A DNA stretch of 64,000 nucleotides from Longimicrobiales bacterium (GCA_965238005.1 OZ250165.1:1504001-1568000), one strand, 5' to 3'. Shown: positions 1 to 64,000, counted from the first letter of the stretch. The notes: generated by a model not told the origin, from the sequence alone. Made by a program: numbers and translations.

Positions 1-69
1 TCAAATGTTCCCCTAGGCTCTTCCTTTTCGTGACTTCGGCCTGGGGCTTCACTCCAGTGACGGACCGTC

Positions 70-1395
70 GTGCACGAACTGCGCTCAGATCCGGGTCGTG
101 GCATCTACGTGGGTCTTTTGGAGGCCCTCGTCCAGGTCATGGGGATGGCCAAGGGCTACCTATTCGGCCATGGGCCCCAGGTCGCAATGCTCGCCACACG
201 CCTTGCCGATCAACTGGGAGTGCGGGGCCGCGAGCGGTCGGAGATCCTGTTCGCGGCTATCCTCTCGGATGTGGGCATGATCGGCCTCGTGGAGGAAGCC
301 TGGGAGAATCCCGTTCTAGTTCTGCCCTCCGACGAACGAGCCCGGGTCTCGGAGCATCCGGAGCGTAGCGAGCGCACCATCAAGCAGATCGCGCACCTCG
401 GCTCGCTGGCGCCACTGGTGCGGCATCATCACGAGTGGTGGGACGGTACCGGATATCCCGACGGCCTCAAGAGTGACGAGATTTCGGTCGGAGCACAGAT
501 CCTGCGCCTGGCCGACACGGTCGTGGCCCTCGGCGCCACCCGTCCTCATCGTGGCCCCCTGTCTCCACCGGAGATCATGGCTGTGATCGGCGAGGGATCG
601 CGGAAGGAGTTCGGGCCCATGGTGGCCGAAGCGTACCTCGCCTTAGCGCGTAGCAACAGGTTGCCGGATTTCCACAACTCCGTATTCCACCGGGCCTGTC
701 TCGATGCCGCTTCCGAGCTGATTCCCGAGGAAGTCTCGCCGCTGTCGACTCATGAGTTCCTGGACATCGTAGCGACCCTCATCGACGCCAAGGACCCCTA
801 TACGGCGGGGCATTCGCGACGGGTAGCGAGCCTGGCCACGGTCCTGGCGGAGCGCATGGGCCTGAACCCCCAGATTCGTGAGACGACGTGGGAGGCCGGA
901 TGCCTTCACGATCTCGGCAAGGTTAGCGTTCCTCTCCGGGTCCTTACGAAAGACGGTCCACTCGACGACGAAGAGCGTCTGAGCATTCAGGCCCACGCGG
1001 CGGCTGGTGCCGAGATCCTGGGAGGCATTCCCGGCCTCAAACACCTGTCGCCGGGATGTCGATACCATCACGAGCGATGGGACGGCCGGGGGTATCCGGA
1101 GGGTCTCTCCGGCGACCGTATTCCCATGGTCGCCCAGATCCTGGGCGTCTGTGACACCTACGACACCATGACGTCGGGGAGAGTGTACAGAGCTGCGCGC
1201 TCCCACCGGGACGCCGTCGACGAGATCGCGAGGTCGGCGGGCACGCAGTTCGGTCCCGGCGTGGTGGACCATTTCGTCCAGCTTCCGGGTCACGTCTTCA
1301 ACAATATCTGGAGCCCGGAGAAGACCTTGAAGGGTTGGCTGGAACGCACCCTGGGCAGCCGCCGCAAGGTCGTCGGTCGCTTCAGCGCCAACTGA
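70..1395 (+). CDS. Tandem HD-GYP domain protein (c-di-GMP phosphodiesterase-like)
   Basis: Two HHExWDGxGYP motifs. Second domain has intact LHDLGK; first has degenerate LSDVG. Confidence 0.85.
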   Translation: MHELRSDPGRGIYVGLLEALVQVMGMAKGYLFGHGPQVAMLATRLADQLGVRGRERSEILFAAILSDVGMIGLVEEAWENPVLVLPSDERARVSEHPERSERTIKQIAHLGSLAPLVRHHHEWWDGTGYPDGLKSDEISVGAQILRLADTVVALGATRPHRGPLSPPEIMAVIGEGSRKEFGPMVAEAYLALARSNRLPDFHNSVFHRACLDAASELIPEEVSPLSTHEFLDIVATLIDAKDPYTAGHSRRVASLATVLAERMGLNPQIRETTWEAGCLHDLGKVSVPLRVLTKDGPLDDEERLSIQAHAAAGAEILGGIPGLKHLSPGCRYHHERWDGRGYPEGLSGDRIPMVAQILGVCDTYDTMTSGRVYRAARSHRDAVDEIARSAGTQFGPGVVDHFVQLPGHVFNNIWSPEKTLKGWLERTLGSRRKVVGRFSAN

Positions 1396-1542
1396 TTCTA
1401 GGCGGTCGAGCGCGCCCTTCGCGCACTCCGGGAACACCCTGACTCTCACCGGCGTATTGTCCGGCCCCCGATGCCCCCCGCGGTCTTGGCTTGGGCCGGG
1501 ACGAACCCTAAGCTAGTTCCAGACTTCCTGACAGGAGCGACC

Positions 1543-4299
1543 GTGGCCGACGCGTTGCCACCTCGCCTAGATCCGAAGACCATCGAAGGCCCGCTCTACG
1601 AGCAGTGGAGCGGGCGCGGGTACTTCCACGCCGAGTCCGAAGCCGTCGTGGCCGAGGGACGGGCCCCCTTCGTCATCGTGATTCCACCCCCTAATGTGAC
1701 GGCGGTCCTTCACATGGGGCATGGGCTCAACAACACCATCCAGGACGTCCTCATCCGCTGGAGGCGGATGCAGGGGCGGGTCTCACTCTGGGTTCCCGGA
1801 ACGGACCACGCGGGTATCGCCACACAGAACGTGGTGGAGCGGCGGCTCGCCGCCGAAGGCACGTCCAGGCACGATCTGGGCCGCGAAGCCTTCGCTGAGC
1901 AGGTGTGGAGCTACGTGAACCGGACCGGGGGAACGATTCTCGAGCAGCTCAAGGTCATCGGTTCGAGCTGTGACTGGGAGCGCACACGATTCACCCTGGA
2001 CGACGGCCTCAGCCAGGCGGTCCGGGAGGTGTTCGTACGCCTCTACGAGAAGGACCTGATCTACCGGGGCGAGTACATCATCAACTGGTGTCCCCGCTGT
2101 CTGACGGCCCTCTCCAACGAAGAGGCCGAAGGTGAAGAGGTGGAGGGCAGGCTCTATCATCTCCGTTATCCCGTCACCGGGAGCGCCGCCGCCGGCGCCG
2201 AGTCCGCCCGGGAGGCGGGTGCGGATGCCATCGGACGGCTTCCGGACGGGCGCTGGTACCTCACGGTCTCCACGACGCGTCCGGAGACCATGCTGGGTGA
2301 TACCGCTGTTGCCGTCAGTCCCGAGGATCCGCGCTATTCGGCGCTGGTCGGGGCGGATGCCGAGCTCCCGCTCACTGGACGTACCATTCCGATCATCGCC
2401 GACGAGCTCGTGGATCCCGAGTTCGGCTCGGGCATGGTGAAGGTCACGCCGGCCCACGCCCCCAACGACTTCGAGATGGCCCAGCGCTCGGGAGTACCGC
2501 TCCTCAACGTCATGACGCCCGATGCCAGGATGAACGAAAACGCCCCAGAGGCGTTTCAGGGTCTGGATCGCTTCGAGGCCCGGAATCGGGTTCTCGAGGC
2601 CTTCGAGGAGCTGGGGCTGGGCGGGGGCGACGATCCGTACACCCACTCGATCCCACACTGCTATCGCTGCCACACCGTGGTGGAGCCACGCCTGAGCGAA
2701 CAGTGGTTCGTGCGCATGAAGCCGTTGGCCGAGCCCGCCCTCCAGGCCTCACGAGACGGCACCATCGCCTTCACTCCCGTGCACTGGAAGAAGGTGTACG
2801 AGAACTGGATGGAGAACATCCGGGACTGGTGCATCTCCAGGCAGCTCTGGTGGGGCCACCGCATCCCGGTCTGGTACTGCGGCGACTGCGAGGCGACCAT
2901 CGTGGCCCGGCAGGATCCAGACCGATGCGACTCCTGTGGCGGCACCGACCTGAACCAGGATCCGGACGTGCTGGATACCTGGTTCTCGTCGTGGCTATGG
3001 CCCTTCTCCGTGTTCGGTTGGCCCGAGGAGACCGAGGACCTGAAGGCGTTCTATCCCACCCACGACATGACTACCGCCCCGGAGATCCTCTTCTTCTGGG
3101 TAGCCCGCATGATCATGGCCGGATACGAGTTCATGGGAGAGGCACCCTTCACCCGGGTGTATCTGCACGGGACCGTGCGGGACAAGCAGGGCAGGAAGAT
3201 GTCGAAGTCCCTGGGCAACGGCATCGACCCCATCGAGGTGGTGGAGCTCTTCGGTGCGGACGCGCTCCGCTTCACGCTGCTCTCCTCGGCTGGCATCGGC
3301 ACCGATATCTACCTGGACCCCGAGGACCTGGAGGCATCGTTCTCTCCTGGACGAAACTTCGCAAACAAGGTCTGGAACGCGGGGCGCTTCGCCCTCATGA
3401 GCCTGGGGGACGAGCCGGTGCCTTCCATGGGAGCGGTGGAGGACGCCTTGCGGCTCGAGGATCGTTGGATCTTGTCTCGCCTACAGCGGGCCGTGACCGA
3501 CGTCACCGAGGATCTGGAGCGCTTCCGGCTCCACGAGGTGTCCGATCGCCTCTATCACTTCGTGTGGGGCGACTTCGCCGACTGGTACCTGGAGCTCATC
3601 AAGCCCCGTATGCAAGGTGAGTCGGGTGATGACAGCCTGCACGCGGCGCGAGCGACGCTCGTCGTGGTCCTGGACAGTATCTGTCGCCTTCTTCACCCAC
3701 TCACGCCGTTCGTGACATCGGCGCTCTGGGATCGACTCCCGTTTCCCGAAGGGGCCGAACGTCCCGAGGCGCTCATGATCGCGGCATGGCCCGAGGCGGA
3801 CGAATCGCGCCTCGATACCGAGGCCGAGGTACGCCTGGCGGAGCTCCAGGAGCTCATCACCCAGGTGCGGAGTCTCCGGAAGGAGTACGGAGTCTCGGAG
3901 GGTATGGGCGTCACGGTGAAGTTAACCGGTCTCCAGGACGGGTTCCGCGCCATGGTGGAGGAACAGGGGACAGCCCTGCGGCGACTCGCTCGAGTGGATG
4001 TTTGCGAGGTGGACAGCTCGGCGGACGGTGTGGGTGCCCACGCCGTTCTGAAGAACGGGGCCGAGTTGTACCTTCCACTCGAGGGGGTCATCGACATCGC
4101 CCGCGAGCGTGAGCGGCTTCAGGGAGAGATCCAGCGCTTGAGTGGACAGATGGATAAGGCGCGGGAGAGGCTTGCGAACGAGCGGTTCGTGCAACAGGCG
4201 CCGGCGGAAGTGGTGGAGCGTGAGCAGGAAAAAGCACGGAGCTTCGAGGAGCAGATGGACAAGCTCACGAACAAGCTCGCAACGCTCGCTGAAGGCTGA
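1543..4299 (+). CDS. valS: Valine--tRNA ligase
   Basis: PPPNVT..LHMGH, DWCISRQLWWGH and KMSKS motifs, C-terminal coiled coil. GTG at 1543 follows AGGAG. Confidence 0.97.
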   Translation: MADALPPRLDPKTIEGPLYEQWSGRGYFHAESEAVVAEGRAPFVIVIPPPNVTAVLHMGHGLNNTIQDVLIRWRRMQGRVSLWVPGTDHAGIATQNVVERRLAAEGTSRHDLGREAFAEQVWSYVNRTGGTILEQLKVIGSSCDWERTRFTLDDGLSQAVREVFVRLYEKDLIYRGEYIINWCPRCLTALSNEEAEGEEVEGRLYHLRYPVTGSAAAGAESAREAGADAIGRLPDGRWYLTVSTTRPETMLGDTAVAVSPEDPRYSALVGADAELPLTGRTIPIIADELVDPEFGSGMVKVTPAHAPNDFEMAQRSGVPLLNVMTPDARMNENAPEAFQGLDRFEARNRVLEAFEELGLGGGDDPYTHSIPHCYRCHTVVEPRLSEQWFVRMKPLAEPALQASRDGTIAFTPVHWKKVYENWMENIRDWCISRQLWWGHRIPVWYCGDCEATIVARQDPDRCDSCGGTDLNQDPDVLDTWFSSWLWPFSVFGWPEETEDLKAFYPTHDMTTAPEILFFWVARMIMAGYEFMGEAPFTRVYLHGTVRDKQGRKMSKSLGNGIDPIEVVELFGADALRFTLLSSAGIGTDIYLDPEDLEASFSPGRNFANKVWNAGRFALMSLGDEPVPSMGAVEDALRLEDRWILSRLQRAVTDVTEDLERFRLHEVSDRLYHFVWGDFADWYLELIKPRMQGESGDDSLHAARATLVVVLDSICRLLHPLTPFVTSALWDRLPFPEGAERPEALMIAAWPEADESRLDTEAEVRLAELQELITQVRSLRKEYGVSEGMGVTVKLTGLQDGFRAMVEEQGTALRRLARVDVCEVDSSADGVGAHAVLKNGAELYLPLEGVIDIARERERLQGEIQRLSGQMDKARERLANERFVQQAPAEVVEREQEKARSFEEQMDKLTNKLATLAEG

Positions 4300-4321
4300 T
4301 CGACAGCCGGGCATCCGGACC

Positions 4322-5851
4322 ATGAGTGGATCGGGGAGTGCGCTGCGGAGCGACTACGCGGGGGGGATCTTCGCTCTCCTCGCCGTCGGATCGTGCGCGA
4401 GCCCGCAGGGGCCGCCAGGAGGCCCCCCGGATCTGTCGGGTCCACAGGTCGTCGCTACCGTCCCGGACACGTTCGCCCTGATCGAGGCCTTCGACGGGCC
4501 GATCCGAATCACCTTCAACGAGCGGATCAGTGAGCGAGGTGCGTCCGGCTCCCTGGATCAAGCGGTTCAGGTTTCCCCCGAGTCAGGAGAGATCGAGGTT
4601 CGCCACAGGAAAGACGGCCTGGAAGTCAGCATGGAGGGTGGGTTCCTAACCGACCTCGTTTATCGGGTCACCGTGCTGCCCACCGTACAGGACCTCTTCC
4701 GGAACGCCATGCCTCAGCCCTTCGAGTTCGTATTCTCCACGGGGGCCGAAATGGTGCCCAACGCCTTAGCCGGCATGGTGTTCGATCGGCTCACAAGCGA
4801 GCCGATGGAAGGCGTCCGTGTCTCGGCGCGATTTCAACCTCTCGTCGTGGGTGGCATAGGGGAGGCCCGGGGGCCGACGCACGTGGCCATCTCGGACACC
4901 AGTGGCGTATTCGCGTTCCGGTATCTACCGCCGGTGGGCCGTTACGTCCTGACGGCTTTCGCAGATGTGAACAGAAACAGGGAGGCCGATTTCTTCGAGC
5001 CGGTGGGGGGCGCGTTTCAGGCCATAAACGGGGCGGACACGGTCTTCGCCGATATCACCCTCCTGCGCCCGGACACCACGGCCGCCATCGTCAGCGACGC
5101 GGAGGTGGTCGATTCGGTGACGGTGACGGTGGAGTTCGACGACTACCTCGACCCCGACACAGCCCTCACCGGTGTCTTGGCCACGCTCCAGCTGGATTCG
5201 CTCCCCGCCGGGATCGGAGTTCGGGAGATCATGCACGAGCGGGAGTATCTGATCCGTACCAAGGCTCTTGAGGACTCCCTGCGGATGGCGGACTCCCTTC
5301 GGATCCTCGAGTCTATCCGAGTGGCCGACTCCCTCCGCGCGGCGGGTGACTCCGTAGCTGCCACCGAGGTCGACGAGGCCCGGCCCGGGCCGCGACCTGC
5401 TCCGCCGGTCGACCGACGGGAAGACGAGACGAGGGACCTTCCCAAGCGGATGATCTACCTCCTCCTGAGCGACACGCTGATCGCCGAGGAGACATACGAG
5501 TTGTCCGTATCCGGGGTCACCAACATCAACGGGGTCGCCGGCGGGGGTGGAACCGCCGAGATTCTCCGCGCGGCACCTCCCGTGGACTCGGTGGCGATCG
5601 CGGACTCCATCCTGGCTGCCGACTCCGCTGCGGCCGCGCTCGACACGATACCCCAGGATACGATTCCACCCGATACGATTCCCCGTGACACCATCAAGTC
5701 GGATACAACGGGGGTCGGTCCAGCCGGCGCGACGCTCCGGCGGGACATCCAGGCCGGGGCGATTCTCGAGCGGGGTGTTCGGGCGGGCGGCACGCCGCTC
5801 TCCACCCGCCGCCGCCGTTGGTTCAAGCGGGAGCTTCCCCCATGGAGGTGA
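4322..5851 (+). CDS. Ig-like (Big_5-type) domain lipoprotein
   Basis: Hydrophobic signal plus lipobox-like VGSC, then PPGGPPD..P.VV...P and ITFNE motifs; low-complexity DTIP repeats at the C-terminus. Confidence 0.7.
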   Translation: MSGSGSALRSDYAGGIFALLAVGSCASPQGPPGGPPDLSGPQVVATVPDTFALIEAFDGPIRITFNERISERGASGSLDQAVQVSPESGEIEVRHRKDGLEVSMEGGFLTDLVYRVTVLPTVQDLFRNAMPQPFEFVFSTGAEMVPNALAGMVFDRLTSEPMEGVRVSARFQPLVVGGIGEARGPTHVAISDTSGVFAFRYLPPVGRYVLTAFADVNRNREADFFEPVGGAFQAINGADTVFADITLLRPDTTAAIVSDAEVVDSVTVTVEFDDYLDPDTALTGVLATLQLDSLPAGIGVREIMHEREYLIRTKALEDSLRMADSLRILESIRVADSLRAAGDSVAATEVDEARPGPRPAPPVDRREDETRDLPKRMIYLLLSDTLIAEETYELSVSGVTNINGVAGGGGTAEILRAAPPVDSVAIADSILAADSAAAALDTIPQDTIPPDTIPRDTIKSDTTGVGPAGATLRRDIQAGAILERGVRAGGTPLSTRRRRWFKRELPPWR

Positions 5852-5852
5852 C

Positions 5853-7238
5853 GTGACCGACACCCGACGTCGCATTCCCTCGGTGGAGCAGATCCTGGAG
5901 TCTCCCGCATTCGAGAAGATCCTGGACAGTCATCCGCGAGGGCTTGTCCTGAGCCACCTCCGCGAGGAGGTCGACCGAGTCCGACGGGACATCGGAGCCG
6001 GCGCGGATCCGGGGGATCTGAAGGATTCCGGTCTCTATGCCGAGGCCGTGACACGGCGCCTGGAGACGGCCACGACACCCTCCCTTCGGTCCGTGATCAA
6101 CGGGACGGGGGTCGTCCTCCACACCAACTTGGGACGGGCAGCCCTGGCCCGGACGGCCCTCGAGGCCATGCAAGGGGCACGGGGATACTCCAACCTGGAG
6201 TACGACCTGGATGCCGGTCGGAGAGGATCCCGCTACGACCACTGTGCGGCGCTACTTCAGGAGCTGACCGGGGCGGAAGGCGCCCTGGTCGTGAACAACG
6301 GGGCTGCGGCCCTCGTCCTGGCGCTCAGCACCATGGCCGCCGGGCGGCGTGTCCTGGTGTCCAGGGGCGAGCTCGTAGAGATCGGCGGAGGCTTCCGCAT
6401 TCCCGAGATCATGGAGAGCTCGGGCGCCTTCCTGCGAGAGGTTGGAAGCACCAACCGTACGCGCCTACAGGACTACCGCGAGGCCCTGGTCGAGAGCGAT
6501 ACGGCCCTGATCCTGAAGGTGCACCGCTCCAACTTCCGGATCACGGGATTCACCGAAGAGGCGACGCTCCAGGAGCTTGCGGAGCTCGGGAAAGAGACGG
6601 GGATCGGGGTGGTCCATGACCTGGGCTCGGGCCTCCTGGTCGACCCCGAGCTCCTGGGTCTGCCGCCCGAGCCCCGCCCCACCGAGAGCCTGGCCGCCGG
6701 CGTGGACCTGGTCGCTTTCTCGGGGGACAAGCTCCTGGGTGGTCCCCAGGCGGGGATCCTACTCGGAAAGAGTGACTGGATCGACCGGATGCGGCGAAAT
6801 CCGCTCTGCAGGGCCCTCCGGGTCGGCAAGACCACCCTCATGGCCCTCGAGGCCACCCTTTGCCTCTACCGGGATCCGGATCGGGCGATCCGTGAGATCC
6901 CCGCGCTGGCGATGCTCTCGGCCGACCCGGAGACGCTACGAGAACGGGCGAGGGCGCTCGTCGAGGGGCTGTCCGCCGAAGGGGTCGAGGCCGAGGTGGT
7001 GGAGGCGTCCTCCGTGGTCGGCGGCGGAACGTTTCCGGGCGTCGAGCTGGCGAGCCATGGAATTCGGGTCCAGCCGGGCGAACAAGGGGCCGACGGGCTG
7101 GCGGGGGCATTGCGGTCCGCGTCCCCACCGCTCGTTGGGCGTATCGAGGACGGAGCACTGTGGATCGACCTACGGACCGTGCTCGAGTGGCAGGACTCCG
7201 AGGTGCTTCGCCTCCTTTCCGACCACGCCCGGTCGTGA
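5853..7238 (+). CDS. selA: L-seryl-tRNA(Sec) selenium transferase
   Basis: VINGTGVVLHTNLGRA, SRGELVEIGGGFRIP and FSGDKLLGGPQAG (PLP lysine) motifs. GGAGG precedes the GTG. Confidence 0.95.
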   Translation: MTDTRRRIPSVEQILESPAFEKILDSHPRGLVLSHLREEVDRVRRDIGAGADPGDLKDSGLYAEAVTRRLETATTPSLRSVINGTGVVLHTNLGRAALARTALEAMQGARGYSNLEYDLDAGRRGSRYDHCAALLQELTGAEGALVVNNGAAALVLALSTMAAGRRVLVSRGELVEIGGGFRIPEIMESSGAFLREVGSTNRTRLQDYREALVESDTALILKVHRSNFRITGFTEEATLQELAELGKETGIGVVHDLGSGLLVDPELLGLPPEPRPTESLAAGVDLVAFSGDKLLGGPQAGILLGKSDWIDRMRRNPLCRALRVGKTTLMALEATLCLYRDPDRAIREIPALAMLSADPETLRERARALVEGLSAEGVEAEVVEASSVVGGGTFPGVELASHGIRVQPGEQGADGLAGALRSASPPLVGRIEDGALWIDLRTVLEWQDSEVLRLLSDHARS

Positions 7239-7786
7239 CGGACCGGACGGGACGCCCGGCGGTCTTTCTCGACCGGGACGGCACCCTCATCGAAGAGAAG
7301 GTGTACCTCGCCGACCCGGAAGGAGTGGTCCTGGTGCCCCACGCCGCCGAGGCGCTCAAGGAGCTCCGCGAGGCGGGGCATGCGCTCGTGATCGTGACCA
7401 ACCAGTCCGGGATCGCACGTGGACTGTACACGGAAGGAGACTACCAGGCCGTGACCAGGAGGCTCGACGAGCTCCTGCGCAACGCCGGCGCGCCGGTAGA
7501 CGCCACCCGATACTGCCCTCATCACCCCGACTTCGGCGAGCCCTGCGGGTGTCGCAAGCCGGGCACCGGTATGCACCGTGAAGCCGCAGAGGAACTGGGG
7601 CTCAGCCTGGAGGACTCGTACTACGTAGGGGACAAGGTCGCCGACGTAAGGCCGGCCCTGGAGCTGGGAGGGAAGGGAATCCTCGTGAGGACCGGTTTCG
7701 GAGTGGACGAAGAGCCGCTGGTGCCGGAAGGCGTAGCGATCGTGGACGATCTCCGGGCGGCCGCAACGCTCATTCTCGACGGCTGA
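7235..7786 (+). CDS. gmhB: D,D-heptose 1,7-bisphosphate phosphatase / HAD IIIA hydrolase
   Basis: FLDRDGTL, VTNQSGIARG, CPHHP..C.CRKP and GD motifs. Confidence 0.85.
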   Translation: MTDRTGRPAVFLDRDGTLIEEKVYLADPEGVVLVPHAAEALKELREAGHALVIVTNQSGIARGLYTEGDYQAVTRRLDELLRNAGAPVDATRYCPHHPDFGEPCGCRKPGTGMHREAAEELGLSLEDSYYVGDKVADVRPALELGGKGILVRTGFGVDEEPLVPEGVAIVDDLRAAATLILDG

Positions 7787-7897
7787 CTCGGGCGTTGACC
7801 CCCCCTAGTCCTACCGGTAGCTTCAAGCAAGTAGGTCTCCGCGGTTGAGAACGTTCGCAGGCGGTGGGGGTAAGAGAGCCCCAGGAGACAGAATCAT

Positions 7898-8242
7898 ATG
7901 GAAAGTACCGAGACCCTTTTGACCCTCACGCCCACGGCGGTGAGCAAGGTCCAGACGTTCATAGAAGAGCAGGGGGCATCGGCGGATGCGGGGCTCCGCG
8001 TCGCGGTTCTCCCTGGGGGGTGCTCGGGCTTTCAGTATGGCCTGAATATCGAGGATGCCCCGGAGGCCGACGACGAGGTGCTCGACCTGTCGGGCGTCAG
8101 GATCTTCGTCGACCCGTTCAGCGTCCAGTATCTGGACGGCGTCGAGATCGACTACGTGACCAGCATGATGGGATCCGGTTTCACGTTCACGAACCCGAAT
8201 GCCACCGGTGGATGCGGCTGCGGCAGCTCTTTCACCGCTTAA
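7898..8242 (+). CDS. erpA: A-type Fe-S carrier (HesB/IscA/ErpA family)
   Basis: GGCSGFQY and NPNATGGCGCGSSF motifs. Confidence 0.9.
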   Translation: MESTETLLTLTPTAVSKVQTFIEEQGASADAGLRVAVLPGGCSGFQYGLNIEDAPEADDEVLDLSGVRIFVDPFSVQYLDGVEIDYVTSMMGSGFTFTNPNATGGCGCGSSFTA

Positions 8243-8270
8243 AGTCCCAAGAACAGAGCGACCGACTTTC

Positions 8271-8307
8271 CTGGCTCGTAGGTGAGATCCCTACGGGCCA
8301 CTTCTTT
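8271..8307 (+). terminator. Putative intrinsic terminator after erpA
   Basis: Hairpin TGGCTCGTAGG/CCTACGGGCCA followed by CTTCTTT. Confidence 0.45.
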
Positions 8308-8359
8308 GGGCGTGACTCGTGCCCAAGCACCGTCGGTCGAGGCCCGGATCGGGCCATTA

Positions 8360-9019
8360 GTGACCAAGATGCGTGTTCTAGCATTCACAGCGGGGGATTT
8401 CGCCGAGAACGGGTACGTCGCGTGGTGTGAGACCACGGGACAGTCCGTCATCGTGGATCCCGGTGCCGCTGCCCCCCAGATGGTCGCTGCCGTGACAGCC
8501 GAGGGAAGTCCGGTAGCCGCCGTCTTGTTGACCCACGCCCATCTCGACCACGTGGAGGGCCTCGGCGTCATTCGCGAGTCCACGGATGCGCCGACCTACC
8601 TGCACCCTGCCGATCGCCCTCTTTTCGACGCTGCGCCGGCTCAGGCGGCCATGTTCGGCCTCGTGGCGCCCGAGCTGACCCCCCCGGAGCGAGAGCTCCA
8701 CGACGGGGACACCTTCCGGTTCGGTGAGACGGCCTTCAAGGTCATTCACACGCCCGGGCATTCTCCCGGACATGTGATCCTTCATGCCGAAGAGGACGAG
8801 CTCGCCATCGTCGGAGACCTGGTCTTTGCGGGCTCGGTGGGGAGGACCGATCTTCCGGGCGGTGACTACCAGGCCCTCTTCAATAGCATTCGACGCCACG
8901 TGCTGACCATGTCCGATGAGACGCGTCTCCTGACTGGACACGGACCGCCCACTACCGTCGGCCACGAGCGCACGAGCAACCCGTTCCTGATCCCGCACTA
9001 CGGAGGAGAGCTGGCGTGA
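8360..9019 (+). CDS. MBL-fold metallo-hydrolase (glyoxalase II-like)
   Basis: THAHLDH, HTPGHSPG, GRTDLPGG and GHG motifs; start uncertain. Confidence 0.9.
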   Translation: MTKMRVLAFTAGDFAENGYVAWCETTGQSVIVDPGAAAPQMVAAVTAEGSPVAAVLLTHAHLDHVEGLGVIRESTDAPTYLHPADRPLFDAAPAQAAMFGLVAPELTPPERELHDGDTFRFGETAFKVIHTPGHSPGHVILHAEEDELAIVGDLVFAGSVGRTDLPGGDYQALFNSIRRHVLTMSDETRLLTGHGPPTTVGHERTSNPFLIPHYGGELA

Positions 9020-9690
9020 CCCCCCCCGTTCCCGTTGCCGTATTCGCGTCGGGCGGGGGAACGAATCTCCAGGCGCTTCTGGATCATGAGAGGGCGAGCG
9101 GAGCCTACAGAGTCGTGACAGTCATCTCCGACCGCCCGGATGCCGGGGCACTCGATCGAGCCAGGGCGGCGGGTCGTGACACTCTGGTGATCGCCATGAA
9201 AGATCGCTCTCAGGAGGAGATCGGGGAGGAGACCCTCCGGCACCTGCGCGACCGGAACGTGAAGGTCATCGCCCTGGCCGGGTATCTCAGGCTCATGCCG
9301 TCGGCCGTCGTGGCCGCCTATCCACGACGCATCCTGAATATCCATCCGGCGTTGCTTCCCGCCTTCGGCGGGAAGGGGATGTACGGAGAGCGAGTCCACC
9401 AGGCGGTACTGGCTGCGGGGGCCAAGGTGACGGGAGCCACTGTCCACTTCGTGGACGAGGAGTACGACACCGGGACGATAGTGGCCCAGTGGCCCGTTCC
9501 GGTCCTTCCCGAGGATGATGCCAAGGGAGTGGCCGCCAGGGTCCTCGTGGCGGAGCACCGCCTCTACCCGGCCGTGACCGATCACCTATGCAGAGCGGTG
9601 GCGGAGGGCAGGGATCCGGGACCGTTCACCCTCCCGTCCAGTGATTTCGAGTCCGCATTCGGGAACGAGACCCAGGGCGCGAGCCGATAG
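9016..9690 (+). CDS. purN: Phosphoribosylglycinamide formyltransferase
   Basis: ASGGGTNLQA, LAGYLR, NIHPALLP and GATVHFVDEEYDTG motifs. Confidence 0.95.
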   Translation: MTPPVPVAVFASGGGTNLQALLDHERASGAYRVVTVISDRPDAGALDRARAAGRDTLVIAMKDRSQEEIGEETLRHLRDRNVKVIALAGYLRLMPSAVVAAYPRRILNIHPALLPAFGGKGMYGERVHQAVLAAGAKVTGATVHFVDEEYDTGTIVAQWPVPVLPEDDAKGVAARVLVAEHRLYPAVTDHLCRAVAEGRDPGPFTLPSSDFESAFGNETQGASR

Positions 9691-9706
9691 GGGAGACAAG
9701 CGAGAT

Positions 9707-11428
9707 ATGAAGCGACGAGCGCTCCTGAGCGTGTCCGACAAGTCGGGCATAGAGACTCTGGCCACGTCGCTGGTGGAGGCCGGGTGGGAGATCCTGTCCA
9801 CTGGCGGTACGGCTCGTACTATCCGAGACGCCGGCCTGCCGGTGACCGAAGTGGCCCAGGTTACCGGGCATCCGGAGATGATGGACGGGCGGGTGAAGAC
9901 GCTTCATCCGGCCATTCACGCCGGCCTCTTGGCGCGTCGCGACCGGCCTGACGACATGGCCTCGCTCGAGAAGCACGGGTACGGCCCCATCGACCTGGTT
10001 GCCGTGAATCTCTATCCGTTTCGAGAGACCGTGGCACGGGGGGAGGTTCCGGTGGGCGAAGCCATGGAGAAGGTGGACATCGGCGGGCCCACCATGATCC
10101 GGGCCGCGGCCAAGAGCCACGCCGACGTCCTGGTGGTGGTGGACCCATCGGACTACGACCGTGTGCTTAGCGCGCTGGTGGATGGCGCGACGGTAGACGT
10201 CAGGTTGCGTCGCAAGCTCGCCGCAAAGGTTTTCCGTCACATCAGCGATTACGACGCAGCGGTGGCGGCGTATCTGGAGGCGGGGGCTGGCGGTGCCGAG
10301 GACGAGGGGTCGGAGGCCACGTCCAACGATCCCGAGTCCGGCCAGGGAGCGACTGACTCCGACCCGAGCGCCCCCGACTCCTTGTCCCTCGACCTCGAGC
10401 TGGTCCAGGGACTGCGGTATGGGGAGAACCCCGGTCAGGAAGCCGCCTTCTACCGGTGGTCCGGCAGGCGAGACGGCCTGGCGGGCCTGCAGCAGCTGCA
10501 CGGGAAGGAGCTCTCGTACAACAACCTGCTCGATCTCGACGGGGCTCTCATGTCGCTGGCGCCCTTCGCGTATTCCCCGAGGCCAGCCGTCTGCATCATC
10601 AAGCACACGACGCCCTGTGGCCTGGCCGTGGCGGGGACCTTGGCCGAGGCCTACGAGCGAGCCCTCCGCACGGACGGCGTGAGCGCGTTCGGCTCGGTGA
10701 TCGCGGTGAACCGGTGTATCGATGAGGAGACGGCCGAGGCCATGTCCGGGCTCTTCATCGAGTGCATCGTGGCACCGCGTTTCGAAGATGAGGCCATTGA
10801 GGTTCTCACGCGGAAGAAGAACCTCCGGCTGCTGGTCTCGGGCGGGATCGGCGAGTCGGTGCAGGGCGAGCCGGACGGGGACTGGTGGAAGAGGGCGCCC
10901 GAAGAGGTCCGCAGGGCGGGTCGCTTTCTGGCGGAGCACGGACGACGGCCTGAGGGCCTGGCGTTGCGAAGCGTGTACGGTGGAATGCTGGCCCAGAGCC
11001 CGCCGCTGCCGCCCTTCTATGGTGTGGGCTCGGTGGACTGGTCCGTCACTACCGAGCGCGGCCCCGACGAAGCCGAGTGGGATGATCTGCGCTTCGCTTG
11101 GGCGGCGGTCTTCGGTGTGAAGTCCAACGCGATCCTCTTCGCCAGCGGTGGAGCCACGCTGGGCATCGGCGCCGGTCAGATGAGCCGGGTGGACTCCTCA
11201 CGTATCGCGGTCCAGAAGGCAGCCGATGCGGGTCTCGACCTCCAGGGTGCCGTCCTGGCCTCCGACGCGTTCTTCCCGTTCCGGGACGGCGTCGACGCGG
11301 CCGCCGAGGCGGGCGTGCGCGCCATCGTCCAGCCTGGGGGCTCGGTCCGGGACGAAGTGGTCATCGAAGCTGCCAACGAGCACGGCATGGCCATGGTCTT
11401 CACGGGTCAGCGCCTCTTCCGCCACTGA
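9707..11428 (+). CDS. purH: Bifunctional AICAR transformylase/IMP cyclohydrolase
   Basis: [23 protein letters not shown] and SDAFFPF motifs; RLFRH terminus. Confidence 0.97.
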
Positions 11429-11510
11429 TCGCGCGCCGGAAGGGCATAGACGCGCGACCTCTTTACACGAGGCCCGTGAATGCCTGAGCTTTCGCCAGGC
11501 AGAAGCGTCT

Positions 11511-11594
11511 GGAGGGGTGGCAGAGCGGTTCAATGCACCGGTCTTGAAAACCGGCGGGCGCAAGCCCACGCGGGTTCGAATCCCGCCCCCTCCG
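11511..11594 (+). tRNA. tRNA-Ser(TGA)
   Basis: GGAGGGG/CCCCTCC acceptor stem, CCGGT-CTTGAAA-ACCGG anticodon arm, long variable arm, GGTTCGAATCC T-arm. CCA is not encoded. Confidence 0.95.
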
Positions 11595-11597
11595 CTA
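11584..11597 (+). repeat. attL core (tRNA-Ser 3' end), 14-bp direct repeat
   Basis: CGCCCCCTCCGCTA, identical to 21830-21843. Confidence 0.85.
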
Positions 11598-11651
11598 GTG
11601 CAATACGGCAAGAGCCGATGTAGTATAGACTTACACCGTTATCTGTGCATC

Positions 11652-11675
11652 GTGCCCTACGGTGTGTCCCACACT
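11652..11675 (+). promoter_or_regulatory. Putative integrase arm-type binding site pair (left)
   Basis: GTGCCCTACGGTGTGTCCCACACT matches 21678-21701 at 21/24; each copy is two imperfect 12-mers. Confidence 0.6.
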
Positions 11676-11802
11676 ACGAGCGGGACGCAAACACTTCCGG
11701 CAGGTGTTCTACTCGGCCGCGCGGGACGGCCAGCCCAAGCCAGGCCCTCAATAGCCTTCCAGCGCTCGCGCAACTGGAGAACTGACCGCCCGCGTTCGCC
11801 CG

Positions 11803-12120
11803 TCATGCCTCTGGCAGTTTCGGCGGCTTGTCTTCCTCATCGAACAAGCTAGGCGGCTTGGTAGTGGCCCCCAGGCGTTCGGCCACGATCCGGGTGTAGC
11901 AGTCCACAAGGTCGTGAGCCGCCATCGCCACGGGCACGCCGGGAGCGGACCCGGACCCCTCGATACGAGCCATCAATTCAACGGCGCACTCAAGGCCGAA
12001 CTCCAACACGTCGCCAGCCCTCGCGCCGTCGATGGTGGCCGCTATGTCGTCCGCGATCTTCAAGGCACGCACGGGCAGGCGGACAGTACGGGTCGTTCTA
12101 GGCTTGCGTCGCTTGAACAT
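11803..12120 (-). CDS. Hypothetical protein, possible ribbon-helix-helix DNA binder
   Basis: AAGGAG RBS; basic N-terminus TRTVRLP followed by two predicted helices. Confidence 0.5.
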   Translation of the reverse strand: MFKRRKPRTTRTVRLPVRALKIADDIAATIDGARAGDVLEFGLECAVELMARIEGSGSAPGVPVAMAAHDLVDCYTRIVAERLGATTKPPSLFDEEDKPPKLPEA

Positions 12121-12272
12121 CGAATCTCCTTTTCCATGGAATACGGCCAGACCCTAAAGGTGTCACACATACTCCATCCGGTGTCAAGATTGCAAGTGAC
12201 AACCGTATACTGCGTATGCGGGGGATGGTGGCTCAGGGCACCCTAGCACCCACGGACAGGGGCCGAAGGCTG

Positions 12273-13304
12273 CTAGGTGCCGCTCTGTGCGGCCAGGGAA
12301 TCGAGCCCGGTGAGCCTCGCTGCATCGGCCGCGCTCATTCCGGCCGTTACCAATTTCGCGGCCGCACTCGAACGGCCGACGATATCATGAGCCCACAGAG
12401 CCCCGAAGTTGAACGAGACTTCCGTGTCCAGCGCCATGGAGGCGTCTTCGGCGATCATGTCAGCGACGGGCTGGACGGTCGCCATGATCCACCGGCGGTA
12501 GTCTTCTCGAAGCTGCGTCCCGTCCGCGTCCGCGCCCGCCAGGCTGGCCGGAATCCCGCACGCAGCGAACACGGCCCCGGACACGTCCGAGTAGAGCGAG
12601 CGCAGCCCCTCGGGGATCGTCGGCCCCAGGCGCTCGGCCTTCCAATCGTTCCGGGTCCCGCTTTGCGTGCCTTCGCCCCATCCGGCGCTAGTGGACTCTA
12701 GGAGAACCGCCTTTCCTTTCGCTTCGCCTATATCGGTTCGGAGCGCTTCAAGCCCCGCGCCATCGGTCGGGATCGGGACCAGGGCGGCCGTGGGAGTCGC
12801 CAGGTCCTCGGTGATCTTCCCCTCGGCTCCCACGGACAGCTTGCCGAGTAGAGAAGCCACCCCGAGCGGAGACACACCTAGCCAGGGTTGGAGGGGATCG
12901 ACGGACCATCGAAGGTGCAGGACCTCATGACGCGAGACGTTGCGCCGCACGATCACGCCTTCCGGTTCCGGCAAGTGAAGCTCGTAGCGCCAGCCCTTCC
13001 GCACGTCGAAGGCAGCGACGGGCTCAAGATGCAGGCGAGGCTCAACCGCGATCAGGTGAACGCTTTCACCGTGCCGGATCAGGTCCCGGCCGATGGTGTG
13101 GCGCACCCGAGCCGTGAGCACTTCCGGCGCGCCCTCGATGTTCGCAGCGGCCAGGGTGCGGCCCCACAGACCCGCCGCGATCTCAAGCGCTCCGGTGCGT
13201 AGCACGTTCCCGGCATCGGCCGCGGCCGTCGCTTCCAGCCCGGCCACGATCAGGCTTGTGTATCCCGCCGTCCGTTCCTCACGCCGCTTGAAAGGCCACT
13301 TCAT
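12273..13304 (-). CDS. Phage portal protein (HK97-like, short)
   Basis: MKWPF start, L..HGES, EVLHLR....G.SPL and ACGIP..L....Y....VQP motifs. Confidence 0.8.
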   Translation of the reverse strand: MKWPFKRREERTAGYTSLIVAGLEATAAADAGNVLRTGALEIAAGLWGRTLAAANIEGAPEVLTARVRHTIGRDLIRHGESVHLIAVEPRLHLEPVAAFDVRKGWRYELHLPEPEGVIVRRNVSRHEVLHLRWSVDPLQPWLGVSPLGVASLLGKLSVGAEGKITEDLATPTAALVPIPTDGAGLEALRTDIGEAKGKAVLLESTSAGWGEGTQSGTRNDWKAERLGPTIPEGLRSLYSDVSGAVFAACGIPASLAGADADGTQLREDYRRWIMATVQPVADMIAEDASMALDTEVSFNFGALWAHDIVGRSSAAAKLVTAGMSAADAARLTGLDSLAAQSGT

Positions 13305-13711
13305 CAGATCCGCCCGTCATTGATTAGGTATACCGTGAATTGGAATCGAAGCGCAGCGTTCAAGCTCGATCCAACGGCCTTCTGAGTGGGCAGGTCCCAG
13401 GCACCGGCCAACTGGTAGAAGTAGACACTGACGCCCGAGATCAAAGCATCCTTCAATGTCTGAATCATGAGCTTGGCGATGGCCGGGACCAGCTTACCGG
13501 ACACTCCCACGGCGTCCAGGTGGCCGAAGTAATTGAGAAGGTCCACGGCCAACACGACCCCACCGTGTCGCTGCATTATGCGAATGCGTAGGGATCGCTT
13601 GAGCGCCCCTGACTTCACCGGAATCAGGCGTTGAACATTGGTGCGGAACCCTGAATTGATCTCCGTCTTGAGTACGCCCAGGATGGACCCGGTGAGCGAC
13701 GGCGTAGGCAT
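13304..13711 (-). CDS. HK97 gp10-like neck/tail-completion protein (weak call)
   Basis: IPVKSGALKRSL resembles the gp10 P.xTGxLxxSI motif; translationally coupled to both neighbours. Confidence 0.45.
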   Translation of the reverse strand: MPTPSLTGSILGVLKTEINSGFRTNVQRLIPVKSGALKRSLRIRIMQRHGGVVLAVDLLNYFGHLDAVGVSGKLVPAIAKLMIQTLKDALISGVSVYFYQLAGAWDLPTQKAVGSSLNAALRFQFTVYLINDGRI

Positions 13712-14052
13712 CAGACTTGCCTACTCGTGCATGTGATCGTCGTCTCTCTCTGGCGTTCGTCGGCCGTCGAGATAGACGTAATCAGAAGGTCCCGGCCCCT
13801 CACCCGGCAACGTGCCAGGGTGAAGTCTCCCAGGCTGGCCCTTTGGGTGACGTTGTACAAAAGGGTTCTCATGGATCGGGGCATGGCTAGGTAGCGCATG
13901 GTGACGGAGAAGGCGTCAGCCCGGCTCAATCCGCTTCCCAGGTCGAAGCTTGCGGTCCCCTCATCTTGCACGTCGGCCAGGACGGGCACGGTCACAAAGT
14001 CATCGGCGGTCGATTCCCGGTACGACAGCGTGACCTCTTCATCGTACCTCAT
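13711..14052 (-). CDS. Head-tail adaptor/head-closure-like protein
   Basis: MRYDEEVTL start overlaps the upstream TAA; beta-rich 113 aa with TMRY and ITSI..D...ETTITC; follows the connector. Confidence 0.55.
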   Translation of the reverse strand: MRYDEEVTLSYRESTADDFVTVPVLADVQDEGTASFDLGSGLSRADAFSVTMRYLAMPRSMRTLLYNVTQRASLGDFTLARCRVRGRDLLITSISTADERQRETTITCTSRQV

Positions 14053-14414
14053 TAGGGGCCACCCGCCGCGCCGTCGCCGCCGTCGCCGGTGTCCGCCGGA
14101 ACGGCCCCGATCAAGCCACCACGCCGCACCTTGTACGGATTGAGCAGAGAAGCCGCGCCGCTCGAACGCATGGCAGCCGGGCCACCCGGTGCGGCCCCGC
14201 TCGGGTCTGAATCGTAGAGCCACGCCGCCAGGCGCACGAACGCCTCATCGTGGAGCGCGTTCGGAGCGTTCGGAGCGTAGGCCTCCACCATGGCGGTGGC
14301 CGTGGCCGCGATCCTGCCCAGGATAAGGGCAACCGCGCCGGTGGGTGCGGCTTCGCCGTCCGTTATCCGGAGATCGCCTGCAAGCTGCGTGAGGGTCCGG
14401 GTAATCACAGCCAC
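14052..14414 (-). CDS. Head-tail connector (HK97 gp6/SPP1 gp15-like)
   Basis: Helical 120 aa with L...LRI, ATAMVEAY, A...LAAWLYD and SLLNPYK motifs. Confidence 0.7.
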   Translation of the reverse strand: MAVITRTLTQLAGDLRITDGEAAPTGAVALILGRIAATATAMVEAYAPNAPNALHDEAFVRLAAWLYDSDPSGAAPGGPAAMRSSGAASLLNPYKVRRGGLIGAVPADTGDGGDGAAGGP

Positions 14415-14854
14415 ACTCGCCTACGGGCCGTGCTCCGCACTTCGGCGGCCGTCGTGTCGTACTCCGGAGCGCTCACCAACGCAGCCGCCGGGACCATGGC
14501 CCGTAGGACCTCACGGACACCGGCCTTTGTGGTGCGTTCTTCCAGAGCGTGAAACTCAACGCTCATAAACCGCTTACCGGATTCGACGGCCGCTCGGATG
14601 GCCTCGGTCGCTCTGGCTGTCAGAGTGATCCGGCCGTCACGGTGCCTCACGGGCTGTGCTCGAACCTCGACGGCCCCCCGGTGCTCCGCTAGCACGGCCA
14701 CGCCGTCATGCGGCCAGGACACGCTACCAGGTGCGAACACCTCCGCACGGCCACCACTGGCGGCTCTGCCCTCTTGCAACATGACGCCCCTGAGCGTCGG
14801 TTCGTAACCGGCGCGCTCGGCCTCACGTACCTCGACCTCAAAGCTGTATTTCAT
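14405..14854 (-). CDS. HK97-type prohead protease
   Basis: EVFAPGS, LAEH (His), MSVEF (Ser) and ALVSAPEY motifs. Confidence 0.8.
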   Translation of the reverse strand: MKYSFEVEVREAERAGYEPTLRGVMLQEGRAASGGRAEVFAPGSVSWPHDGVAVLAEHRGAVEVRAQPVRHRDGRITLTARATEAIRAAVESGKRFMSVEFHALEERTTKAGVREVLRAMVPAAALVSAPEYDTTAAEVRSTARRRVWL

Positions 14855-15273
14855 CGGTACCACCTCCGCACCGCTTTATCGCACTCGGGAGAGATCAGGC
14901 CGTCAGAATCGGCTAGGCGAGCTCGCACCGTTTCCTCGCCAGGGTCAACGGTTCGGACGAAAAGCCCGCGCTCGCCTGCTACCTCGCGCCAACGCGGCTC
15001 TTGCCCGGCCCGCGACGTGGTGACCGCAACATCGGCCCCGGAGTCCAGCACGTTCCGGGCGATCACCGCTTGAGCGTAGAGCGCGGCCAGGAGCGCCGGA
15101 TCGTCTTCGCTCCGCACCGGATAGCGACCGTCAGGGCCACGGGTGGCACCCGAGAGCGCCGCCCATAGAGCGGTGACGTCCGCTACCACGGAAACCTCAC
15201 CGGCCTCCAACATCTCGGCCACGACCTGAGACTTACCGGACCCGGCCGGGCCTTGGACTAGATGCAGCGGCAC
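14851..15273 (-). CDS. Small P-loop NTPase/kinase-fold protein
   Basis: Walker A GPAGSGKS at the N-terminus; VDPG..V..R..WY C-terminus. Confidence 0.7.
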   Translation of the reverse strand: MPLHLVQGPAGSGKSQVVAEMLEAGEVSVVADVTALWAALSGATRGPDGRYPVRSEDDPALLAALYAQAVIARNVLDSGADVAVTTSRAGQEPRWREVAGERGLFVRTVDPGEETVRARLADSDGLISPECDKAVRRWYR

Positions 15274-15276
15274 GGC

Positions 15277-16512
15277 TTAGGAGATCTTCGGGTGGACCTC
15301 TTTGACTTGCGCGGTCCCGTGAGGAATGAACGGCTCGGCAACCAAGGTGACGGCCGTCACAACCCTCTGGCCCTTACCGGCCTGAGTGTACGGGTCCACG
15401 ATCAGCTCCACCCCGGACCAGATCGGCACGACCACGGACTGCCCCTGAGCGCCCAACAGCGCTACGCCCTTCTGACCGGACGCGGCCTTGTCCGGGACGC
15501 GAGTGGACACCCTCAGCACCGCGAGCTTGCCCATCAGGTAGTCATAGAGGCTCACCGCCGCGTTGTTCTGGTAGAGCGAAGCGTACAGCGCGAAGGTGTC
15601 GGTCCCGATCAGCGCCCGGATATCGCCGAATCCGTTGGCGTGCTTCCCCTCGACCAGGGCAGCGAACCGGGCCACTCCGGTTTGGAAGGTTTCCTTCGCG
15701 GCCGCTATCGCTACGTCCGTGGCTTGGTGGAACAGCCCGGAAAGGTTCGGGTCCGCGCCGTCTCCGTCGATCACTTGATCGTCCAGATTCGATGCCATGG
15801 CCCCGCCGATGGCTGCCCTCAAGTCTGCTTCCATCGAAGGCATGAGCGCGAGATCCTCCAGGCGCACGACGAACGAGCCGGTGATCCGGCCCGGCGTGCG
15901 CTTCGTCAGACTGAAAGCCGCAGCCGTGGAATCCGCCGCCGCGTCCTCAGCCTTCGCACCGGCAGGTGGCGCGGTCGTGAGCGCCGGAAAGTGAGCTTCG
16001 CCAGGCTGGACCATCGGCATGGTGATTCCGAGCGCGGCCGCGTCCGTCCGAGCGAATGCGAAAGGCACCGTCGGCCGGGTGGCGCTCACAGTCTCATCGG
16101 CAGGGTTCGGAGTGACGGCCCGCGCCTCGGGAGCGTCCTGAGCTTCCAGAAGCTCTAGCGGCATCCGGCCCGGCGTGCCCACGGCCTCCGCATACTCGGC
16201 GGAAGCGCCCCGGACACCCTGAGCGGTGAGCGCGGCCGACACGAAGTCACCCACCCGTGCCTTGCCTCGAAGCGCCAGGCGCTCGCGAGTCTCCGCGTCT
16301 ACCGGATCGGCGTTCGGGTCGGGATCGGGCTCGGCGCTTTCGGCGACGATGGCCGCCCGGTGGCGCGTCTCTAGGTCCGCGTACTCGGTCTGGAGGGTTC
16401 CCGACTCTGTGCGGACCTCATCGGTGAAGGCGTCGCCCTCAAGCCCGGAAATCTCATTCAGGCGGGAGCGTACTTCGGAGAGACGGAGTGCGATTTTCTG
16501 GCGAGAAGTCAT
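15277..16512 (-). CDS. HK97-fold major capsid protein with N-terminal scaffold (delta) domain
   Basis: N-terminal coiled coil, AKAE.AA, LDDQVIDGDG...LSGL and IVDPYTQA.KG motifs. Confidence 0.85.
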   Translation of the reverse strand: MTSRQKIALRLSEVRSRLNEISGLEGDAFTDEVRTESGTLQTEYADLETRHRAAIVAESAEPDPDPNADPVDAETRERLALRGKARVGDFVSAALTAQGVRGASAEYAEAVGTPGRMPLELLEAQDAPEARAVTPNPADETVSATRPTVPFAFARTDAAALGITMPMVQPGEAHFPALTTAPPAGAKAEDAAADSTAAAFSLTKRTPGRITGSFVVRLEDLALMPSMEADLRAAIGGAMASNLDDQVIDGDGADPNLSGLFHQATDVAIAAAKETFQTGVARFAALVEGKHANGFGDIRALIGTDTFALYASLYQNNAAVSLYDYLMGKLAVLRVSTRVPDKAASGQKGVALLGAQGQSVVVPIWSGVELIVDPYTQAGKGQRVVTAVTLVAEPFIPHGTAQVKEVHPKIS

Positions 16513-16539
16513 TAGGACCAAGCCCCTTGTGTGCGTTCA

Positions 16540-16848
16540 CTACGCGGGATCGCTCCCGCACGGTACTTGAGGCTTTTTTGGTCCAACTGAAAGCTGGCAG
16601 TCCGTGGTGAATCCCGCAAGGTGGCGCTCCCAGGCGTCTTCCGTCTCCGTGGTGGGCCGTCGATGGTGCTCTATGTGACACCCTCGACACCACGCTACCA
16701 GATTGGACGGCTCATTATGATCCGGGCGATGGTCGATATGGTGGACCTCAAGCTGCCCGGCCTTGCCACATTTCCGACACCGCCACCCGTCACGGTTGAG
16801 AATCTTCCGGCGTAGGAGCTTCCATTGGGCGGTCGATGTGCGGCTCAA
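16540..16848 (-). CDS. HNH endonuclease (packaging-associated)
   Basis: RDGWRCRKCG..LEVHHID..N..NL...CRGCH; the TTG start overlaps the terL stop. Confidence 0.9.
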   Translation of the reverse strand: MSRTSTAQWKLLRRKILNRDGWRCRKCGKAGQLEVHHIDHRPDHNEPSNLVAWCRGCHIEHHRRPTTETEDAWERHLAGFTTDCQLSVGPKKPQVPCGSDPA

Positions 16849-18314
16849 ACCAACACCGCTTTGACGCCCGCTGCCGGTGGCTCTTGAAGCACCTTCCGCC
16901 ACCCGAGCGCGACGGCCAGGATCGCGGCCGCTGCCGCATCGTCCCGAGCGCGAGCCCGTCGCCCCTGACCGGCCTTCGCCAATTTTTCATTCCCGGCTGG
17001 ATCGGCAATCGTGCGAGCGGAGGCAACGGCGGCAGACAGCAAGAGCGAGCGGGCAGGGGTTACCAGCATCCGGTGAAAGGCAGCCCTGAATCCTCGAACG
17101 TCTTCACCGCCGTCCCGGTAGCCCATTCCCCTCGACACCAACGCCACGAGAGGGAAACGGAGCGCCGCCAGCGCTTGCCTCAATTCGGCCTCACGCCAGC
17201 GGTCTGTGACTATAGCCGCGGGCGCGCCCCACCGCTCCCACACTTCGCCCAGGAGCGTCCGAACGTCGCTCACCTTGCCAGGGGATAGGACAAGCTCACC
17301 ACGCGCCTCCATCTTCTGATAGAGCGCTCCCACGCCGTCACGGAGCCCTCTTTCTTTCGGTCCCGGGTCGTCACCGAAACATGCGACGGCATCGAGCCTT
17401 CCCGTCTCGCACCAAAAGCCAGAAGCGGCCGACATAGCCTCGGTTGAACCCAGGTCGATCCCGAGCACGTAGTCACCCACGGCCGCCGCGTCACCCTCGG
17501 CAGCCTTCCAGGCGCCCGGCTGTAGCAAGTGAGCCTCAACCGTGTCGGACGTGCCCAGGTTGAGCCTGAGCGCCCCGAACGAAGCCAGGGCCACCGGGTC
17601 CCGGCGCGCGATCTCGGCTTCCTCGCGCAACCGATCCTCAAGCCAGGGGAAGGCATCTAAGGAAGGGTTGGCCCGTCGCCATGTACGCCGCTGAAAAGGC
17701 GGGTCATCCGGCCTTGCCGCGAAGGTTGTGGAACCCGGCTCAGCGAGCATCCTAGAGAACCAATGGTCCTCAGAGTCGGGCCGTGTCCCGAGAGCGATCA
17801 GTCGAGAGCCCGGATGCTTGCCCAACCCGGTCCTCAGCGCAGCCAACGCCGCCTCACTGGTAGTGGGTGGCCACTGTGCGGGTTCGTCCGCCAGCACGAG
17901 AAGCGGCCTCAAACCGTGCATCCGGCGCGGGTCGGACCCGATGGCTTTCAAGCGGGCTCTTGTGGGCAAGTGCTCTATCTCGGCAATCGCGGTCGTGTCC
18001 CGCACCCGCCAGGTGTCCCGATCCTCCAGGCGCTCGCTCAGGTAGTGCTTCACGTCCCGAAACATGATGAGGCTCTGAGCGAACGAAGACGCGACCAAGA
18101 TCACCTCCGCACCCGGAGCGCGGAGCGGGCCGTCAATCACCGCCGCCGCTATCGCTCCGCACAGCGCGCTCTTGCCGTTGCCCCTCGCAACCGATAGGGC
18201 AAGATCGCCCTTGGTGCGGGCCAGGTCCGAAAGGAAACGGCGCTCCCAGGGGACGAGATCCAGGTGACGGCCGACATAGCCAACTAGGGATTCACTCACG
18301 AAGCGTGACCACAA
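16845..18314 (-). CDS. terL: Terminase large subunit
   Basis: Walker A VARGNGKS, Walker B LVLADE, W.RANPSL and nuclease GIDLG motifs; start may be 18299. Confidence 0.9.
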   Translation of the reverse strand: MWSRFVSESLVGYVGRHLDLVPWERRFLSDLARTKGDLALSVARGNGKSALCGAIAAAVIDGPLRAPGAEVILVASSFAQSLIMFRDVKHYLSERLEDRDTWRVRDTTAIAEIEHLPTRARLKAIGSDPRRMHGLRPLLVLADEPAQWPPTTSEAALAALRTGLGKHPGSRLIALGTRPDSEDHWFSRMLAEPGSTTFAARPDDPPFQRRTWRRANPSLDAFPWLEDRLREEAEIARRDPVALASFGALRLNLGTSDTVEAHLLQPGAWKAAEGDAAAVGDYVLGIDLGSTEAMSAASGFWCETGRLDAVACFGDDPGPKERGLRDGVGALYQKMEARGELVLSPGKVSDVRTLLGEVWERWGAPAAIVTDRWREAELRQALAALRFPLVALVSRGMGYRDGGEDVRGFRAAFHRMLVTPARSLLLSAAVASARTIADPAGNEKLAKAGQGRRARARDDAAAAAILAVALGWRKVLQEPPAAGVKAVLV

Positions 18315-18409
18315 AGCCGTACTTCGGGCTCTCTCTCAGGTTGGCCGGTGCCATAACGTGCCGGTCCGCCGAGTCGGACGTGTCTATCCTCGAGCCGAGT
18401 CATCGTCAT

Positions 18410-18625
18410 CTATGCGCGATCGGGATCTACTGGCCCCATCACCTTGTGCTCCACTCCATCTATCTTGACCGTCGCGCATTCGACCTCGGGCTCTGGCTCT
18501 GGCTGTCCATCTTCGGGCTCGCCTTCACCCGTCTCGATGCGCTCGCGTGCGCCCTCTACGAGCTTGGCTAACTGCCCCTGGATATCTTCCAGGTTCGCCA
18601 AGGTCACCTTCACCTCGATCTCCAT
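18410..18625 (-). CDS. Hypothetical acidic protein
   Basis: 71-aa ORF abutting the upstream stop within the satellite operon. Confidence 0.55.
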   Translation of the reverse strand: MEIEVKVTLANLEDIQGQLAKLVEGARERIETGEGEPEDGQPEPEPEVECATVKIDGVEHKVMGPVDPDRA

Positions 18626-18856
18626 TCAGTCCGCCCCCTTGCCCGCTAGGATCGCTCCAATGAACAGCGCTGCTACAGCGCCCATGGCCCCGGCGTCGCC
18701 GTGCGGCAGGGTAACGCACAACTGGCCGTCATCGGTTGGCGAGATCGTCACCCTTAGCTCGTCTTCCGGTTCGTCACCTTCGGTGCGGGAGTAGAGCCGC
18801 TGCGTCTCGCCCTCGGTTTCCGTGCTCCACCCCGGTAGTGGGAAGTCCTGCCTCAT
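18626..18856 (-). CDS. Hypothetical protein
   Basis: 76-aa ORF with ATGA overlap with the upstream ORF. Confidence 0.55.
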   Translation of the reverse strand: MRQDFPLPGWSTETEGETQRLYSRTEGDEPEDELRVTISPTDDGQLCVTLPHGDAGAMGAVAALFIGAILAGKGAD

Positions 18857-19023
18857 GCGCTCGCCTCGATGGCGACCCGGTACGCTTCGACGAACTCCGG
18901 CACATCTTGCTTCACCAAAATGGCGAAGTCTTCCGGCTCGATCTCACCCGCTTCCATGAGCTTGAGAATCGAGGCGGCTTTCTCTCGGGTGTTGGTCCCT
19001 CGGATCGTGGTTTCTGCTTTCAT
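18853..19023 (-). CDS. Hypothetical 56-aa protein (not in ORF track)
   Basis: MKAETTIRG...AIEASA*, with ATGA overlaps at both ends. Confidence 0.55.
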   Translation of the reverse strand: MKAETTIRGTNTREKAASILKLMEAGEIEPEDFAILVKQDVPEFVEAYRVAIEASA

Positions 19024-19679
19024 GTGTTCGGGCTCCGCGTGGGGTACCAGGAAGGTAGGACTGTCCCCGTAGGGGGTGGGGTCCCACCTACGGCGGTCCC
19101 ACCTTCTTGGGACCCACTAGCGGGGAGACTCCACAGATACATTCTCGGGTTGACTTTCGTCACTTCGATACGACCCTCGACTCTCAACTGTGACAGCGCC
19201 TTGGTCACGGTATCCTTGCGTCCACCAACCACCCTGCGCACCGCCGCCGTTGCCAGGGGACCGGCACCCGTCAACGCTTTGATGATGCGTTTCTGCATGG
19301 TGTCGGGTTCGGGCTTGGTTTCCTTCGATGCGGGCAGTTCCCGTGCAGCCCGTAGCCGGAAGTCTTCCGCAAACCGCGCTTGTTCACGGTTCCGATGCTC
19401 CAGGGTGGCCCGGTTCATCGCCTCGGCCGTGTAGGTTTGCCTGCCCCACGTTGCGGGCTCTGTGGCGAGTACGGGTGTGGGTATGATGGGGCAGCCCGGC
19501 GGGAGCCCGTCACCGATGGATGGGATGGGTTCCTCGACAGCCTCAGCCGCCGCCTCGGCCTTTGCGGCCATGCGGTCGCAGATGGCTTGGTATTCCTCAT
19601 TCGTGTGCTCTGTGTTGAGTCCCAACATCTTCCGCACCCGGACCACTTCGGGCGATGGCGCGTAAGGGTCAGGGGCCAC
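19020..19679 (-). CDS. Hypothetical protein with C-terminal winged HTH
   Basis: IIKAL..AGPL.T..VRRVVGG.K..V.KAL..L..EGRI....W.L pattern. Confidence 0.6.
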   Translation of the reverse strand: MAPDPYAPSPEVVRVRKMLGLNTEHTNEEYQAICDRMAAKAEAAAEAVEEPIPSIGDGLPPGCPIIPTPVLATEPATWGRQTYTAEAMNRATLEHRNREQARFAEDFRLRAARELPASKETKPEPDTMQKRIIKALTGAGPLATAAVRRVVGGRKDTVTKALSQLRVEGRIEVTKVNPRMYLWSLPASGSQEGGTAVGGTPPPTGTVLPSWYPTRSPNT

Positions 19680-19718
19680 GCGGGCTACTATCGCTTGCCG
19701 TTCGGTGGGGGCTTCGCT

Positions 19719-19913
19719 TTATGCGGCTGGGCTGTTGGAGGCGGGCCGGGATTCGAGCCAGTCGGACACGTCCTCGGCCTTCCAGCGGACTGCCCGCCTG
19801 CCGATGCGGATCGGGCGCGGAAACCGGCCCTCGCTCATCAGCCGGTAGATCGAAGCGCAGGATAGATCAACGGCCTTCTCGACGTCGGGGCGCCGCATCA
19901 GCTTCGGAAACAT
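19719..19913 (-). CDS. alpA: AlpA-family regulator/excisionase
   Basis: LMRRPDV...DLS.ASIYRLM..GRFPRPIRIG.RAVRW...DV.DWL; GGAG RBS. Confidence 0.9.
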   Translation of the reverse strand: MFPKLMRRPDVEKAVDLSCASIYRLMSEGRFPRPIRIGRRAVRWKAEDVSDWLESRPASNSPAA

Positions 19914-19999
19914 TGTTGGGTCTCCTTGCAAGTGCTTGTGACTTCGCATGGAGACACGATGACGACGGGAAGGCGGCCCCGTGAGTTGGTAGAATTCAA

Positions 20000-20530
20000 C
20001 TAATTGTTCCCACCACTCCAGGACACGTCGTCATCCCGGTTCCGCCTGAGCCAGATATCCCGGTAGACATCGTTGTGATGAATGGCCCCGCCCACGAGGC
20101 GACAGGCCTCCATCACACCGAGGCCGAGCCCTTGAAGCTCGAAGATCGTGTGTACGACTAGCAGATTGCGCAATGCTTTCGCCGGCCGTCCGGGTTTCCC
20201 CGGTGGGGGCTCTGACCTTGTTCCGTCTGCGACGTCCCGCACCCATTCCTGGAACCCGGGATCGTCCACGGCGGCCTGAGCCCATTCGCGGTCTTGTGCG
20301 GGGAGATTGGTCGGGTCTCGGGAGACCTGTAGCAGGCACTGCAACGCCTGCCAGCAGGGGCGATCATCCTTACTCCGGTCGATGAGATCCTGAAGGTCGT
20401 TTCCGATTTCGGCCCCTTCGTTGACATCATGCGTGACGGCGAGGATTCTTTTGAGCCTCTTGACCTCGGGACCGTTCTCGTCGAGCGCCTCTTTCAGCCC
20501 CAGCAGGACTTCCGCGACCCGCTTATTCAT
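20000..20530 (-). CDS. Hypothetical protein between integrase and alpA
   Basis: MNKRVAEV start overlaps the integrase stop; GKPGRP followed by an HTH-like C-terminus. Confidence 0.55.
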   Translation of the reverse strand: MNKRVAEVLLGLKEALDENGPEVKRLKRILAVTHDVNEGAEIGNDLQDLIDRSKDDRPCWQALQCLLQVSRDPTNLPAQDREWAQAAVDDPGFQEWVRDVADGTRSEPPPGKPGRPAKALRNLLVVHTIFELQGLGLGVMEACRLVGGAIHHNDVYRDIWLRRNRDDDVSWSGGNN

Positions 20531-21660
20531 CGTTTGCCTCCGATGTACCGCGCCCAATCGGCCATGACTTCGCGGCGGCGCTCGTACAGCGTCCCGCGAT
20601 CGTAGGCCGCCTGCACCTTGTCCCGGACCGCGTGAGCAAGCGCCCGTTCCGCGAGCTCGGGGGCAACGGCGGTGTCGCCGCACCATGTCCTGAACGATGT
20701 TCTGAACCCGTGCGGAACCGCTTGGACGCCGTTCTCCCGGAGTAGCTTCGTCAGGGTCATGGCCGACAGCGGCCGCCCGGTCGGGGAAGGGAAGATCAGC
20801 CCTGAGCCGTCCGCGATCTCCCGCGCCTCGTCGAGAACTTGGAGCGCGGCCGGGGCGAGGGGAACACGGTGGGGACGGCCCGACTTGGTGCGACGGCTGG
20901 GGATCGTCCACGTGTCTCCGTCGATCTCCGTCCATTCGGCCAGCCTTGTCTCCCCGGATCGCGTCGCGGTGAGCGTCAGGAACCGGAAGGCCAGCTTCGT
21001 CTCGATCCATGCGTCCGAAGCCTCCACCCTTGCCAGCGCGGCCCGGACCTCTTGGTGGGGGACCGCGCGGAAGTGCTTCACCTTGCCCCCGTTCTTCGGC
21101 AGTGCCGCCCCGATGGCGTCACCGGCCGGGTTGTCCTCGCGGTAGCCTTGGGCTATTGCCCACTTCATGACTGCGCCGATGCGCTGGCGCACCCGCCGGG
21201 CAGTCTCCCTCTTGGTGCTCCAGATCGGGAGCAGAACGGCCATCACGTCGGCGGTGTTGACCTGGTCCACCCTCTTCCTCCCGATACGAGGGAAGGCGTA
21301 GGTCTTTAGGCTGGCGCGCCACTGGGCTTCGCTCTTGCTTCCCGGCCGCCACGCCTCAAGGTGAATCTCCAGAACCTTCTCCAGTGCGCCCTCGAAGCTG
21401 GGGGCCGTGGTCTTGAGTGCGCGCGGATCGCCACCGGCTCGGGCGAGTTTCTTGTACTCGAACGCCGCCTGGCGCGCTTCGGCGAGCGCAGTGTAGGGGT
21501 AGCCGCCGAGGCCCAGGTCTACCCGGCGGCCCCGAACGGTGCCGCGCCAGATCCATTGCTTGCTTCCGGTGGGCTTCACCCGTAGGATCAACCCGTGCTC
21601 ATCGTAGTAGAGTCCGGGCTTCGCGTGCTTCACGCTGGCCGCCGTGAGTCGCTTTGGCAT
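20527..21660 (-). CDS. int: P4-like tyrosine integrase with arm-binding domain
   Basis: GLILRV..GSKQW..LGGYP...LAEAR arm domain; catalytic TRSGE, TK, HGFR, LAH and AY motifs. Confidence 0.95.
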   Translation of the reverse strand: MPKRLTAASVKHAKPGLYYDEHGLILRVKPTGSKQWIWRGTVRGRRVDLGLGGYPYTALAEARQAAFEYKKLARAGGDPRALKTTAPSFEGALEKVLEIHLEAWRPGSKSEAQWRASLKTYAFPRIGRKRVDQVNTADVMAVLLPIWSTKRETARRVRQRIGAVMKWAIAQGYREDNPAGDAIGAALPKNGGKVKHFRAVPHQEVRAALARVEASDAWIETKLAFRFLTLTATRSGETRLAEWTEIDGDTWTIPSRRTKSGRPHRVPLAPAALQVLDEAREIADGSGLIFPSPTGRPLSAMTLTKLLRENGVQAVPHGFRTSFRTWCGDTAVAPELAERALAHAVRDKVQAAYDRGTLYERRREVMADWARYIGGKR

Positions 21661-21677
21661 CGTTCGATTCCCCCGCT

Positions 21678-21701
21678 GTGTCCTACGCCGTGTCCCACAC
21701 T
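21678..21701 (+). promoter_or_regulatory. Putative integrase arm-type binding site pair (right)
   Basis: GTGTCCTACGCCGTGTCCCACACT, matching 11652-11675. Confidence 0.6.
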
Positions 21702-21829
21702 GTATTCGAGAATACACGCAAAGGCGTAAGAACACAAGAGTACGAAGGGGAACGTAACCCGAAGGTACTACAGGGATTTAGAGACTTCGCGGGAACCTAC
21801 GGGAACACCTGAAAACCATAAGAGAGGGA

Positions 21830-21843
21830 CGCCCCCTCCGCTA
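21830..21843 (+). repeat. attR core, duplicate of the tRNA-Ser 3' end
   Basis: CGCCCCCTCCGCTA lies ~170 bp upstream of the integrase start. Confidence 0.85.
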
Positions 21844-21865
21844 TTGTGGGACAACGACTTACGGC

Positions 21866-21904
21866 AAAAGGCCCGCCCGCCGAAAACCGGCAGGTGGGCC
21901 TTTT
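21866..21904. terminator. Bidirectional terminator-like hairpin
   Basis: AAAAGGCCCGCCCGCCG-loop-CGGCAGGTGGGCCTTTT. Confidence 0.5.
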
Positions 21905-21924
21905 GGCAACGGTTTTGGCAACGG
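21901..21924 (+). repeat. 12-bp tandem repeat, possible arm sites of a second island
   Basis: TTTTGGCAACGG x2, ~60 bp beyond attR. Confidence 0.55.
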
Positions 21925-21958
21925 CTACCGCGGAATGGGACGTTGGCCCGCAACTGCC

Positions 21959-22085
21959 TCAAGGGTGTCCAGGGCCCCGCTCCGGCTCATCCACGAGCGA
22001 TCGAAGGTGCTCGCGGGAGAGGTGTGTATAGCCCATCGTGGTGCGTAAGTCGGAGTGACCAAGACTCTCCTTCACGTGCACCGGA
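21959..22085 (-). pseudogene. C-terminal fragment of a tyrosine recombinase
   Basis: VKESLGHSDLRTTMGYTHL box II motif; upstream part missing. Confidence 0.8.
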
Positions 22086-22099
22086 TTCTTCTCTTCGGC

Positions 22100-22318
22100 C
22101 AACTTGTAGAGATCGGGTCGAGCCGCGGATTCGATTTCACCGCCGAGGAGATACTTAGCGTGCGCAGCACCGCGCTCGACGACGAAGAGCTGACCGACGA
22201 CGCCCTTGAGGCCGTGGCTGGCGGCGGCCAGGTCCAGGATCCGGAGGCGTCGAGGGTGACCAGGACCAAGAAGGAGAAAGTGCAAAAGCTGGACACGACG
22301 GAAATACTTCGGCCCTAG
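22100..22318 (+). pseudogene. Nif11-like leader RiPP precursor, 5'-truncated
   Basis: LVEIG..RGFDFTAEE..ELTDDALEAVAGG double-glycine leader, then a 30-aa core. Confidence 0.7.
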
Positions 22319-22433
22319 CGACACCGCGATGGCGAAGCGGTAGCGCCTGAGAAAGTCCACGGCAGAGTCCTCGAGTGGAGTTGACCCGCTTTGGTGGACA
22401 CCTCAGTAGTGAGGGAGACAGGAGGAGTCCACG

Positions 22434-22748
22434 ATGCCAAGAACACATGCGCCGTACCCGCCGGAGTTTCGGCGGCAGATGGTCGAGTTGGTCAGGTCGG
22501 GCCGCTCCGTGGAGGAGCTGGCCCGGGAGTTCGAGCCCTCAAACGGGGCGATACGGAACTGGGTCAAACAAGCTGACTTGGATGAAGGCCGTCGCAGTGA
22601 CGGGCTGACGACGGAGGAGCGTGGGGAACTCAGGCAGCTTCGGCGTGACAACAAGCGTCTGCGCATGGAGCAGGAGATTCTAAAAAAAGCCGCCGCCTGG
22701 TTTGCTCGGGAGAGCAACTCGATCCCGGAACGGGGTTCGAGTTCATGA
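22434..22748 (+). CDS. IS3 transposase OrfA
   Basis: YPPEFR HTH and ILKKAAAWFA; A7G -1 frameshift site at 22682-22689. Confidence 0.92.
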   Translation: MPRTHAPYPPEFRRQMVELVRSGRSVEELAREFEPSNGAIRNWVKQADLDEGRRSDGLTTEERGELRQLRRDNKRLRMEQEILKKAAAWFARESNSIPERGSSS

Positions 22749-23596
22749 AGACGAATCAGGCCGACTTCCCTGTGCGGGCGATGTGCCGTGTGCTGGATCT
22801 CTCCCCCAGCGGCTACTACGCCTGGTTGGATCGCGAGCCTTCGGCTCGGGCGAAGCGAGATGAGGAGCTCACAGAGCGGATCGAGACGGTCTGGCGCGAG
22901 AACCGAAGGGTCTATGGCCGGCCCCGCATCTACGCGGACCTCAAGGAAGCTGGCGAGCGGGTCGGTGAGAAGCGGGTGGGCCGGCTCATGAAGCAGGCCG
23001 AGATTGTGGGAGCTAGCCGGAGGCGGCGCGGCCCGAAGACGACCAGGCGCAACGAGGACGCCCGTCCCGCGCCGGATCTCATCGAGCGGGACTTCAGCGC
23101 AGACGGGCCAGACCAGTTGTGGGTGGCCGACATCACCTACATCCCGACCTGGGCGGGGTTCTTGTACCTCGCGGTTGTGCTCGACGTCTGGAGCAGGCGG
23201 GTGGTCGGGTGGTCGATGGCTACGCACCTGCGCACCGAGCTCGTCCTGGACGCGCTGAACATGGCGACCTGGCAGCGCCGGCCCGAATGCGTCATCCATC
23301 ACAGTGATCAGGGAACCCAGTACACCTCGATCGCCTTCGGCCTACGCTGCAACGATGTCGGTGTGCGGCCCTCGATGGGCTCCGTGGGCGACGCCTACGA
23401 CAACGCGATGTGCGAGAGCTTCTTCGCGACGCTCGAGTGCGAGCTACTCGACCGGCAGCGCTTCCGGACCCAGGCCGAGGCGAAGATGGCCGTGTTCGAC
23501 TTCATCGAGGGCTTCTACAACCCCCGGAGGCGACACTCGGCACTGGGTCAGCTGTCGCCCATCAACTTCGAGCGTCGCCACGGAGCGGCAGCATGA
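22745..23596 (+). CDS. IS3 transposase OrfB (DDE)
   Basis: WVADITY, HHSDQGTQY, DNAMCESFF and YN.RRRHSALG motifs. Confidence 0.93.
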   Translation: MKTNQADFPVRAMCRVLDLSPSGYYAWLDREPSARAKRDEELTERIETVWRENRRVYGRPRIYADLKEAGERVGEKRVGRLMKQAEIVGASRRRRGPKTTRRNEDARPAPDLIERDFSADGPDQLWVADITYIPTWAGFLYLAVVLDVWSRRVVGWSMATHLRTELVLDALNMATWQRRPECVIHHSDQGTQYTSIAFGLRCNDVGVRPSMGSVGDAYDNAMCESFFATLECELLDRQRFRTQAEAKMAVFDFIEGFYNPRRRHSALGQLSPINFERRHGAAA

Positions 23597-23720
23597 GAAA
23601 CCTGCGTGGCCAAGTTGCCCTTTACTCCCCCGCTGCGCGGGGGAAGCTTTCCTCTCCCCAGCGAGGGGGACAGACTATAAACCTCAGTGTTCACCCGTCC
23701 ACTGAAACGGGACAGCTCCA

Positions 23721-24955
23721 CTTCTGTCTTACGCCCGAGTGGGTGCTGTCGATCAGGTTGGTCGAGCCCAGGCACTTCCTCAGCCGCGGCGGGAGGCCGA
23801 GCCGGTTGATCGTGAACATCTCGCTGAGGCCTTCGCGTAGGCTGGCCGAGGCCGAGGGGTGGTCGCGCTCGAGCCATCGGGCGAGCTGCTCGAGCTTCTG
23901 CTCGCCCTGCTTCGCGTCCAGCTTCATCGCCGCCCGGAACGCCGCCTTCACCTGAGGATGCTGATCCTTCGGCAGATGACCCAGCACGTTGCGGAGCTTG
24001 TGGTTGCGGCAGCGCTGGATGGGGTGACGTTGGCCGAACACCTTCTCGATCGCCTTCCTGGGCGCTTTCGAGCCATCGATCACGAACAGCCGCCGCCTGC
24101 CCGGGTCCAGGCCGCGCTCGACCAGATCCTCTAGGAGCGCGCTGGTCACCTCGGCGTTCTCACTCGCTCCTTCCCTCACGCCCAGCACGTGCTTCTTTCC
24201 GTCTGAGTCCAAATCTAGGGACACTACCAGCAAGGGTGCGAGCCCATCTGGATCCCGTCCAGGTAGATCACCAGGAGGTCCCACGCATCCAGCCGGCGCT
24301 CCATCAGCTCCTTCAGCACGCGCTCCGAGGCCTCGACCGTCTCACGGCTCACCGCCGACTTGCTCACCCCGACCGTGTCGGCCATCTCACCGATCACACG
24401 GCCGTACTTCCGCGTGCTCACCCCCGCCATCAGGACCTCGAGCATCCGATCCGCCACGGCGCCCGGTCTCCGCATCGCTGCGTACGCCGGCACCTCGACC
24501 TCGCCACCCTCCCCGGCGCCCCGGCGCCTGAGCCGTGGCCGCTCCACACGCACCTTCCGGTCCGACAGGTAAACCACACCACCCTGCCGGCCATACCACA
24601 CCGTGTCGTCTTCCGCTCGTGACCGACCTGCCTGCTTCACGCCTGCCACACCCTCGGCGCTCATCTCCAGCACCGCTTCGATCGTCGCTCGTCCCATCAC
24701 CTGGATGACTTCGTCGATCGCGACCTCCGTCTGCTCCACGAGCTCAAGCATCGGAAGCAGAAACTGCCCCTCCCGCTTCAGGAACTCCCTGATCGCGCGC
24801 TTGTCCGCCCGATCCCTTACCTCGTACGTTCTCTTCATCGTGGTGGCTCCGTGTTGGGGTTTTTGCCTACCCGAGCCTATCGGCCCGGGACCCCCGGAGC
24901 CACCACTTTTCTTTCTCCCCTATCAGGAACCTTCAACTACGGTTGGGACAGCTTC
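23721..24955 (-). mobile_element. IS256-family element, frameshifted and 3'-truncated by the IS3
   Basis: GVSTRK, VSKSAVSR and IYLDG (24224-24838), then FVIDG, QRC..HK.RN and STNLID in another frame; frame break near 24230. Confidence 0.85.
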
Positions 24956-25185
24956 TGAACCAGGCACCAGGGTTGCCAGCCTTCACGCATACGCCGTTCC
25001 ACGCTTTGCGGAGGCTCTTGATGGGCTGGCCCTTCCGGTGGAACACCGTCCGCACGATGGTGCCCAATGTTCGTTGCACCCGTTCGGTCCTCTCTCGCTG
25101 CTCGCGGATGAGGGCGGCTAGTTCAGGGAGTGCGCGGAAGGGGATCTCGCGGCCTTCATTGTTCTTCGTGGTGCCGGGCTCCCAC
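24956..25185 (-). pseudogene. Internal fragment of a phage-type tyrosine integrase
   Basis: EPGTTKNNEGREIP...VFHRKGQPIKSLRKAW..C.KAG.PGAWF, cut by IS256 just before the expected HxxR motif. Confidence 0.7.
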
Positions 25186-25969
25186 TGGCCTCAAGTAGTG
25201 CGGCAAGTGCTTGAGCACAGCGCGATGCTCCTGGCGCTGAACGTCGCAACGACGGTGCCTAAGGAGTAGCCGCCTTACCCCCAAACGGGACCGAACACCC
25301 GAACAGTCGCGCCCAGCCGAGGCGTGTTATGGGTGGGGTGGTGGGGCTTGCACGATGAGGACGCGGCTACACCAACAACGTCCAGATTCCATCAGTTACC
25401 AGAGCAGACCACTTCCCACATCGACTCTCCAACCCGTTTCGGGGCGGACGGGTAAGGGAGGGCTACGCCCTATTGACTTTCTTCGCCTTATAGATGCTGC
25501 GCGTCCAAGATGTCGACCGGCGGGCGCAGCGTGTGACCTACATGCTCAGCGCGCCAGTAGCGATAATCGCTCGTCAGCGGGTGGGGGCGCTGGATTTAAC
25601 GGAAGACGCCGCGACCTCTTCTGCGTGTGCGTATGCCCGTTTCCAGGACCTGAAGTGAGCATCGTCGGGGCTGTCCGTCCCGTCGAGCCACGCAGATATA
25701 TCCTCCGAAGAGACCACCTCCGACGAGCCCATCAACACCGCAACCACGTTATCATCCGGCCCCGGCGATCGCGGCGTAGACTCTAGTGAGCCTACCGACT
25801 TTCCTTCCCAGTCTCGAAGGTAGCGCGCCAGGTGGCCGGGGGAAGGTAGTCGCTCCACCTTGCGGCGGTTGAGTCAGTGGTGGAACAATAGTCTTCGCAA
25901 TTCGCTCTCCGGCCGTGATGTCTGTCACACGGCCGGCACGGCCCTTTTTTGGGAGTGTCGGAGGAACAC

Positions 25970-26920
25970 ATGAGACCATGGACCCTTCTTTTCGGCTCCG
26001 CGTTCACCGTTGCGCTCGTCGGTTGCGCCGACTCTCCGACCCCCGCGCCGCCGGAGGGCTACGTGGAGGTCCCGGGCGGCAGGATCTGGTATCAGACCCT
26101 CGGTGCGGAGTCGACCGGTACGCCCCTCCTCGTCATTCACGGCGGACCTGGCTTCGGCAGCTGCACCTATGTCTCGACCCTCACGGGGATCGCCCAGGAC
26201 AGACCCGTCATCCTCTACGATCAGCTCGGGGCCGGACGATCGGATCGCGCGGACGATACCTCCCTCTGGCAGATCCCCCGCGAAGAAGTCGATGCGCTGC
26301 GCTCGGCTCTCCGGCTGGACGAGGTCCACGTCATGGGGCATTCCTGGGGAGGCACGGTGGCGATGGAGTACATGCTCACGCGACCGGAGGGGGTGCGCTC
26401 GGTGGTGTTCGTGGGACCGATGTTGAGCACGTCTCGTTGGGTGAAGGAATCCGTCGACTTGATTGGACAACTCCCTCCGAGTCTGGCCGAGGCCTTGAGG
26501 CGGGGTGAGGCGACCGGTGACTACGCGTCGCCGGAATACCTGGCCGCGACCGATTCCTTCTACGCTCGATTCCTGGTGCGCAGCGAGTGGCCGTGGCCGG
26601 TTCTTCCGGGCTGTGAGGAGGATCCCGGTGTAAACATGCAGGTCTACGAGCACATGTGGGGACCGACGGAGTTCACGGCGACCGGAACACTGCTGGACTT
26701 CGATCGGGTGGGCCGGCTGCCGGAGCTCGATTTGCCGGTGCTTTTCGTCGTCGGCCGCTACGACGAGATCCCGACCGAGACCGTGCGGGAGTTCGCCGGA
26801 CTCGTTCCCGGGGCCGCCTTCGAGATCATCGAGGATGCGGGCCACATGGTCAACATCGATGGCACGGAGGCGTTCAACTCGGCGGTCGCCGCCTTCCTCG
26901 GCGACGTAGACGGCCGCTGA
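25970..26920 (+). CDS. Proline iminopeptidase-family hydrolase, lipoprotein
   Basis: LVGC lipobox, HGGPG, YDQLG.GRS, GHSWGG, MWGP.EF...G.L and AGH motifs. Confidence 0.88.
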   Translation: MRPWTLLFGSAFTVALVGCADSPTPAPPEGYVEVPGGRIWYQTLGAESTGTPLLVIHGGPGFGSCTYVSTLTGIAQDRPVILYDQLGAGRSDRADDTSLWQIPREEVDALRSALRLDEVHVMGHSWGGTVAMEYMLTRPEGVRSVVFVGPMLSTSRWVKESVDLIGQLPPSLAEALRRGEATGDYASPEYLAATDSFYARFLVRSEWPWPVLPGCEEDPGVNMQVYEHMWGPTEFTATGTLLDFDRVGRLPELDLPVLFVVGRYDEIPTETVREFAGLVPGAAFEIIEDAGHMVNIDGTEAFNSAVAAFLGDVDGR

Positions 26921-26926
26921 GGGGCG

Positions 26927-27080
26927 TGAACCGCTCCGGGTTCATCGGAGACTAATTGAATTGAGTATCGCGAGCTCGGGTTGAGCATGCAAGTGACGAT
27001 AGTATGCTTCCTCGAACTCCACCGGAGGAACATGCCCGATTGGTCCTAGGAGGCGGTGATAGTTGAACCACCACACCCGA
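26927..27080 (-). mobile_element. IS3-family right-end remnant
   Basis: TGAACCGCTCCGGG terminal IR; WWFNYHRLLGPIGHVPPVEFE OrfB C-terminus. Confidence 0.8.
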
Positions 27081-27302
27081 TCACACCTCGGTAATCGAAC
27101 AGTTTGTGTTGCACATTGGCAACGCCTTCGGCGAGCTGGCAGTGACCTCCGCTCCGAAGTGACTGGGATACTCGGCTGGACTCTCCTCCGCCGGGAACAG
27201 GTCAGAGAATGCGAATGACGAGCAGCCGCCCGCCGGATACGAGATCGGCGCCGGCAACGGCGCCTCGCGGTGAGCCCTCGTTGCGGCCTTGGGTTCAGCA
27301 CG

Positions 27303-29597
27303 TCAGTTCATTGTCATCTTCACCCTCGGCCCGGGAGGCATGAACCTGTGTAAGAAGTCGGTTCGCAGGTTGTACAAGTGATCCTGCGTATTTCGACCTA
27401 CTCTCAATCCATGGTTGCGGTTGGGATATACCATCATGCTGAACTGCTTCTCGTGGGCGACTAATTCATTGACCAGAGATTCAAAACTCTGGTAATGCAC
27501 GTTCGAGTCTCCGCTACCGTGAATGATGAGCAAATTGCCTTCGAGGCGATGTGCCCAGGTTATCGGCGAGCCGTTTTCGTAGCCCTCCATATTCTCGTCG
27601 ATGAGTCCCATAAAACGTTCTTGATAGCCGGGATGGTAAAACCGCTGGTGGCTCACAAACGAGGACGGCATGGCGAGCTTGTACAGATCCGGGTACCGAA
27701 AGATGAGATTGAGGCTCATCTGGCCTCCACCGCTGTGTCCGTAGATCCCGACTCTTTCGGGGTCCAAGTATGGGGTGGTGGCGAGGATCTCCGTTGTGGC
27801 GGCGGCGTGGTCCTTGGCCGCTAAGATTCCGAGCTGACGGTGAATACTCTTGCGCCAAATGCGACTTCTGGGAGCCGAGGTACCCCGAGGGTCGACACTC
27901 ATCACAACGTATCCCTGCTGCGTGAGCATCAGATGCCACAGGTATCTCGTGCCGGCCCATGAGTCCAACACGGTCTGTCCGGCAGGCTCTCCGTAGATGT
28001 AAAAAAACAGCGGATACTTCTGTTGTGGATCAAAATCCGGTGGCTTGATGGTAAACGCGTCCAACTCCAATCCGTCCCCAATATCCACGCGGAAAAATTC
28101 CGTGGGACTCTTCTCGAGCTCGGCCAACTTTTGGCGAAGGTCGGTGTTGTCCTCGAGCACCCTCGCGGAGCGGTGATCCGGAATGCGAATCAGATCGACC
28201 TCCGGCGGGGTGTCTTTCGTCGAGAAGGTGTGGATGGCCCAATTGAAATCAGGCGACACCTGATAGCCATGGGTGCCGGGGGATTCCATCGGAGTGATCC
28301 GTTCGGAAGTCCCGCTACCGTCCAGCGGTACCCGGAACAAGAAACGCTGTGTCGCGTTGTCCGGCGACGCCATGTAGTAGAGCCACCCTTCTTCTTCATC
28401 TATTCCCTGAATCACGATGACGTCGAACGGGCCCGGCGTGAGCAAACCCAACTCCTGCCCCGTGCGTGAGTACAAGTACACGTGCGACCACCCGTCACGT
28501 TCACTCACAAACGTGAACTTCTCACCACCGTCGAGCCAATAGATGTTGTTCGGCTCGACCCAGGCGCTGTCTGTTTCGACGAGGATCGACCGGACGGCAC
28601 CCTCTGGAACATCCGCCAGCAACACCCGCAGAGTGTTCTGACGTCGGTTCATGATTTGCAACACCAATTCACTGGAACTGGCCGCCCAATCCATCCGCCA
28701 CAGATAGTCTTCGTGAGGATCTGCCGGTAGATCCAACCAGCTCGTCTCTCCTCCGCCGGAGGCGACAACGCCCACCCGGAACGAGGCCATCTTCTGTCCC
28801 ACTTTTACATAGGGAAACGATACGATCTCAGGATAGAGGGTCTCGGTGTTGTTGATCATGTAGAAGTCCGGAACGTCGCTCCAGTCCGACTGCACATAAA
28901 CGACGAGTTTGCCGTCCGGACTCCAGGCGTATCCACCCTTGCCCGCAATCAGGTCTCCGTATCGCCTGTTGAGCATGGAATTGCTGGCGGATTTGATTCT
29001 CCCGTTGAACAGCCGCTCCGCCCCGTCCGTCGTCAACCGGATGATCTCGAATGACGTAAGGTCTTCCACATAGATGTCATTGTCTTTGACGTAACTGACG
29101 CGACGCCCCTCCGGGGAGAACCTGGCAGTCTGCAACGATTGGGGGGCCGCATCGCGTCCAAGCTTGTGCCAGTTCCATCCCAGGAGGTCGAGGACCCAGT
29201 AGTCCTGTGCTGCACTGCCTCGGACCACCTGTTTGAGATTGGTGGATATGAGAAGTTTGGATCCGTTAGGGGACCAGGAATAACTCTCGATCTCCATCGG
29301 TGATGACTCGCCCGGCAGGATCAGTCTCCACGCCGGAACCGCCACCACCTTCGCGCCGGTCTCCGCGTCGTACCTCACCACATCTCTCGCGCCGTCGTTA
29401 GTATCCGATGCTTCCAAAAGGGTGTAACTGGCCCCACCCGCCGACCACACCACGGGCCCGAATGACTTGGCCCGGAACCCTGAACTCAAGATTCTCTCTA
29501 CGGTCAGCAGTGAAGAGTCGTCTTGCTGAGCAAGGGCCGGAAAACGTGGCACTGCCAGAACGGTTATTGCCAGTACCGTTATTGCCAGATTTCTCAT
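27303..29597 (-). CDS. Dipeptidyl peptidase IV (S9B), secreted
   Basis: Signal peptide, propeller WSPDG repeats, GHSGGG, HG.GD.NVH and NH motifs; GGAGG RBS. Confidence 0.9.
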   Translation of the reverse strand: MRNLAITVLAITVLAVPRFPALAQQDDSSLLTVERILSSGFRAKSFGPVVWSAGGASYTLLEASDTNDGARDVVRYDAETGAKVVAVPAWRLILPGESSPMEIESYSWSPNGSKLLISTNLKQVVRGSAAQDYWVLDLLGWNWHKLGRDAAPQSLQTARFSPEGRRVSYVKDNDIYVEDLTSFEIIRLTTDGAERLFNGRIKSASNSMLNRRYGDLIAGKGGYAWSPDGKLVVYVQSDWSDVPDFYMINNTETLYPEIVSFPYVKVGQKMASFRVGVVASGGGETSWLDLPADPHEDYLWRMDWAASSSELVLQIMNRRQNTLRVLLADVPEGAVRSILVETDSAWVEPNNIYWLDGGEKFTFVSERDGWSHVYLYSRTGQELGLLTPGPFDVIVIQGIDEEEGWLYYMASPDNATQRFLFRVPLDGSGTSERITPMESPGTHGYQVSPDFNWAIHTFSTKDTPPEVDLIRIPDHRSARVLEDNTDLRQKLAELEKSPTEFFRVDIGDGLELDAFTIKPPDFDPQQKYPLFFYIYGEPAGQTVLDSWAGTRYLWHLMLTQQGYVVMSVDPRGTSAPRSRIWRKSIHRQLGILAAKDHAAATTEILATTPYLDPERVGIYGHSGGGQMSLNLIFRYPDLYKLAMPSSFVSHQRFYHPGYQERFMGLIDENMEGYENGSPITWAHRLEGNLLIIHGSGDSNVHYQSFESLVNELVAHEKQFSMMVYPNRNHGLRVGRNTQDHLYNLRTDFLHRFMPPGPRVKMTMN

Positions 29598-30031
29598 TCT
29601 GTCCTCCATGTTGTCAGCCGAGCAGTCGAATTCGGACCTAGCGCAACGCCTCACTCCAATGCGCTCGCAGCCTCGCGAATCATCGTGATGTCGGCGACGA
29701 AGATGCTGCGACCGCACTCATCCCACAAGCAACCGGGACTCCGATGGGGGGCATCGAGATGCGGAACGTCGGCGCTCGCAAGACCACGAGCACGTCGCTG
29801 ACCGTCTCACTACAAAACGGCATCGGTAGCTGCCCAACCCGATCCATCTCCACCTCGAACTCCTCATGCTCGCGCGCATCATGCGCAGGAACCAGTCGTG
29901 GGCGTCACGGGCTGTGTGGACGCCATAGCGAGGTGAGAGGCCGAAGGAGCGTAGCGACTGAAGCACGACCGGCTGTTACACGATGGCGCCCCTCTCTGGG
30001 CGAAGCCCATAAAACTACTCAGCTGGACTCT

Positions 30032-31564
30032 TCAGGCGTGGGCACTGCTGTAGTGCTCTTTCAGCGCTCTTCTCTGGACTTTCCCTACGGCGCTCTTGGG
30101 CAAGCTGGGCAAGAAGAAAACCTTCTCAGGCACCTTATGAGCCGCGATCTGCTCCTTGGCAAATTCAATCAATTCTCCCTCGGTAGCCGATACCTCTTCC
30201 CGCTTGGCGACATACGCTACCACGACCTCACCCCACGTCTCATCCGGTATGCCGATAACCCCGGCTTCGGCCACCGCCGGGTGCTGGTAGAGAACGGCTT
30301 CTACTTCTTGCGGCGAAATGTTGGAGCCGCCTCGGATTATGAGTTCCTTCTTGCGCCCGTCGAACCAGCAGTAGCCTTCTCCATCTTGCTTGACGAGATC
30401 TCCGGTATAAAGCCACCCCTCGCGCAGGACCTCAGCGGTAGCCTCAGGGTTGTTCCAGTAGCCGATCGTATTTCCCGGACACTTAACCGTCAGCTCGCCC
30501 ACTTCTCCGGGCTTCACTTCCTCGCCGTCCGCATCCATCACACGCAACAGGACGCCCTCTAAAGGCACCCCGATGGACCCCGAGCGGATTTTTCCAGGGG
30601 GGTTCCAGGTGATCGGCGCGATTTCGGTCATGCCCAAGAGCTCGTGCAGGGGGAGAGAAAAGGCACGCGTAAACTGCTCCTGCAAAGCCGTGGGGACCGA
30701 GTCGCCGGCCGCTAAAAAGCGCATATCGGCACGGATATCATAGGGGGTCGCCGTTTGGCATTCTACCAGGGCCTTGCACTGGACCGGCATGGCAAACGTG
30801 AAGGTGCACTGCTCCCGCTCAAGGGTCTCCAATATCGTCTGGGGGTCACTCGCGGTTGGGAGAACCAGCGTGGCGCCGACGGTGAGGCTAGAAAGCATGA
30901 TGCACATGAAAGCCGCCATATGGGTCATGGGCGTCAGCACGGCCGCCACCTGCTCACGAGACATCCCCATCTGTTCCATCATGGCAATCATGTAGTGCAG
31001 CGTTTCGTGGGTGTGTGTGACCCCTTTGGGCCGTGCGGTCGTCCCCGAGGTGTAAAGGATGGCGGCCACCTGGCCGGGCTCCACGGCCGGCCATTCTATC
31101 GTTCCGGAGGGGGCGGTCAACAGATTCTGGAAAGCACTGGTGTCCGCGAACTGGCGGTCGCGGGTCAGATAGCACAGCTGTAACTGCGGCAGGTGCGGTT
31201 GGATCGGAAGGACCTGTTGGTACAAGTCCGGCTGGCCAATGTAAAACCGGGCTTGACTGTGCTGTAGGAGATATTCGATCTCCGACGGCCCCATGCGGGC
31301 ATTGATCGGCACCGCAATGGCGCCGGCCTTGAAGCATCCATAGTAGCCGAAAACCAGCTCCGGACAATTGCTCATGTGCAATGCAACACGATCCCCCGGC
31401 TCCAACCCTTGTGCGAGAAGGTTAGTGGCTAACCGGTCAGTCAAGGTATCGACTTCGGCATAGGTCCAGGCGTGCTCAGCAAAGATCAGCGCCGTTTTTT
31501 CAGGATGATGCGTGTGTCCATCGCGGAGGAAACGGGCGAGGGTCATCGGTCTCTCCTGAATCAT
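30032..31564 (-). CDS. AMP-dependent acyl-CoA synthetase
   Basis: YTSGTTARPKG, GMTE, TGD, GRKKELIIRGG.N and LPKSAVGK motifs. Confidence 0.92.
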   Translation of the reverse strand: MIQERPMTLARFLRDGHTHHPEKTALIFAEHAWTYAEVDTLTDRLATNLLAQGLEPGDRVALHMSNCPELVFGYYGCFKAGAIAVPINARMGPSEIEYLLQHSQARFYIGQPDLYQQVLPIQPHLPQLQLCYLTRDRQFADTSAFQNLLTAPSGTIEWPAVEPGQVAAILYTSGTTARPKGVTHTHETLHYMIAMMEQMGMSREQVAAVLTPMTHMAAFMCIMLSSLTVGATLVLPTASDPQTILETLEREQCTFTFAMPVQCKALVECQTATPYDIRADMRFLAAGDSVPTALQEQFTRAFSLPLHELLGMTEIAPITWNPPGKIRSGSIGVPLEGVLLRVMDADGEEVKPGEVGELTVKCPGNTIGYWNNPEATAEVLREGWLYTGDLVKQDGEGYCWFDGRKKELIIRGGSNISPQEVEAVLYQHPAVAEAGVIGIPDETWGEVVVAYVAKREEVSATEGELIEFAKEQIAAHKVPEKVFFLPSLPKSAVGKVQRRALKEHYSSAHA

Positions 31565-31684
31565 GGTTCTATCCTCGGTCAGACGCTTGTATTCACGTTC
31601 TGAGCGTCTTCGGAGTCGTGCCAGATGCGGCGGGCGAAGTAGGCCCTGCCCTTGGGGCGGTTGCCGGCTTCACCCGTTCGGGCC

Positions 31685-33060
31685 GGTAGTGTCCCTAGAT
31701 TTGTGTAAAAGCGGATAAGCTGGACAGGAGGGAAAGAAAAACGGAAGCTCCTCTGTTGTTGTTCACTGTCACATGAACCCGGGAGTCCGGGTCTGCAGAG
31801 CAGGCTCGGAACCGGAGAGGAGCTTCCGATGCAAGAGATTGTGGAGATCGGTCGGGCCACGCAAGACGAGCTACGCGATGATTTGCGCGAGCTGTTTCAA
31901 GGCGCGATCCGGCTGACGCTCGAGATGGTGCTGGAAGAGGAGCTGAAGGCCATGGTAGGTGCACGCCGCTTCGAGCGGGTGGGAAGCCGGAAGGACCATA
32001 GGAACGGCACATACCTGAGGCGGCTGCTGACGAGCCTGGGGCAGATCGAGGTCGCCATGCCCCGGAGCCGGGACAACGGTTCGCCGGCCGACGTGATCGG
32101 CCGCTACCAGCGCAGGAGCCCCGAGCTCGACGAGATGATGGTCGAGGCGTATGTGAGCGGCGTGTCACAGCGCAAGATGGGCGACGTCACCGAGGCGCTG
32201 ATGGGCGAGCGTGTTGGGCGCTCGACGGTGAGTCGTGTGGCAAAACGGCTCGACGAGGCCGTGGAAGGGCTGCGCCGTGCGCCGATCGAGGGGCCTCACC
32301 CCTATCTGTACCTGGACGCCACGTTCTTGGACGCCCGCTGGGCCCGCAAAGTCGAGAACGTGAGTGCGCTCGTGGCGTATGCAGTGGGCCCTGAGGGTCA
32401 CCGACGGCTCCTGGCCGTCACGCTGGGCGCTGAGGAGTCGCAGCAGAGCTGGTCGGAGCTCCTCGAGCAACTCCAGGACCGCGGCCTCGGCGGTGTCGAG
32501 CTCGTGATCGCCGATGAGCACGCAGGCCTGGCAGCTGCGGTCCGCCGCTTCCTGCCCGAGGCACGCCGTCAGAGGTGTACGGTCCATCTGCAGCGTAATG
32601 TGGGGGCGAGGGTCCCCCACCGCCTACGCAAGCGCGTGGCGCGTGAGGTCTCGGTGATCTTCCAGACATCCGGACTCGCCGAGGCGAAGAAGCTCCTGGG
32701 CGAGTTCGGCGCACGCTGGAAGAAGGAGCTGCCCGAGGCCGTGGAGGTCCTGGAGCGGGGCTTCGGGGCAGCGACGCAGTTCTACGCGTTCCCCGAGGCG
32801 CACTGGCCCCGGCTGCGTACCACCAACAGCCTCGAGCGGCTGCACGGCGAGATCAAACGCAGGATCAAGGCCGCCGGCGCCTTCCCGGACCGGGCCAGCG
32901 CCCTCAGGCTCATCACGGCCGTCGCACTCAGGACCACACACGTCTGGGGCGACCGGCGTTACCTCGACCTGTCACTCCTCCAGAAACAGGAGGTCGCCCA
33001 AGCAGCCTAGCCGAAGGCGAGGAGCTTCCTCCGCTTTTACACACAAATCGGGACTTGACC
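31685..33060 (+). mobile_element. IS256-family insertion sequence, intact
   Basis: Imperfect IRs sharing TGTGTAAAAGCGGA; TTCGGGCC duplicated at 31677 and 33062. Confidence 0.92.
31829..33010 (+). CDS. IS256 transposase
   Basis: RNGTY.R, YLYLDAT, VIADEH.GL, QRC.VHL.RN and TTN.LER motifs. Confidence 0.95.
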   Translation: MQEIVEIGRATQDELRDDLRELFQGAIRLTLEMVLEEELKAMVGARRFERVGSRKDHRNGTYLRRLLTSLGQIEVAMPRSRDNGSPADVIGRYQRRSPELDEMMVEAYVSGVSQRKMGDVTEALMGERVGRSTVSRVAKRLDEAVEGLRRAPIEGPHPYLYLDATFLDARWARKVENVSALVAYAVGPEGHRRLLAVTLGAEESQQSWSELLEQLQDRGLGGVELVIADEHAGLAAAVRRFLPEARRQRCTVHLQRNVGARVPHRLRKRVAREVSVIFQTSGLAEAKKLLGEFGARWKKELPEAVEVLERGFGAATQFYAFPEAHWPRLRTTNSLERLHGEIKRRIKAAGAFPDRASALRLITAVALRTTHVWGDRRYLDLSLLQKQEVAQAA

Positions 33061-33091
33061 TTTCGGGCCGACAGTGTTGTCGATCCTTAGC

Positions 33092-33625
33092 TCATAGATG
33101 ATACAGCATGAGGTAGACGGCGACGCCGCTCACGGAAACGTAAAGCCAAAGCGGCAGCGTCCAGCGCGCGATCTTGCGATGCTTCGCGATGCGCTCGGTC
33201 CAGCCGCGATAGATCGTGAACAGCGCGAGCGGAACGATCACCATCGCCAGCGCGACGTGTGGCACGAGCACGGCGAAGTACACGCCGCGGATCCATCCCT
33301 CATGCTGGAAGGGAACGGAGCCGACCTGGGCGTGATGAAGCAGGTAGGTGACGAGGAAGAGCGACGACAGAACGAAAGCGGTCACCATACAGGTCCGGTG
33401 GGCTTTGATGTTCCTCTTGCGAATGAACGCGTAGCCGGTTAGCAGGAAACACGCCGCGCTTCCGTTTAGGACGGCGTTCACCGTTGCCAGCGCTCCCGGC
33501 GTCCCGGGTGCTGGGCCGCGCCCCGGCATGGCGTAGAGGACGATGATCACCGCCGCGAACACGACGACCGACAGGACACCAATCACCCAGCGTGCCGCGG
33601 GAGCCTCTGCTGTGACCGTACTCAC
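33092..33625 (-). CDS. DUF420-family membrane protein
   Basis: NA.LN, H..CM..AF..S.LFLV.Y and H.KIARW..P.WLYVSVSG motifs. Confidence 0.85.
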   Translation of the reverse strand: MSTVTAEAPAARWVIGVLSVVVFAAVIIVLYAMPGRGPAPGTPGALATVNAVLNGSAACFLLTGYAFIRKRNIKAHRTCMVTAFVLSSLFLVTYLLHHAQVGSVPFQHEGWIRGVYFAVLVPHVALAMVIVPLALFTIYRGWTERIAKHRKIARWTLPLWLYVSVSGVAVYLMLYHL

Positions 33626-33655
33626 GACAGGAAATGGGATAAGCTCAAGACCGAT

Positions 33656-34117
33656 CTACATGCCTTCCAACCCAAGATCAGCCCGCGCCTGGTCCATGGT
33701 TACAGGGGTGATCATCTCGATACCACGCTCGCGCGCGTAATCGGTGTAGATGCGTTTGACCATTCCCCTCGCAAAAGCGGGCACTTTCTCGAGCCTGTCC
33801 CTCGCCTCCGGATTCCACTCCACCGCCTGCCTGGGCTTCGCGGCCCCCTCCGGAGGGCCGTCCGGCTCCTTGAACGCTTCGGAACGCCCATCTGCGAGAC
33901 TCGTCCGTACGAGTTCGAGTGGCTGCTTCGGCACCACGCGTCCCCCCAACTCGTAATCCAGGCTGTGCACGAGCTGCGTTTCCATCGGGTTCGCGAGGAG
34001 CGCGAGCTCCCAACCACAGCTGGCGCACTCAAATGCCGCTGTCATCGTTTGGTCACCAGGGCGCTGGACTTCAGTGAGCTTCATAGGCTCGTCGCATTCA
34101 AGGCAAAGGAACTTCAT
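33656..34117 (-). CDS. Zn-ribbon plus PCP_red-like domain protein
   Basis: CxxC...CxxC N-terminus; W..EA..RL.KVP.F.R...K....YA C-terminus. Confidence 0.7.
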   Translation of the reverse strand: MKFLCLECDEPMKLTEVQRPGDQTMTAAFECASCGWELALLANPMETQLVHSLDYELGGRVVPKQPLELVRTSLADGRSEAFKEPDGPPEGAAKPRQAVEWNPEARDRLEKVPAFARGMVKRIYTDYARERGIEMITPVTMDQARADLGLEGM

Positions 34118-34160
34118 TGGCTAGTGCTCCTCAGGTCCTTTCGATCTTTGCCACCCGGCT

Positions 34161-34367
34161 TCAGGCATCAGCTCCGCGCACCCTCTGGGCCTGATCGAGC
34201 AGCACCTCGAGCTCCTCGTCGGTGAGGTCGTCTAGCTCGGCTTGGCGGTCCAGCAGCGCGGTACGCCGTTCGCGGCCACGAAGGAAGACGACCTCCATCT
34301 CTAGCTCGCGAATAAGCATCCAGCGCTTCCCGTCCCTTGGATCCGTCCAACTCCTCGTGCGGTCCAT
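34161..34367 (-). CDS. Hypothetical protein
   Basis: GGAGGTG RBS; 68 aa. Confidence 0.6.
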   Translation of the reverse strand: MDRTRSWTDPRDGKRWMLIRELEMEVVFLRGRERRTALLDRQAELDDLTDEELEVLLDQAQRVRGADA

Positions 34368-34529
34368 GGATCACACCTCCGTCCGCCTGGCCGGTGGGGG
34401 GGAGGGCGGCTGGCGGTTTCCTGCGTTCTAACTGGTGTTGATTCTAATCGCTGGCTCTGGACAGGGGCAAGCGAATCCCCTGCCCTTCGGGCGGTTGCCA
34501 GCTCCGCAACCGCTTCTCCGCCACCGTCA

Positions 34530-34685
34530 GGAGCGTCGCAGAGTAGGGCCGTACCACTTCTTGAGCACCTGACGACCACGTGGGTTCGAGCCGAGCGGTC
34601 ATGATGGGTGGCCGCGGATGCGGGCCTCCTTGGGGTCTTCCGCGAGACTACCGAGCGCAGCGAGGTGAATCCCACCCCCTCCGCT
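34530..34685 (+). pseudogene. Degenerate tRNA-Ser-like sequence with a 79-bp insertion in the T-loop
   Basis: GGAG..GCAGAG, TCTTGA, CCACGTGGGTTCGA[insert]ATCCCACCCCCTCCGCT. The 3' 19 nt match tRNA-Ser 11578-11596 at 18/19. Confidence 0.65.
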
Positions 34686-34716
34686 TCTCAGGGTCCTCGT
34701 GGAGGACGGTCGCGAA

Positions 34717-34770
34717 GCTCGACGAGTTGTCCTGATAATCGTACGTATATCCTTACTTAGATTATACGTA
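34717..34770 (+). repeat. 54-bp direct repeat, copy 1 (dyad-containing)
   Basis: 50/54 identical to 37115-37168. Confidence 0.85.
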
Positions 34771-34892
34771 TATGCCGGTTAGTCCAGGAAGAAGCCTGAA
34801 GGTTGCGTGTTCCTAAGTCGAGTTCTCAGGTGTTCTCCCGCTCCTCCGAACGGTGATCGAGCTTGAAAACGGGACATCGGCCTCTCCTCGGC

Positions 34893-36842
34893 TCACGGCA
34901 GAACTAACGCCACGAACTCCGCTGGATGGCCCGCGTTGCCCACGCTTACGACGATGTGCTGCCGGTCTTCGACCATATAGGTCATCGGGACGCCGTTCGG
35001 AATGGCGGGCAACTCAATCGTCGCAAGCAGCTCTCCAGTCGCTTTGTCGTGGACGCGCAGCTCCGGGTCGCCCGCTCCCCGCCAGCCCCCGGTAACGAAC
35101 AGCAGCGACTTGGTGACCATCGTCCCCGATGAAAGGCGCTTTCCCGTCTTCGGAATGTCCACGCCCTGGAGAGCCGGATGATCCAGCACGTCCTGGGGCG
35201 TATCCCCGTTGGCAACCGTCCAGAGATGGTCGCCGGTGTTCAGGTCGATCGCCGTGATTCTCCCCCACGGTGGCTTGATGAGGGGCAGCCCCATAGGGGT
35301 GGGCAGCCCGGCACTGCCCTGGATGTAGTTCATGTTGGAGCGATCGGGATCGTTCACCATTGCTCGGACGTTCGGTCCGGTCGCGGAACCGACGTACAGG
35401 ACCCCGGTCTCCGGGTCGAGCGATGCGCCGGGCCAGTTGGCGCCACCGAGTGAGCCGGGCAGCTGGATGGTCCCTTTCGTGCCGTCGGGCGCCTCCGCCA
35501 ACGAGGGCGGCGTGTACAGCGGGCCGATCCGATACTCCGCGAGCGAATCGATCGCAGCCGCCCTGATCGCCGGTGTGAAGTCGATGAGATCGTCGAGTGA
35601 CACACCCTGTCGATCGAACGGTGCCGGCCTGGTCGGGAACGGTTGGGTCGGCGCCGTCCGCTCCATGGACACATCACTCTGCCCGACCGGGCGCTCCTCG
35701 ATAGGCCACACGGGCTCACCCGTGACGCGGTCGAAGACATAGGTGAACGCTTGCTTCGTCACTTGCGCGACCGCCTTGATCGGCCGCCCGTCCACGACGA
35801 TGTCCGCCAGAACTGGCGGCGCCGGTGGGTCGAAGTCCCAGATGTCATGGTGGATCATCTGGAAGTGCCAGACGCGCTCACCGGTCCTCGCGTCGAGACA
35901 GACCAGGCTCTGGGAGAACAGGTTATTCCCCGGTCGGTGCCCTCCGTAGTAGTCGCCCGTCCCGGCCTCGACCGGCAGGTAGACGTACCCGAGCTCGGCG
36001 TCGGCGCTGAACGGCGCCCAAACGGCGACGTTCCCCGTGTAGCTCCAGGAGTCGTCCTCCCAGGTCTCGTGCCCGAACTCGCCCGGCTGGGGAATCGTGT
36101 GGAAGATCCAGAGCCGCTCTCCCGTGCGGACATCGTAGCCGCGGACGTGGCCCGGAGGGTTCTCCTTGGTCGGCGGCGCATCACCCTCCGCCAGCGCCGC
36201 TCCGACGACCACGACGTCACCCACGATGACGGGTGGCGAACTAGAGCCGATAACGCCCTCGATCAGGTCTACCAGGCGGTCGAGGCCCCGCTTCAAATCC
36301 ACGACGCCGTCCTGCCCGAAATTGAGGACGGGTCGCCCGGTCGCAGCGTCGAGCGCAACCAGATGATAACCCGGCGTTATCAGGAAGATCTGCGCATCTC
36401 TCTCGTCCGGGCCTCCGGACCAATAGGTGATGCCTCGGCCCGAGTTGCGGCGCGGCGCGTTATCCCCTCGCACCCCCTCGTCCATTCGGTACATCCACAG
36501 CGTCTCTCCACTCGCTGCGTCGATCGCGACCGCGGCCCGTCGAAGCCCTGCGGTCGCATATAGCACCCCATTTACCATGATCGGGGTCACGCGGGAGTAG
36601 GTCTCGGTACGAGCGCCGAAGTTGTCGGTCTTCCACCGCCAGGCGATCTCCAGATCCTGCACGTTGTCGCGATTGATCTGGTCGAGCGGAGAGTATTTCG
36701 TGCTGCCGAGGTCGCCTGCATACGAGCGCCATTCGCCCGAAGTGGTGCCCTGCTGGGCGACGACTGGACCGGCAAAGCCGCACATCAGCCACACGGACAA
36801 TGCCAAAATCTTGGGTCTCATCTCGATAACCGATTGGCGCAT
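34893..36842 (-). CDS. PQQ-dependent (quinoprotein glucose-type) dehydrogenase, secreted
   Basis: Signal peptide, YSPLDQIN, RGYDVRTG, HHDIWDFD, KPPWGRITAIDL and PMTY motifs; start may be 36821. Confidence 0.9.
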   Translation of the reverse strand: MRQSVIEMRPKILALSVWLMCGFAGPVVAQQGTTSGEWRSYAGDLGSTKYSPLDQINRDNVQDLEIAWRWKTDNFGARTETYSRVTPIMVNGVLYATAGLRRAAVAIDAASGETLWMYRMDEGVRGDNAPRRNSGRGITYWSGGPDERDAQIFLITPGYHLVALDAATGRPVLNFGQDGVVDLKRGLDRLVDLIEGVIGSSSPPVIVGDVVVVGAALAEGDAPPTKENPPGHVRGYDVRTGERLWIFHTIPQPGEFGHETWEDDSWSYTGNVAVWAPFSADAELGYVYLPVEAGTGDYYGGHRPGNNLFSQSLVCLDARTGERVWHFQMIHHDIWDFDPPAPPVLADIVVDGRPIKAVAQVTKQAFTYVFDRVTGEPVWPIEERPVGQSDVSMERTAPTQPFPTRPAPFDRQGVSLDDLIDFTPAIRAAAIDSLAEYRIGPLYTPPSLAEAPDGTKGTIQLPGSLGGANWPGASLDPETGVLYVGSATGPNVRAMVNDPDRSNMNYIQGSAGLPTPMGLPLIKPPWGRITAIDLNTGDHLWTVANGDTPQDVLDHPALQGVDIPKTGKRLSSGTMVTKSLLFVTGGWRGAGDPELRVHDKATGELLATIELPAIPNGVPMTYMVEDRQHIVVSVGNAGHPAEFVALVLP

Positions 36843-37114
36843 GGTAAGAATCTATGACTGCAGAACGCACTCTACACCGTGACGCCCCGAGCATCGCATG
36901 GTGGCGCCGTTCAATGCCCGGACGCAAGGGCACCCCGACCTTCCGGAACGGGTCGTTCCTGTTGCCCAACCACCGGCCATGGCCCATCCTCATCGTCCCG
37001 ATAGTATCGGCCTGGCTACGGATAGGAAATCCAACCGACGGACCGGGGGGGAAGGCAACGGTGGGTCGGGGTTGGGAGGATACGAGGAGCGAGGGAATAC
37101 GGGTCGGGACGCCT

Positions 37115-37168
37115 GCTCGACGAGTTGTCCTCATGATCGTACGTATAGCTTTACTTAGATTATACGTA
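37115..37168 (+). repeat. 54-bp direct repeat, copy 2
   Basis: GCTCGACGAGTTGTCCT..ATCGTACGTATA..TTACTTAGATTATACGTA. Confidence 0.85.
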
Positions 37169-37246
37169 CTGCCGCATAGTCCGAGAGGAAGGTCTTACCT
37201 CGAAAGCTCCGTCCGCCGCGCACACTCCGCCCGACCTGGGACCCAC

Positions 37247-37738
37247 ATGGCAGATCCGGAGAAGCGAAAGGGCCCGACGCCCCCGGGCCCTGAAGCGAAG
37301 GGCGGCGGCCCAGACCTCCAGGACCTTCCTCAGGCGCTCCACCGCTTTCTCGAGTTGTTCAACGCGCGAGAGTACTGGGAGAGCCACGAGGTGCTCGAGG
37401 GCCCATGGCGCGAAGGGGGGAGCGACTTTTACCAGGGCTTGCTCCTCTACGCCAGCGCGTTCGTACACGCCCAGCGGGGCAACTCATACGGCGTCGGCGC
37501 GCAGCTCGAGAAGGCAGAGCGGAAGCTGGCCGGGTACCGGCCCTGCTACCTGGGTGTCAACGTCGATGCCGTGCTCGCCCACGCGGCTCGCTGCCGCGAG
37601 ATCGTCGAACGCAGTCCGGACGAGGACCCGCGTTCGTGGCTAGGAGTCGCCGGCGTGCCTCGCCTCGAGCTCGACATACGGCTCGTGCGCGGTGACGAGC
37701 CAGAGCTCCGAAGGGGGGAAGGAGAAACCAACCGATGA
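37247..37738 (+). CDS. DUF309-family protein
   Basis: LFN..EYWESHEVLE..W...FYQGL....H..RGN motif. Confidence 0.85.
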   Translation: MADPEKRKGPTPPGPEAKGGGPDLQDLPQALHRFLELFNAREYWESHEVLEGPWREGGSDFYQGLLLYASAFVHAQRGNSYGVGAQLEKAERKLAGYRPCYLGVNVDAVLAHAARCREIVERSPDEDPRSWLGVAGVPRLELDIRLVRGDEPELRRGEGETNR

Positions 37739-37873
37739 GCCTGAGCGGTCACGCGCTGCGGTCCGGCCGCTACCGGCTGCTCGCGAACGGAGCCGCGTGT
37801 GTCGGCGTCACGGAGGTGCGCCTACGGGACCCAGATCCGTGCGGCGGCGTCCTCGGGGCGCTACACTCCACGC

Positions 37874-38200
37874 ATGGGATTCCTGGACACGAGCGCCTCC
37901 CGTCGCTTCGCGGCGGATAAGATGCAGAAGGTGAACCTGTTCGAGACACCGCAAATGTTCTGCGATGTGTACTGCCTCGAGCCAGGCCAGACGCAGGAGG
38001 TGCACGCACACCCCGGGGCCACGAAGTTCTACTACGTGATCGAGGGTGAGGGCACCTTCACCATCGGCGATGCCACGCGCACCCTCGGGCCCGGCGGCGT
38101 CGCTTGGTCCGCGCCCGACGAGGCGCACGGGGTGGAGAACCGCGGCAATGTGCAGCTCGTGACACTCGTCTCGATGGCGCCCAACCCGAACTTCCCCTAG
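37874..38200 (+). CDS. Cupin domain protein
   Basis: PGQ..HAH....YYVIEGEG...G....P...HGV.N motif. Confidence 0.85.
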   Translation: MGFLDTSASRRFAADKMQKVNLFETPQMFCDVYCLEPGQTQEVHAHPGATKFYYVIEGEGTFTIGDATRTLGPGGVAWSAPDEAHGVENRGNVQLVTLVSMAPNPNFP

Positions 38201-38398
38201 TGCGGACGGGGCGCTCGATCGACCCGATGGGGCGAAGACGGTCATGATCTACTGTGCCAGCTATTCGAAGGCGCAGGACCTCACGATCGCGCTGGACGCG
38301 ATTTATGACGAGTCGGCCGCAGGCCTCAACGGCATCCCACCCGACACGCGGCCTGCCCCACTCCCTCGAGGCAGTTGAGACCAAGGAGAAGGCGCGCA

Positions 38399-39415
38399 GT
38401 GCTGGACACGTTCGGCCGGCCTCTTAAGAGCCTCAGGGTCTCACTGATCGACAAATGCAACCTGCGTTGCCAGTACTGCATGCCCGAGGAGGAGTATGTC
38501 TGGCTGCCCCGCGACGACATCCTCACCGTCGAAGAGATCGGCGATCTCGTCGATGTCTTCAGCGAGCTTGGGGTGGACAAGGTACGGCTTACGGGCGGCG
38601 AGCCGCTTCTCCGCCGCGAAGCGGCGAATGTGGTGGAGCGGCTAGCGGCAAACCCGGACGTTCGTGACCTGAGCATAACCACCAATGGTGTGTTGCTGGC
38701 GAATCAGGCGGAGTCGCTCCGGAGCGCGGGACTGGACCGGGTCACTGTGAGCCTGGATACGTTACGGCCGGCGCGGTTCAAGCAGCTCACGCGCCGCGAC
38801 CGGCTCCCTCAGGTGCTCGAAGGTATCGATGCGGCCGCGGAGCACGGATTGAAACCCCTCAAGATCAATACTGTGGTCATGCGCGGGTACAACGACGACG
38901 AGCTCACGGACTTGATCGACTTCGCTAGAGATAGGGGCGCAGAAGCCCGGTTCATCGAATACATGGACGTGGGCGGCGCGACGCGGTGGTCGATGGACAT
39001 GGTCGTTTCGAGTAGGGAGGTACTGAGCCGGCTGAAGAGTCACTATGGGCCGATCGAGCCTCTTGGCGACAATGGCTCGGCTCCAGCGGACCGCTATGCG
39101 CTGCCCGACGGGACGACCTTCGGCATCATCGCCTCGACAACCGAACCATTCTGCCGCGCCTGCGACCGGAGCCGGCTCACTGCGGATGGGATCTGGTTCC
39201 TGTGTCTCTACGCGGCACACGGGATCGACCTGCGGCAGCCTCTGCGAGAGCGGGCCTCCCGAGAGGAGATCAGGTCGCTGATCGTCCGCGGGTGGACGAA
39301 TCGTGCGGACCGTGGGGCCGAGGATAGAAAGGCGCTGGGCTCCCGAGGCCCTCTCTATCAGATCAAAGATCTGCGCAAAGATCCGCACCGGGAGATGCAC
39401 ACGCGGGGTGGGTGA
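38399..39415 (+). CDS. moaA: GTP 3',8-cyclase
   Basis: CNLRCQYC, LTGGEP and FCxxCxR.R motifs; C-terminal GG. Confidence 0.95.
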   Translation: MLDTFGRPLKSLRVSLIDKCNLRCQYCMPEEEYVWLPRDDILTVEEIGDLVDVFSELGVDKVRLTGGEPLLRREAANVVERLAANPDVRDLSITTNGVLLANQAESLRSAGLDRVTVSLDTLRPARFKQLTRRDRLPQVLEGIDAAAEHGLKPLKINTVVMRGYNDDELTDLIDFARDRGAEARFIEYMDVGGATRWSMDMVVSSREVLSRLKSHYGPIEPLGDNGSAPADRYALPDGTTFGIIASTTEPFCRACDRSRLTADGIWFLCLYAAHGIDLRQPLRERASREEIRSLIVRGWTNRADRGAEDRKALGSRGPLYQIKDLRKDPHREMHTRGG

Positions 39416-39424
39416 CGGCGCAGC

Positions 39425-40055
39425 TTAGGCCAACGAGGCGGAGAAGAAGTCGAGCTCACAGCGCATCGCGTACCCGTAGGCCAGAGCGACCCTGTGTGTT
39501 CCCTCGGCCAGCTGGTCGAGCAGCGACTCGAGCTCGGCGGCCAGCGCCTCGAACTCCGCGCTCGAGTAGGTCTCGATCCACTCCCGATAGGGATTCTGGG
39601 AGTGATCCCGTAAGGCCAACTCCTGTCCTAAGTATGCATAGAGGCGCATGCAGGGTGTCATCGCCGCGATGATCTCACCTACTTCTGCCGTCCACGCGGT
39701 CCGAAGTAAGAAATCGGTATAGGCGCGGGCGGCCGGATGGGGTCGGACGTTCCCCAAATCGATTGCCAGACTCTCAGCGTAGCCTTCGTGGAGCTTCAGC
39801 TCATCCAGTACACCGCGCATGAGACCGTGGAGCCGTTGTACCACCTCCCGTTTCTCCACTACCCGGACAGCGCCCAGGGCGTAGGCGCTGAAAAAGGCCC
39901 GCAGAAAAAAAAGCGTCCTGGGCCACATAGTGCTTGAAGACCTCGGGATCCAAGCTGCCGTCTCCCAAGCCACGGACGAACGGATGGGCTAGACATTCTC
40001 CGGCTAGCGCCTGGTTTCCCTGCCATAACGTCTTGTGGAGCGGTTCGGCCGACAT
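39425..40055 (-). pseudogene. tenA: TenA (thiaminase II) family gene, frameshifted
   Basis: HPFV..L.DG.L...F..YVAQD then PCMRLY and Y.EWI.TY in another frame; break at a T8 run (39905-39912). Confidence 0.85.
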
Positions 40056-40062
40056 GATCGGT

Positions 40063-40665
40063 TCAGCCTTCCCAGGTCATGCGCCAGAAATCCCGCTCAT
40101 AGCGCATCACCTCGTTGAACATCGCCTGCTGACGGGGATGGGGATGCTCGTCTGCGAGCCTCGACAGGATACGGACGTAGGCTTGGAAGTCCTCATGGGT
40201 CCACCGGTCGATAAACTCGGCGTACGGCCCCTGGGCCTCAAGACGACCCCACGCGACCGTATAGGCCACCTCGACGCCGTAGAAGAGTGCCAGCAGCACC
40301 TGGAACGGCTCGGAGTAGCCCGCGGTGATCAGAAAGTCGATGTAGCGCTGGCACGCTGGGTGGAACTCGGCGCCCAGATCGAGAGATCTGGCCTGGGCGT
40401 GCGCCTCGAACCAGTCGAGCTCGACGTCGAGGGCCGAGAGGCCCGCGATCAAAGCGCTCTGCCCCGGCCTGGGCGTCTTCGCGACCGTCAGGGACGCGAA
40501 GACGGCAAACCCTCTCACGAACAGGTAGTCCTGCACGAGCCAGCGGTTGAACGTATCCTCGGGCAGCGAGCCGTCGCCGACGGCGTTCAGGAACTCCGCG
40601 CGTGTACCGAGATCCCAGAGGTCCCCAGCGCCCAAGGCAAGACGCGATTCCGTAAACTCTTTCAC
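40063..40665 (-). CDS. TenA-family protein (TenA_E-like)
   Basis: G.LP...F.RWLVQDYLF, EL.WF and E..FW motifs; Glu-type active-site region (GVEVAY). Confidence 0.8.
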   Translation of the reverse strand: MKEFTESRLALGAGDLWDLGTRAEFLNAVGDGSLPEDTFNRWLVQDYLFVRGFAVFASLTVAKTPRPGQSALIAGLSALDVELDWFEAHAQARSLDLGAEFHPACQRYIDFLITAGYSEPFQVLLALFYGVEVAYTVAWGRLEAQGPYAEFIDRWTHEDFQAYVRILSRLADEHPHPRQQAMFNEVMRYERDFWRMTWEG

Positions 40666-40869
40666 CTACGGCCTTCCTCTATACCGGTTCAGAAGGTGAA
40701 GAGCGAGCTCTAGCTCGTCCAATAGGCTCTCCCCCATTGTGCTGTCTTTCAGCTTAGGGCCGAGCTGCGGAGGCCGCTTCATCCCAGCGTCGACCAACCC
40801 CTACCTAGCTGCACCTAAATCGCGCGCGGGGGTTTGGGTTGGGCGGGGGCTCCCCGGGACTCTCGGCAG

Positions 40870-41038
40870 CTACAGATCGAAGCGCTGGTGTTGAAAGGCG
40901 AAGGTGTACTCCTCGAGTTCGGTGAGCACCGGCTCATAGATGTCGGACAACATGGGCATGTGAACTCCGCTGAGATCGATCTTCCCCTCGAGGATCAGCC
41001 GGCTGGCGATTGCGGCGGGGAGGGAAACGGCGCGGGAC
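40870..41038 (-). pseudogene. Saccharopine dehydrogenase C-terminal fragment
   Basis: SRAVSLPAAIASRLILEGKIDLSGVHMP...IYEPVLTELE. Confidence 0.65.
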
Positions 41039-41240
41039 GATCCCTTCCAGCGCGCCCGCTGGTTGTTTCACCAGTCGTCCCGTGACCGGTGGCGGGCTTT
41101 GTCAAGCTCCCATCATGGGGTTGGGAGGAGCATTTCCGCCAGCTGCTGCAGGTTCGGGCGTCACGCATTAGATTGAGAACGAGCGGCCCAGTGTCGAACG
41201 CCGCGATTTCTTCTCGGTCCCCAGGCGAGAGGGTTTTGCC

Positions 41241-41522
41241 ATGGCCATGCACCTGTATCCGGACCACGCCCATCCCATGGGGATAAGCGGAAGGCCGTGG
41301 TTCCGGGTGAAGGACGACAAGCTGTTCCCCGATATCGGGCATCCCAAGAGGGTGGACTTCAAACCCTGGTTCCGCATCAAAGACGGAAAAGTCTACACGG
41401 CGGAGGGACATCCCGACGGCAGAAGCACCCGGCCCCGGTTCCGGGTTGAGAACGGCAAGCTGTTCCCCGACGTCGGACATCCCGACGGGCACGGCATCCG
41501 AGCCTGGTACCAGATTCGATAG
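41241..41522 (+). CDS. Small protein of four 23-aa repeats
   Basis: KL(F/Y)PD.GHP......PWFRI.DG unit x4; GAGAGG RBS. Confidence 0.75.
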   Translation: MAMHLYPDHAHPMGISGRPWFRVKDDKLFPDIGHPKRVDFKPWFRIKDGKVYTAEGHPDGRSTRPRFRVENGKLFPDVGHPDGHGIRAWYQIR

Positions 41523-41569
41523 GCTCGGGGTCGCCCACGGTGTGGGCTGTGGATAGGTCCGATCAGGAC

Positions 41570-41785
41570 CTATCGGTCCTGCGGACCTGCCAGCGTTCCA
41601 TCGAAGCCGTTCGTCTTGTGGCTTCCATCACAGAACGGCTTGTTGCTCGAGCCGCCGCACCGACACAGAGAGTAGGGCTTGCCTTCAGGCGTAGGCAGCA
41701 CGTTCCCGTCATGATCGACAAGAGGGATCTCTTCATCTATCCGTAGGGATCCGTTCTCCCGGATGGTGATCTGCAGGTCGGACAA
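41570..41785 (-). CDS. CDGSH iron-sulfur domain protein
   Basis: LCRCGGSSNKPFCDGSH; AGGAG before the TTG. Confidence 0.9.
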   Translation of the reverse strand: MSDLQITIRENGSLRIDEEIPLVDHDGNVLPTPEGKPYSLCRCGGSSNKPFCDGSHKTNGFDGTLAGPQDR

Positions 41786-41866
41786 CGCTTTGCTCCTGAG
41801 CTGGCGGTCGTGTGGGAACTCCGACGTACCCCGTTCCCGGCCCTGGTTCCCTGCGCCCTGGTGTGG

Positions 41867-41896
41867 TGGCCGAGACACTTCTGGGACACCACACTA
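41867..41896 (+). repeat. Solo MITE right end
   Basis: TGGCCGAGACACTTCTGGGACACCACACTA, 29/30 identical to 59995-60024. Confidence 0.8.
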
Positions 41897-41976
41897 GCAC
41901 CGGCTTTGTCTTGGAGCCCTCGAGGCCGTTGGGTAGATTCCGTTAATCCGTCCATTACCTCCACTCGGGAATCCGC

Positions 41977-43188
41977 GTGAGCTGCTGGAACCGTAGGAAA
42001 TCTGTCGAAGTCGACGTCGGTGGCGTGCGCGTCGGGGGAATGAACCCGATCGTGGTGCAGTCCATGACGAACACCGACACGGCCGACGTCGAAGCGACCT
42101 TCACGCAGGTCAGGGAGCTGGCCGAGGCGGGCAGTGAGCTGGTGCGCGTCACGGTCAACAACGACGCCGCGGCGGAGGCCGTCCCCGAGATCTCGTCGCG
42201 CCTCCAGGCCGAAGGCATCGACGTCCCGATCGTCGGGGACTTCCACTACAACGGGCATCTCCTGCTCACTGCGCATCCGGCGTGCGCCTGGGCTCTCGCC
42301 AAGCTCCGGATCAATCCGGGCAACGTGGGGACCAAGCACCGGGACGCGAACTTCCAGAAGATCATCGGAGTCGCCATCGCCAACGAGACGCCGGTGCGCA
42401 TCGGCGTGAACTGGGGCTCTCTCGATCAGCGGCTCCTCACCGAGATGATGGACCAGAACGCCGAGCTCGCCGATCCGAGGGACGCGCGGGAAGTACTGAT
42501 CGCCGCCATAGTGGAGAGCGCCATGCGCTCCGCCGAGCTGGCAGAGGAGATCGGGCTGGCGCACGACATGATCGTCCTCAGCGCAAAGGTCTCCGAGGTC
42601 CCGGACCTGATCCAGGTGTATCGGCTTCTCGCCGCCCGGAGCGATTACCCCCTCCATCTGGGCCTGACCGAGGCCGGAATGGGAACCAAGGGCGTCGTCG
42701 CCACGGCCGTGGGGATCGGCCCCCTGCTCATCGACGGAATCGGAGACACCATCCGTGTCTCACTCACCCCCGAGCCCGGGGGTGACCGAGCCGAAGAAGT
42801 CCGCGTTGCCCGGCAGATCCTACAGTCGCTGCAGATCCGAAGCTTCGAGCCTCAGGTGACGGCGTGCCCGGGGTGTGGTCGCACGACGAGCACGTTCTTC
42901 CAGGAGATGGCCCAGGAAATCCACGGGTACATTCAGGACCAGATGCTCCGGTGGCGCCAGGAGTTCCCTGGGGTCGAAGAGATGACGGTGGCCGTCATGG
43001 GGTGCGTGGTGAACGGTCCAGGCGAGTCCAAGCACGCCAACCTGGGCATCTCGTTGCCGGGGACGTTCGAGGAGCCCAAGGCCCCTGTATACGTGGACGG
43101 AGAGCACCACTGCACGCTCCGCGGGGAAGGTCTCGTCGACGAGTTCAAGGCGATCCTGGAGGACTACGTGAGTACCCACTACGGCTAG
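41977..43188 (+). CDS. ispG: HMBPP synthase
   Basis: [38 protein letters not shown] and [10 protein letters not shown] motifs. Confidence 0.97.
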
Positions 43189-43210
43189 TGTGGTGTTACA
43201 GAAGTGTCTC
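43186..43210 (-). repeat. Solo MITE right end (inverted), overlapping the ispG stop
   Basis: TAGTGTGGTGTTACAGAAGTGTCTC, 23/25 to the reverse complement of 41872-41896. Confidence 0.8.
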
Positions 43211-43251
43211 CTAGGAGCCAGGCTAGGAGCCAGGGGCCGAGCCCGTGCCGG

Positions 43252-45110
43252 TCAACCGTATGCGGGGGACTCCGTCGCAGGGGGCGATGCTCCGCCCGGG
43301 GAGCGGCGAGCGACGAGGAAAGCCAACAGATAGGCGGTGATCGCCACCAGGGTCATTGCGCGAAACCCCAACGCCATCGAGAAGAACTCGGCCAGGCCGC
43401 CGGCCACGGCGCCCATGAGATTCCAGCCGAAGGCCAGGTCCGAGGCGGGTCGTGCCTTGAAGCGCGACGCGAAACAAAGCGACGCGAAGATGACCGGGGC
43501 AGCCACGTAAAGGATGGACAGCGCGAGGCGTGTGGGCGGATCCGTGCGGAGCAACGCTTCAAGTGGGATGGCATAGGTGATGAGCAGGGCCACCACCAGT
43601 CCGACTCCCGCCAGGGTCCATGGAACGGGCCTCAGCTCCATGAGAACGGTTCCCAGGAGGATGGTCATCAGGATCGCACCGAAGACCACGGCCGAGGTCA
43701 ACCACGTCGCGCCCCAGAGTAGGTTCATCGTCGTCGCTGGGGGGGTCTCCTCTGAGGGCCTCGTCCTGCAGATACCAGGCGTCAGCATCGATGGGCTCGG
43801 CGGAGTCCTGGTAGGCGGGTCCCGCCATGTAGATGACGTTGAACAAGTTGTAGAACTCCCGGTGAGCGATCGGCATCCGGCCGAACGTAGCGGCGAGGAG
43901 CGCCGTGAGGTGTTCGAAGATGTACTCCTCGCCCACCGAGAAGTACATCACGATACCGCCGTCGGCCGTGAGCCGGTCACGCGCGGCTGCCAAAGCCTCT
44001 CGAGTGTACACGAAGTTATCGAGGCGCACGTTCGAGAGCGCCGACAGCCGGGTCAGGGAGTCCAGTGTTCCGAAGACGATCAGATCGAACCGCTCCGTCG
44101 TCTCGTTCAGGAACGAACGCGCGTCGACTTTGGTGGACGATCACTCGGGGATCCGCGTAAGGGAGGTTCGGGTGCACCTCTCTCCCCAAGCTCAGGATGA
44201 CCGGATCGATCTCCACCGCATGGATCTCACTTGCCCCCTCGCCCAGAAGCACCGCGACATCGTTTCCGGTGCCAGCGCCCAATATCAGCGCTTTCCTTAT
44301 GGGGCGCCCCAAGCGCCGATAGGGTAGACGATACCCCATCACCGTTCTCTGCCGATCCTCGAAACCCACGTACTCTGCCGAGAAGTCGATGGCGATCTGA
44401 TGAAGAGACCCGTTCGCCAGGATGTAATGGTCCGGAATTTCTTGGAGCGGGACGTCCGCCACGGCGTAGTAAGGGCTGTACCGCTCCGGGCCGGTCGCCC
44501 GGGCCACAACGAATAGAACGGTTGCAGATACCACCACGAAGAAGATTCTCAAACGCGGCTGCCGCAACACGAGAAAGAGTCCTCCCAAGAGTGCGGGAAG
44601 GAACCACCAAACCGGCCGAAGGCCGGAGAAGGACACCACGGTGAAGCAGACCACACCCACCAGAGAGCCTGCCAGGTCCAACGAGTATCCCCAGAGAGCA
44701 GAGCTCTGCGTGCGGAACGCTTCGAGCCGGACGCCGATGAACTGGCCGAGAGGCACGAAGGAGAAGGCACTGAGGGAGAAGAGCACGATGAGGGGTAGGC
44801 GTATCCCCTCCACAACGAGTGCATCTTCGGGCAGGTCGAGATAGAGAAGCCACAAGTGCTCGGTGACAGCGTTGGCGGTGAACGCCACTCGCCCCATGGC
44901 CCAAGCGCTGGCCACGAGTGCCAAGAGTCCGGCGGGCCACATCCACATCATCGGTTTCGACCGAGCCCGAAGCGCACCCACGCCCAAGCCCAGGAATGCA
45001 CTCAGGAGTATCAGGTTGGGAAAGTAGCCCACCACGCGTACCTCTACGGGGAGCCACCGAATCAGCGCCAACTCTTGAAAGAGGACGACGAAGGACGCGC
45101 CTACGAGCTC
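43252..45110 (-). pseudogene. Membrane-fused spermidine-synthase-like SAM-binding protein, split over several frames
   Basis: TM region then LILGAGTGND and VEIDP (44016-45071), RLDNFVYT.E (43559-44029), N..GA..GG..E (43252-43788); no clean start. Confidence 0.75.
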
Positions 45111-45358
45111 TGCACCGTGGCGTCGTGTGGAGAAGTCCTGTGTTCGGATCCGAAACCTCCAGTTGGAGGGTGGGGCCCCTCAGGCGGGGCCGTGGCACCG
45201 TGTGCTCAAAGCGCCAACACTATGGAACACAGATGGAGAAGGCAAAAACGCCGGCCTTTACAGCGCTGTGAGCCCGGCCTATCTCTCTAGCCCCCGCAGA
45301 AGCGGCTCAGCAGAAGCGGCTCATATGATGGCGCCACGGCTTGAGGAAATCGGTGTCG

Positions 45359-45423
45359 TAGTGTTCCGTTGCCGAAGTTCGCGTGCCCTCGACGGGCCGA
45401 GACACTTTGGCAACGGGACATTG
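45359..45423. repeat. Short MITE-like inverted repeat related to the 59900 element
   Basis: TAGTGTTCCGTTGCCGAAGT...ACTTTGGCAACGGGACATTG; shares AAGTTCGCG and GGCCGAG.CACTT. Confidence 0.7.
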
Positions 45424-45494
45424 GGGGATCCGAGGAACTTGAATCCCGTCCCTCGAAGATACATTAAATACGGTTCGTTAACTTATTGCACGAT

Positions 45495-46961
45495 ATGTCG
45501 ATAAGAGTCAGATTCCCTCCCTCGCCCACGGGATATCTGCACGTCGGTGGGGCGCGCACGGCCCTCTTCAATTGGCTGTTCGCGCGACATCACGGGGGCG
45601 CCCTCGTCCTCCGCATCGAAGACACCGATCGGGACCGCTCGAAGCCCGAGCATACCGAGGCCATCCTCCACGGGCTCCGCTGGTTGGGTCTCGACTGGGA
45701 CGAGGGTCCCTACTATCAGAGCGAGGGGGTCGAGCGACATCGGCAGGATGCCGTGACCTTGCTGAGCGCCGGGAAGGCTTACCGGGACTTCACGACCCCC
45801 GAAGATCTCGCTCAGGAGAGAGAGGCGGCCAAGGGCGGGCGATCCGACCGCCGCATCCCGCGGCGGCGCGCAGAGTCGCTGGCGCCTGGAGAGGCCGAGG
45901 AGCTGGCGGCGAAGGGGGCTCCGCATGCAATCCGCTTCTGCGTGCCGGAGGGGGAGACGGTGTGGGAGGACATGGTTCACGGCGAGATGACGTTCCAGAA
46001 TGAGGAGATCGACGATCTGGTCATTCTCCGCGGTGACGGGAATCCCACGTACAATCTCGCGGTCGCGTCCGACGACGCGGAGCAGCGTATCAGCCACGTG
46101 ATTCGCGGGGACGATCACCTCTCGAACACGCCAAAGCAGATTCTGATCTGCCAGGCCATGGGCTGGCCCGTCCCCATCTTCGGTCATGTTCCGATGATTC
46201 TCGGCTCGGACGGAAAGCGGCTCTCCAAGCGCCATGGAGCGACGGCGGTGGGGGAGTACGAGGAACAGGGATTCCTCGCCGAGGCCATGGTCAACTTCCT
46301 GGCGCTCCTCGGTTGGAGTCCCGGCGACGATCAGGAGGTGATGACCGTGGAAGAGCTCATCGAGCGCTTCTCCATGGACCGGGTCCTCAAAAAGAGCTCC
46401 GTGTTCGACCCCAAGAAGCTGGATTGGCTCTCCGGACAGCACTTCAACACCAGCAGAGCGGAGGAGCTCGAGCCTCTGCTTACTCAGGGGCTGGTGGCCG
46501 CGGCGCTGGCAACCCGAGACGAGCTGCAGGGCCGCTGGAACTGGTATCTCAGTCTCATCGATCTCCTGAAGACCAGGGCGCGCCGCATCCCCGATCTCGT
46601 GGATCTGGCCCGTCCATTCCTCTCGGAGGAGCTCGACTTCGACCCCGAGGCCGTCCAGAAACACTGGCTGAAGGCGCCTGAAGAGGCCCTGGAGCGGCTG
46701 AAAAGCCTTCGCTCGAGGCTGGCTGACGCAGCATGGGAGGTAGCCACGCTCGAGGAGATCGTGAGGGGTTATGCGGAGGAGACTTCGGTGGGGGCGGGCA
46801 AGGTGATCCACCCGCTCCGCGTGGCCGTGACGGGTCGCCAAGCGAGCCCTGGAATCTTCGAAGTCTTGGATTTTCTAGGCAGGGAGCGGGTTCTGGCACG
46901 CTTGGACGGGGCCATCGAGCGTCTCGAAGCCCCTGACGCGCCCACTCTGGCGGGCAATTAA
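45495..46961 (+). CDS. gltX: Glutamate--tRNA ligase
   Basis: RFPPSPTGYLHVGG, LRIEDTD, IRGDDH and RLSKRHG motifs. Confidence 0.97.
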   Translation: MSIRVRFPPSPTGYLHVGGARTALFNWLFARHHGGALVLRIEDTDRDRSKPEHTEAILHGLRWLGLDWDEGPYYQSEGVERHRQDAVTLLSAGKAYRDFTTPEDLAQEREAAKGGRSDRRIPRRRAESLAPGEAEELAAKGAPHAIRFCVPEGETVWEDMVHGEMTFQNEEIDDLVILRGDGNPTYNLAVASDDAEQRISHVIRGDDHLSNTPKQILICQAMGWPVPIFGHVPMILGSDGKRLSKRHGATAVGEYEEQGFLAEAMVNFLALLGWSPGDDQEVMTVEELIERFSMDRVLKKSSVFDPKKLDWLSGQHFNTSRAEELEPLLTQGLVAAALATRDELQGRWNWYLSLIDLLKTRARRIPDLVDLARPFLSEELDFDPEAVQKHWLKAPEEALERLKSLRSRLADAAWEVATLEEIVRGYAEETSVGAGKVIHPLRVAVTGRQASPGIFEVLDFLGRERVLARLDGAIERLEAPDAPTLAGN

Positions 46962-47038
46962 AGTTCTTTCTTGACTAGGCGGATCGCCGCGCATTAGGAT
47001 GTCTTCTCCCCAGCCCCACAAGACCCTTTCGGTGGCGG

Positions 47039-47050
47039 GAACAGGTGTTT
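47039..47050. promoter_or_regulatory. Putative SOS (Cheo-type) box upstream of the lexA-like gene
   Basis: GAACAGGTGTTT fits GAACRNRYGTTY; lies downstream of TTGACT-N18-TAGGAT (46971-47000). Confidence 0.45.
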
Positions 47051-47104
47051 ATTCTCCCTGTAGGCGACCGCAACGGGCGATATCAGCGAATATCGGAGTC
47101 CGGG

Positions 47105-47758
47105 ATGGAGCAAAGCATCACCGTAATCGAGCGAAAGATTCTCGACTTCATGGTGTATTATCTGCGTACCAACACCTATCAGCCCTCCATCCGCGAGATC
47201 GGGGAACGGTTCGGGATCAAGAGTACCAAGACCGTATCGGAGCATCTCCAGGCCCTCGCCGACAAGGGATTCCTCGAGCGAGACCCCTCCCGCTCACGGG
47301 GGGTGAAGATCTTGGGCGTGGATCTGAGCGCCCAAACGATCTCCGTACCCTGCTATCACGAGCTCCCGCAGGATCGGCTCGGGCTCCGCACCGAGCAGGC
47401 CGAGATGCATCTGACGATGGACCGACGGCTCGCTGGTGCGAAGGGGTCGTTCTTCGTACGTGCGACGGGCGAGGGGTTCGCCTCTTTCGACATCGCCGAA
47501 GGTGACTACCTGCTGATCGAGCCAGCCGTGGTGGAAGATCTGGCGGAGCACTCCATCGTGGTGGCGCGCATCAAAGGCGCGCCGTCCTTCTACGAGTTCT
47601 CGCGCAACGGCCGCGGCGTCGACCTCACGCCGGTGCGAGGCGGAGGACAGGTGACGGCGTTGGAGGATCCCTCCCAGCTGCAGCTCATCGGGCGGGTCGT
47701 GGCCCTCTACCGGCGGATGGACGACGCTCCCATCGTGGTCAGCACCACGGCCCACTGA
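47105..47758 (+). CDS. lexA: LexA-like repressor with a degenerate S24 peptidase domain
   Basis: PSIREIG..FGIKS...V..HL.AL..KG.L.R DNA-binding domain; Ala-Gly site, Ser and Lys absent. Confidence 0.8.
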   Translation: MEQSITVIERKILDFMVYYLRTNTYQPSIREIGERFGIKSTKTVSEHLQALADKGFLERDPSRSRGVKILGVDLSAQTISVPCYHELPQDRLGLRTEQAEMHLTMDRRLAGAKGSFFVRATGEGFASFDIAEGDYLLIEPAVVEDLAEHSIVVARIKGAPSFYEFSRNGRGVDLTPVRGGGQVTALEDPSQLQLIGRVVALYRRMDDAPIVVSTTAH

Positions 47759-47763
47759 CGGAT

Positions 47764-48309
47764 GTGCCCGCCGGGATCTCCCCGGGGCACCCACCTTCCG
47801 GCAGTCGAGCATTGAGCGAGTTGACGCCTCCCCCCGTGGTCGACTGGACCGCATCTCAGCCCGGTGACCCCATGTGGATGGCCCGGGCCGTGGAGATGGC
47901 CAGGGTGGCCGGCTCGCAGGGGGAGGTGCCTGTGGGCGCTGTGCTCACCCGGGACGGCCGACTCCTGGCCGAAGGGTACAACCTGACCGTCACGGCCAAG
48001 GACCCTACTGCGCATGCGGAGGTCGTGGTGCTCCGCAAGGCTGCGGAGCGGCTCGGCGACTGGAGGCTCCTTGAGTGCACGCTCTACGTTACCCTGGAGC
48101 CGTGCGCCATGTGTGCCGGGGCATTGGTCCTCTCTCGCCTTCCGCGCCTCGTGTTCGGAGCGTCGGACCCCAAGGCCGGAATGGTGGGAAGCCTCGGTAA
48201 CCTGGTTCAGGACGAGCGACTGAATCACGCGATCGAGGTGACGGGGGAGGTGTTGGCCGATGCCTGTGGGATGCTGCTCGAGGAGTTCTTCCGGGCGCGA
48301 CGTGGGTAG
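47764..48309 (+). CDS. tadA: tRNA adenosine(34) deaminase
   Basis: GEVPVGA, DPTAHAE, TLEPCAMC and FF.ARR motifs; true start probably downstream. Confidence 0.92.
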   Translation: MPAGISPGHPPSGSRALSELTPPPVVDWTASQPGDPMWMARAVEMARVAGSQGEVPVGAVLTRDGRLLAEGYNLTVTAKDPTAHAEVVVLRKAAERLGDWRLLECTLYVTLEPCAMCAGALVLSRLPRLVFGASDPKAGMVGSLGNLVQDERLNHAIEVTGEVLADACGMLLEEFFRARRG

Positions 48310-48419
48310 GGGGGTGCGGCCGCTCGGACTGTGGATCGTCGCGATCCTGTTGGGCGGCCCTGCCAGACCGTGGGATCCGCGGGGTCTCCCTCCCCCTTCC
48401 CGCCAACCGGGGTCTCTGG

Positions 48420-48545
48420 GTGGTGCGGACCACGCTCGTGCACCCCGACTCGGTGCGAGCCATGGTGCGCCGGGCCGCCGACGCGGGCTTCAACACGTTG
48501 TTGGTCCAGGTTCGCGGCAGGGCGGACAGTTATTTCTCGGGCGGC
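48420..48545 (+). pseudogene. Glycosyl-hydrolase-like (GHL10/DUF187) N-terminal fragment
   Basis: V..A.DAGFNTLLVQVRGRADSYF, after which similarity is lost. Confidence 0.6.
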
Positions 48546-48701
48546 ATCGGTCGTCCCCCGCCCTGGTTTCGGGGGCCCAGGCCGCTCCGAGTATGTCGTC
48601 CACGCAGGCGGCGCCCAGCTCCAGCCCGAACTTCAGAATCGAACCGTGATCAGGACGCTCGGGGGGCGCCGAGGCGGATTGGGATGCTGGCACCGTGCGA
48701 G

Positions 48702-50717
48702 CTAGCGGGCCAGAGGGGGATACGTATCGAGGTCGGTATCTCGGACGACTACCGAGGTTCCCAGAAGCCTGAGGAAGCCCACCAGAATCCCGACGCCCAG
48801 CAGCAGCGCGACCCAGACCGGGAGGCCCAGGGCCGTTCCCAGGTCACCGACGGCCATTCCCAGGGCCGCTACGAGTAGCGCGTACGGCAGCTGGGTCTTC
48901 ACGTGGTCCACGTGATCGCACGCCGCCGCCGTGGAGCTGAGCACCGTCGTGTCCGAGATCGGCGAGCAGTGATCGCCGAAGATCGCTCCGGCCAGGACCG
49001 AGCTGATGGCGCCGAGCAGGATCGAGTATTCGCCGGCCACCATGAATCCCTCGCCCCCTCCGAGGCTGACGGTGAGGGGGATCACCACCGGGATGAGGAT
49101 GGCCATGGTGGCCCAGGACGTTCCCGTGGCGAAGGCCATGGTCGCAGCCGTGAGGAACACCAGCATTGGGATGACCTCGATGGGAAACGCGTCGCTGAGA
49201 ATCTGAGCGAGGTACTGTGCGGTCCCCAGATCGTTGGTGACCTGTCCCAATGACCACGCCATGGTGAGGATGATCATCGCCATGAGCATCGCCTTCATGC
49301 CGGCCAGCAAGGCGTCCAGTGACTCCTTGACGGAGAGGATCCGCTGGGTGACCGAGAGGACGATGGCCACGAAGCAGCCGGCGAACGAACCCCACAGGAG
49401 CGTGGCGAAGGGATCGGCGGCCCCGAAGATGTCCATGAGACGGGCGTTGGTTCCCACGGAGGCCCTCCCGCTCGTGTAGAGCCCGGTCAACACCACCAGG
49501 ATCACGGTCACTATGGGGATCGTCGCGTTGTACCACCGCGGGACGACCCCTTCAGCGGGCTGCAGGAGCGAGTCCGAGGTGTCCACCGCGAGCTGTGCTC
49601 CCGAGCGGTAGAGCCCGTCGCCGGCGGCCGCCCGGCGCTCTGCTACGGCCATGGGTCCGAAGTCGCGGTTGGTGATGGACGTGATGAACACGAAGGCGAG
49701 AGCCAGAAGCGGATAGAACAGATAAGGGATGGTGCCGATGAAGACCGCGAACGGGCTGACGGACGAGAGTGTCTCTATGAGCGCCGGATCCACGCCGGGC
49801 TGTGCTGCAGCGATCCTCATGCCGTCGGCGATGAGGGAGATCTCGTATCCCACCCAGGTCGAGATGGGGACCATGGCCGCTACAGGGGCGGCGGTGGAGT
49901 CCACGATGTAGGCGAGCTTCTCCCTGGAGATCTTCAGGCGATCAGTGATGGGCCGCATCGTGTTTCCGACGATGAGCGTGTTGGCGTAGTCGTCGAAGAA
50001 GATGGCCAGCCCTGCCAGCCACGTTGCGATCTTGCCACGCCGGCTCGTGCTGGCGAAGGGGCTCACGGCGTCGACGATGCCCTGGGTGCCGCCGTTCCTG
50101 GCCACGATGCCCACCAGACCACCCAACAGGAGGGAGAAGACGACGATCTGGGTGTGCCCCCCGTCCACGTCACCCAGGGCCGGCACCGCATACGTGTCGA
50201 TGGTGCGCCAGAGCGCCGAGAGCGGGTTATAGCCCGCCACGGCCAGGGCGCCCAACCAGATGCCCGCCAGAAGGGCCGTGAGGACCTCTCGGAAGATCAG
50301 TGCGAGGAGGATCGCGACCAGGGGTGGAACGAGCGAGAACCAACCGGGCGCGTACGGTCGTGCGATCTGGTGGGTGGTGTCACCGATGCTGACCGTAAGC
50401 GGAAGCCCGTCACGACCGCGAACCACCAAGTCGGTCGCCGTCACCGTCTCTCTCGGGGCGACGGTCCCGGAGCTCAGAAGCGTCCCCTGGGCATCTCGGA
50501 CTTCATACCCGAGAGAGGTGTCACCTCCGCCCGAGACGTCGAGTGTGAACGGCACTCCGCCGAGGATCACCTTCGGCGCATTGGTCACTTCCTGACCGAG
50601 GGCGGCCTGGGGCCCGAACGCCGCGAGAGAGGTCGCCAGCAGGAAGAGGCGGGGCATGGAGCTCAGACGCATAGGGGCCGTTTCAACGGTGTTGAGTGTG
50701 GTCAAACGGGCGTTCAT
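48702..50717 (-). CDS. NhaC-family Na+/H+ antiporter-like transporter
   Basis: IFFDDYAN, SREKLAYIVDSTAAP, GTSW and GDHCSPISDTT motifs. Confidence 0.9.
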   Translation of the reverse strand: MNARLTTLNTVETAPMRLSSMPRLFLLATSLAAFGPQAALGQEVTNAPKVILGGVPFTLDVSGGGDTSLGYEVRDAQGTLLSSGTVAPRETVTATDLVVRGRDGLPLTVSIGDTTHQIARPYAPGWFSLVPPLVAILLALIFREVLTALLAGIWLGALAVAGYNPLSALWRTIDTYAVPALGDVDGGHTQIVVFSLLLGGLVGIVARNGGTQGIVDAVSPFASTSRRGKIATWLAGLAIFFDDYANTLIVGNTMRPITDRLKISREKLAYIVDSTAAPVAAMVPISTWVGYEISLIADGMRIAAAQPGVDPALIETLSSVSPFAVFIGTIPYLFYPLLALAFVFITSITNRDFGPMAVAERRAAAGDGLYRSGAQLAVDTSDSLLQPAEGVVPRWYNATIPIVTVILVVLTGLYTSGRASVGTNARLMDIFGAADPFATLLWGSFAGCFVAIVLSVTQRILSVKESLDALLAGMKAMLMAMIILTMAWSLGQVTNDLGTAQYLAQILSDAFPIEVIPMLVFLTAATMAFATGTSWATMAILIPVVIPLTVSLGGGEGFMVAGEYSILLGAISSVLAGAIFGDHCSPISDTTVLSSTAAACDHVDHVKTQLPYALLVAALGMAVGDLGTALGLPVWVALLLGVGILVGFLRLLGTSVVVRDTDLDTYPPLAR

Positions 50718-50880
50718 GATGCCCGGCCGTCGTTCCCTTGTAAAGCCCCGGCACCTTGTCTACCTTCCGGCGCCCTGGACGCGTAATACGAACCCCGGGG
50801 GCCGGCTCCACCGGGGATCGGCCTTCGGGGATTGGCGCGTATAGGCCTCTAGACAGGAGCTTTCACTGCACGTCTCGATC

Positions 50881-51414
50881 ATGGACGAACAGGCGGTTCG
50901 GCGGGCCGTCGCACGGATGGCCCGCGAGCTCGTCGAGCAGAACGAAGGACCCAGCGATCTTGCCCTTCTGGGAATCCAGCGCCGCGGGGTGCAGATCGCC
51001 CATCTGATCCAAGCCGAGGTTGAGCGGGCAGAGGGCGTGGCCCTCCCTGTAGGTACCCTGGATATCACCCTCTACCGGGACGACCTGATGGCCATCGGAC
51101 CCCGGCCGGTGGTGGGCGAGTCCGTCCTACCAGCCGGCGGCGTGGATGAGCGTGCGGTGGTGCTCGTGGACGACGTCATCTTCACCGGACGCACCATTCG
51201 GGCGGCCCTGAACGAGCTCATGGATTGGGGACGGCCGTCGCGAGTGTTTCTCTGCGTGCTGGTCGATCGAGGCGGGCGCGAGATCCCGATTCAGCCGGAT
51301 GTCGTGGGACGGGTGGTGTCGGTGCTCCCCGACCAGACCGTGGACGTGAGCGTGCCCGAGCTCGACGACAAGCTCGCGGTGGACATCGTGCCGGTCCCAC
51401 CGGAGGCGGCATGA
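50881..51414 (+). CDS. pyrR: Pyrimidine operon regulator/UPRTase
   Basis: [26 protein letters not shown] and DRG.RE.PI motifs. Confidence 0.95.
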
Positions 51415-52382
51415 ATCGAACGGCCTCTTCCATCGGCAAGGACCTGGTCGGCCTCGAGCACCTCACCTCTCAGCAGATTCTCACCATTCTCGACATCGCG
51501 GAGCCCTTCAAGGAGATCTCCGAGCGGCGCATCAAGAAGGTCCCGGTTCTCCGCGGAAAGACGATCGTCAATCTCTTCTTCGAGCCTTCGACTCGAACCC
51601 GGGTCTCCTTCGAGTTCGCCGAGAAGCGTCTGAGCGCCGACACGGTGAACATCTCGTCCAGCGGCTCCTCGGTGGTGAAGGGCGAGACCCTAGTGGACTC
51701 GGCTCGGAACCTGGAGGCCATGAGGATCGACATGGTGGTCATGCGCCACGGCTCGTCCGGCGCAGCCAAGTTCCTGGCGGAGCGAATTCCCTCCATGGTC
51801 ATCAACGCCGGCGACGGAAGCCATGAGCATCCCACGCAGGCTCTTCTGGACATGCTCACGATCCGGGACCACCTGGGCCGGATCGAGGGCCTCAAGGTCT
51901 GCATCGTAGGAGACATCCTGCACTCGAGGGTGGCCCGGTCCAACATCTACGGGCTCGTCAAGCTCGGAGCCGAGGTGGCCGTGTGCGGTCCGAAGACCCT
52001 GCTCCCCATGAGGATCTCCGATCTCGGGGTGACGGTCTTCCAGCGGATCGAAGAAGCCATCGAGTGGGCCGACGTCCTCAACATCCTTCGTCTTCAGCTG
52101 GAGCGCATGGAGGGGGGATACCTCCCGAGCCTGCGCGAGTACAACCGGGTTTGGGGGGTCTCGCAGGCTCGCCTGGATCAAGCGCCCAAGGATCTGCTCA
52201 TCATGCACCCGGGCCCCATGAACCGCGGCGTGGAGATCGATAGTGATGTCGCGGACGGGCCGCACTCGGTGATTCTCCAGCAGGTGACGAACGGCGTGGC
52301 GGTCCGTATGGCGGTTCTCTACCTGCTCGCCGGGGGCGAGCCCGATACCGCCGAGGCCGCCAAGGAGGGTGGAGAGGGGTGA
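51411..52382 (+). CDS. pyrB: Aspartate carbamoyltransferase catalytic subunit
   Basis: [16 protein letters not shown] and HPGP.NRG motifs. Confidence 0.97.
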
Positions 52383-53668
52383 GTCGCCCTCTTCTGATAC
52401 GAGGCGGCCGGGTGCTAGACCCCAGCCAGGACCTGGATGCCAGGAGAGATGTCCTCGTCGTTGACGGGCTGGTCGCCGGCGTGGGCGAGGGGCTCGACGC
52501 TCCGGAGGGGGCGCAGGAGATCGACGCGTCGGGTCTGCTCGTCGCTCCCGGCCTCATCGACGTCCACGTCCACTTCCGGGAGCCCGGAGGGGAGCACAAG
52601 GAGACCATCGCCACGGGAGCGAGGACCGCGGCCGCCGGTGGATTCACCGCCGTGTGCGCCATGCCCAACACCGATCCTGTGGTCGACGACCCGGCCGGCG
52701 TCGGTTTCGTTCTGGCCCAGGGAGCCGCTGCCCAAGCGGCCAGGGTCTATCCTGTCGGCGCCATCTCGCAGGGCCAAGAGGGCCGGCAGCTAGCGGCCAT
52801 CGGAGAGATGGTGGAGGCCGGAGCCGTCGGCATCACCGACGATGGGAATCCGGTCATGAACTCCGGGCTCATGCGGCGGGCCATGGAATACGCCCAGGCG
52901 TTCGACGTGCCCGTGGCGGACCATCCGGAGGATTTGGGACTCTCGGGGCAGGGGGTCATGAACGAGGGCCTGGTATCGACCAGGCTGGGCCTGAGAGGCA
53001 AGCCCAACGCCTCCGAGGACGTCCACATCGTCCGTGACCTGTTGCTGGCCGAGCTCACGGGAGGCCGTATCCATCTCCAACACGTGTCCACGGCCTACGG
53101 CGTGGAGGCGATCCGGCAGGCCAAGGCGCGAGGCGTGAGCGTCACGGCCGAGGCGTCGCCTCACCACCTCGTTCTCACGGACGAGGCGGTGGAGGGCTAC
53201 GACACCGATGCGAAGATGAATCCCCCCCTCCGCCCGGCCGTCGATCGCGAGGCAGTCCGCCAGGGGCTGGCCGACGGGACCCTTTGCGTCCTGGCCACCG
53301 ACCACGCGCCTCATCATTATGACGAGAAGGAGCAGGCCTTCGACGATGCCCCCAACGGCATCGTCGGTCTCGAGACGTCCCTTGGACTGGCTCTCACCCA
53401 CGTGGTGGGCGAGGACGTCATCGACCTGCCCACGCTGGTCGACCGCATGAGCTGTGGCCCGGCGCGGGCCTTCGGCCTCCCGGGAGGCTCTCTGTCCGAC
53501 GGCTCGGTCGGCGATGTCACCATCATCGACCTGGAAGAGGCGTGGACGGTGGATCGGGCGGCCTTCTTGTCGAGGAGTCGAAACACGCCATTCCACGGTT
53601 GGGAGCTCACCGGGCGCGCCCGGATCACGATCGTAGGGGGAGAGGTCGTCTGGCAGTCGAACGGCTAG
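52379..53668 (+). CDS. pyrC: Dihydroorotase
   Basis: [21 protein letters not shown] and ATDHAPH motifs. Confidence 0.95.
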
Positions 53669-53675
53669 AGAAGCC

Positions 53676-54617
53676 CTACAGCGGGATCCGAAGCCCCTCT
53701 CGCGCTACCTCGAATCCTCTTCGCTGAATCTCCCGTTCCTGGGGACCGCGACGGTCCAGCGCCGGGTTCGTGTTGTTCAGGTGGATGAAGACGACCCGAC
53801 TCCGGCTCCCGGCCACGTCCTCCAGGAGGTCCATGCTGTGGGGGATGAGGGGGTGGGGAATGTCTTCTATGTTTCGGCCCGGCACCTCGTCGCCCGAATA
53901 GAAGCTCCCGTCGATGAGGGCGACATCCACCTCGGCTACGACGTCCACCACAGGCCGGTCCCACTCCTCCCAGGAATCGATGTCCGGCACGTATAGGATC
54001 GTCCGCCGAGGCCCACGGAACATGTACCCCACGGTGTCCGAGAACTCCGGGCGATGGGGCACGGGCACCATCCGGACGTCGATGAGCCCGTCCACGTTGG
54101 TCCAACGGTCCATGGGAATACGGGGGAACTCGAGCCGGCCCTCGTCTACCAGCAGGCTCCACGGGGCGTTCTCGGTGAGGAGGCGCTCCATGGCGGGCGA
54201 GCAGTAGCAGGGTGTGGGCTGGATGCCCAGGCCCTCCCGGCCCAGAAGGGCGAGGCCCAGGTAGTGCCCCATGTGACCGTGCGTCAGGAAGATGCCGTCG
54301 AACGGGTCACGTCGGGTCGCCCGCTCACGAAAGGCAGGCTCCTCGATGAGATCCATCTGTGGAATGAGGTTCGGCGAGGCATCCACCAGATAGAAGCGCT
54401 CCGCCGCGGGGAAGACGAGGGCGAGGGAGGCTACGTAGCGAGGTGGCTCCGAACGGGCCCGATCGCACCGCTCGCTATAGCACCCCGCCTGCGGCAGCCC
54501 GCCGTCCTGAACCACACCCAGGACGAGCACATAGGGCTCCGCTTGCCGAAAGAGGTGACGCGGCGCACCGGCCGCGAGGAGCGCAGAGCCCAGAAACGCC
54601 CGGCGTGACAGCGTCAC
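53676..54617 (-). CDS. PqqB-like MBL-fold hydrolase with a Tat signal
   Basis: SRRAFL, LG..QDGG.PQ.GC, THGHMGH and IHLNNTNP motifs. Confidence 0.8.
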   Translation of the reverse strand: MTLSRRAFLGSALLAAGAPRHLFRQAEPYVLVLGVVQDGGLPQAGCYSERCDRARSEPPRYVASLALVFPAAERFYLVDASPNLIPQMDLIEEPAFRERATRRDPFDGIFLTHGHMGHYLGLALLGREGLGIQPTPCYCSPAMERLLTENAPWSLLVDEGRLEFPRIPMDRWTNVDGLIDVRMVPVPHRPEFSDTVGYMFRGPRRTILYVPDIDSWEEWDRPVVDVVAEVDVALIDGSFYSGDEVPGRNIEDIPHPLIPHSMDLLEDVAGSRSRVVFIHLNNTNPALDRRGPQEREIQRRGFEVAREGLRIPL

Positions 54618-54775
54618 GGATGGATCGATCTACGAAGCCGGGTCGTAGACCCGCTCCATCGTGAAGTTCTTCATCGGTCACCTCCCTGCAGAACAGCTTC
54701 TCGACGGAGGGATCGTACTCTGCAGACTAACCGCCCATGCCCCCGCCGCAAGTGGTCGGGGGGTGCGTCATGGGC

Positions 54776-54812
54776 ACAAAAAAACCCGGTCGGCGTGAGC
54801 CGACCGAGCCCC
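54776..54812 (-). terminator. Intrinsic terminator of rpsT
   Basis: CGGTCGGC-TCAC-GCCGACCG stem followed by a T-run on the minus strand. Confidence 0.75.
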
Positions 54813-54842
54813 GGTGCGGTGCGGACCGGTAGGCGGGACGAC

Positions 54843-55097
54843 CTAGGCCATCCCGTTTACTTTGCGTGCCAGGTTGCTCTTCATGCGCGCCACCGTATTC
54901 GGATGCATCAGCCGGCTGGTGGCGGCGCGGTCGAGAAGCACCTGGACGCGCTTGTATGCGGCTTGGGCGCTGGTGGCGTCTTCGGCCTGCTGGACTCGCT
55001 TGACAGCCGTCCGCAGCCGTGACCGCTCGGCCCGGTTACGCTCGTTGGCGGCGCGGCTCAAGCGCATCCGCTTCTTGGCACTCTTGATGTTCGGCAT
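54843..55097 (-). CDS. rpsT: 30S ribosomal protein S20
   Basis: MPNIKSAKKR...H.N..AR.KS.L. Confidence 0.97.
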   Translation of the reverse strand: MPNIKSAKKRMRLSRAANERNRAERSRLRTAVKRVQQAEDATSAQAAYKRVQVLLDRAATSRLMHPNTVARMKSNLARKVNGMA

Positions 55098-55228
55098 TCA
55101 GATCCCTAAACCTTAGCGCTGCCTTCCAAATCAGCGTGAAATTATATCCCAAAGGGCAAGGCCGATCAAGAACCGGTCGGTACGCGCTGGAGGTAGCCCC
55201 CGCAGGGCATCCCGGGTACCTTCCGGCA

Positions 55229-55882
55229 ATGGATCTTCTGTCCCTTCTTCCCGCGCTCATCTTCTCGATCGTGGTGCACGAGGTGGCGCACGCGTGGGTG
55301 GCTCTCAGGGAGGGCGACGACACCGCCCAGCAGCTCGGACGGATCACCCTCAATCCCGTCTCCCACATGGATCTGACGGGGTCGTTCCTCGTCCCGGTCG
55401 CCCTGTACTTCATGGCGAACGGCCTGATCTTCGGGTGGGCGAAACCTGTGCCGATCGATCCCCGCAAGTTCAGAAACTACAGGAGTGGTGACATCAAAGT
55501 TTCGCTCGCCGGGATCGTTTCGAACCTGCTTCTGGCCGTGGTCTTCACCTTGTTGGTGCTGGCCATGGTGAAGCTCCAGATGGTGGCCGGCGGGGGGGAG
55601 GTTGTCCTGGGATTCCTGATCCGCTTGGCCCGGTTCGGGATCTTCATCAACCTCATTCTGGCCGTCTTCAACCTCATCCCGATTCCCCCCCTCGATGGGT
55701 CACACGTGATGTACCACCTGCTGCCACGGCGGTGGGGAGCGGCGTATCGTCAGGCAGGCCGTTACGGAATGCTCGTCCTCATGGGGCTCGTGTTTTTCTA
55801 TCCCCCGTTCTTCAGCTTCATACTCTGGCCCGTCCTGGCCCTCATGGGATTGGCCGATGCCTTCATCGATCTGTGGATCTGA
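55229..55882 (+). CDS. Site-2 protease (M50)
   Basis: HEVAH, GWAKPVP and FNLIPIPPLDG motifs. Confidence 0.92.
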   Translation: MDLLSLLPALIFSIVVHEVAHAWVALREGDDTAQQLGRITLNPVSHMDLTGSFLVPVALYFMANGLIFGWAKPVPIDPRKFRNYRSGDIKVSLAGIVSNLLLAVVFTLLVLAMVKLQMVAGGGEVVLGFLIRLARFGIFINLILAVFNLIPIPPLDGSHVMYHLLPRRWGAAYRQAGRYGMLVLMGLVFFYPPFFSFILWPVLALMGLADAFIDLWI

Positions 55883-56712
55883 CGCCCACCGCCAGTCCTC
55901 TCGCCCGAGAGGATTTCCTGGTCATCGATATCGAGCGGTTCCAGGGGCCCCTGGATCTGCTGCTTCATCTGATCCGGCAGCAGGACATCGACGTCTTCGA
56001 GATCCCCATCGCCCTGATCACACGCCAGTTCCTCACCGCTGTCCAGGGGATCGAAGCCAAAGACCTCGACAATGCCGCCGAGTTTCTGGATATGGCGGCC
56101 GGCCTCATCAGAATCAAGGCGCAGATGCTCCTGCCGAGGCACGGCGACGGAGAGGAAGAGGATCCAAGGGCGGAGCTCGTGCGCCGTCTCCTGGAGTACG
56201 AGCAGATCCGTGACATCAGCCAGCGGATAGCCAGCTCCGAAGCGGAGCGCGCCCGGCGGTTCGGGAAGGGCTTCTTGGAGCCACGCGTTCGCCCACCCTT
56301 GGAGGAGACCCCACTGGAGACCACCTGGGGGGACGTGTTCCTGGCAGCCCTCGAGGTGACGCCTCCCGAGCCCAGGATCCGGGCGCATCTCGTCGCCACC
56401 CGGCCTGTTGCCATGGAAGACAAGATGAACTTGATTCTCAGCACGCTCGATCGTGTGCGTCGGATCGAGTTCAGCAGGCTCGTCAAGCCATTCAAGAATC
56501 GTATCCACGGCGTGATGACGTTTCTCGCCGGGCTCGAGCTTACCCGGAGGCGGCGCGTGAAGCTTCGGCAGGTGAAGCCGTTCGCGGAGTTGTGGGTCTA
56601 TCGCGGCGTGGGAGCCACGGAAGAAACGGATGAGGACACCGAGGCTCGACGAGAAGATGGCTCCGAAGCCCTTGCTCCAGAGGGCCATGAAGGACAAGGA
56701 GAAGTGCCGTGA
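55873..56712 (+). CDS. scpA: Segregation/condensation protein A
   Basis: FQGPLDLLLHLI, DPRAELV.RL.EY and FLA.LEL motifs. Confidence 0.93.
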   Translation: MDLTPTASPLAREDFLVIDIERFQGPLDLLLHLIRQQDIDVFEIPIALITRQFLTAVQGIEAKDLDNAAEFLDMAAGLIRIKAQMLLPRHGDGEEEDPRAELVRRLLEYEQIRDISQRIASSEAERARRFGKGFLEPRVRPPLEETPLETTWGDVFLAALEVTPPEPRIRAHLVATRPVAMEDKMNLILSTLDRVRRIEFSRLVKPFKNRIHGVMTFLAGLELTRRRRVKLRQVKPFAELWVYRGVGATEETDEDTEARREDGSEALAPEGHEGQGEVP

Positions 56713-57458
56713 ACCCGGCTCAGGTCGTCGAAGCCGTCCTCTTTGCCTCCGATGCACCGCTTAGGACGGAGGAGATCGCCCGGGCAGACGAGGCCCTGAA
56801 CGAGGATCTGATCGAGGACGCCATCGGGGAGCTCAACGCCGCATACTCCGAGTCGGAGCGGGCCTTCGAGATCCGCGAGCTCGGGGAAGGATACCAGCTC
56901 CTGACCCGGCCCGAGTTCGCTCCCTACCTCGAGCGCTTCGACACCGTCCCGCGACCCTCCCGGCTGTCCGGCCCGGCGCTCGAGACCCTGGCCATCATCG
57001 CCTATCGCCAGCCCATCGGCCGCGTCGAGGTCGAATACATTCGGGGAGTCAGCTCGGCGGGGGTGATCCGCACGCTGATGGACCGTGCGCTGGTGGATGT
57101 GGTGGCTCGGGGCGAGGGCCTCGGCCGACCCCTCCTGTACGGCACGACTCAGCGCTTTCTCGAACACTTCGGCTTCCGCTCGCTGGATGACCTCCCCCGT
57201 CCAGAGGAGCTGCCCGTGATCCTCCGGGATCGCCCGCCCCTGGAGGATTCGCCCGGTGAGGAGATCGAGGCCCCGGAGGAGGCCCTGGGTGACATGCCGG
57301 AGTTGGGGGTCGAGGACATCCTTGCCAGCGAGGCCCCCCCGTCGGTGGCGGACGCCGGCGAAGATCTGGAGAGTGCCGAGGGGTCCCGGGCTCGCGGGAA
57401 CGGGGCGGCCGGAGACCCGATGCTTATCGAGGACCTCGAGGATACCGACTCCGACTGA
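56709..57458 (+). CDS. scpB: SMC-Scp complex subunit B
   Basis: EAVLF, LETLAIIAYRQP and GRP.LYGTT..FL..FG motifs. Confidence 0.95.
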   Translation: MNPAQVVEAVLFASDAPLRTEEIARADEALNEDLIEDAIGELNAAYSESERAFEIRELGEGYQLLTRPEFAPYLERFDTVPRPSRLSGPALETLAIIAYRQPIGRVEVEYIRGVSSAGVIRTLMDRALVDVVARGEGLGRPLLYGTTQRFLEHFGFRSLDDLPRPEELPVILRDRPPLEDSPGEEIEAPEEALGDMPELGVEDILASEAPPSVADAGEDLESAEGSRARGNGAAGDPMLIEDLEDTDSD

Positions 57459-57471
57459 GAACCGCGGTCCC

Positions 57472-58203
57472 ATGCGGATCCAGAAGTTCCTGTCGCGGGC
57501 CGGCGTAGCCTCGCGACGAAAGGCCGAGAACCTCGTCGAGGAGGGCCGGGTTAGGATCAACGGGGTCGTCACTACCGAGCTCGGCACGAAGGTCGATCCC
57601 GACCGCGACACCGTAGAGGTGGATGGCGAGTCAGTCTCGCTACCGCCATGCCGTTGGATCCGCTTCCACAAGCCTGTCGGGGTGCTCACCACCGTGGAAG
57701 ACACTCACGTCAGGGCCACGATCTACGACCGGTTACCCGACGAGTATGGCGCCCTGCGGTATGTCGGCCGCCTCGACATGGAGACCGAGGGGTTGCTGTT
57801 GCTCACCAACGACGGGGACCTGGCGAACCGGCTGCAACATCCACGCACTCAGGTGGAGCGAGAGTACGAAGTGCGGGTAAAAGGTATGCCGACCGAGAAG
57901 GTCATCGAACGTCTTCGGCGGGGTGTGGAGCTCGACGACGGCTGGGCTCGCCCCACCCGTGTCGATCCGGGGCGGCCGGAAGAGGGCTGTGGGACGCTGA
58001 GGTTGGTGCTCACCGAAGGCCGCAAGCGTGAGGTGAGGAGGCTCTTGGAGGCCGTCGGTCACCCTGTGGTGGCCTTGAGACGGGTTCGGTTCGGTCCCAT
58101 TCGCCTGGGCTACCTGCCCGCGGGCGAGTGGGAGGAGCTGGACGACGAAGACATTCAGGCCCTCGAGCGATGCGTCGAGGACCGTGACCCGAATAGAGTG
58201 TGA
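57472..58203 (+). CDS. rluB: rRNA pseudouridine synthase (RluB/RsuA family)
   Basis: S4 domain, GRLD..TEGLLLLTNDG and EGRKREVRR motifs. Confidence 0.88.
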   Translation: MRIQKFLSRAGVASRRKAENLVEEGRVRINGVVTTELGTKVDPDRDTVEVDGESVSLPPCRWIRFHKPVGVLTTVEDTHVRATIYDRLPDEYGALRYVGRLDMETEGLLLLTNDGDLANRLQHPRTQVEREYEVRVKGMPTEKVIERLRRGVELDDGWARPTRVDPGRPEEGCGTLRLVLTEGRKREVRRLLEAVGHPVVALRRVRFGPIRLGYLPAGEWEELDDEDIQALERCVEDRDPNRV

Positions 58204-58230
58204 TATCGAACTTCGGAAACTGAACACTAG

Positions 58231-59884
58231 ATGGAACTGAAGGATCGAACAGTGCTCGTCTTGGGAGGCGCGGGCCTCGTGGGCTTCGCGGTTGTGCGCC
58301 AGATGGCCGAGCATGCTCCGAGGAAGCTCGTCCTCACCTCCCTTCGCAGAAACGACGCGGAGGCGGCGGCCCGCGAGCTGGAAGGCCATCCGGGTGCGGC
58401 GAACACCGAGATCGAAGCGGAGTGGGGCGACCTATTCGTCCAGGACGACGTCTGTGAGCGACCCCGGGAGGAGATCCTTGGAGATCGGGAGGCCCGCGGC
58501 CGCATGGTGGACGACCTCTACGGCCCCCTCACCCAGGAGGTTCTCGAGCGCTCGGCCCTGGGCAGCTTGCTAGCCCGGGTGCGCCCGGACGTCATCGTGG
58601 ACTGTGTGAACACGGCGGGTGCCTTGGCCTACCAGGACGCTTTCGTCTCTGCTGCGGAGTTGCGTTCCAAAGCGGATGATGGTGCGGTGGACGGCGAGGC
58701 CGTGGAGCGTCACCTCTTGACCCTGTACCTGCCGCAGCTCACGCGGCACGTACAGATCGCCCTCGAGGGGATGAGGCAGGCGGGGACCGGGATCTATGTG
58801 AAGGTGGGGACCGTGGGCACCGGGGGTATGGGCCTCAACATTCCGTTCACCCACTCCGAGGAGCGACCCTCGCGAGTGCTCCTCGCGAAGTCGGGATTGG
58901 CGGGTGCTCACACGCTCCTCCTCTACCTCATGGCCCGGACGCCCGGTGCCACGGCCGTGAAGGAGGTCAAGCCGACCGCGGCCGTATCCTGGAGGTCGAT
59001 CTGCTTCGGTCCCATCACGAAAGGTGGGTGTCCGCTTCAACTCTCGGACTCGACGGGCCCCCTCCCGGTGGCCGAGGCCTTCGCCGATGGAGCCGGAGGG
59101 TTCAAGAGGCTGGATGAGCCTCTGGCAGGCGTCTACATCGACGGGGGAGAACGGGCTCTTCTCGCTTCCCGAGCTCGAGGCCCTCACCTCCCTCGGGCTC
59201 ATGGAGTTCGTGACACCTGAGGAGATCGCCGAGAACGTTCTCCGCGAGATCCAGGGACACCCCACGGGCCGGGACGTGGTGTCGGCCCTCGCCGCCGCCA
59301 CCATGGGGCCGACGTATCGAGCGGGTGTCCTGCGCAGCGAGGCCCTCGGGGCCATGGAGCGTCTCGAGGCGGAGCACGGCATCGAGTCGGTGGCCTACGA
59401 GATGTTGGGCCCACCGCGGCTGTCCAAGCTGCTCTTCGAGGCGGCGATCCTCGAGCGGCTCTACGTCGTCATGGCCGCCGCCGCCGAGCTGGATCCGGAC
59501 GCCGCCGCCCGGCGGAGCCAGGAGCTCATCGAGGCAGACGCCGATCTGCGCAAACGCATCCTGACGATCGGACTGCCTATTCTGCTGCCCGACGGGGACT
59601 CTGTCCTGCGGGGTGCCATGGTGAAGGTGCTGCCCGAGCCCCACCTGAGCCCCACCGACGACAGGATCGTGACGGCGGGTTGGGTGGACCTCCGGTCCAG
59701 CAACTGGAGCGTGTGGCGGGATCGCATCAGGGGGGTCGCCGTCGAGATTCAGGACCGTCCGGGAGTTCTGGAGGGGTCTCAGGGCGATCAGGAGTTCGGC
59801 GACGCCGAAGGACAGATTCGCCCGGGACGCATGGCGGCGTGGATCTTCCGGTACGAGGACAAGGGCGAGCGCATCAAACGTTAG
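58231..59884 (+). pseudogene. Rossmann-fold (SDR-like) protein split by a frameshift near 59145
   Basis: GGAGLVG N-terminus; the coding-like frame switches at a G-run from ...VYID to GENGLFS... Confidence 0.7.
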
Positions 59885-59899
59885 CGTCCCCGGGGATTC

Positions 59900-60024
59900 T
59901 AGTGTGGTGTCCCAGAAGTTCGCGAGCCGAGCGACCTTCATGCTCGTCGTCAGCGCCGAGTCGACCGCGAGACGATCGAGCGCAGCGAGATCAATGGCCG
60001 AGGCACTTCTGGGACACCACACTA
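59900..60024. mobile_element. 125-bp MITE with perfect 20-bp TIRs ending in TA (IS630-like)
   Basis: TAGTGTGGTGTCCCAGAAGT / ACTTCTGGGACACCACACTA; overlaps the pcm stop codon. Confidence 0.85.
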
Positions 60025-60681
60025 CAGGTCGACCCCGCTCGGCCACCCCTCGGACCCTACCAGGGGGACGAACGAGCAGTTCAGGAGGCGCTCGGTGACG
60101 TACTCGTTCCCCGTTCGCGTGTAGCGGATCAGGGACTGCTGGCGCCGCGGTCCCACCGGGATGACCAGTCGACCGCCGTCCTCGTTCACCTGGCTCTTGA
60201 GAGCGGGTGGGACCGACGGAGCGCCGGCAGTGACGATGATGGCGTCGAAGGGTACCTCTTCGGGCCAACCCAAGGACCCGTCCCCCACCCAAAACCGCAC
60301 GTTCGAGACGCCCAGGGCCGCGAGGCGCTCCTCCGCCGCGGCCTGGAGGTCGCGAAGGCGCTCGATGGTGAAGACTTCTGCGGCGATGGCGCTGAGCACG
60401 GCGGACTGATATCCGCTGCCCGTTCCCACCTCCAGGACCCGGTCCTCCGGCCCCAGCCGCAGCGCCTCGGTCATGGCGGCGACCATGTAGGGCTGGCTCA
60501 CCGTCTGGCCGTGGCCCAGGGGCACTGCACGATCCCGATAGGCCCAGGACTGACGATCCTCGGGGAGAAAGTCCTCCCGAGGCACCCATGCCATGGCCTC
60601 CAGGACGCGGGTGTCGACGATGCCGCGGGCCACGAGCTGGCTCTCGACCATGGCCATCCGTTCCCTTGTCATGTCGGGCAC
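60022..60681 (-). CDS. pcm: Protein-L-isoaspartate O-methyltransferase
   Basis: GQTVSQP, LEVGTGSGYQ, GDG..GW...PFD.I and FVPL motifs. Confidence 0.95.
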   Translation of the reverse strand: MPDMTRERMAMVESQLVARGIVDTRVLEAMAWVPREDFLPEDRQSWAYRDRAVPLGHGQTVSQPYMVAAMTEALRLGPEDRVLEVGTGSGYQSAVLSAIAAEVFTIERLRDLQAAAEERLAALGVSNVRFWVGDGSLGWPEEVPFDAIIVTAGAPSVPPALKSQVNEDGGRLVIPVGPRRQQSLIRYTRTGNEYVTERLLNCSFVPLVGSEGWPSGVDL

Positions 60682-60840
60682 CGGCAGTCTCCTGGAAGAC
60701 CGGCCCGGCGAGTCGGCCGGTGAGACGTCCTGGGTGTTCCTGCCTCCTACTCTAGCGGGAACCTAACGGTCTTTCACGGTCGAGGGGTGGCAGGTAACGT
60801 GGAGGCTCGATCCGCACGGACCCCGACCGGGCAGGAGCCC

Positions 60841-61479
60841 ATGACCGAGTTTCCCACCCTGACCGTTCTCGAGCATCCGCTCATTCACCACAAGCTCTCA
60901 CTCTTGAGGGACAAGACCACTCCGAAGAAGCGGTTCAAGGAGCTGGTGGACGAGATTGCCATGCTCATGGCGTACGATGCCACCCGGGGGCTGGAGACGG
61001 AGGAGGTGGAGATCGAGACGCCCCTGGAGACCACGACCTGTCAGCGCATCCGGGGCAAGAAACTGGTGCTGGTTCCGATCCTCCGCGCAGGCCTCGGGAT
61101 GGTGGAGGGCATTCTGAGGCTGATTCCCAGTGCCCGGGTCGGCCACGTGGGGCTCTACCGGGACGAAGACACCCTCGAGCCGATGGAGTACTACTTCAAG
61201 GTCCCGCCCGAGGGTGAAGTCCGGCACTTCATCCTGTTGGACCCCATGTTGGCCACAGGTGGATCGGCCTCGGCGGCGGTCGACGCCCTCAAGAAGCGGG
61301 GCGCGGCGGGCATACGCTTCATGTGTATTGTTGCTGCCCCCGAGGGTGTCCGCCGATTCGCCGCGGATCATCCGGACGTTCCCATCTTCGCCGCCGCGTT
61401 GGACCGCGAGCTCAACGAGATCGGCTACATCGTCCCAGGGTTGGGAGACGCCGGCGACCGTCTCTTCGGAACGAAGTGA
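60841..61479 (+). CDS. upp: Uracil phosphoribosyltransferase
   Basis: [18 protein letters not shown] and [12 protein letters not shown] motifs. Confidence 0.97.
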
Positions 61480-61550
61480 CTTCGGCTCCGGTGGTCGCCG
61501 TCGCGCACTTGGATCGAGAGTGGGCGTGCGATTACCTTGGTCGTGAGTAC

Positions 61551-61624
<74 letters not shown>

Positions 61625-62069
61625 CTTGTGGACGGCCACGTAGTACCTCACACGTCGAGGTGTTACGTGGCGTTTTGTTCTTGGCATACGGAAGCGGGAA
61701 CTGTCAGAACAGTAACAGAAAGCCTCTGTGTCCGAATGCCCAGGAGGCGCTGAAGTGCAGGCGTGAGATCTCCCTCGAGGACATCGCACTCTGTCGGCAG
61801 CTGATGGTGTGCGAGCGACAGGCCGGGAGCCAAAACTTCAACACAGAGGGGGCGGATGGGTTTTCGCGGACCACGGCGGTTATGTGCCAGGCACGACGGC
61901 CACGCTTTTCCACGATCAGGCGAACCGTCGTTCTGGCGATCGGCCCGACGGTCGGCTCGATCGTCAGCCGCCGGCGTCAGGCATACCCTTGGTCTTGCCG
62001 GTTCCTCCCGGGCCATCGTTGCCTTCTACGAGGCCGCCCGGCCCACCGTCACCTCCATTGGTGACCGGG

Positions 62070-62190
62070 AGAAAACTGACGGGACGTTCAACGACGAGCG
62101 GCGGAGACTCTACGAGATCGCGCTGGACGTGCAGAAGACGGTGATCTCCAGAATCCGGCCCGGCGTGACCTGGCGCGAGCTTCACAGGGT
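62070..62190 (+). pseudogene. Xaa-Pro aminopeptidase (M24) internal fragment
   Basis: DGTFN..RR.LYEIAL..QK..I..IRPGVT..ELH. Confidence 0.6.
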
Positions 62191-62323
62191 GAGGGGCGGG
62201 TCCACGCGGAGCTTGCGCGTGGATCGGCCTTCCGCTTGACTCCTTGTACGCTTGCTTGCACGTCCCGCCACGCCCGTACACTTTGGGCCGTTCCCTTTCA
62301 AGCTGTGTGATGGAGAGGTCATC

Positions 62324-62659
62324 ATGAGAGGTCGCGCTGGTCTTGGGGCGTTGCTCGTTCTGCTGGTCGCCGGTCCTTTGCAGGCCCAGGAGCCGCTCTT
62401 TACGGACGCTTTCCCTACGGAGGAGTTCTCCGCTCGCCGGGGCCGGGTCCTGGATCTGATCGGCGACGCCGTGGTAGTCATGCAGGGTGCCACGGAGTAC
62501 CCGGGCTACATCAAGTTCCGTCAGACCGGGTATGAGAATCTCTCCGGGTTCGTGCCTGTCGAGATTGATGACATCGAGCGACTGATGGCGGAGGAGGGCT
62601 GGGCGGAGAGGCTTTGGAAAAGGCGTCAAACTACCACATCGGACGAATCCGGCCGATGA
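62324..62659 (+). pseudogene. Aminopeptidase P-like gene with a large internal deletion
   Basis: Signal peptide plus F..EEF.ARR...FRQ joined directly to the C-terminal GYENLS..VP.EI..IE.LM. Confidence 0.7.
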
Positions 62660-62675
62660 CCGGAGAGGCTTTCTG

Positions 62676-64000
62676 ATGGCCCCGCGCCGGCGCGGTCTCG
62701 AGGGGTCGGTCATCACGGGGACGCTCAGGCTCATCGATCGGCGGGTGCGGCTGAATGGAGCGCTGGACCACCTGTCGATCGCGGTCTGCGTCGTCCTCGG
62801 GGTGCTGCTGCTCTTCCAGGTGGGGAAGATGCTGCTCCCCATCGCTCCGCCTCCGAACCTCTCGGTGATCGGAGCTTCCGTTGTCCTATTCGCCGTCTTC
62901 CTTGCCTGGTCCCAGCGGGGGGGTAGTCGTCTCGCCCGGGCTGCCGCGGTCGCCGACGAACAGGGCGGCCTCCACGACGAGATCAAGACCGCGCACTGGT
63001 TCATGGGTCAGGGCGGCGAGTCGCCGTGGATCGATCTTCAGCTGACCAGGGCGGCAGACACCGCGCGACGTCTCGATGCTCGGCGCCTGGTTCCGACCAC
63101 CGTCCCACGGCGCTTTTGGACGGCTCTCGGACTCTTCGCCGCTCTCCAGATTCTGTCCCTCGTCCCCATGGAAGGGCCGCTGCTCACCTTCGCGTCGGCC
63201 GCGGATTCGACGGCCCTCGCCCAGGCCCAGGTCCGACAGCTCGAAGACATCCGGGATCTGGTGGAAGGCGCCGAGGAGCTGGAGGGCGAAGACGACTCGG
63301 AGGCCATGGCACAGCTCGAGGAGACTCTACGGGAGCTCCAGGCCGAGCAGTTGACCATGGAGGAGCTCCTGCGCGATCTCCGCGAGGCCAAGAGCATCCT
63401 CGACGAGGGCAAGCTCGAGATGAACGCCCTCGAGGAGGCCTTGGCCGGCCTCGCTCAGGAGTTCGAGGACTCCAACGAGCTTGGCGATCTGGCCGAGGCC
63501 ATGAAAGACGAGGATCTGGCCTTGGCGTCTGAGCTCATGCGCGAGCTTGCGGACAACCTGTCCGGGCTGACGGAAAAGGAAGCCGCCGAGCTGATGGCGC
63601 AGCTCCGAGAGGCAAGCATGTCCGATCTGCCCGGCCTGGAGGAGCTCCTCGAGTCTCTCCAGGAGGCTGCGGAGGCCATGGAGAACCGGGAGATGGGGGA
63701 CGCCCAGGAAGCCCTTGAAGAGGCGGCCGAGCGCATGGAGGAGATGGCCCGACGCCAGGAAGCACAGGAGGGAAGGAACGAGGCGTCACGCCGGATGCAG
63801 GCAATGCAGGAGTCCGCCACTGAATCGCAGATTGGGATGCAGCAGCTGTTCGGTCTGCAGCAGGGCGACTCCGGGGGTGAGGAATCCGCCGAGGCCGGCA
63901 TGGCCATGCCCTCTGACGAGGTGAAGAGATCCGCCGGCAGCAGCGAGGCGCAGGACCCCAGCGGTCCCCCGGGCCACGCCACCAGCGAGCCCACGGGTTC
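62676..64000 (+). CDS. Membrane-anchored acidic coiled-coil protein (partial, runs off the window)
   Basis: Frame appears open from ATG 62676 to the window end; N-terminal TM helices, then E/Q/A-rich helices. Confidence 0.75.
   Translation, partial: MAPRRRGLEGSVITGTLRLIDRRVRLNGALDHLSIAVCVVLGVLLLFQVGKMLLPIAPPPNLSVIGASVVLFAVFLAWSQRGGSRLARAAAVADEQGGLHDEIKTAHWFMGQGGESPWIDLQLTRAADTARRLDARRLVPTTVPRRFWTALGLFAALQILSLVPMEGPLLTFASAADSTALAQAQVRQLEDIRDLVEGAEELEGEDDSEAMAQLEETLRELQAEQLTMEELLRDLREAKSILDEGKLEMNALEEALAGLAQEFEDSNELGDLAEAMKDEDLALASELMRELADNLSGLTEKEAAELMAQLREASMSDLPGLEELLESLQEAAEAMENREMGDAQEALEEAAERMEEMARRQEAQEGRNEASRRMQAMQESATESQIGMQQLFGLQQGDSGGEESAEAGMAMPSDEVKRSAGSSEAQDPSGPPGHATSEPTG

Follow-up and report, generated by a model that had tools for sequence, protein, structure and literature searches.

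The 64,000-nt stretch of Longimicrobiales bacterium DNA analysed here (the window) carries a chromosomal element of 10,246 bp, which lies between exact 14-bp repeats at a tRNA-Ser gene (Table 1). The first-pass annotation had called these repeats att sites, and their exactness is confirmed: the 14-bp sequence has only two matches in the whole window at up to one mismatch (chance mean 0.07), and none of 100 shuffled windows held two copies. A second pair of repeats, 24 bp each, is found within the two ends and may represent arm sites for the integrase. The absence of frameshifts is likewise confirmed, as all 17 minus-strand ORFs of the element are open, with no internal stops. Scans of the element for promoters and terminators stayed at chance level. 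The flank to its right is filled with insertion sequences.

Table 1. Features of the element and its target gene, by position in the window
Feature	Position	Strand	Evidence or remark
tRNA-Ser(TGA), integration target, intact	11511..11595	+	ARAGORN
att core, left copy, 14 bp	11584..11597		tRNA 3' end; exact match to 21830-21843
24-bp repeat within left end, candidate integrase arm site	11652..11675		88% alike to 21678-21701
105-aa ORF, possible small DNA-binding regulator	11803..12120	-	no credible Pfam/PHROG family
Portal protein, 343 aa, final gene of head operon	12273..13304	-	PF04860 E 8e-8, under cut-off
135-aa ORF, probable HK97 gp10-like tail-completion protein	13304..13711	-	no Pfam/PHROG match; weak call
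113-aa ORF, probable head-closure protein ("adaptor")	13711..14052	-	PF05521 E 0.06; hhalign probability 3
Head-tail connector, HK97 gp6 fold, 120 aa, short Gly/Asp-rich tail	14052..14414	-	structure model pLDDT 88
Prohead protease, 149 aa	14405..14854	-	no Pfam match itself; His and Ser motifs
Small P-loop protein, 140 aa, accessory	14851..15273	-	PF13671 E 4e-6; matches middle of phrog_4581
Major capsid protein, HK97 fold, N-terminal helical (delta-like) domain, 411 aa	15277..16512	-	PF05065
HNH endonuclease, 102 aa	16540..16848	-	PF01844; phrog_119 E 2e-14; 4-bp overlap with terL stop
Terminase large subunit (TerL), 484 aa	16845..18299	-	phrog_9 E 4e-48; Walker A/B and nuclease motifs; alternative start 18314
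Conserved non-coding element, candidate packaging site	18300..18354	-	directly upstream of terL; ATGGCACC at 18347-18354
Three small coupled ORFs, 56, 76 and 71 aa	18410..19023	-	no family match; not conserved in relatives, unclustered
219-aa ORF, probable C-terminal winged helix	19020..19679	-	PF01978 E 0.02
AlpA-family regulator/excisionase	19719..19913	-	PF05930 E 6e-14
176-aa ORF, no family found (Pfam, PHROG)	20000..20530	-	4-bp overlap with integrase stop (coupled)
P4-type tyrosine integrase, 377 aa	20527..21660	-	PF13356, PF22022, PF00589; phrog_1 E 7e-54; catalytic motifs
24-bp repeat within right end, candidate integrase arm site	21678..21701		pairs with 11652-11675
att core, right copy, 14 bp	21830..21843		exact match to 11584-11597

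Gene content of the element

The head operon is ordered terL-HNH-capsid-P-loop-protease-connector-closure-gp10-like-portal. Seven of its eight junctions overlap or lie within 3 bp, the exception being a 27-bp gap between HNH and capsid, which bears out the proposal that the operon is translationally coupled. The names first given to its genes hold for TerL, HNH, capsid, P-loop protein, protease, connector and portal, the last with a weak Pfam match; the adaptor (closure) and gp10-like calls are weak. The portal family alignment matches the PDB portals 9i8c and RcGTA. Head-closure proteins are clear in relatives, and the 135-aa ORF aligns to 14 gp10-like relatives with an hhalign probability of 34 (E 4e-4) over only 30 columns. 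The structure model of the capsid protein (pLDDT 81, helices at residues 6-114) retrieved the capsids of roseophage R4C (E 2.5e-11) and HK97 (E 2e-10) in Foldseek. The connector model aligned with HK97 gp6 (Z 9.2, rmsd 2.8, 80 residues aligned) and nearly all of its top 12 structural rows were neck proteins; its Foldseek matches were not significant, and by sequence neither the connector nor the capsid alignment matched an entry in the PDB. The protease is 29-34% identical to relatives bearing PF04586, and full-length homologues of the P-loop protein were present in only 4 of the 45 relatives compared. Catalytic motifs were found in TerL, the integrase, HNH, the protease and the P-loop protein. 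The dN/dS ratios (terL 0.11-0.16, protease 0.18, portal 0.37-0.55; 0.11-0.29 across terL, protease, connector and P-loop) indicate purifying selection, but are rough and reflect long-term rather than current selection, as dS is near saturation.

At the other end of the element, the P4-like integrase noted at first pass proved intact and AlpA is present. The 219-aa ORF occupies the slot where relatives have a replication gene; the Atlas points to HTH clusters (0.85-0.88), to be read as leads only. The 105-aa ORF beyond the portal may encode a ribbon-helix-helix protein. Directly before terL, the ATGGCACC motif occurs in 24 of 67 loci, with 0.004 expected per locus, and is a candidate packaging site. 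Its reading as the true terL start or as a leader peptide was rejected, since the motif keeps no fixed frame with respect to terL (frames 0, 1 and 2 in 11, 5 and 8 of the 24 loci).

Six-frame translation of the element gives 132 pieces; seven of these were already annotated, and the other 125 were compared with PHROG. No family for tail, tape measure, lysis, small terminase (TerS) or primase was detected among them, and all five positive controls were recovered, including both TerS controls and the EcCIEDL933 primase (E 5e-191). The earlier statement that the element has no tail, tape-measure or lysis genes therefore stands, and TerS and primase can be added to the functions not detected. The TerS profile PF05119 found nothing over its cut-off across the whole host genome, and TerS was detected in none of 38 family loci as opposed to 34 of 50 conventional phage loci. 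A strongly diverged TerS might escape profile detection. Six-frame comparison of 46 elements, all against all, for an overlooked conserved ORF yielded no unannotated group in more than four elements, the two larger groups being helicases and integrases. The genes immediately upstream of terL are unrelated to one another.

Relatives and TerL phylogeny

It is evident that the element belongs to a family with a shared plan. In 58 of 62 metagenomic loci terL is followed by HNH or capsid, none has the conventional order, and four are too short; the portal lies downstream of the capsid gene in 80 of 86 loci, the remainder being circular, tandem or abutting. The suggestion of an undescribed family with a non-canonical terL-first, portal-last order is supported, and no description of it was found in the literature searched, a scope outside which lay subscription papers and the SatelliteFinder list of 969 cfPICIs, possibly with alphaproteobacterial members. 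Syntenic elements of about 10 kb do exist: 21 relatives in which one repeat lies at a tRNA or tmRNA gene measure 9,554-11,073 bp, and members occupy many different tRNA sites. Terminal repeats indicative of circular or free forms were seen in L018, L094, L095, L101, L150 and L029, and one contig (G465:C2) consists of a 9,605-bp unit in tandem, with 11,906 of 11,958 positions identical. The closest loci are not full-length tailed prophages: in 86 distinct loci that carry terL together with capsid and portal genes, neither the HK97 tail-tube nor the TerS profile had a match near the capsid gene. The scanned accessory ORFs of relatives likewise gave no tail tube, tape measure, sheath or lysin family; their accessory neck genes are of siphovirus type (head closure, gp10 and two tail terminators). 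Eight integrase-less relatives encode fibre-like proteins of 730-1,200 residues at the neck, four of them fused to the connector, and several of these relatives are circular with their own replication protein; one fibre region had Atlas matches below 0.8 only.

In the TerL tree, 39 family rows form one clade (SH-aLRT 100, though FastTree support is only 0.78) apart from HK97 and the capsid-forming PICI (cf-PICI) EcCIEDL933. No conventional phage locus falls inside it, and nesting among ordinary siphophages, raised at first pass as a possibility, was not seen. Order and size are the same across two deep branches of the clade. A topology grouping the element's TerL with that of EcCIEDL933 was rejected (AU p 0.018), a test in which cf-PICIs were sampled by the proteobacterial prototype, the two Bacillota clades not being in the tree. 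One locus, L053 (terL then capsid, 4 kb), falls outside the family clade; because it paired with HK97, a first HK97-rooted tree was uninformative. Several rows of the tree have a skewed composition. Among the best 40 of the 67 deposited phage records matched, the nearest TerL aligned to no more than 49% of the query, with 27-29% identity; the element's capsid matched no deposited phage. Single-protein scans of viral contigs also gave no matches, and alignments were needed to detect relatives.

The family is large and not confined to the host lineage. One branch accounts for 1,810 TerL clusters (E up to 1e-100) among 8,000 candidates, and connectors form 2,531 clusters at 50% identity. Within the host family, any TerL match was found in 43 of 314 genomes, and in neither of the two genomes of the same genus. 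Members of the second TerL branch are common among Alphaproteobacteria, some of them in cultured species.

Comparison with known satellites and phages

The cf-PICIs (10.1101/2022.09.08.507074; SatelliteFinder cfPICI model, PMC10085698), with EcCIEDL933 as prototype, share with the element the island form, a tyrosine integrase and AlpA. Like it, they encode a capsid of HK97 type along with a protease, a portal, a connector, HNH and TerL, and have no tail or lysis genes; their head-closure protein has a probable counterpart in the element. Three origins are described, in Proteobacteria and Bacillota (10.1101/2022.09.08.507074), and none of the three groups as described there has terL before HNH and the portal last: EcCIEDL933 is ordered capsid-protease-portal-connectors-HNH-terS-terL, whereas the element runs terL-HNH-capsid-protease-connector-portal. 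Unlike cf-PICIs, the element has neither TerS nor primase, and its family often carries an extra gp10, sometimes a tail terminator, and includes integrase-less, fibre-bearing forms. The median cf-PICI measures 14 kb as opposed to about 10.3 kb here; the range of 10-18 kb, as stated in 10.1101/2025.02.11.637232, includes the element. The EcCIEDL933 TerL is unrelated to the family at clade level. In its probable mode of action the element resembles a cf-PICI, but it should not be filed as one, because it has no TerS or replicase, a different gene order, and a TerL whose grouping with EcCIEDL933 was rejected. The 9-of-11 cfPICI rule would probably miss this copy, since it has no TerS or primase and several of its parts score under Pfam cut-offs.

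P4-like satellites target tRNA genes and are defined by Psu, Delta, Sid and the alpha primase; no such family was found in the element with Pfam or PHROG. They resemble it in their P4-type integrase and AlpA and in their size, P4 being near 11 kb (PMC13669383), but P4 borrows the capsid and terminase of its helper, whereas capsid, portal and TerL are all encoded by the element itself. The Streptomyces satellites MulchRoom and MiniFlayer, as described in PMC10690885, also have their own head and adaptor and no primase. One has an integrase and uses a helper-length tail and the other is integrase-less with a fibre that binds the helper neck, the same split that the present family shows; the MiniFlayer pattern is not that of the element, which has an integrase and no fibre, but eight relatives match it in gene content. 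The two Streptomyces satellites differ in being linear, with 1-1.6-kb terminal repeats and 15-17 kb of DNA, and in encoding TerS, and both are absent from the best 40 of the 67 phage records matched by the element's TerL. HK97-like heads, including that of RcGTA, share the delta-domain capsid fold, the gp6 connector fold, an HNH-assisted terminase and, by probable assignment, closure and gp10. The element differs from such phages in lacking TerS, tail and lysis genes and in a TerL that shows no more than 27% identity across half of its length; the prophage order terS-terL-portal-protease-capsid is absent, with no tail or lysis remnants. Two further groups are small, helper-dependent and equipped with an integrase: marine VEIMEs, from marine Alphaproteobacteria, have no major capsid protein (PMC9618062), and EPIPs use a serine integrase and encode both TerS and a tape measure (PMC12822802).

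Interpretation and alternatives

We consider it likely that the element is an intact capsid-forming satellite, that its family arose independently of the described cf-PICIs, and that it steals helper tails, for which cf-PICIs provide the precedent (10.1101/2022.09.08.507074; 10.1101/2025.02.11.637232). The family would then constitute another, apparently independent, large origin of capsid-forming satellites. Presumably, AlpA and the integrase excise a 10.2-kb circle. Host or helper functions would copy this circle, possibly with the 219-aa winged-helix protein as initiator. The element would build its own small prohead, and TerL with HNH would cut just upstream of terL and fill the head with one genome. 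DNA recognition might come from a non-standard source, namely a TerS supplied by the helper, a small ORF that has diverged past recognition, or TerL and HNH themselves. The connector, closure and gp10-like proteins would finish a neck able to dock the long tail of a helper phage, which would also lyse the cell.

Several observations could be read differently. The slot after alpA holds AAA_25 helicases, Replicase-PriCT, VapE or primases in relatives and only the weak winged-helix ORF here, the element's depth is about that of its flanks in run X1, with no amplification, and no attP or attB joint was among the joints listed for the contigs examined. A crippled copy within a working family, one that no longer has its replication gene and depends on complementation by another element in order to move, would fit the empty slot and the flat depth; it is nevertheless improbable, given that all ORFs are open and coupled, that three att-bounded members (L016, L262, L187) likewise have no replicase match, and that MulchRoom and MiniFlayer are packaged without primases (PMC10690885).

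Searches of the host genome (95.85% complete) for a helper, by tape measure, tail tube, sheath and two TerL families, found none over the cut-off, with a sensitivity limited by the fact that PF03354 missed even the element's own TerL. This, together with the neck fibres of the eight integrase-less relatives and the circular forms among them with a replication protein of their own, might suggest a self-sufficient miniature tailless virus, whose neck attaches to the cell and whose DNA enters by some other route. We hold this to be quite unlikely: no lysis or ejection protein was detected in any member, members retain proteins of the head-closure, gp10 and tail-terminator types, which are known to serve in docking a long tail, the copy in the window has no fibre, and MiniFlayer, fibre-bearing and integrase-less, is still helper-dependent (PMC10690885).

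There is also little to recommend a head module that the host has domesticated, resembling a GTA or a decoy, and that serves to package host DNA or to interfere with phages instead of moving itself. Without TerS and replicase the element has no obvious self-recognition protein, and the portal alignment includes the RcGTA portal among its matches; yet the integrase and att sites are intact, presence in the host family is patchy, tRNA sites are many, circular and tandem forms occur, and a cis motif is conserved before terL. A prophage whose tail and lysis genes were deleted, although it would account for head genes of ordinary HK97 type and an insertion sequence-rich right flank, is refuted by the family data, in that both att sites are present with no tail remnant between them, order and size are shared by two deep TerL branches, the clade holds no conventional phage locus, and selection is purifying. 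Hence the "not decayed prophage" part of the first-pass annotation holds, and the "intact satellite" part is what we infer.

For the satellite reading, a more specific and only tentative version is that the family packages its genome at one defined site, using either no more than TerL and HNH or a TerS taken from elsewhere, and switches between two lifestyles: integrated elements awaiting helper tails, and integrase-less circles with neck-fused fibres that grab the cell or the helper virion. If the fixed-site packaging by TerL and HNH is true, this would be a sequence-specific HK97-type motor without its own small terminase, and if TerS is truly dispensable, the family would offer a minimal model of self-DNA recognition by a terminase. 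For the alphaproteobacterial members, a gene transfer agent belonging to the host itself might serve as tail donor. Second-branch TerLs are named from cultured marine Alphaproteobacteria, which brings tail theft, TerS-free packaging and the tail donor within reach of bench tests.

A tailless head module at tRNA-Ser

Although the element probably works like a cf-PICI, it is not a cf-PICI member by published criteria, since its gene order differs, TerS and replicase were not found in it and its TerL is apparently of separate origin from that of the proteobacterial prototype. The first-pass annotation's "cf-PICI-like" holds for the tailless head module and probably for the manner of working, and falls for membership. 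No published description of the family was found in the literature searched, SatelliteFinder's own list of cfPICIs aside, and the TerL clade is distinct, in keeping with the proposal of an undescribed family.

The element spans 10,246 bp at 62-67% G+C per kb, like the host (65%). Its proposed att sites are an exact 14-bp pair; with one mismatch allowed, the whole window holds just these two matches, where chance would give 0.07 on average. Just within either end lies one copy of a 24-bp repeat pair, 88% alike, whose resemblance to integrase arm sites makes them candidates for that role. All 17 ORFs lie on the minus strand and are open, in keeping with the reported lack of frameshifts, and the coupled operon from terL to portal is borne out by seven of eight junctions, which overlap or are at most 3 bp apart, the exception being a 27-bp HNH/capsid spacer.

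Positions of features in the window and in related loci
Feature	Position	Strand
Left 14-bp repeat (3' end of tRNA-Ser(TGA))	11584-11597	
Right 14-bp repeat	21830-21843	
Genes from right end: integrase, 176-aa ORF (coupled), alpA, 219-aa ORF, three small ORFs		minus
Genes continued: 110-bp gap, terL, HNH, capsid, P-loop, protease, connector, closure, gp10-like, portal, 105-aa ORF		minus
P-loop ORF	14851-15273	minus
Window copy of ATGGCACC	18347-18354	
Second island	21844-34685	
Integrase fragment, second island	~21959-22100	
Lower G+C, second island	27-32 kb	
18/19 copy of tRNA-Ser 3' end	34667-34685	
Two-domain proteases of relatives (among others)	L016:13191-14117; L138:10854-11756	
235-275-aa protein, fibre-bearing relatives	L096:1964-2788; L094:5065-5778; L099:1966-2784; L100:2161-2865	
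Integrase clusters, host genome (G000)	~0.71-0.88 and 2.73-2.84 Mb	
tRNA array, 17 genes	G000:C1:1035994-1037821	
tRNA array, 18 genes	G000:C1:4451264-4455247	

Integrase, AlpA, TerL, HNH, capsid, P-loop and portal are assigned by Pfam/PHROG family matches. The predicted capsid structure is of HK97 fold and has long helices at its N-terminus. The connector model aligns with HK97 gp6 (Z 9.2, rmsd 2.8, 80 aligned), followed in rank by other neck proteins; this Z is moderate for a small helical protein, and ranking and gene position concur with the putative assignment. The protease has no Pfam match and aligns with PF04586-bearing relatives, and closure and gp10-like assignments are weak in the element's own proteins and clear in relatives. 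Against up to three close relatives, and with dS near saturation, terL, protease, P-loop and connector gave dN/dS values of 0.11-0.29, and the portal 0.37-0.55. Of the 132 six-frame pieces, the 125 not already annotated were scanned against PHROG (7 omitted); neither tail nor lysis families, nor TerS or primase, turned up, and 5/5 EcCIEDL933/HK97 controls were recovered, in keeping with the claim that tail and lysis genes are missing.

The P-loop ORF and HNH match adjoining parts of phrog_4581, labelled terminase small subunit, a hint that the P-loop protein may belong to the packaging step. In many relatives the protease is ~300 aa long, with a second C-terminal domain that is protease-like or without assignment; a basic RRxWL-type C-terminal motif is common to these two-domain proteases and the window's single-domain one.

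Activity of this copy was assessed in four sequencing runs, as contigs (X1-X4). In X1 depth was alike over the element (~17-36) and the flank contigs (~15-25), and no attP joint was present among the joints listed in the four runs. One X3 contig tracks the element to 21842 and continues with 133 letters that do not align there. In X4 the left flank is represented mostly by variant contigs at depth 14-20 and exact element contigs reach ~2, depths that hint at a closely related strain lacking the element. Neither a second head cluster nor a tail-gene match was found in the host genome, so that a helper would be external; this would fit the tailless cf-PICI heads that are reported to acquire free tails after release (10.1101/2025.02.11.637232).

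Gene order and TerL ancestry of the family

Searches returned 2,062 TerL and 335 capsid homologues (8,000 candidates each), many on 8-11 kb contigs; TerL matches occur in 43 of 314 host-family genomes, fragments counted, and capsid matches in 17 of 401 genomes across the phylum. Of 62 loci at greater distance, HNH or capsid follows terL in 58 and four are too short; the usual terL-portal order occurs in none of them. The 68 viral loci more distant still comprise 59 conventional, two family-like and seven unclear. Where terL, capsid and portal are all present (86 distinct loci), portal lies downstream of capsid in 80, the other six being five circular or tandem loci and one with portal abutting; L019 and L011 are exceptions with inverted terL-HNH order. 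Accessory ORFs of relatives, called by a simple in-house gene caller and scanned with Pfam and PHROG (254, then 125, largely overlapping, then 108/119), encode head-closure, gp10 and two tail-terminator proteins, whose positions vary between loci, as well as varied replication genes; tail-tube, tape-measure, sheath and lysin families were absent from these scans. A deletion derivative of a full prophage, already disfavoured at first pass, is contradicted by this shared order and by the lack of tail genes among the scanned ORFs: the elements make up a family and are no relic. A single weak match to a "minor tail protein" coincided with a stronger gp10 match.

A flanking-repeat search of 44 loci (23 + 21) gave 31 repeat pairs accepted by eye, delimiting elements of 9,549-11,073 bp (mean 10,289), sizes bounded by the search window and with short repeats that are possibly in part chance. 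The 21 elements that have one repeat at a tRNA or tmRNA gene measure 9,554-11,073 bp, and the targets are Ser, Asn, Leu, Glu, SeC, Arg, Thr, Cys, Met and Gln tRNAs and tmRNA. Six family contigs carry terminal repeats, and a relative's contig, G465:C2, is a tandem of a 9,605-bp unit. SocA/Panacea antitoxin-domain genes or homologues lie within or next to the head operon in L250, L252, L255 and L265.

Among 50,697 phage records there was no capsid match, and the closest TerLs are HK97-like, with at most 49% of the query covered at 27-29% identity. In an IQ-TREE phylogeny of 66 of the 205 TerLs, all 39 family rows group in a single clade (SH-aLRT 100) separate from HK97, 25 other rows and EcCIEDL933, the proteobacterial element that makes up the tree's cf-PICI sample, without Bacillota cf-PICIs; TerL thus falls outside ordinary siphophages, as the undescribed-family proposal required. 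An AU test rejects EcCIEDL933 forced inside the clade (p 0.018), and FastTree recovers the same clade from all 205 TerLs (support 0.78).

An alphaproteobacterial TerL branch holds 1,810 clusters at E <=1e-100, with Rhodovulum sulfidophilum, Sulfitobacter sp. M39, Mameliella alba and Phaeobacter marinintestinus known by TerL match alone, and Pseudorhodobacter turbinis (NZ_CP039965.1) carries a complete 10,645-bp family element. The branch of the window's element contains records labelled Gemmatimonadota, Gammaproteobacteria, Nitrospinota and Acidobacteriota. L053 (IMG/VR, 4,095 bp) has a family-like capsid directly after terL, and its TerL lies near HK97, outside the family clade. The unannotated "Ralstonia phage" records ON170149, ON170171 and ON170322 (12.9-13.4 kb) carry TerL and, judged by size, may be capsid-forming satellites.

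A candidate packaging site before terL

TerS profiles matched 34 of 50 conventional loci, none of the 38 family loci that extend 400 bp or more upstream, and none of the 86 with terL, capsid and portal; these two single-sequence builds missed 16 of the 50 controls, so a diverged TerS could escape them. Nor was a conserved small ORF found in the family. Instead, 24 of 67 loci, which are related and thus not independent, carry ATGGCACC 9-89 bp upstream of terL, counted from its estimated start (expected 0.004 per locus); the motif, first noticed by eye, is present in all three frames. Other loci have GGGACCC at the same place, and in the alphaproteobacterial branch 31 of 38 loci have GGTNCCAAT in that position (expected 0.003), with a T-tract box often coming after it (25/39, vs 3/10 conventional HNH-terS gaps and 3.6% of random windows).

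The motif is most likely a packaging site, a late-promoter element being the alternative. The related linear viral contigs L096 and L097, roughly one observation, terminate 27-28 bases past the start of their GGGACCC motif and open ~210-220 bases upstream of terL, as would be seen if a genome were cut between the motif and terL; among conventional phage contigs of this dataset, a start immediately upstream of terS is frequent. Some TerLs of the integrase-less branch (L096, L097, L023) have a basic N-terminal extension of ~40-50 aa, which might bind DNA instead of TerS.

Fibre-bearing relatives and neighbouring islands

An ORF of at least 600 aa lies within the head module in 11 of 41 integrase-negative loci vs 0 of 45 integrase-positive ones. 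Eight of the 11 are at the connector (L094, L096-L101, L157), fused to it in L094, L100, L101 and L157; L189, L211 and L267, with the ORF elsewhere in the module or in another frame, were set aside. The Fisher p of 1e-4 for fibre vs integrase absence is overstated, because the eight loci fall in few lineages and the integrase-negative class mixes in truncated contigs and profile misses (L172). The fibre-like label is based on weak matches (phrog_4242, E 0.001; phrog_18179, E 6e-6), repeats and an Ala/Gly/Thr/Ser-rich composition. In an independent set, the connector forms the N-terminus of a 398-861-aa protein in eight of the 150 top-ranked connector representatives. The element in the window lacks a fibre. 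The pattern is like that of MiniFlayer, a Streptomyces satellite which is reported to lack an integrase and to attach by a fibre to the helper neck (PMC10690885).

In four fibre-bearing relatives a 235-275-aa protein follows HNH; the C-terminal part of the L094 protein matches head closure, which suggests an extra N-terminal domain on a head-closure neck protein in fibre-bearing members.

A second, older island lies in tandem at the same tRNA, with an integrase fragment and transposase-like ORFs. The host genome has ~20 more full-length integrases, 43-54% identical to the element's, in clusters with ~ten alpA-like genes and no head genes. It also has two dense tRNA arrays, of which the 17-gene array may be of mobile origin.
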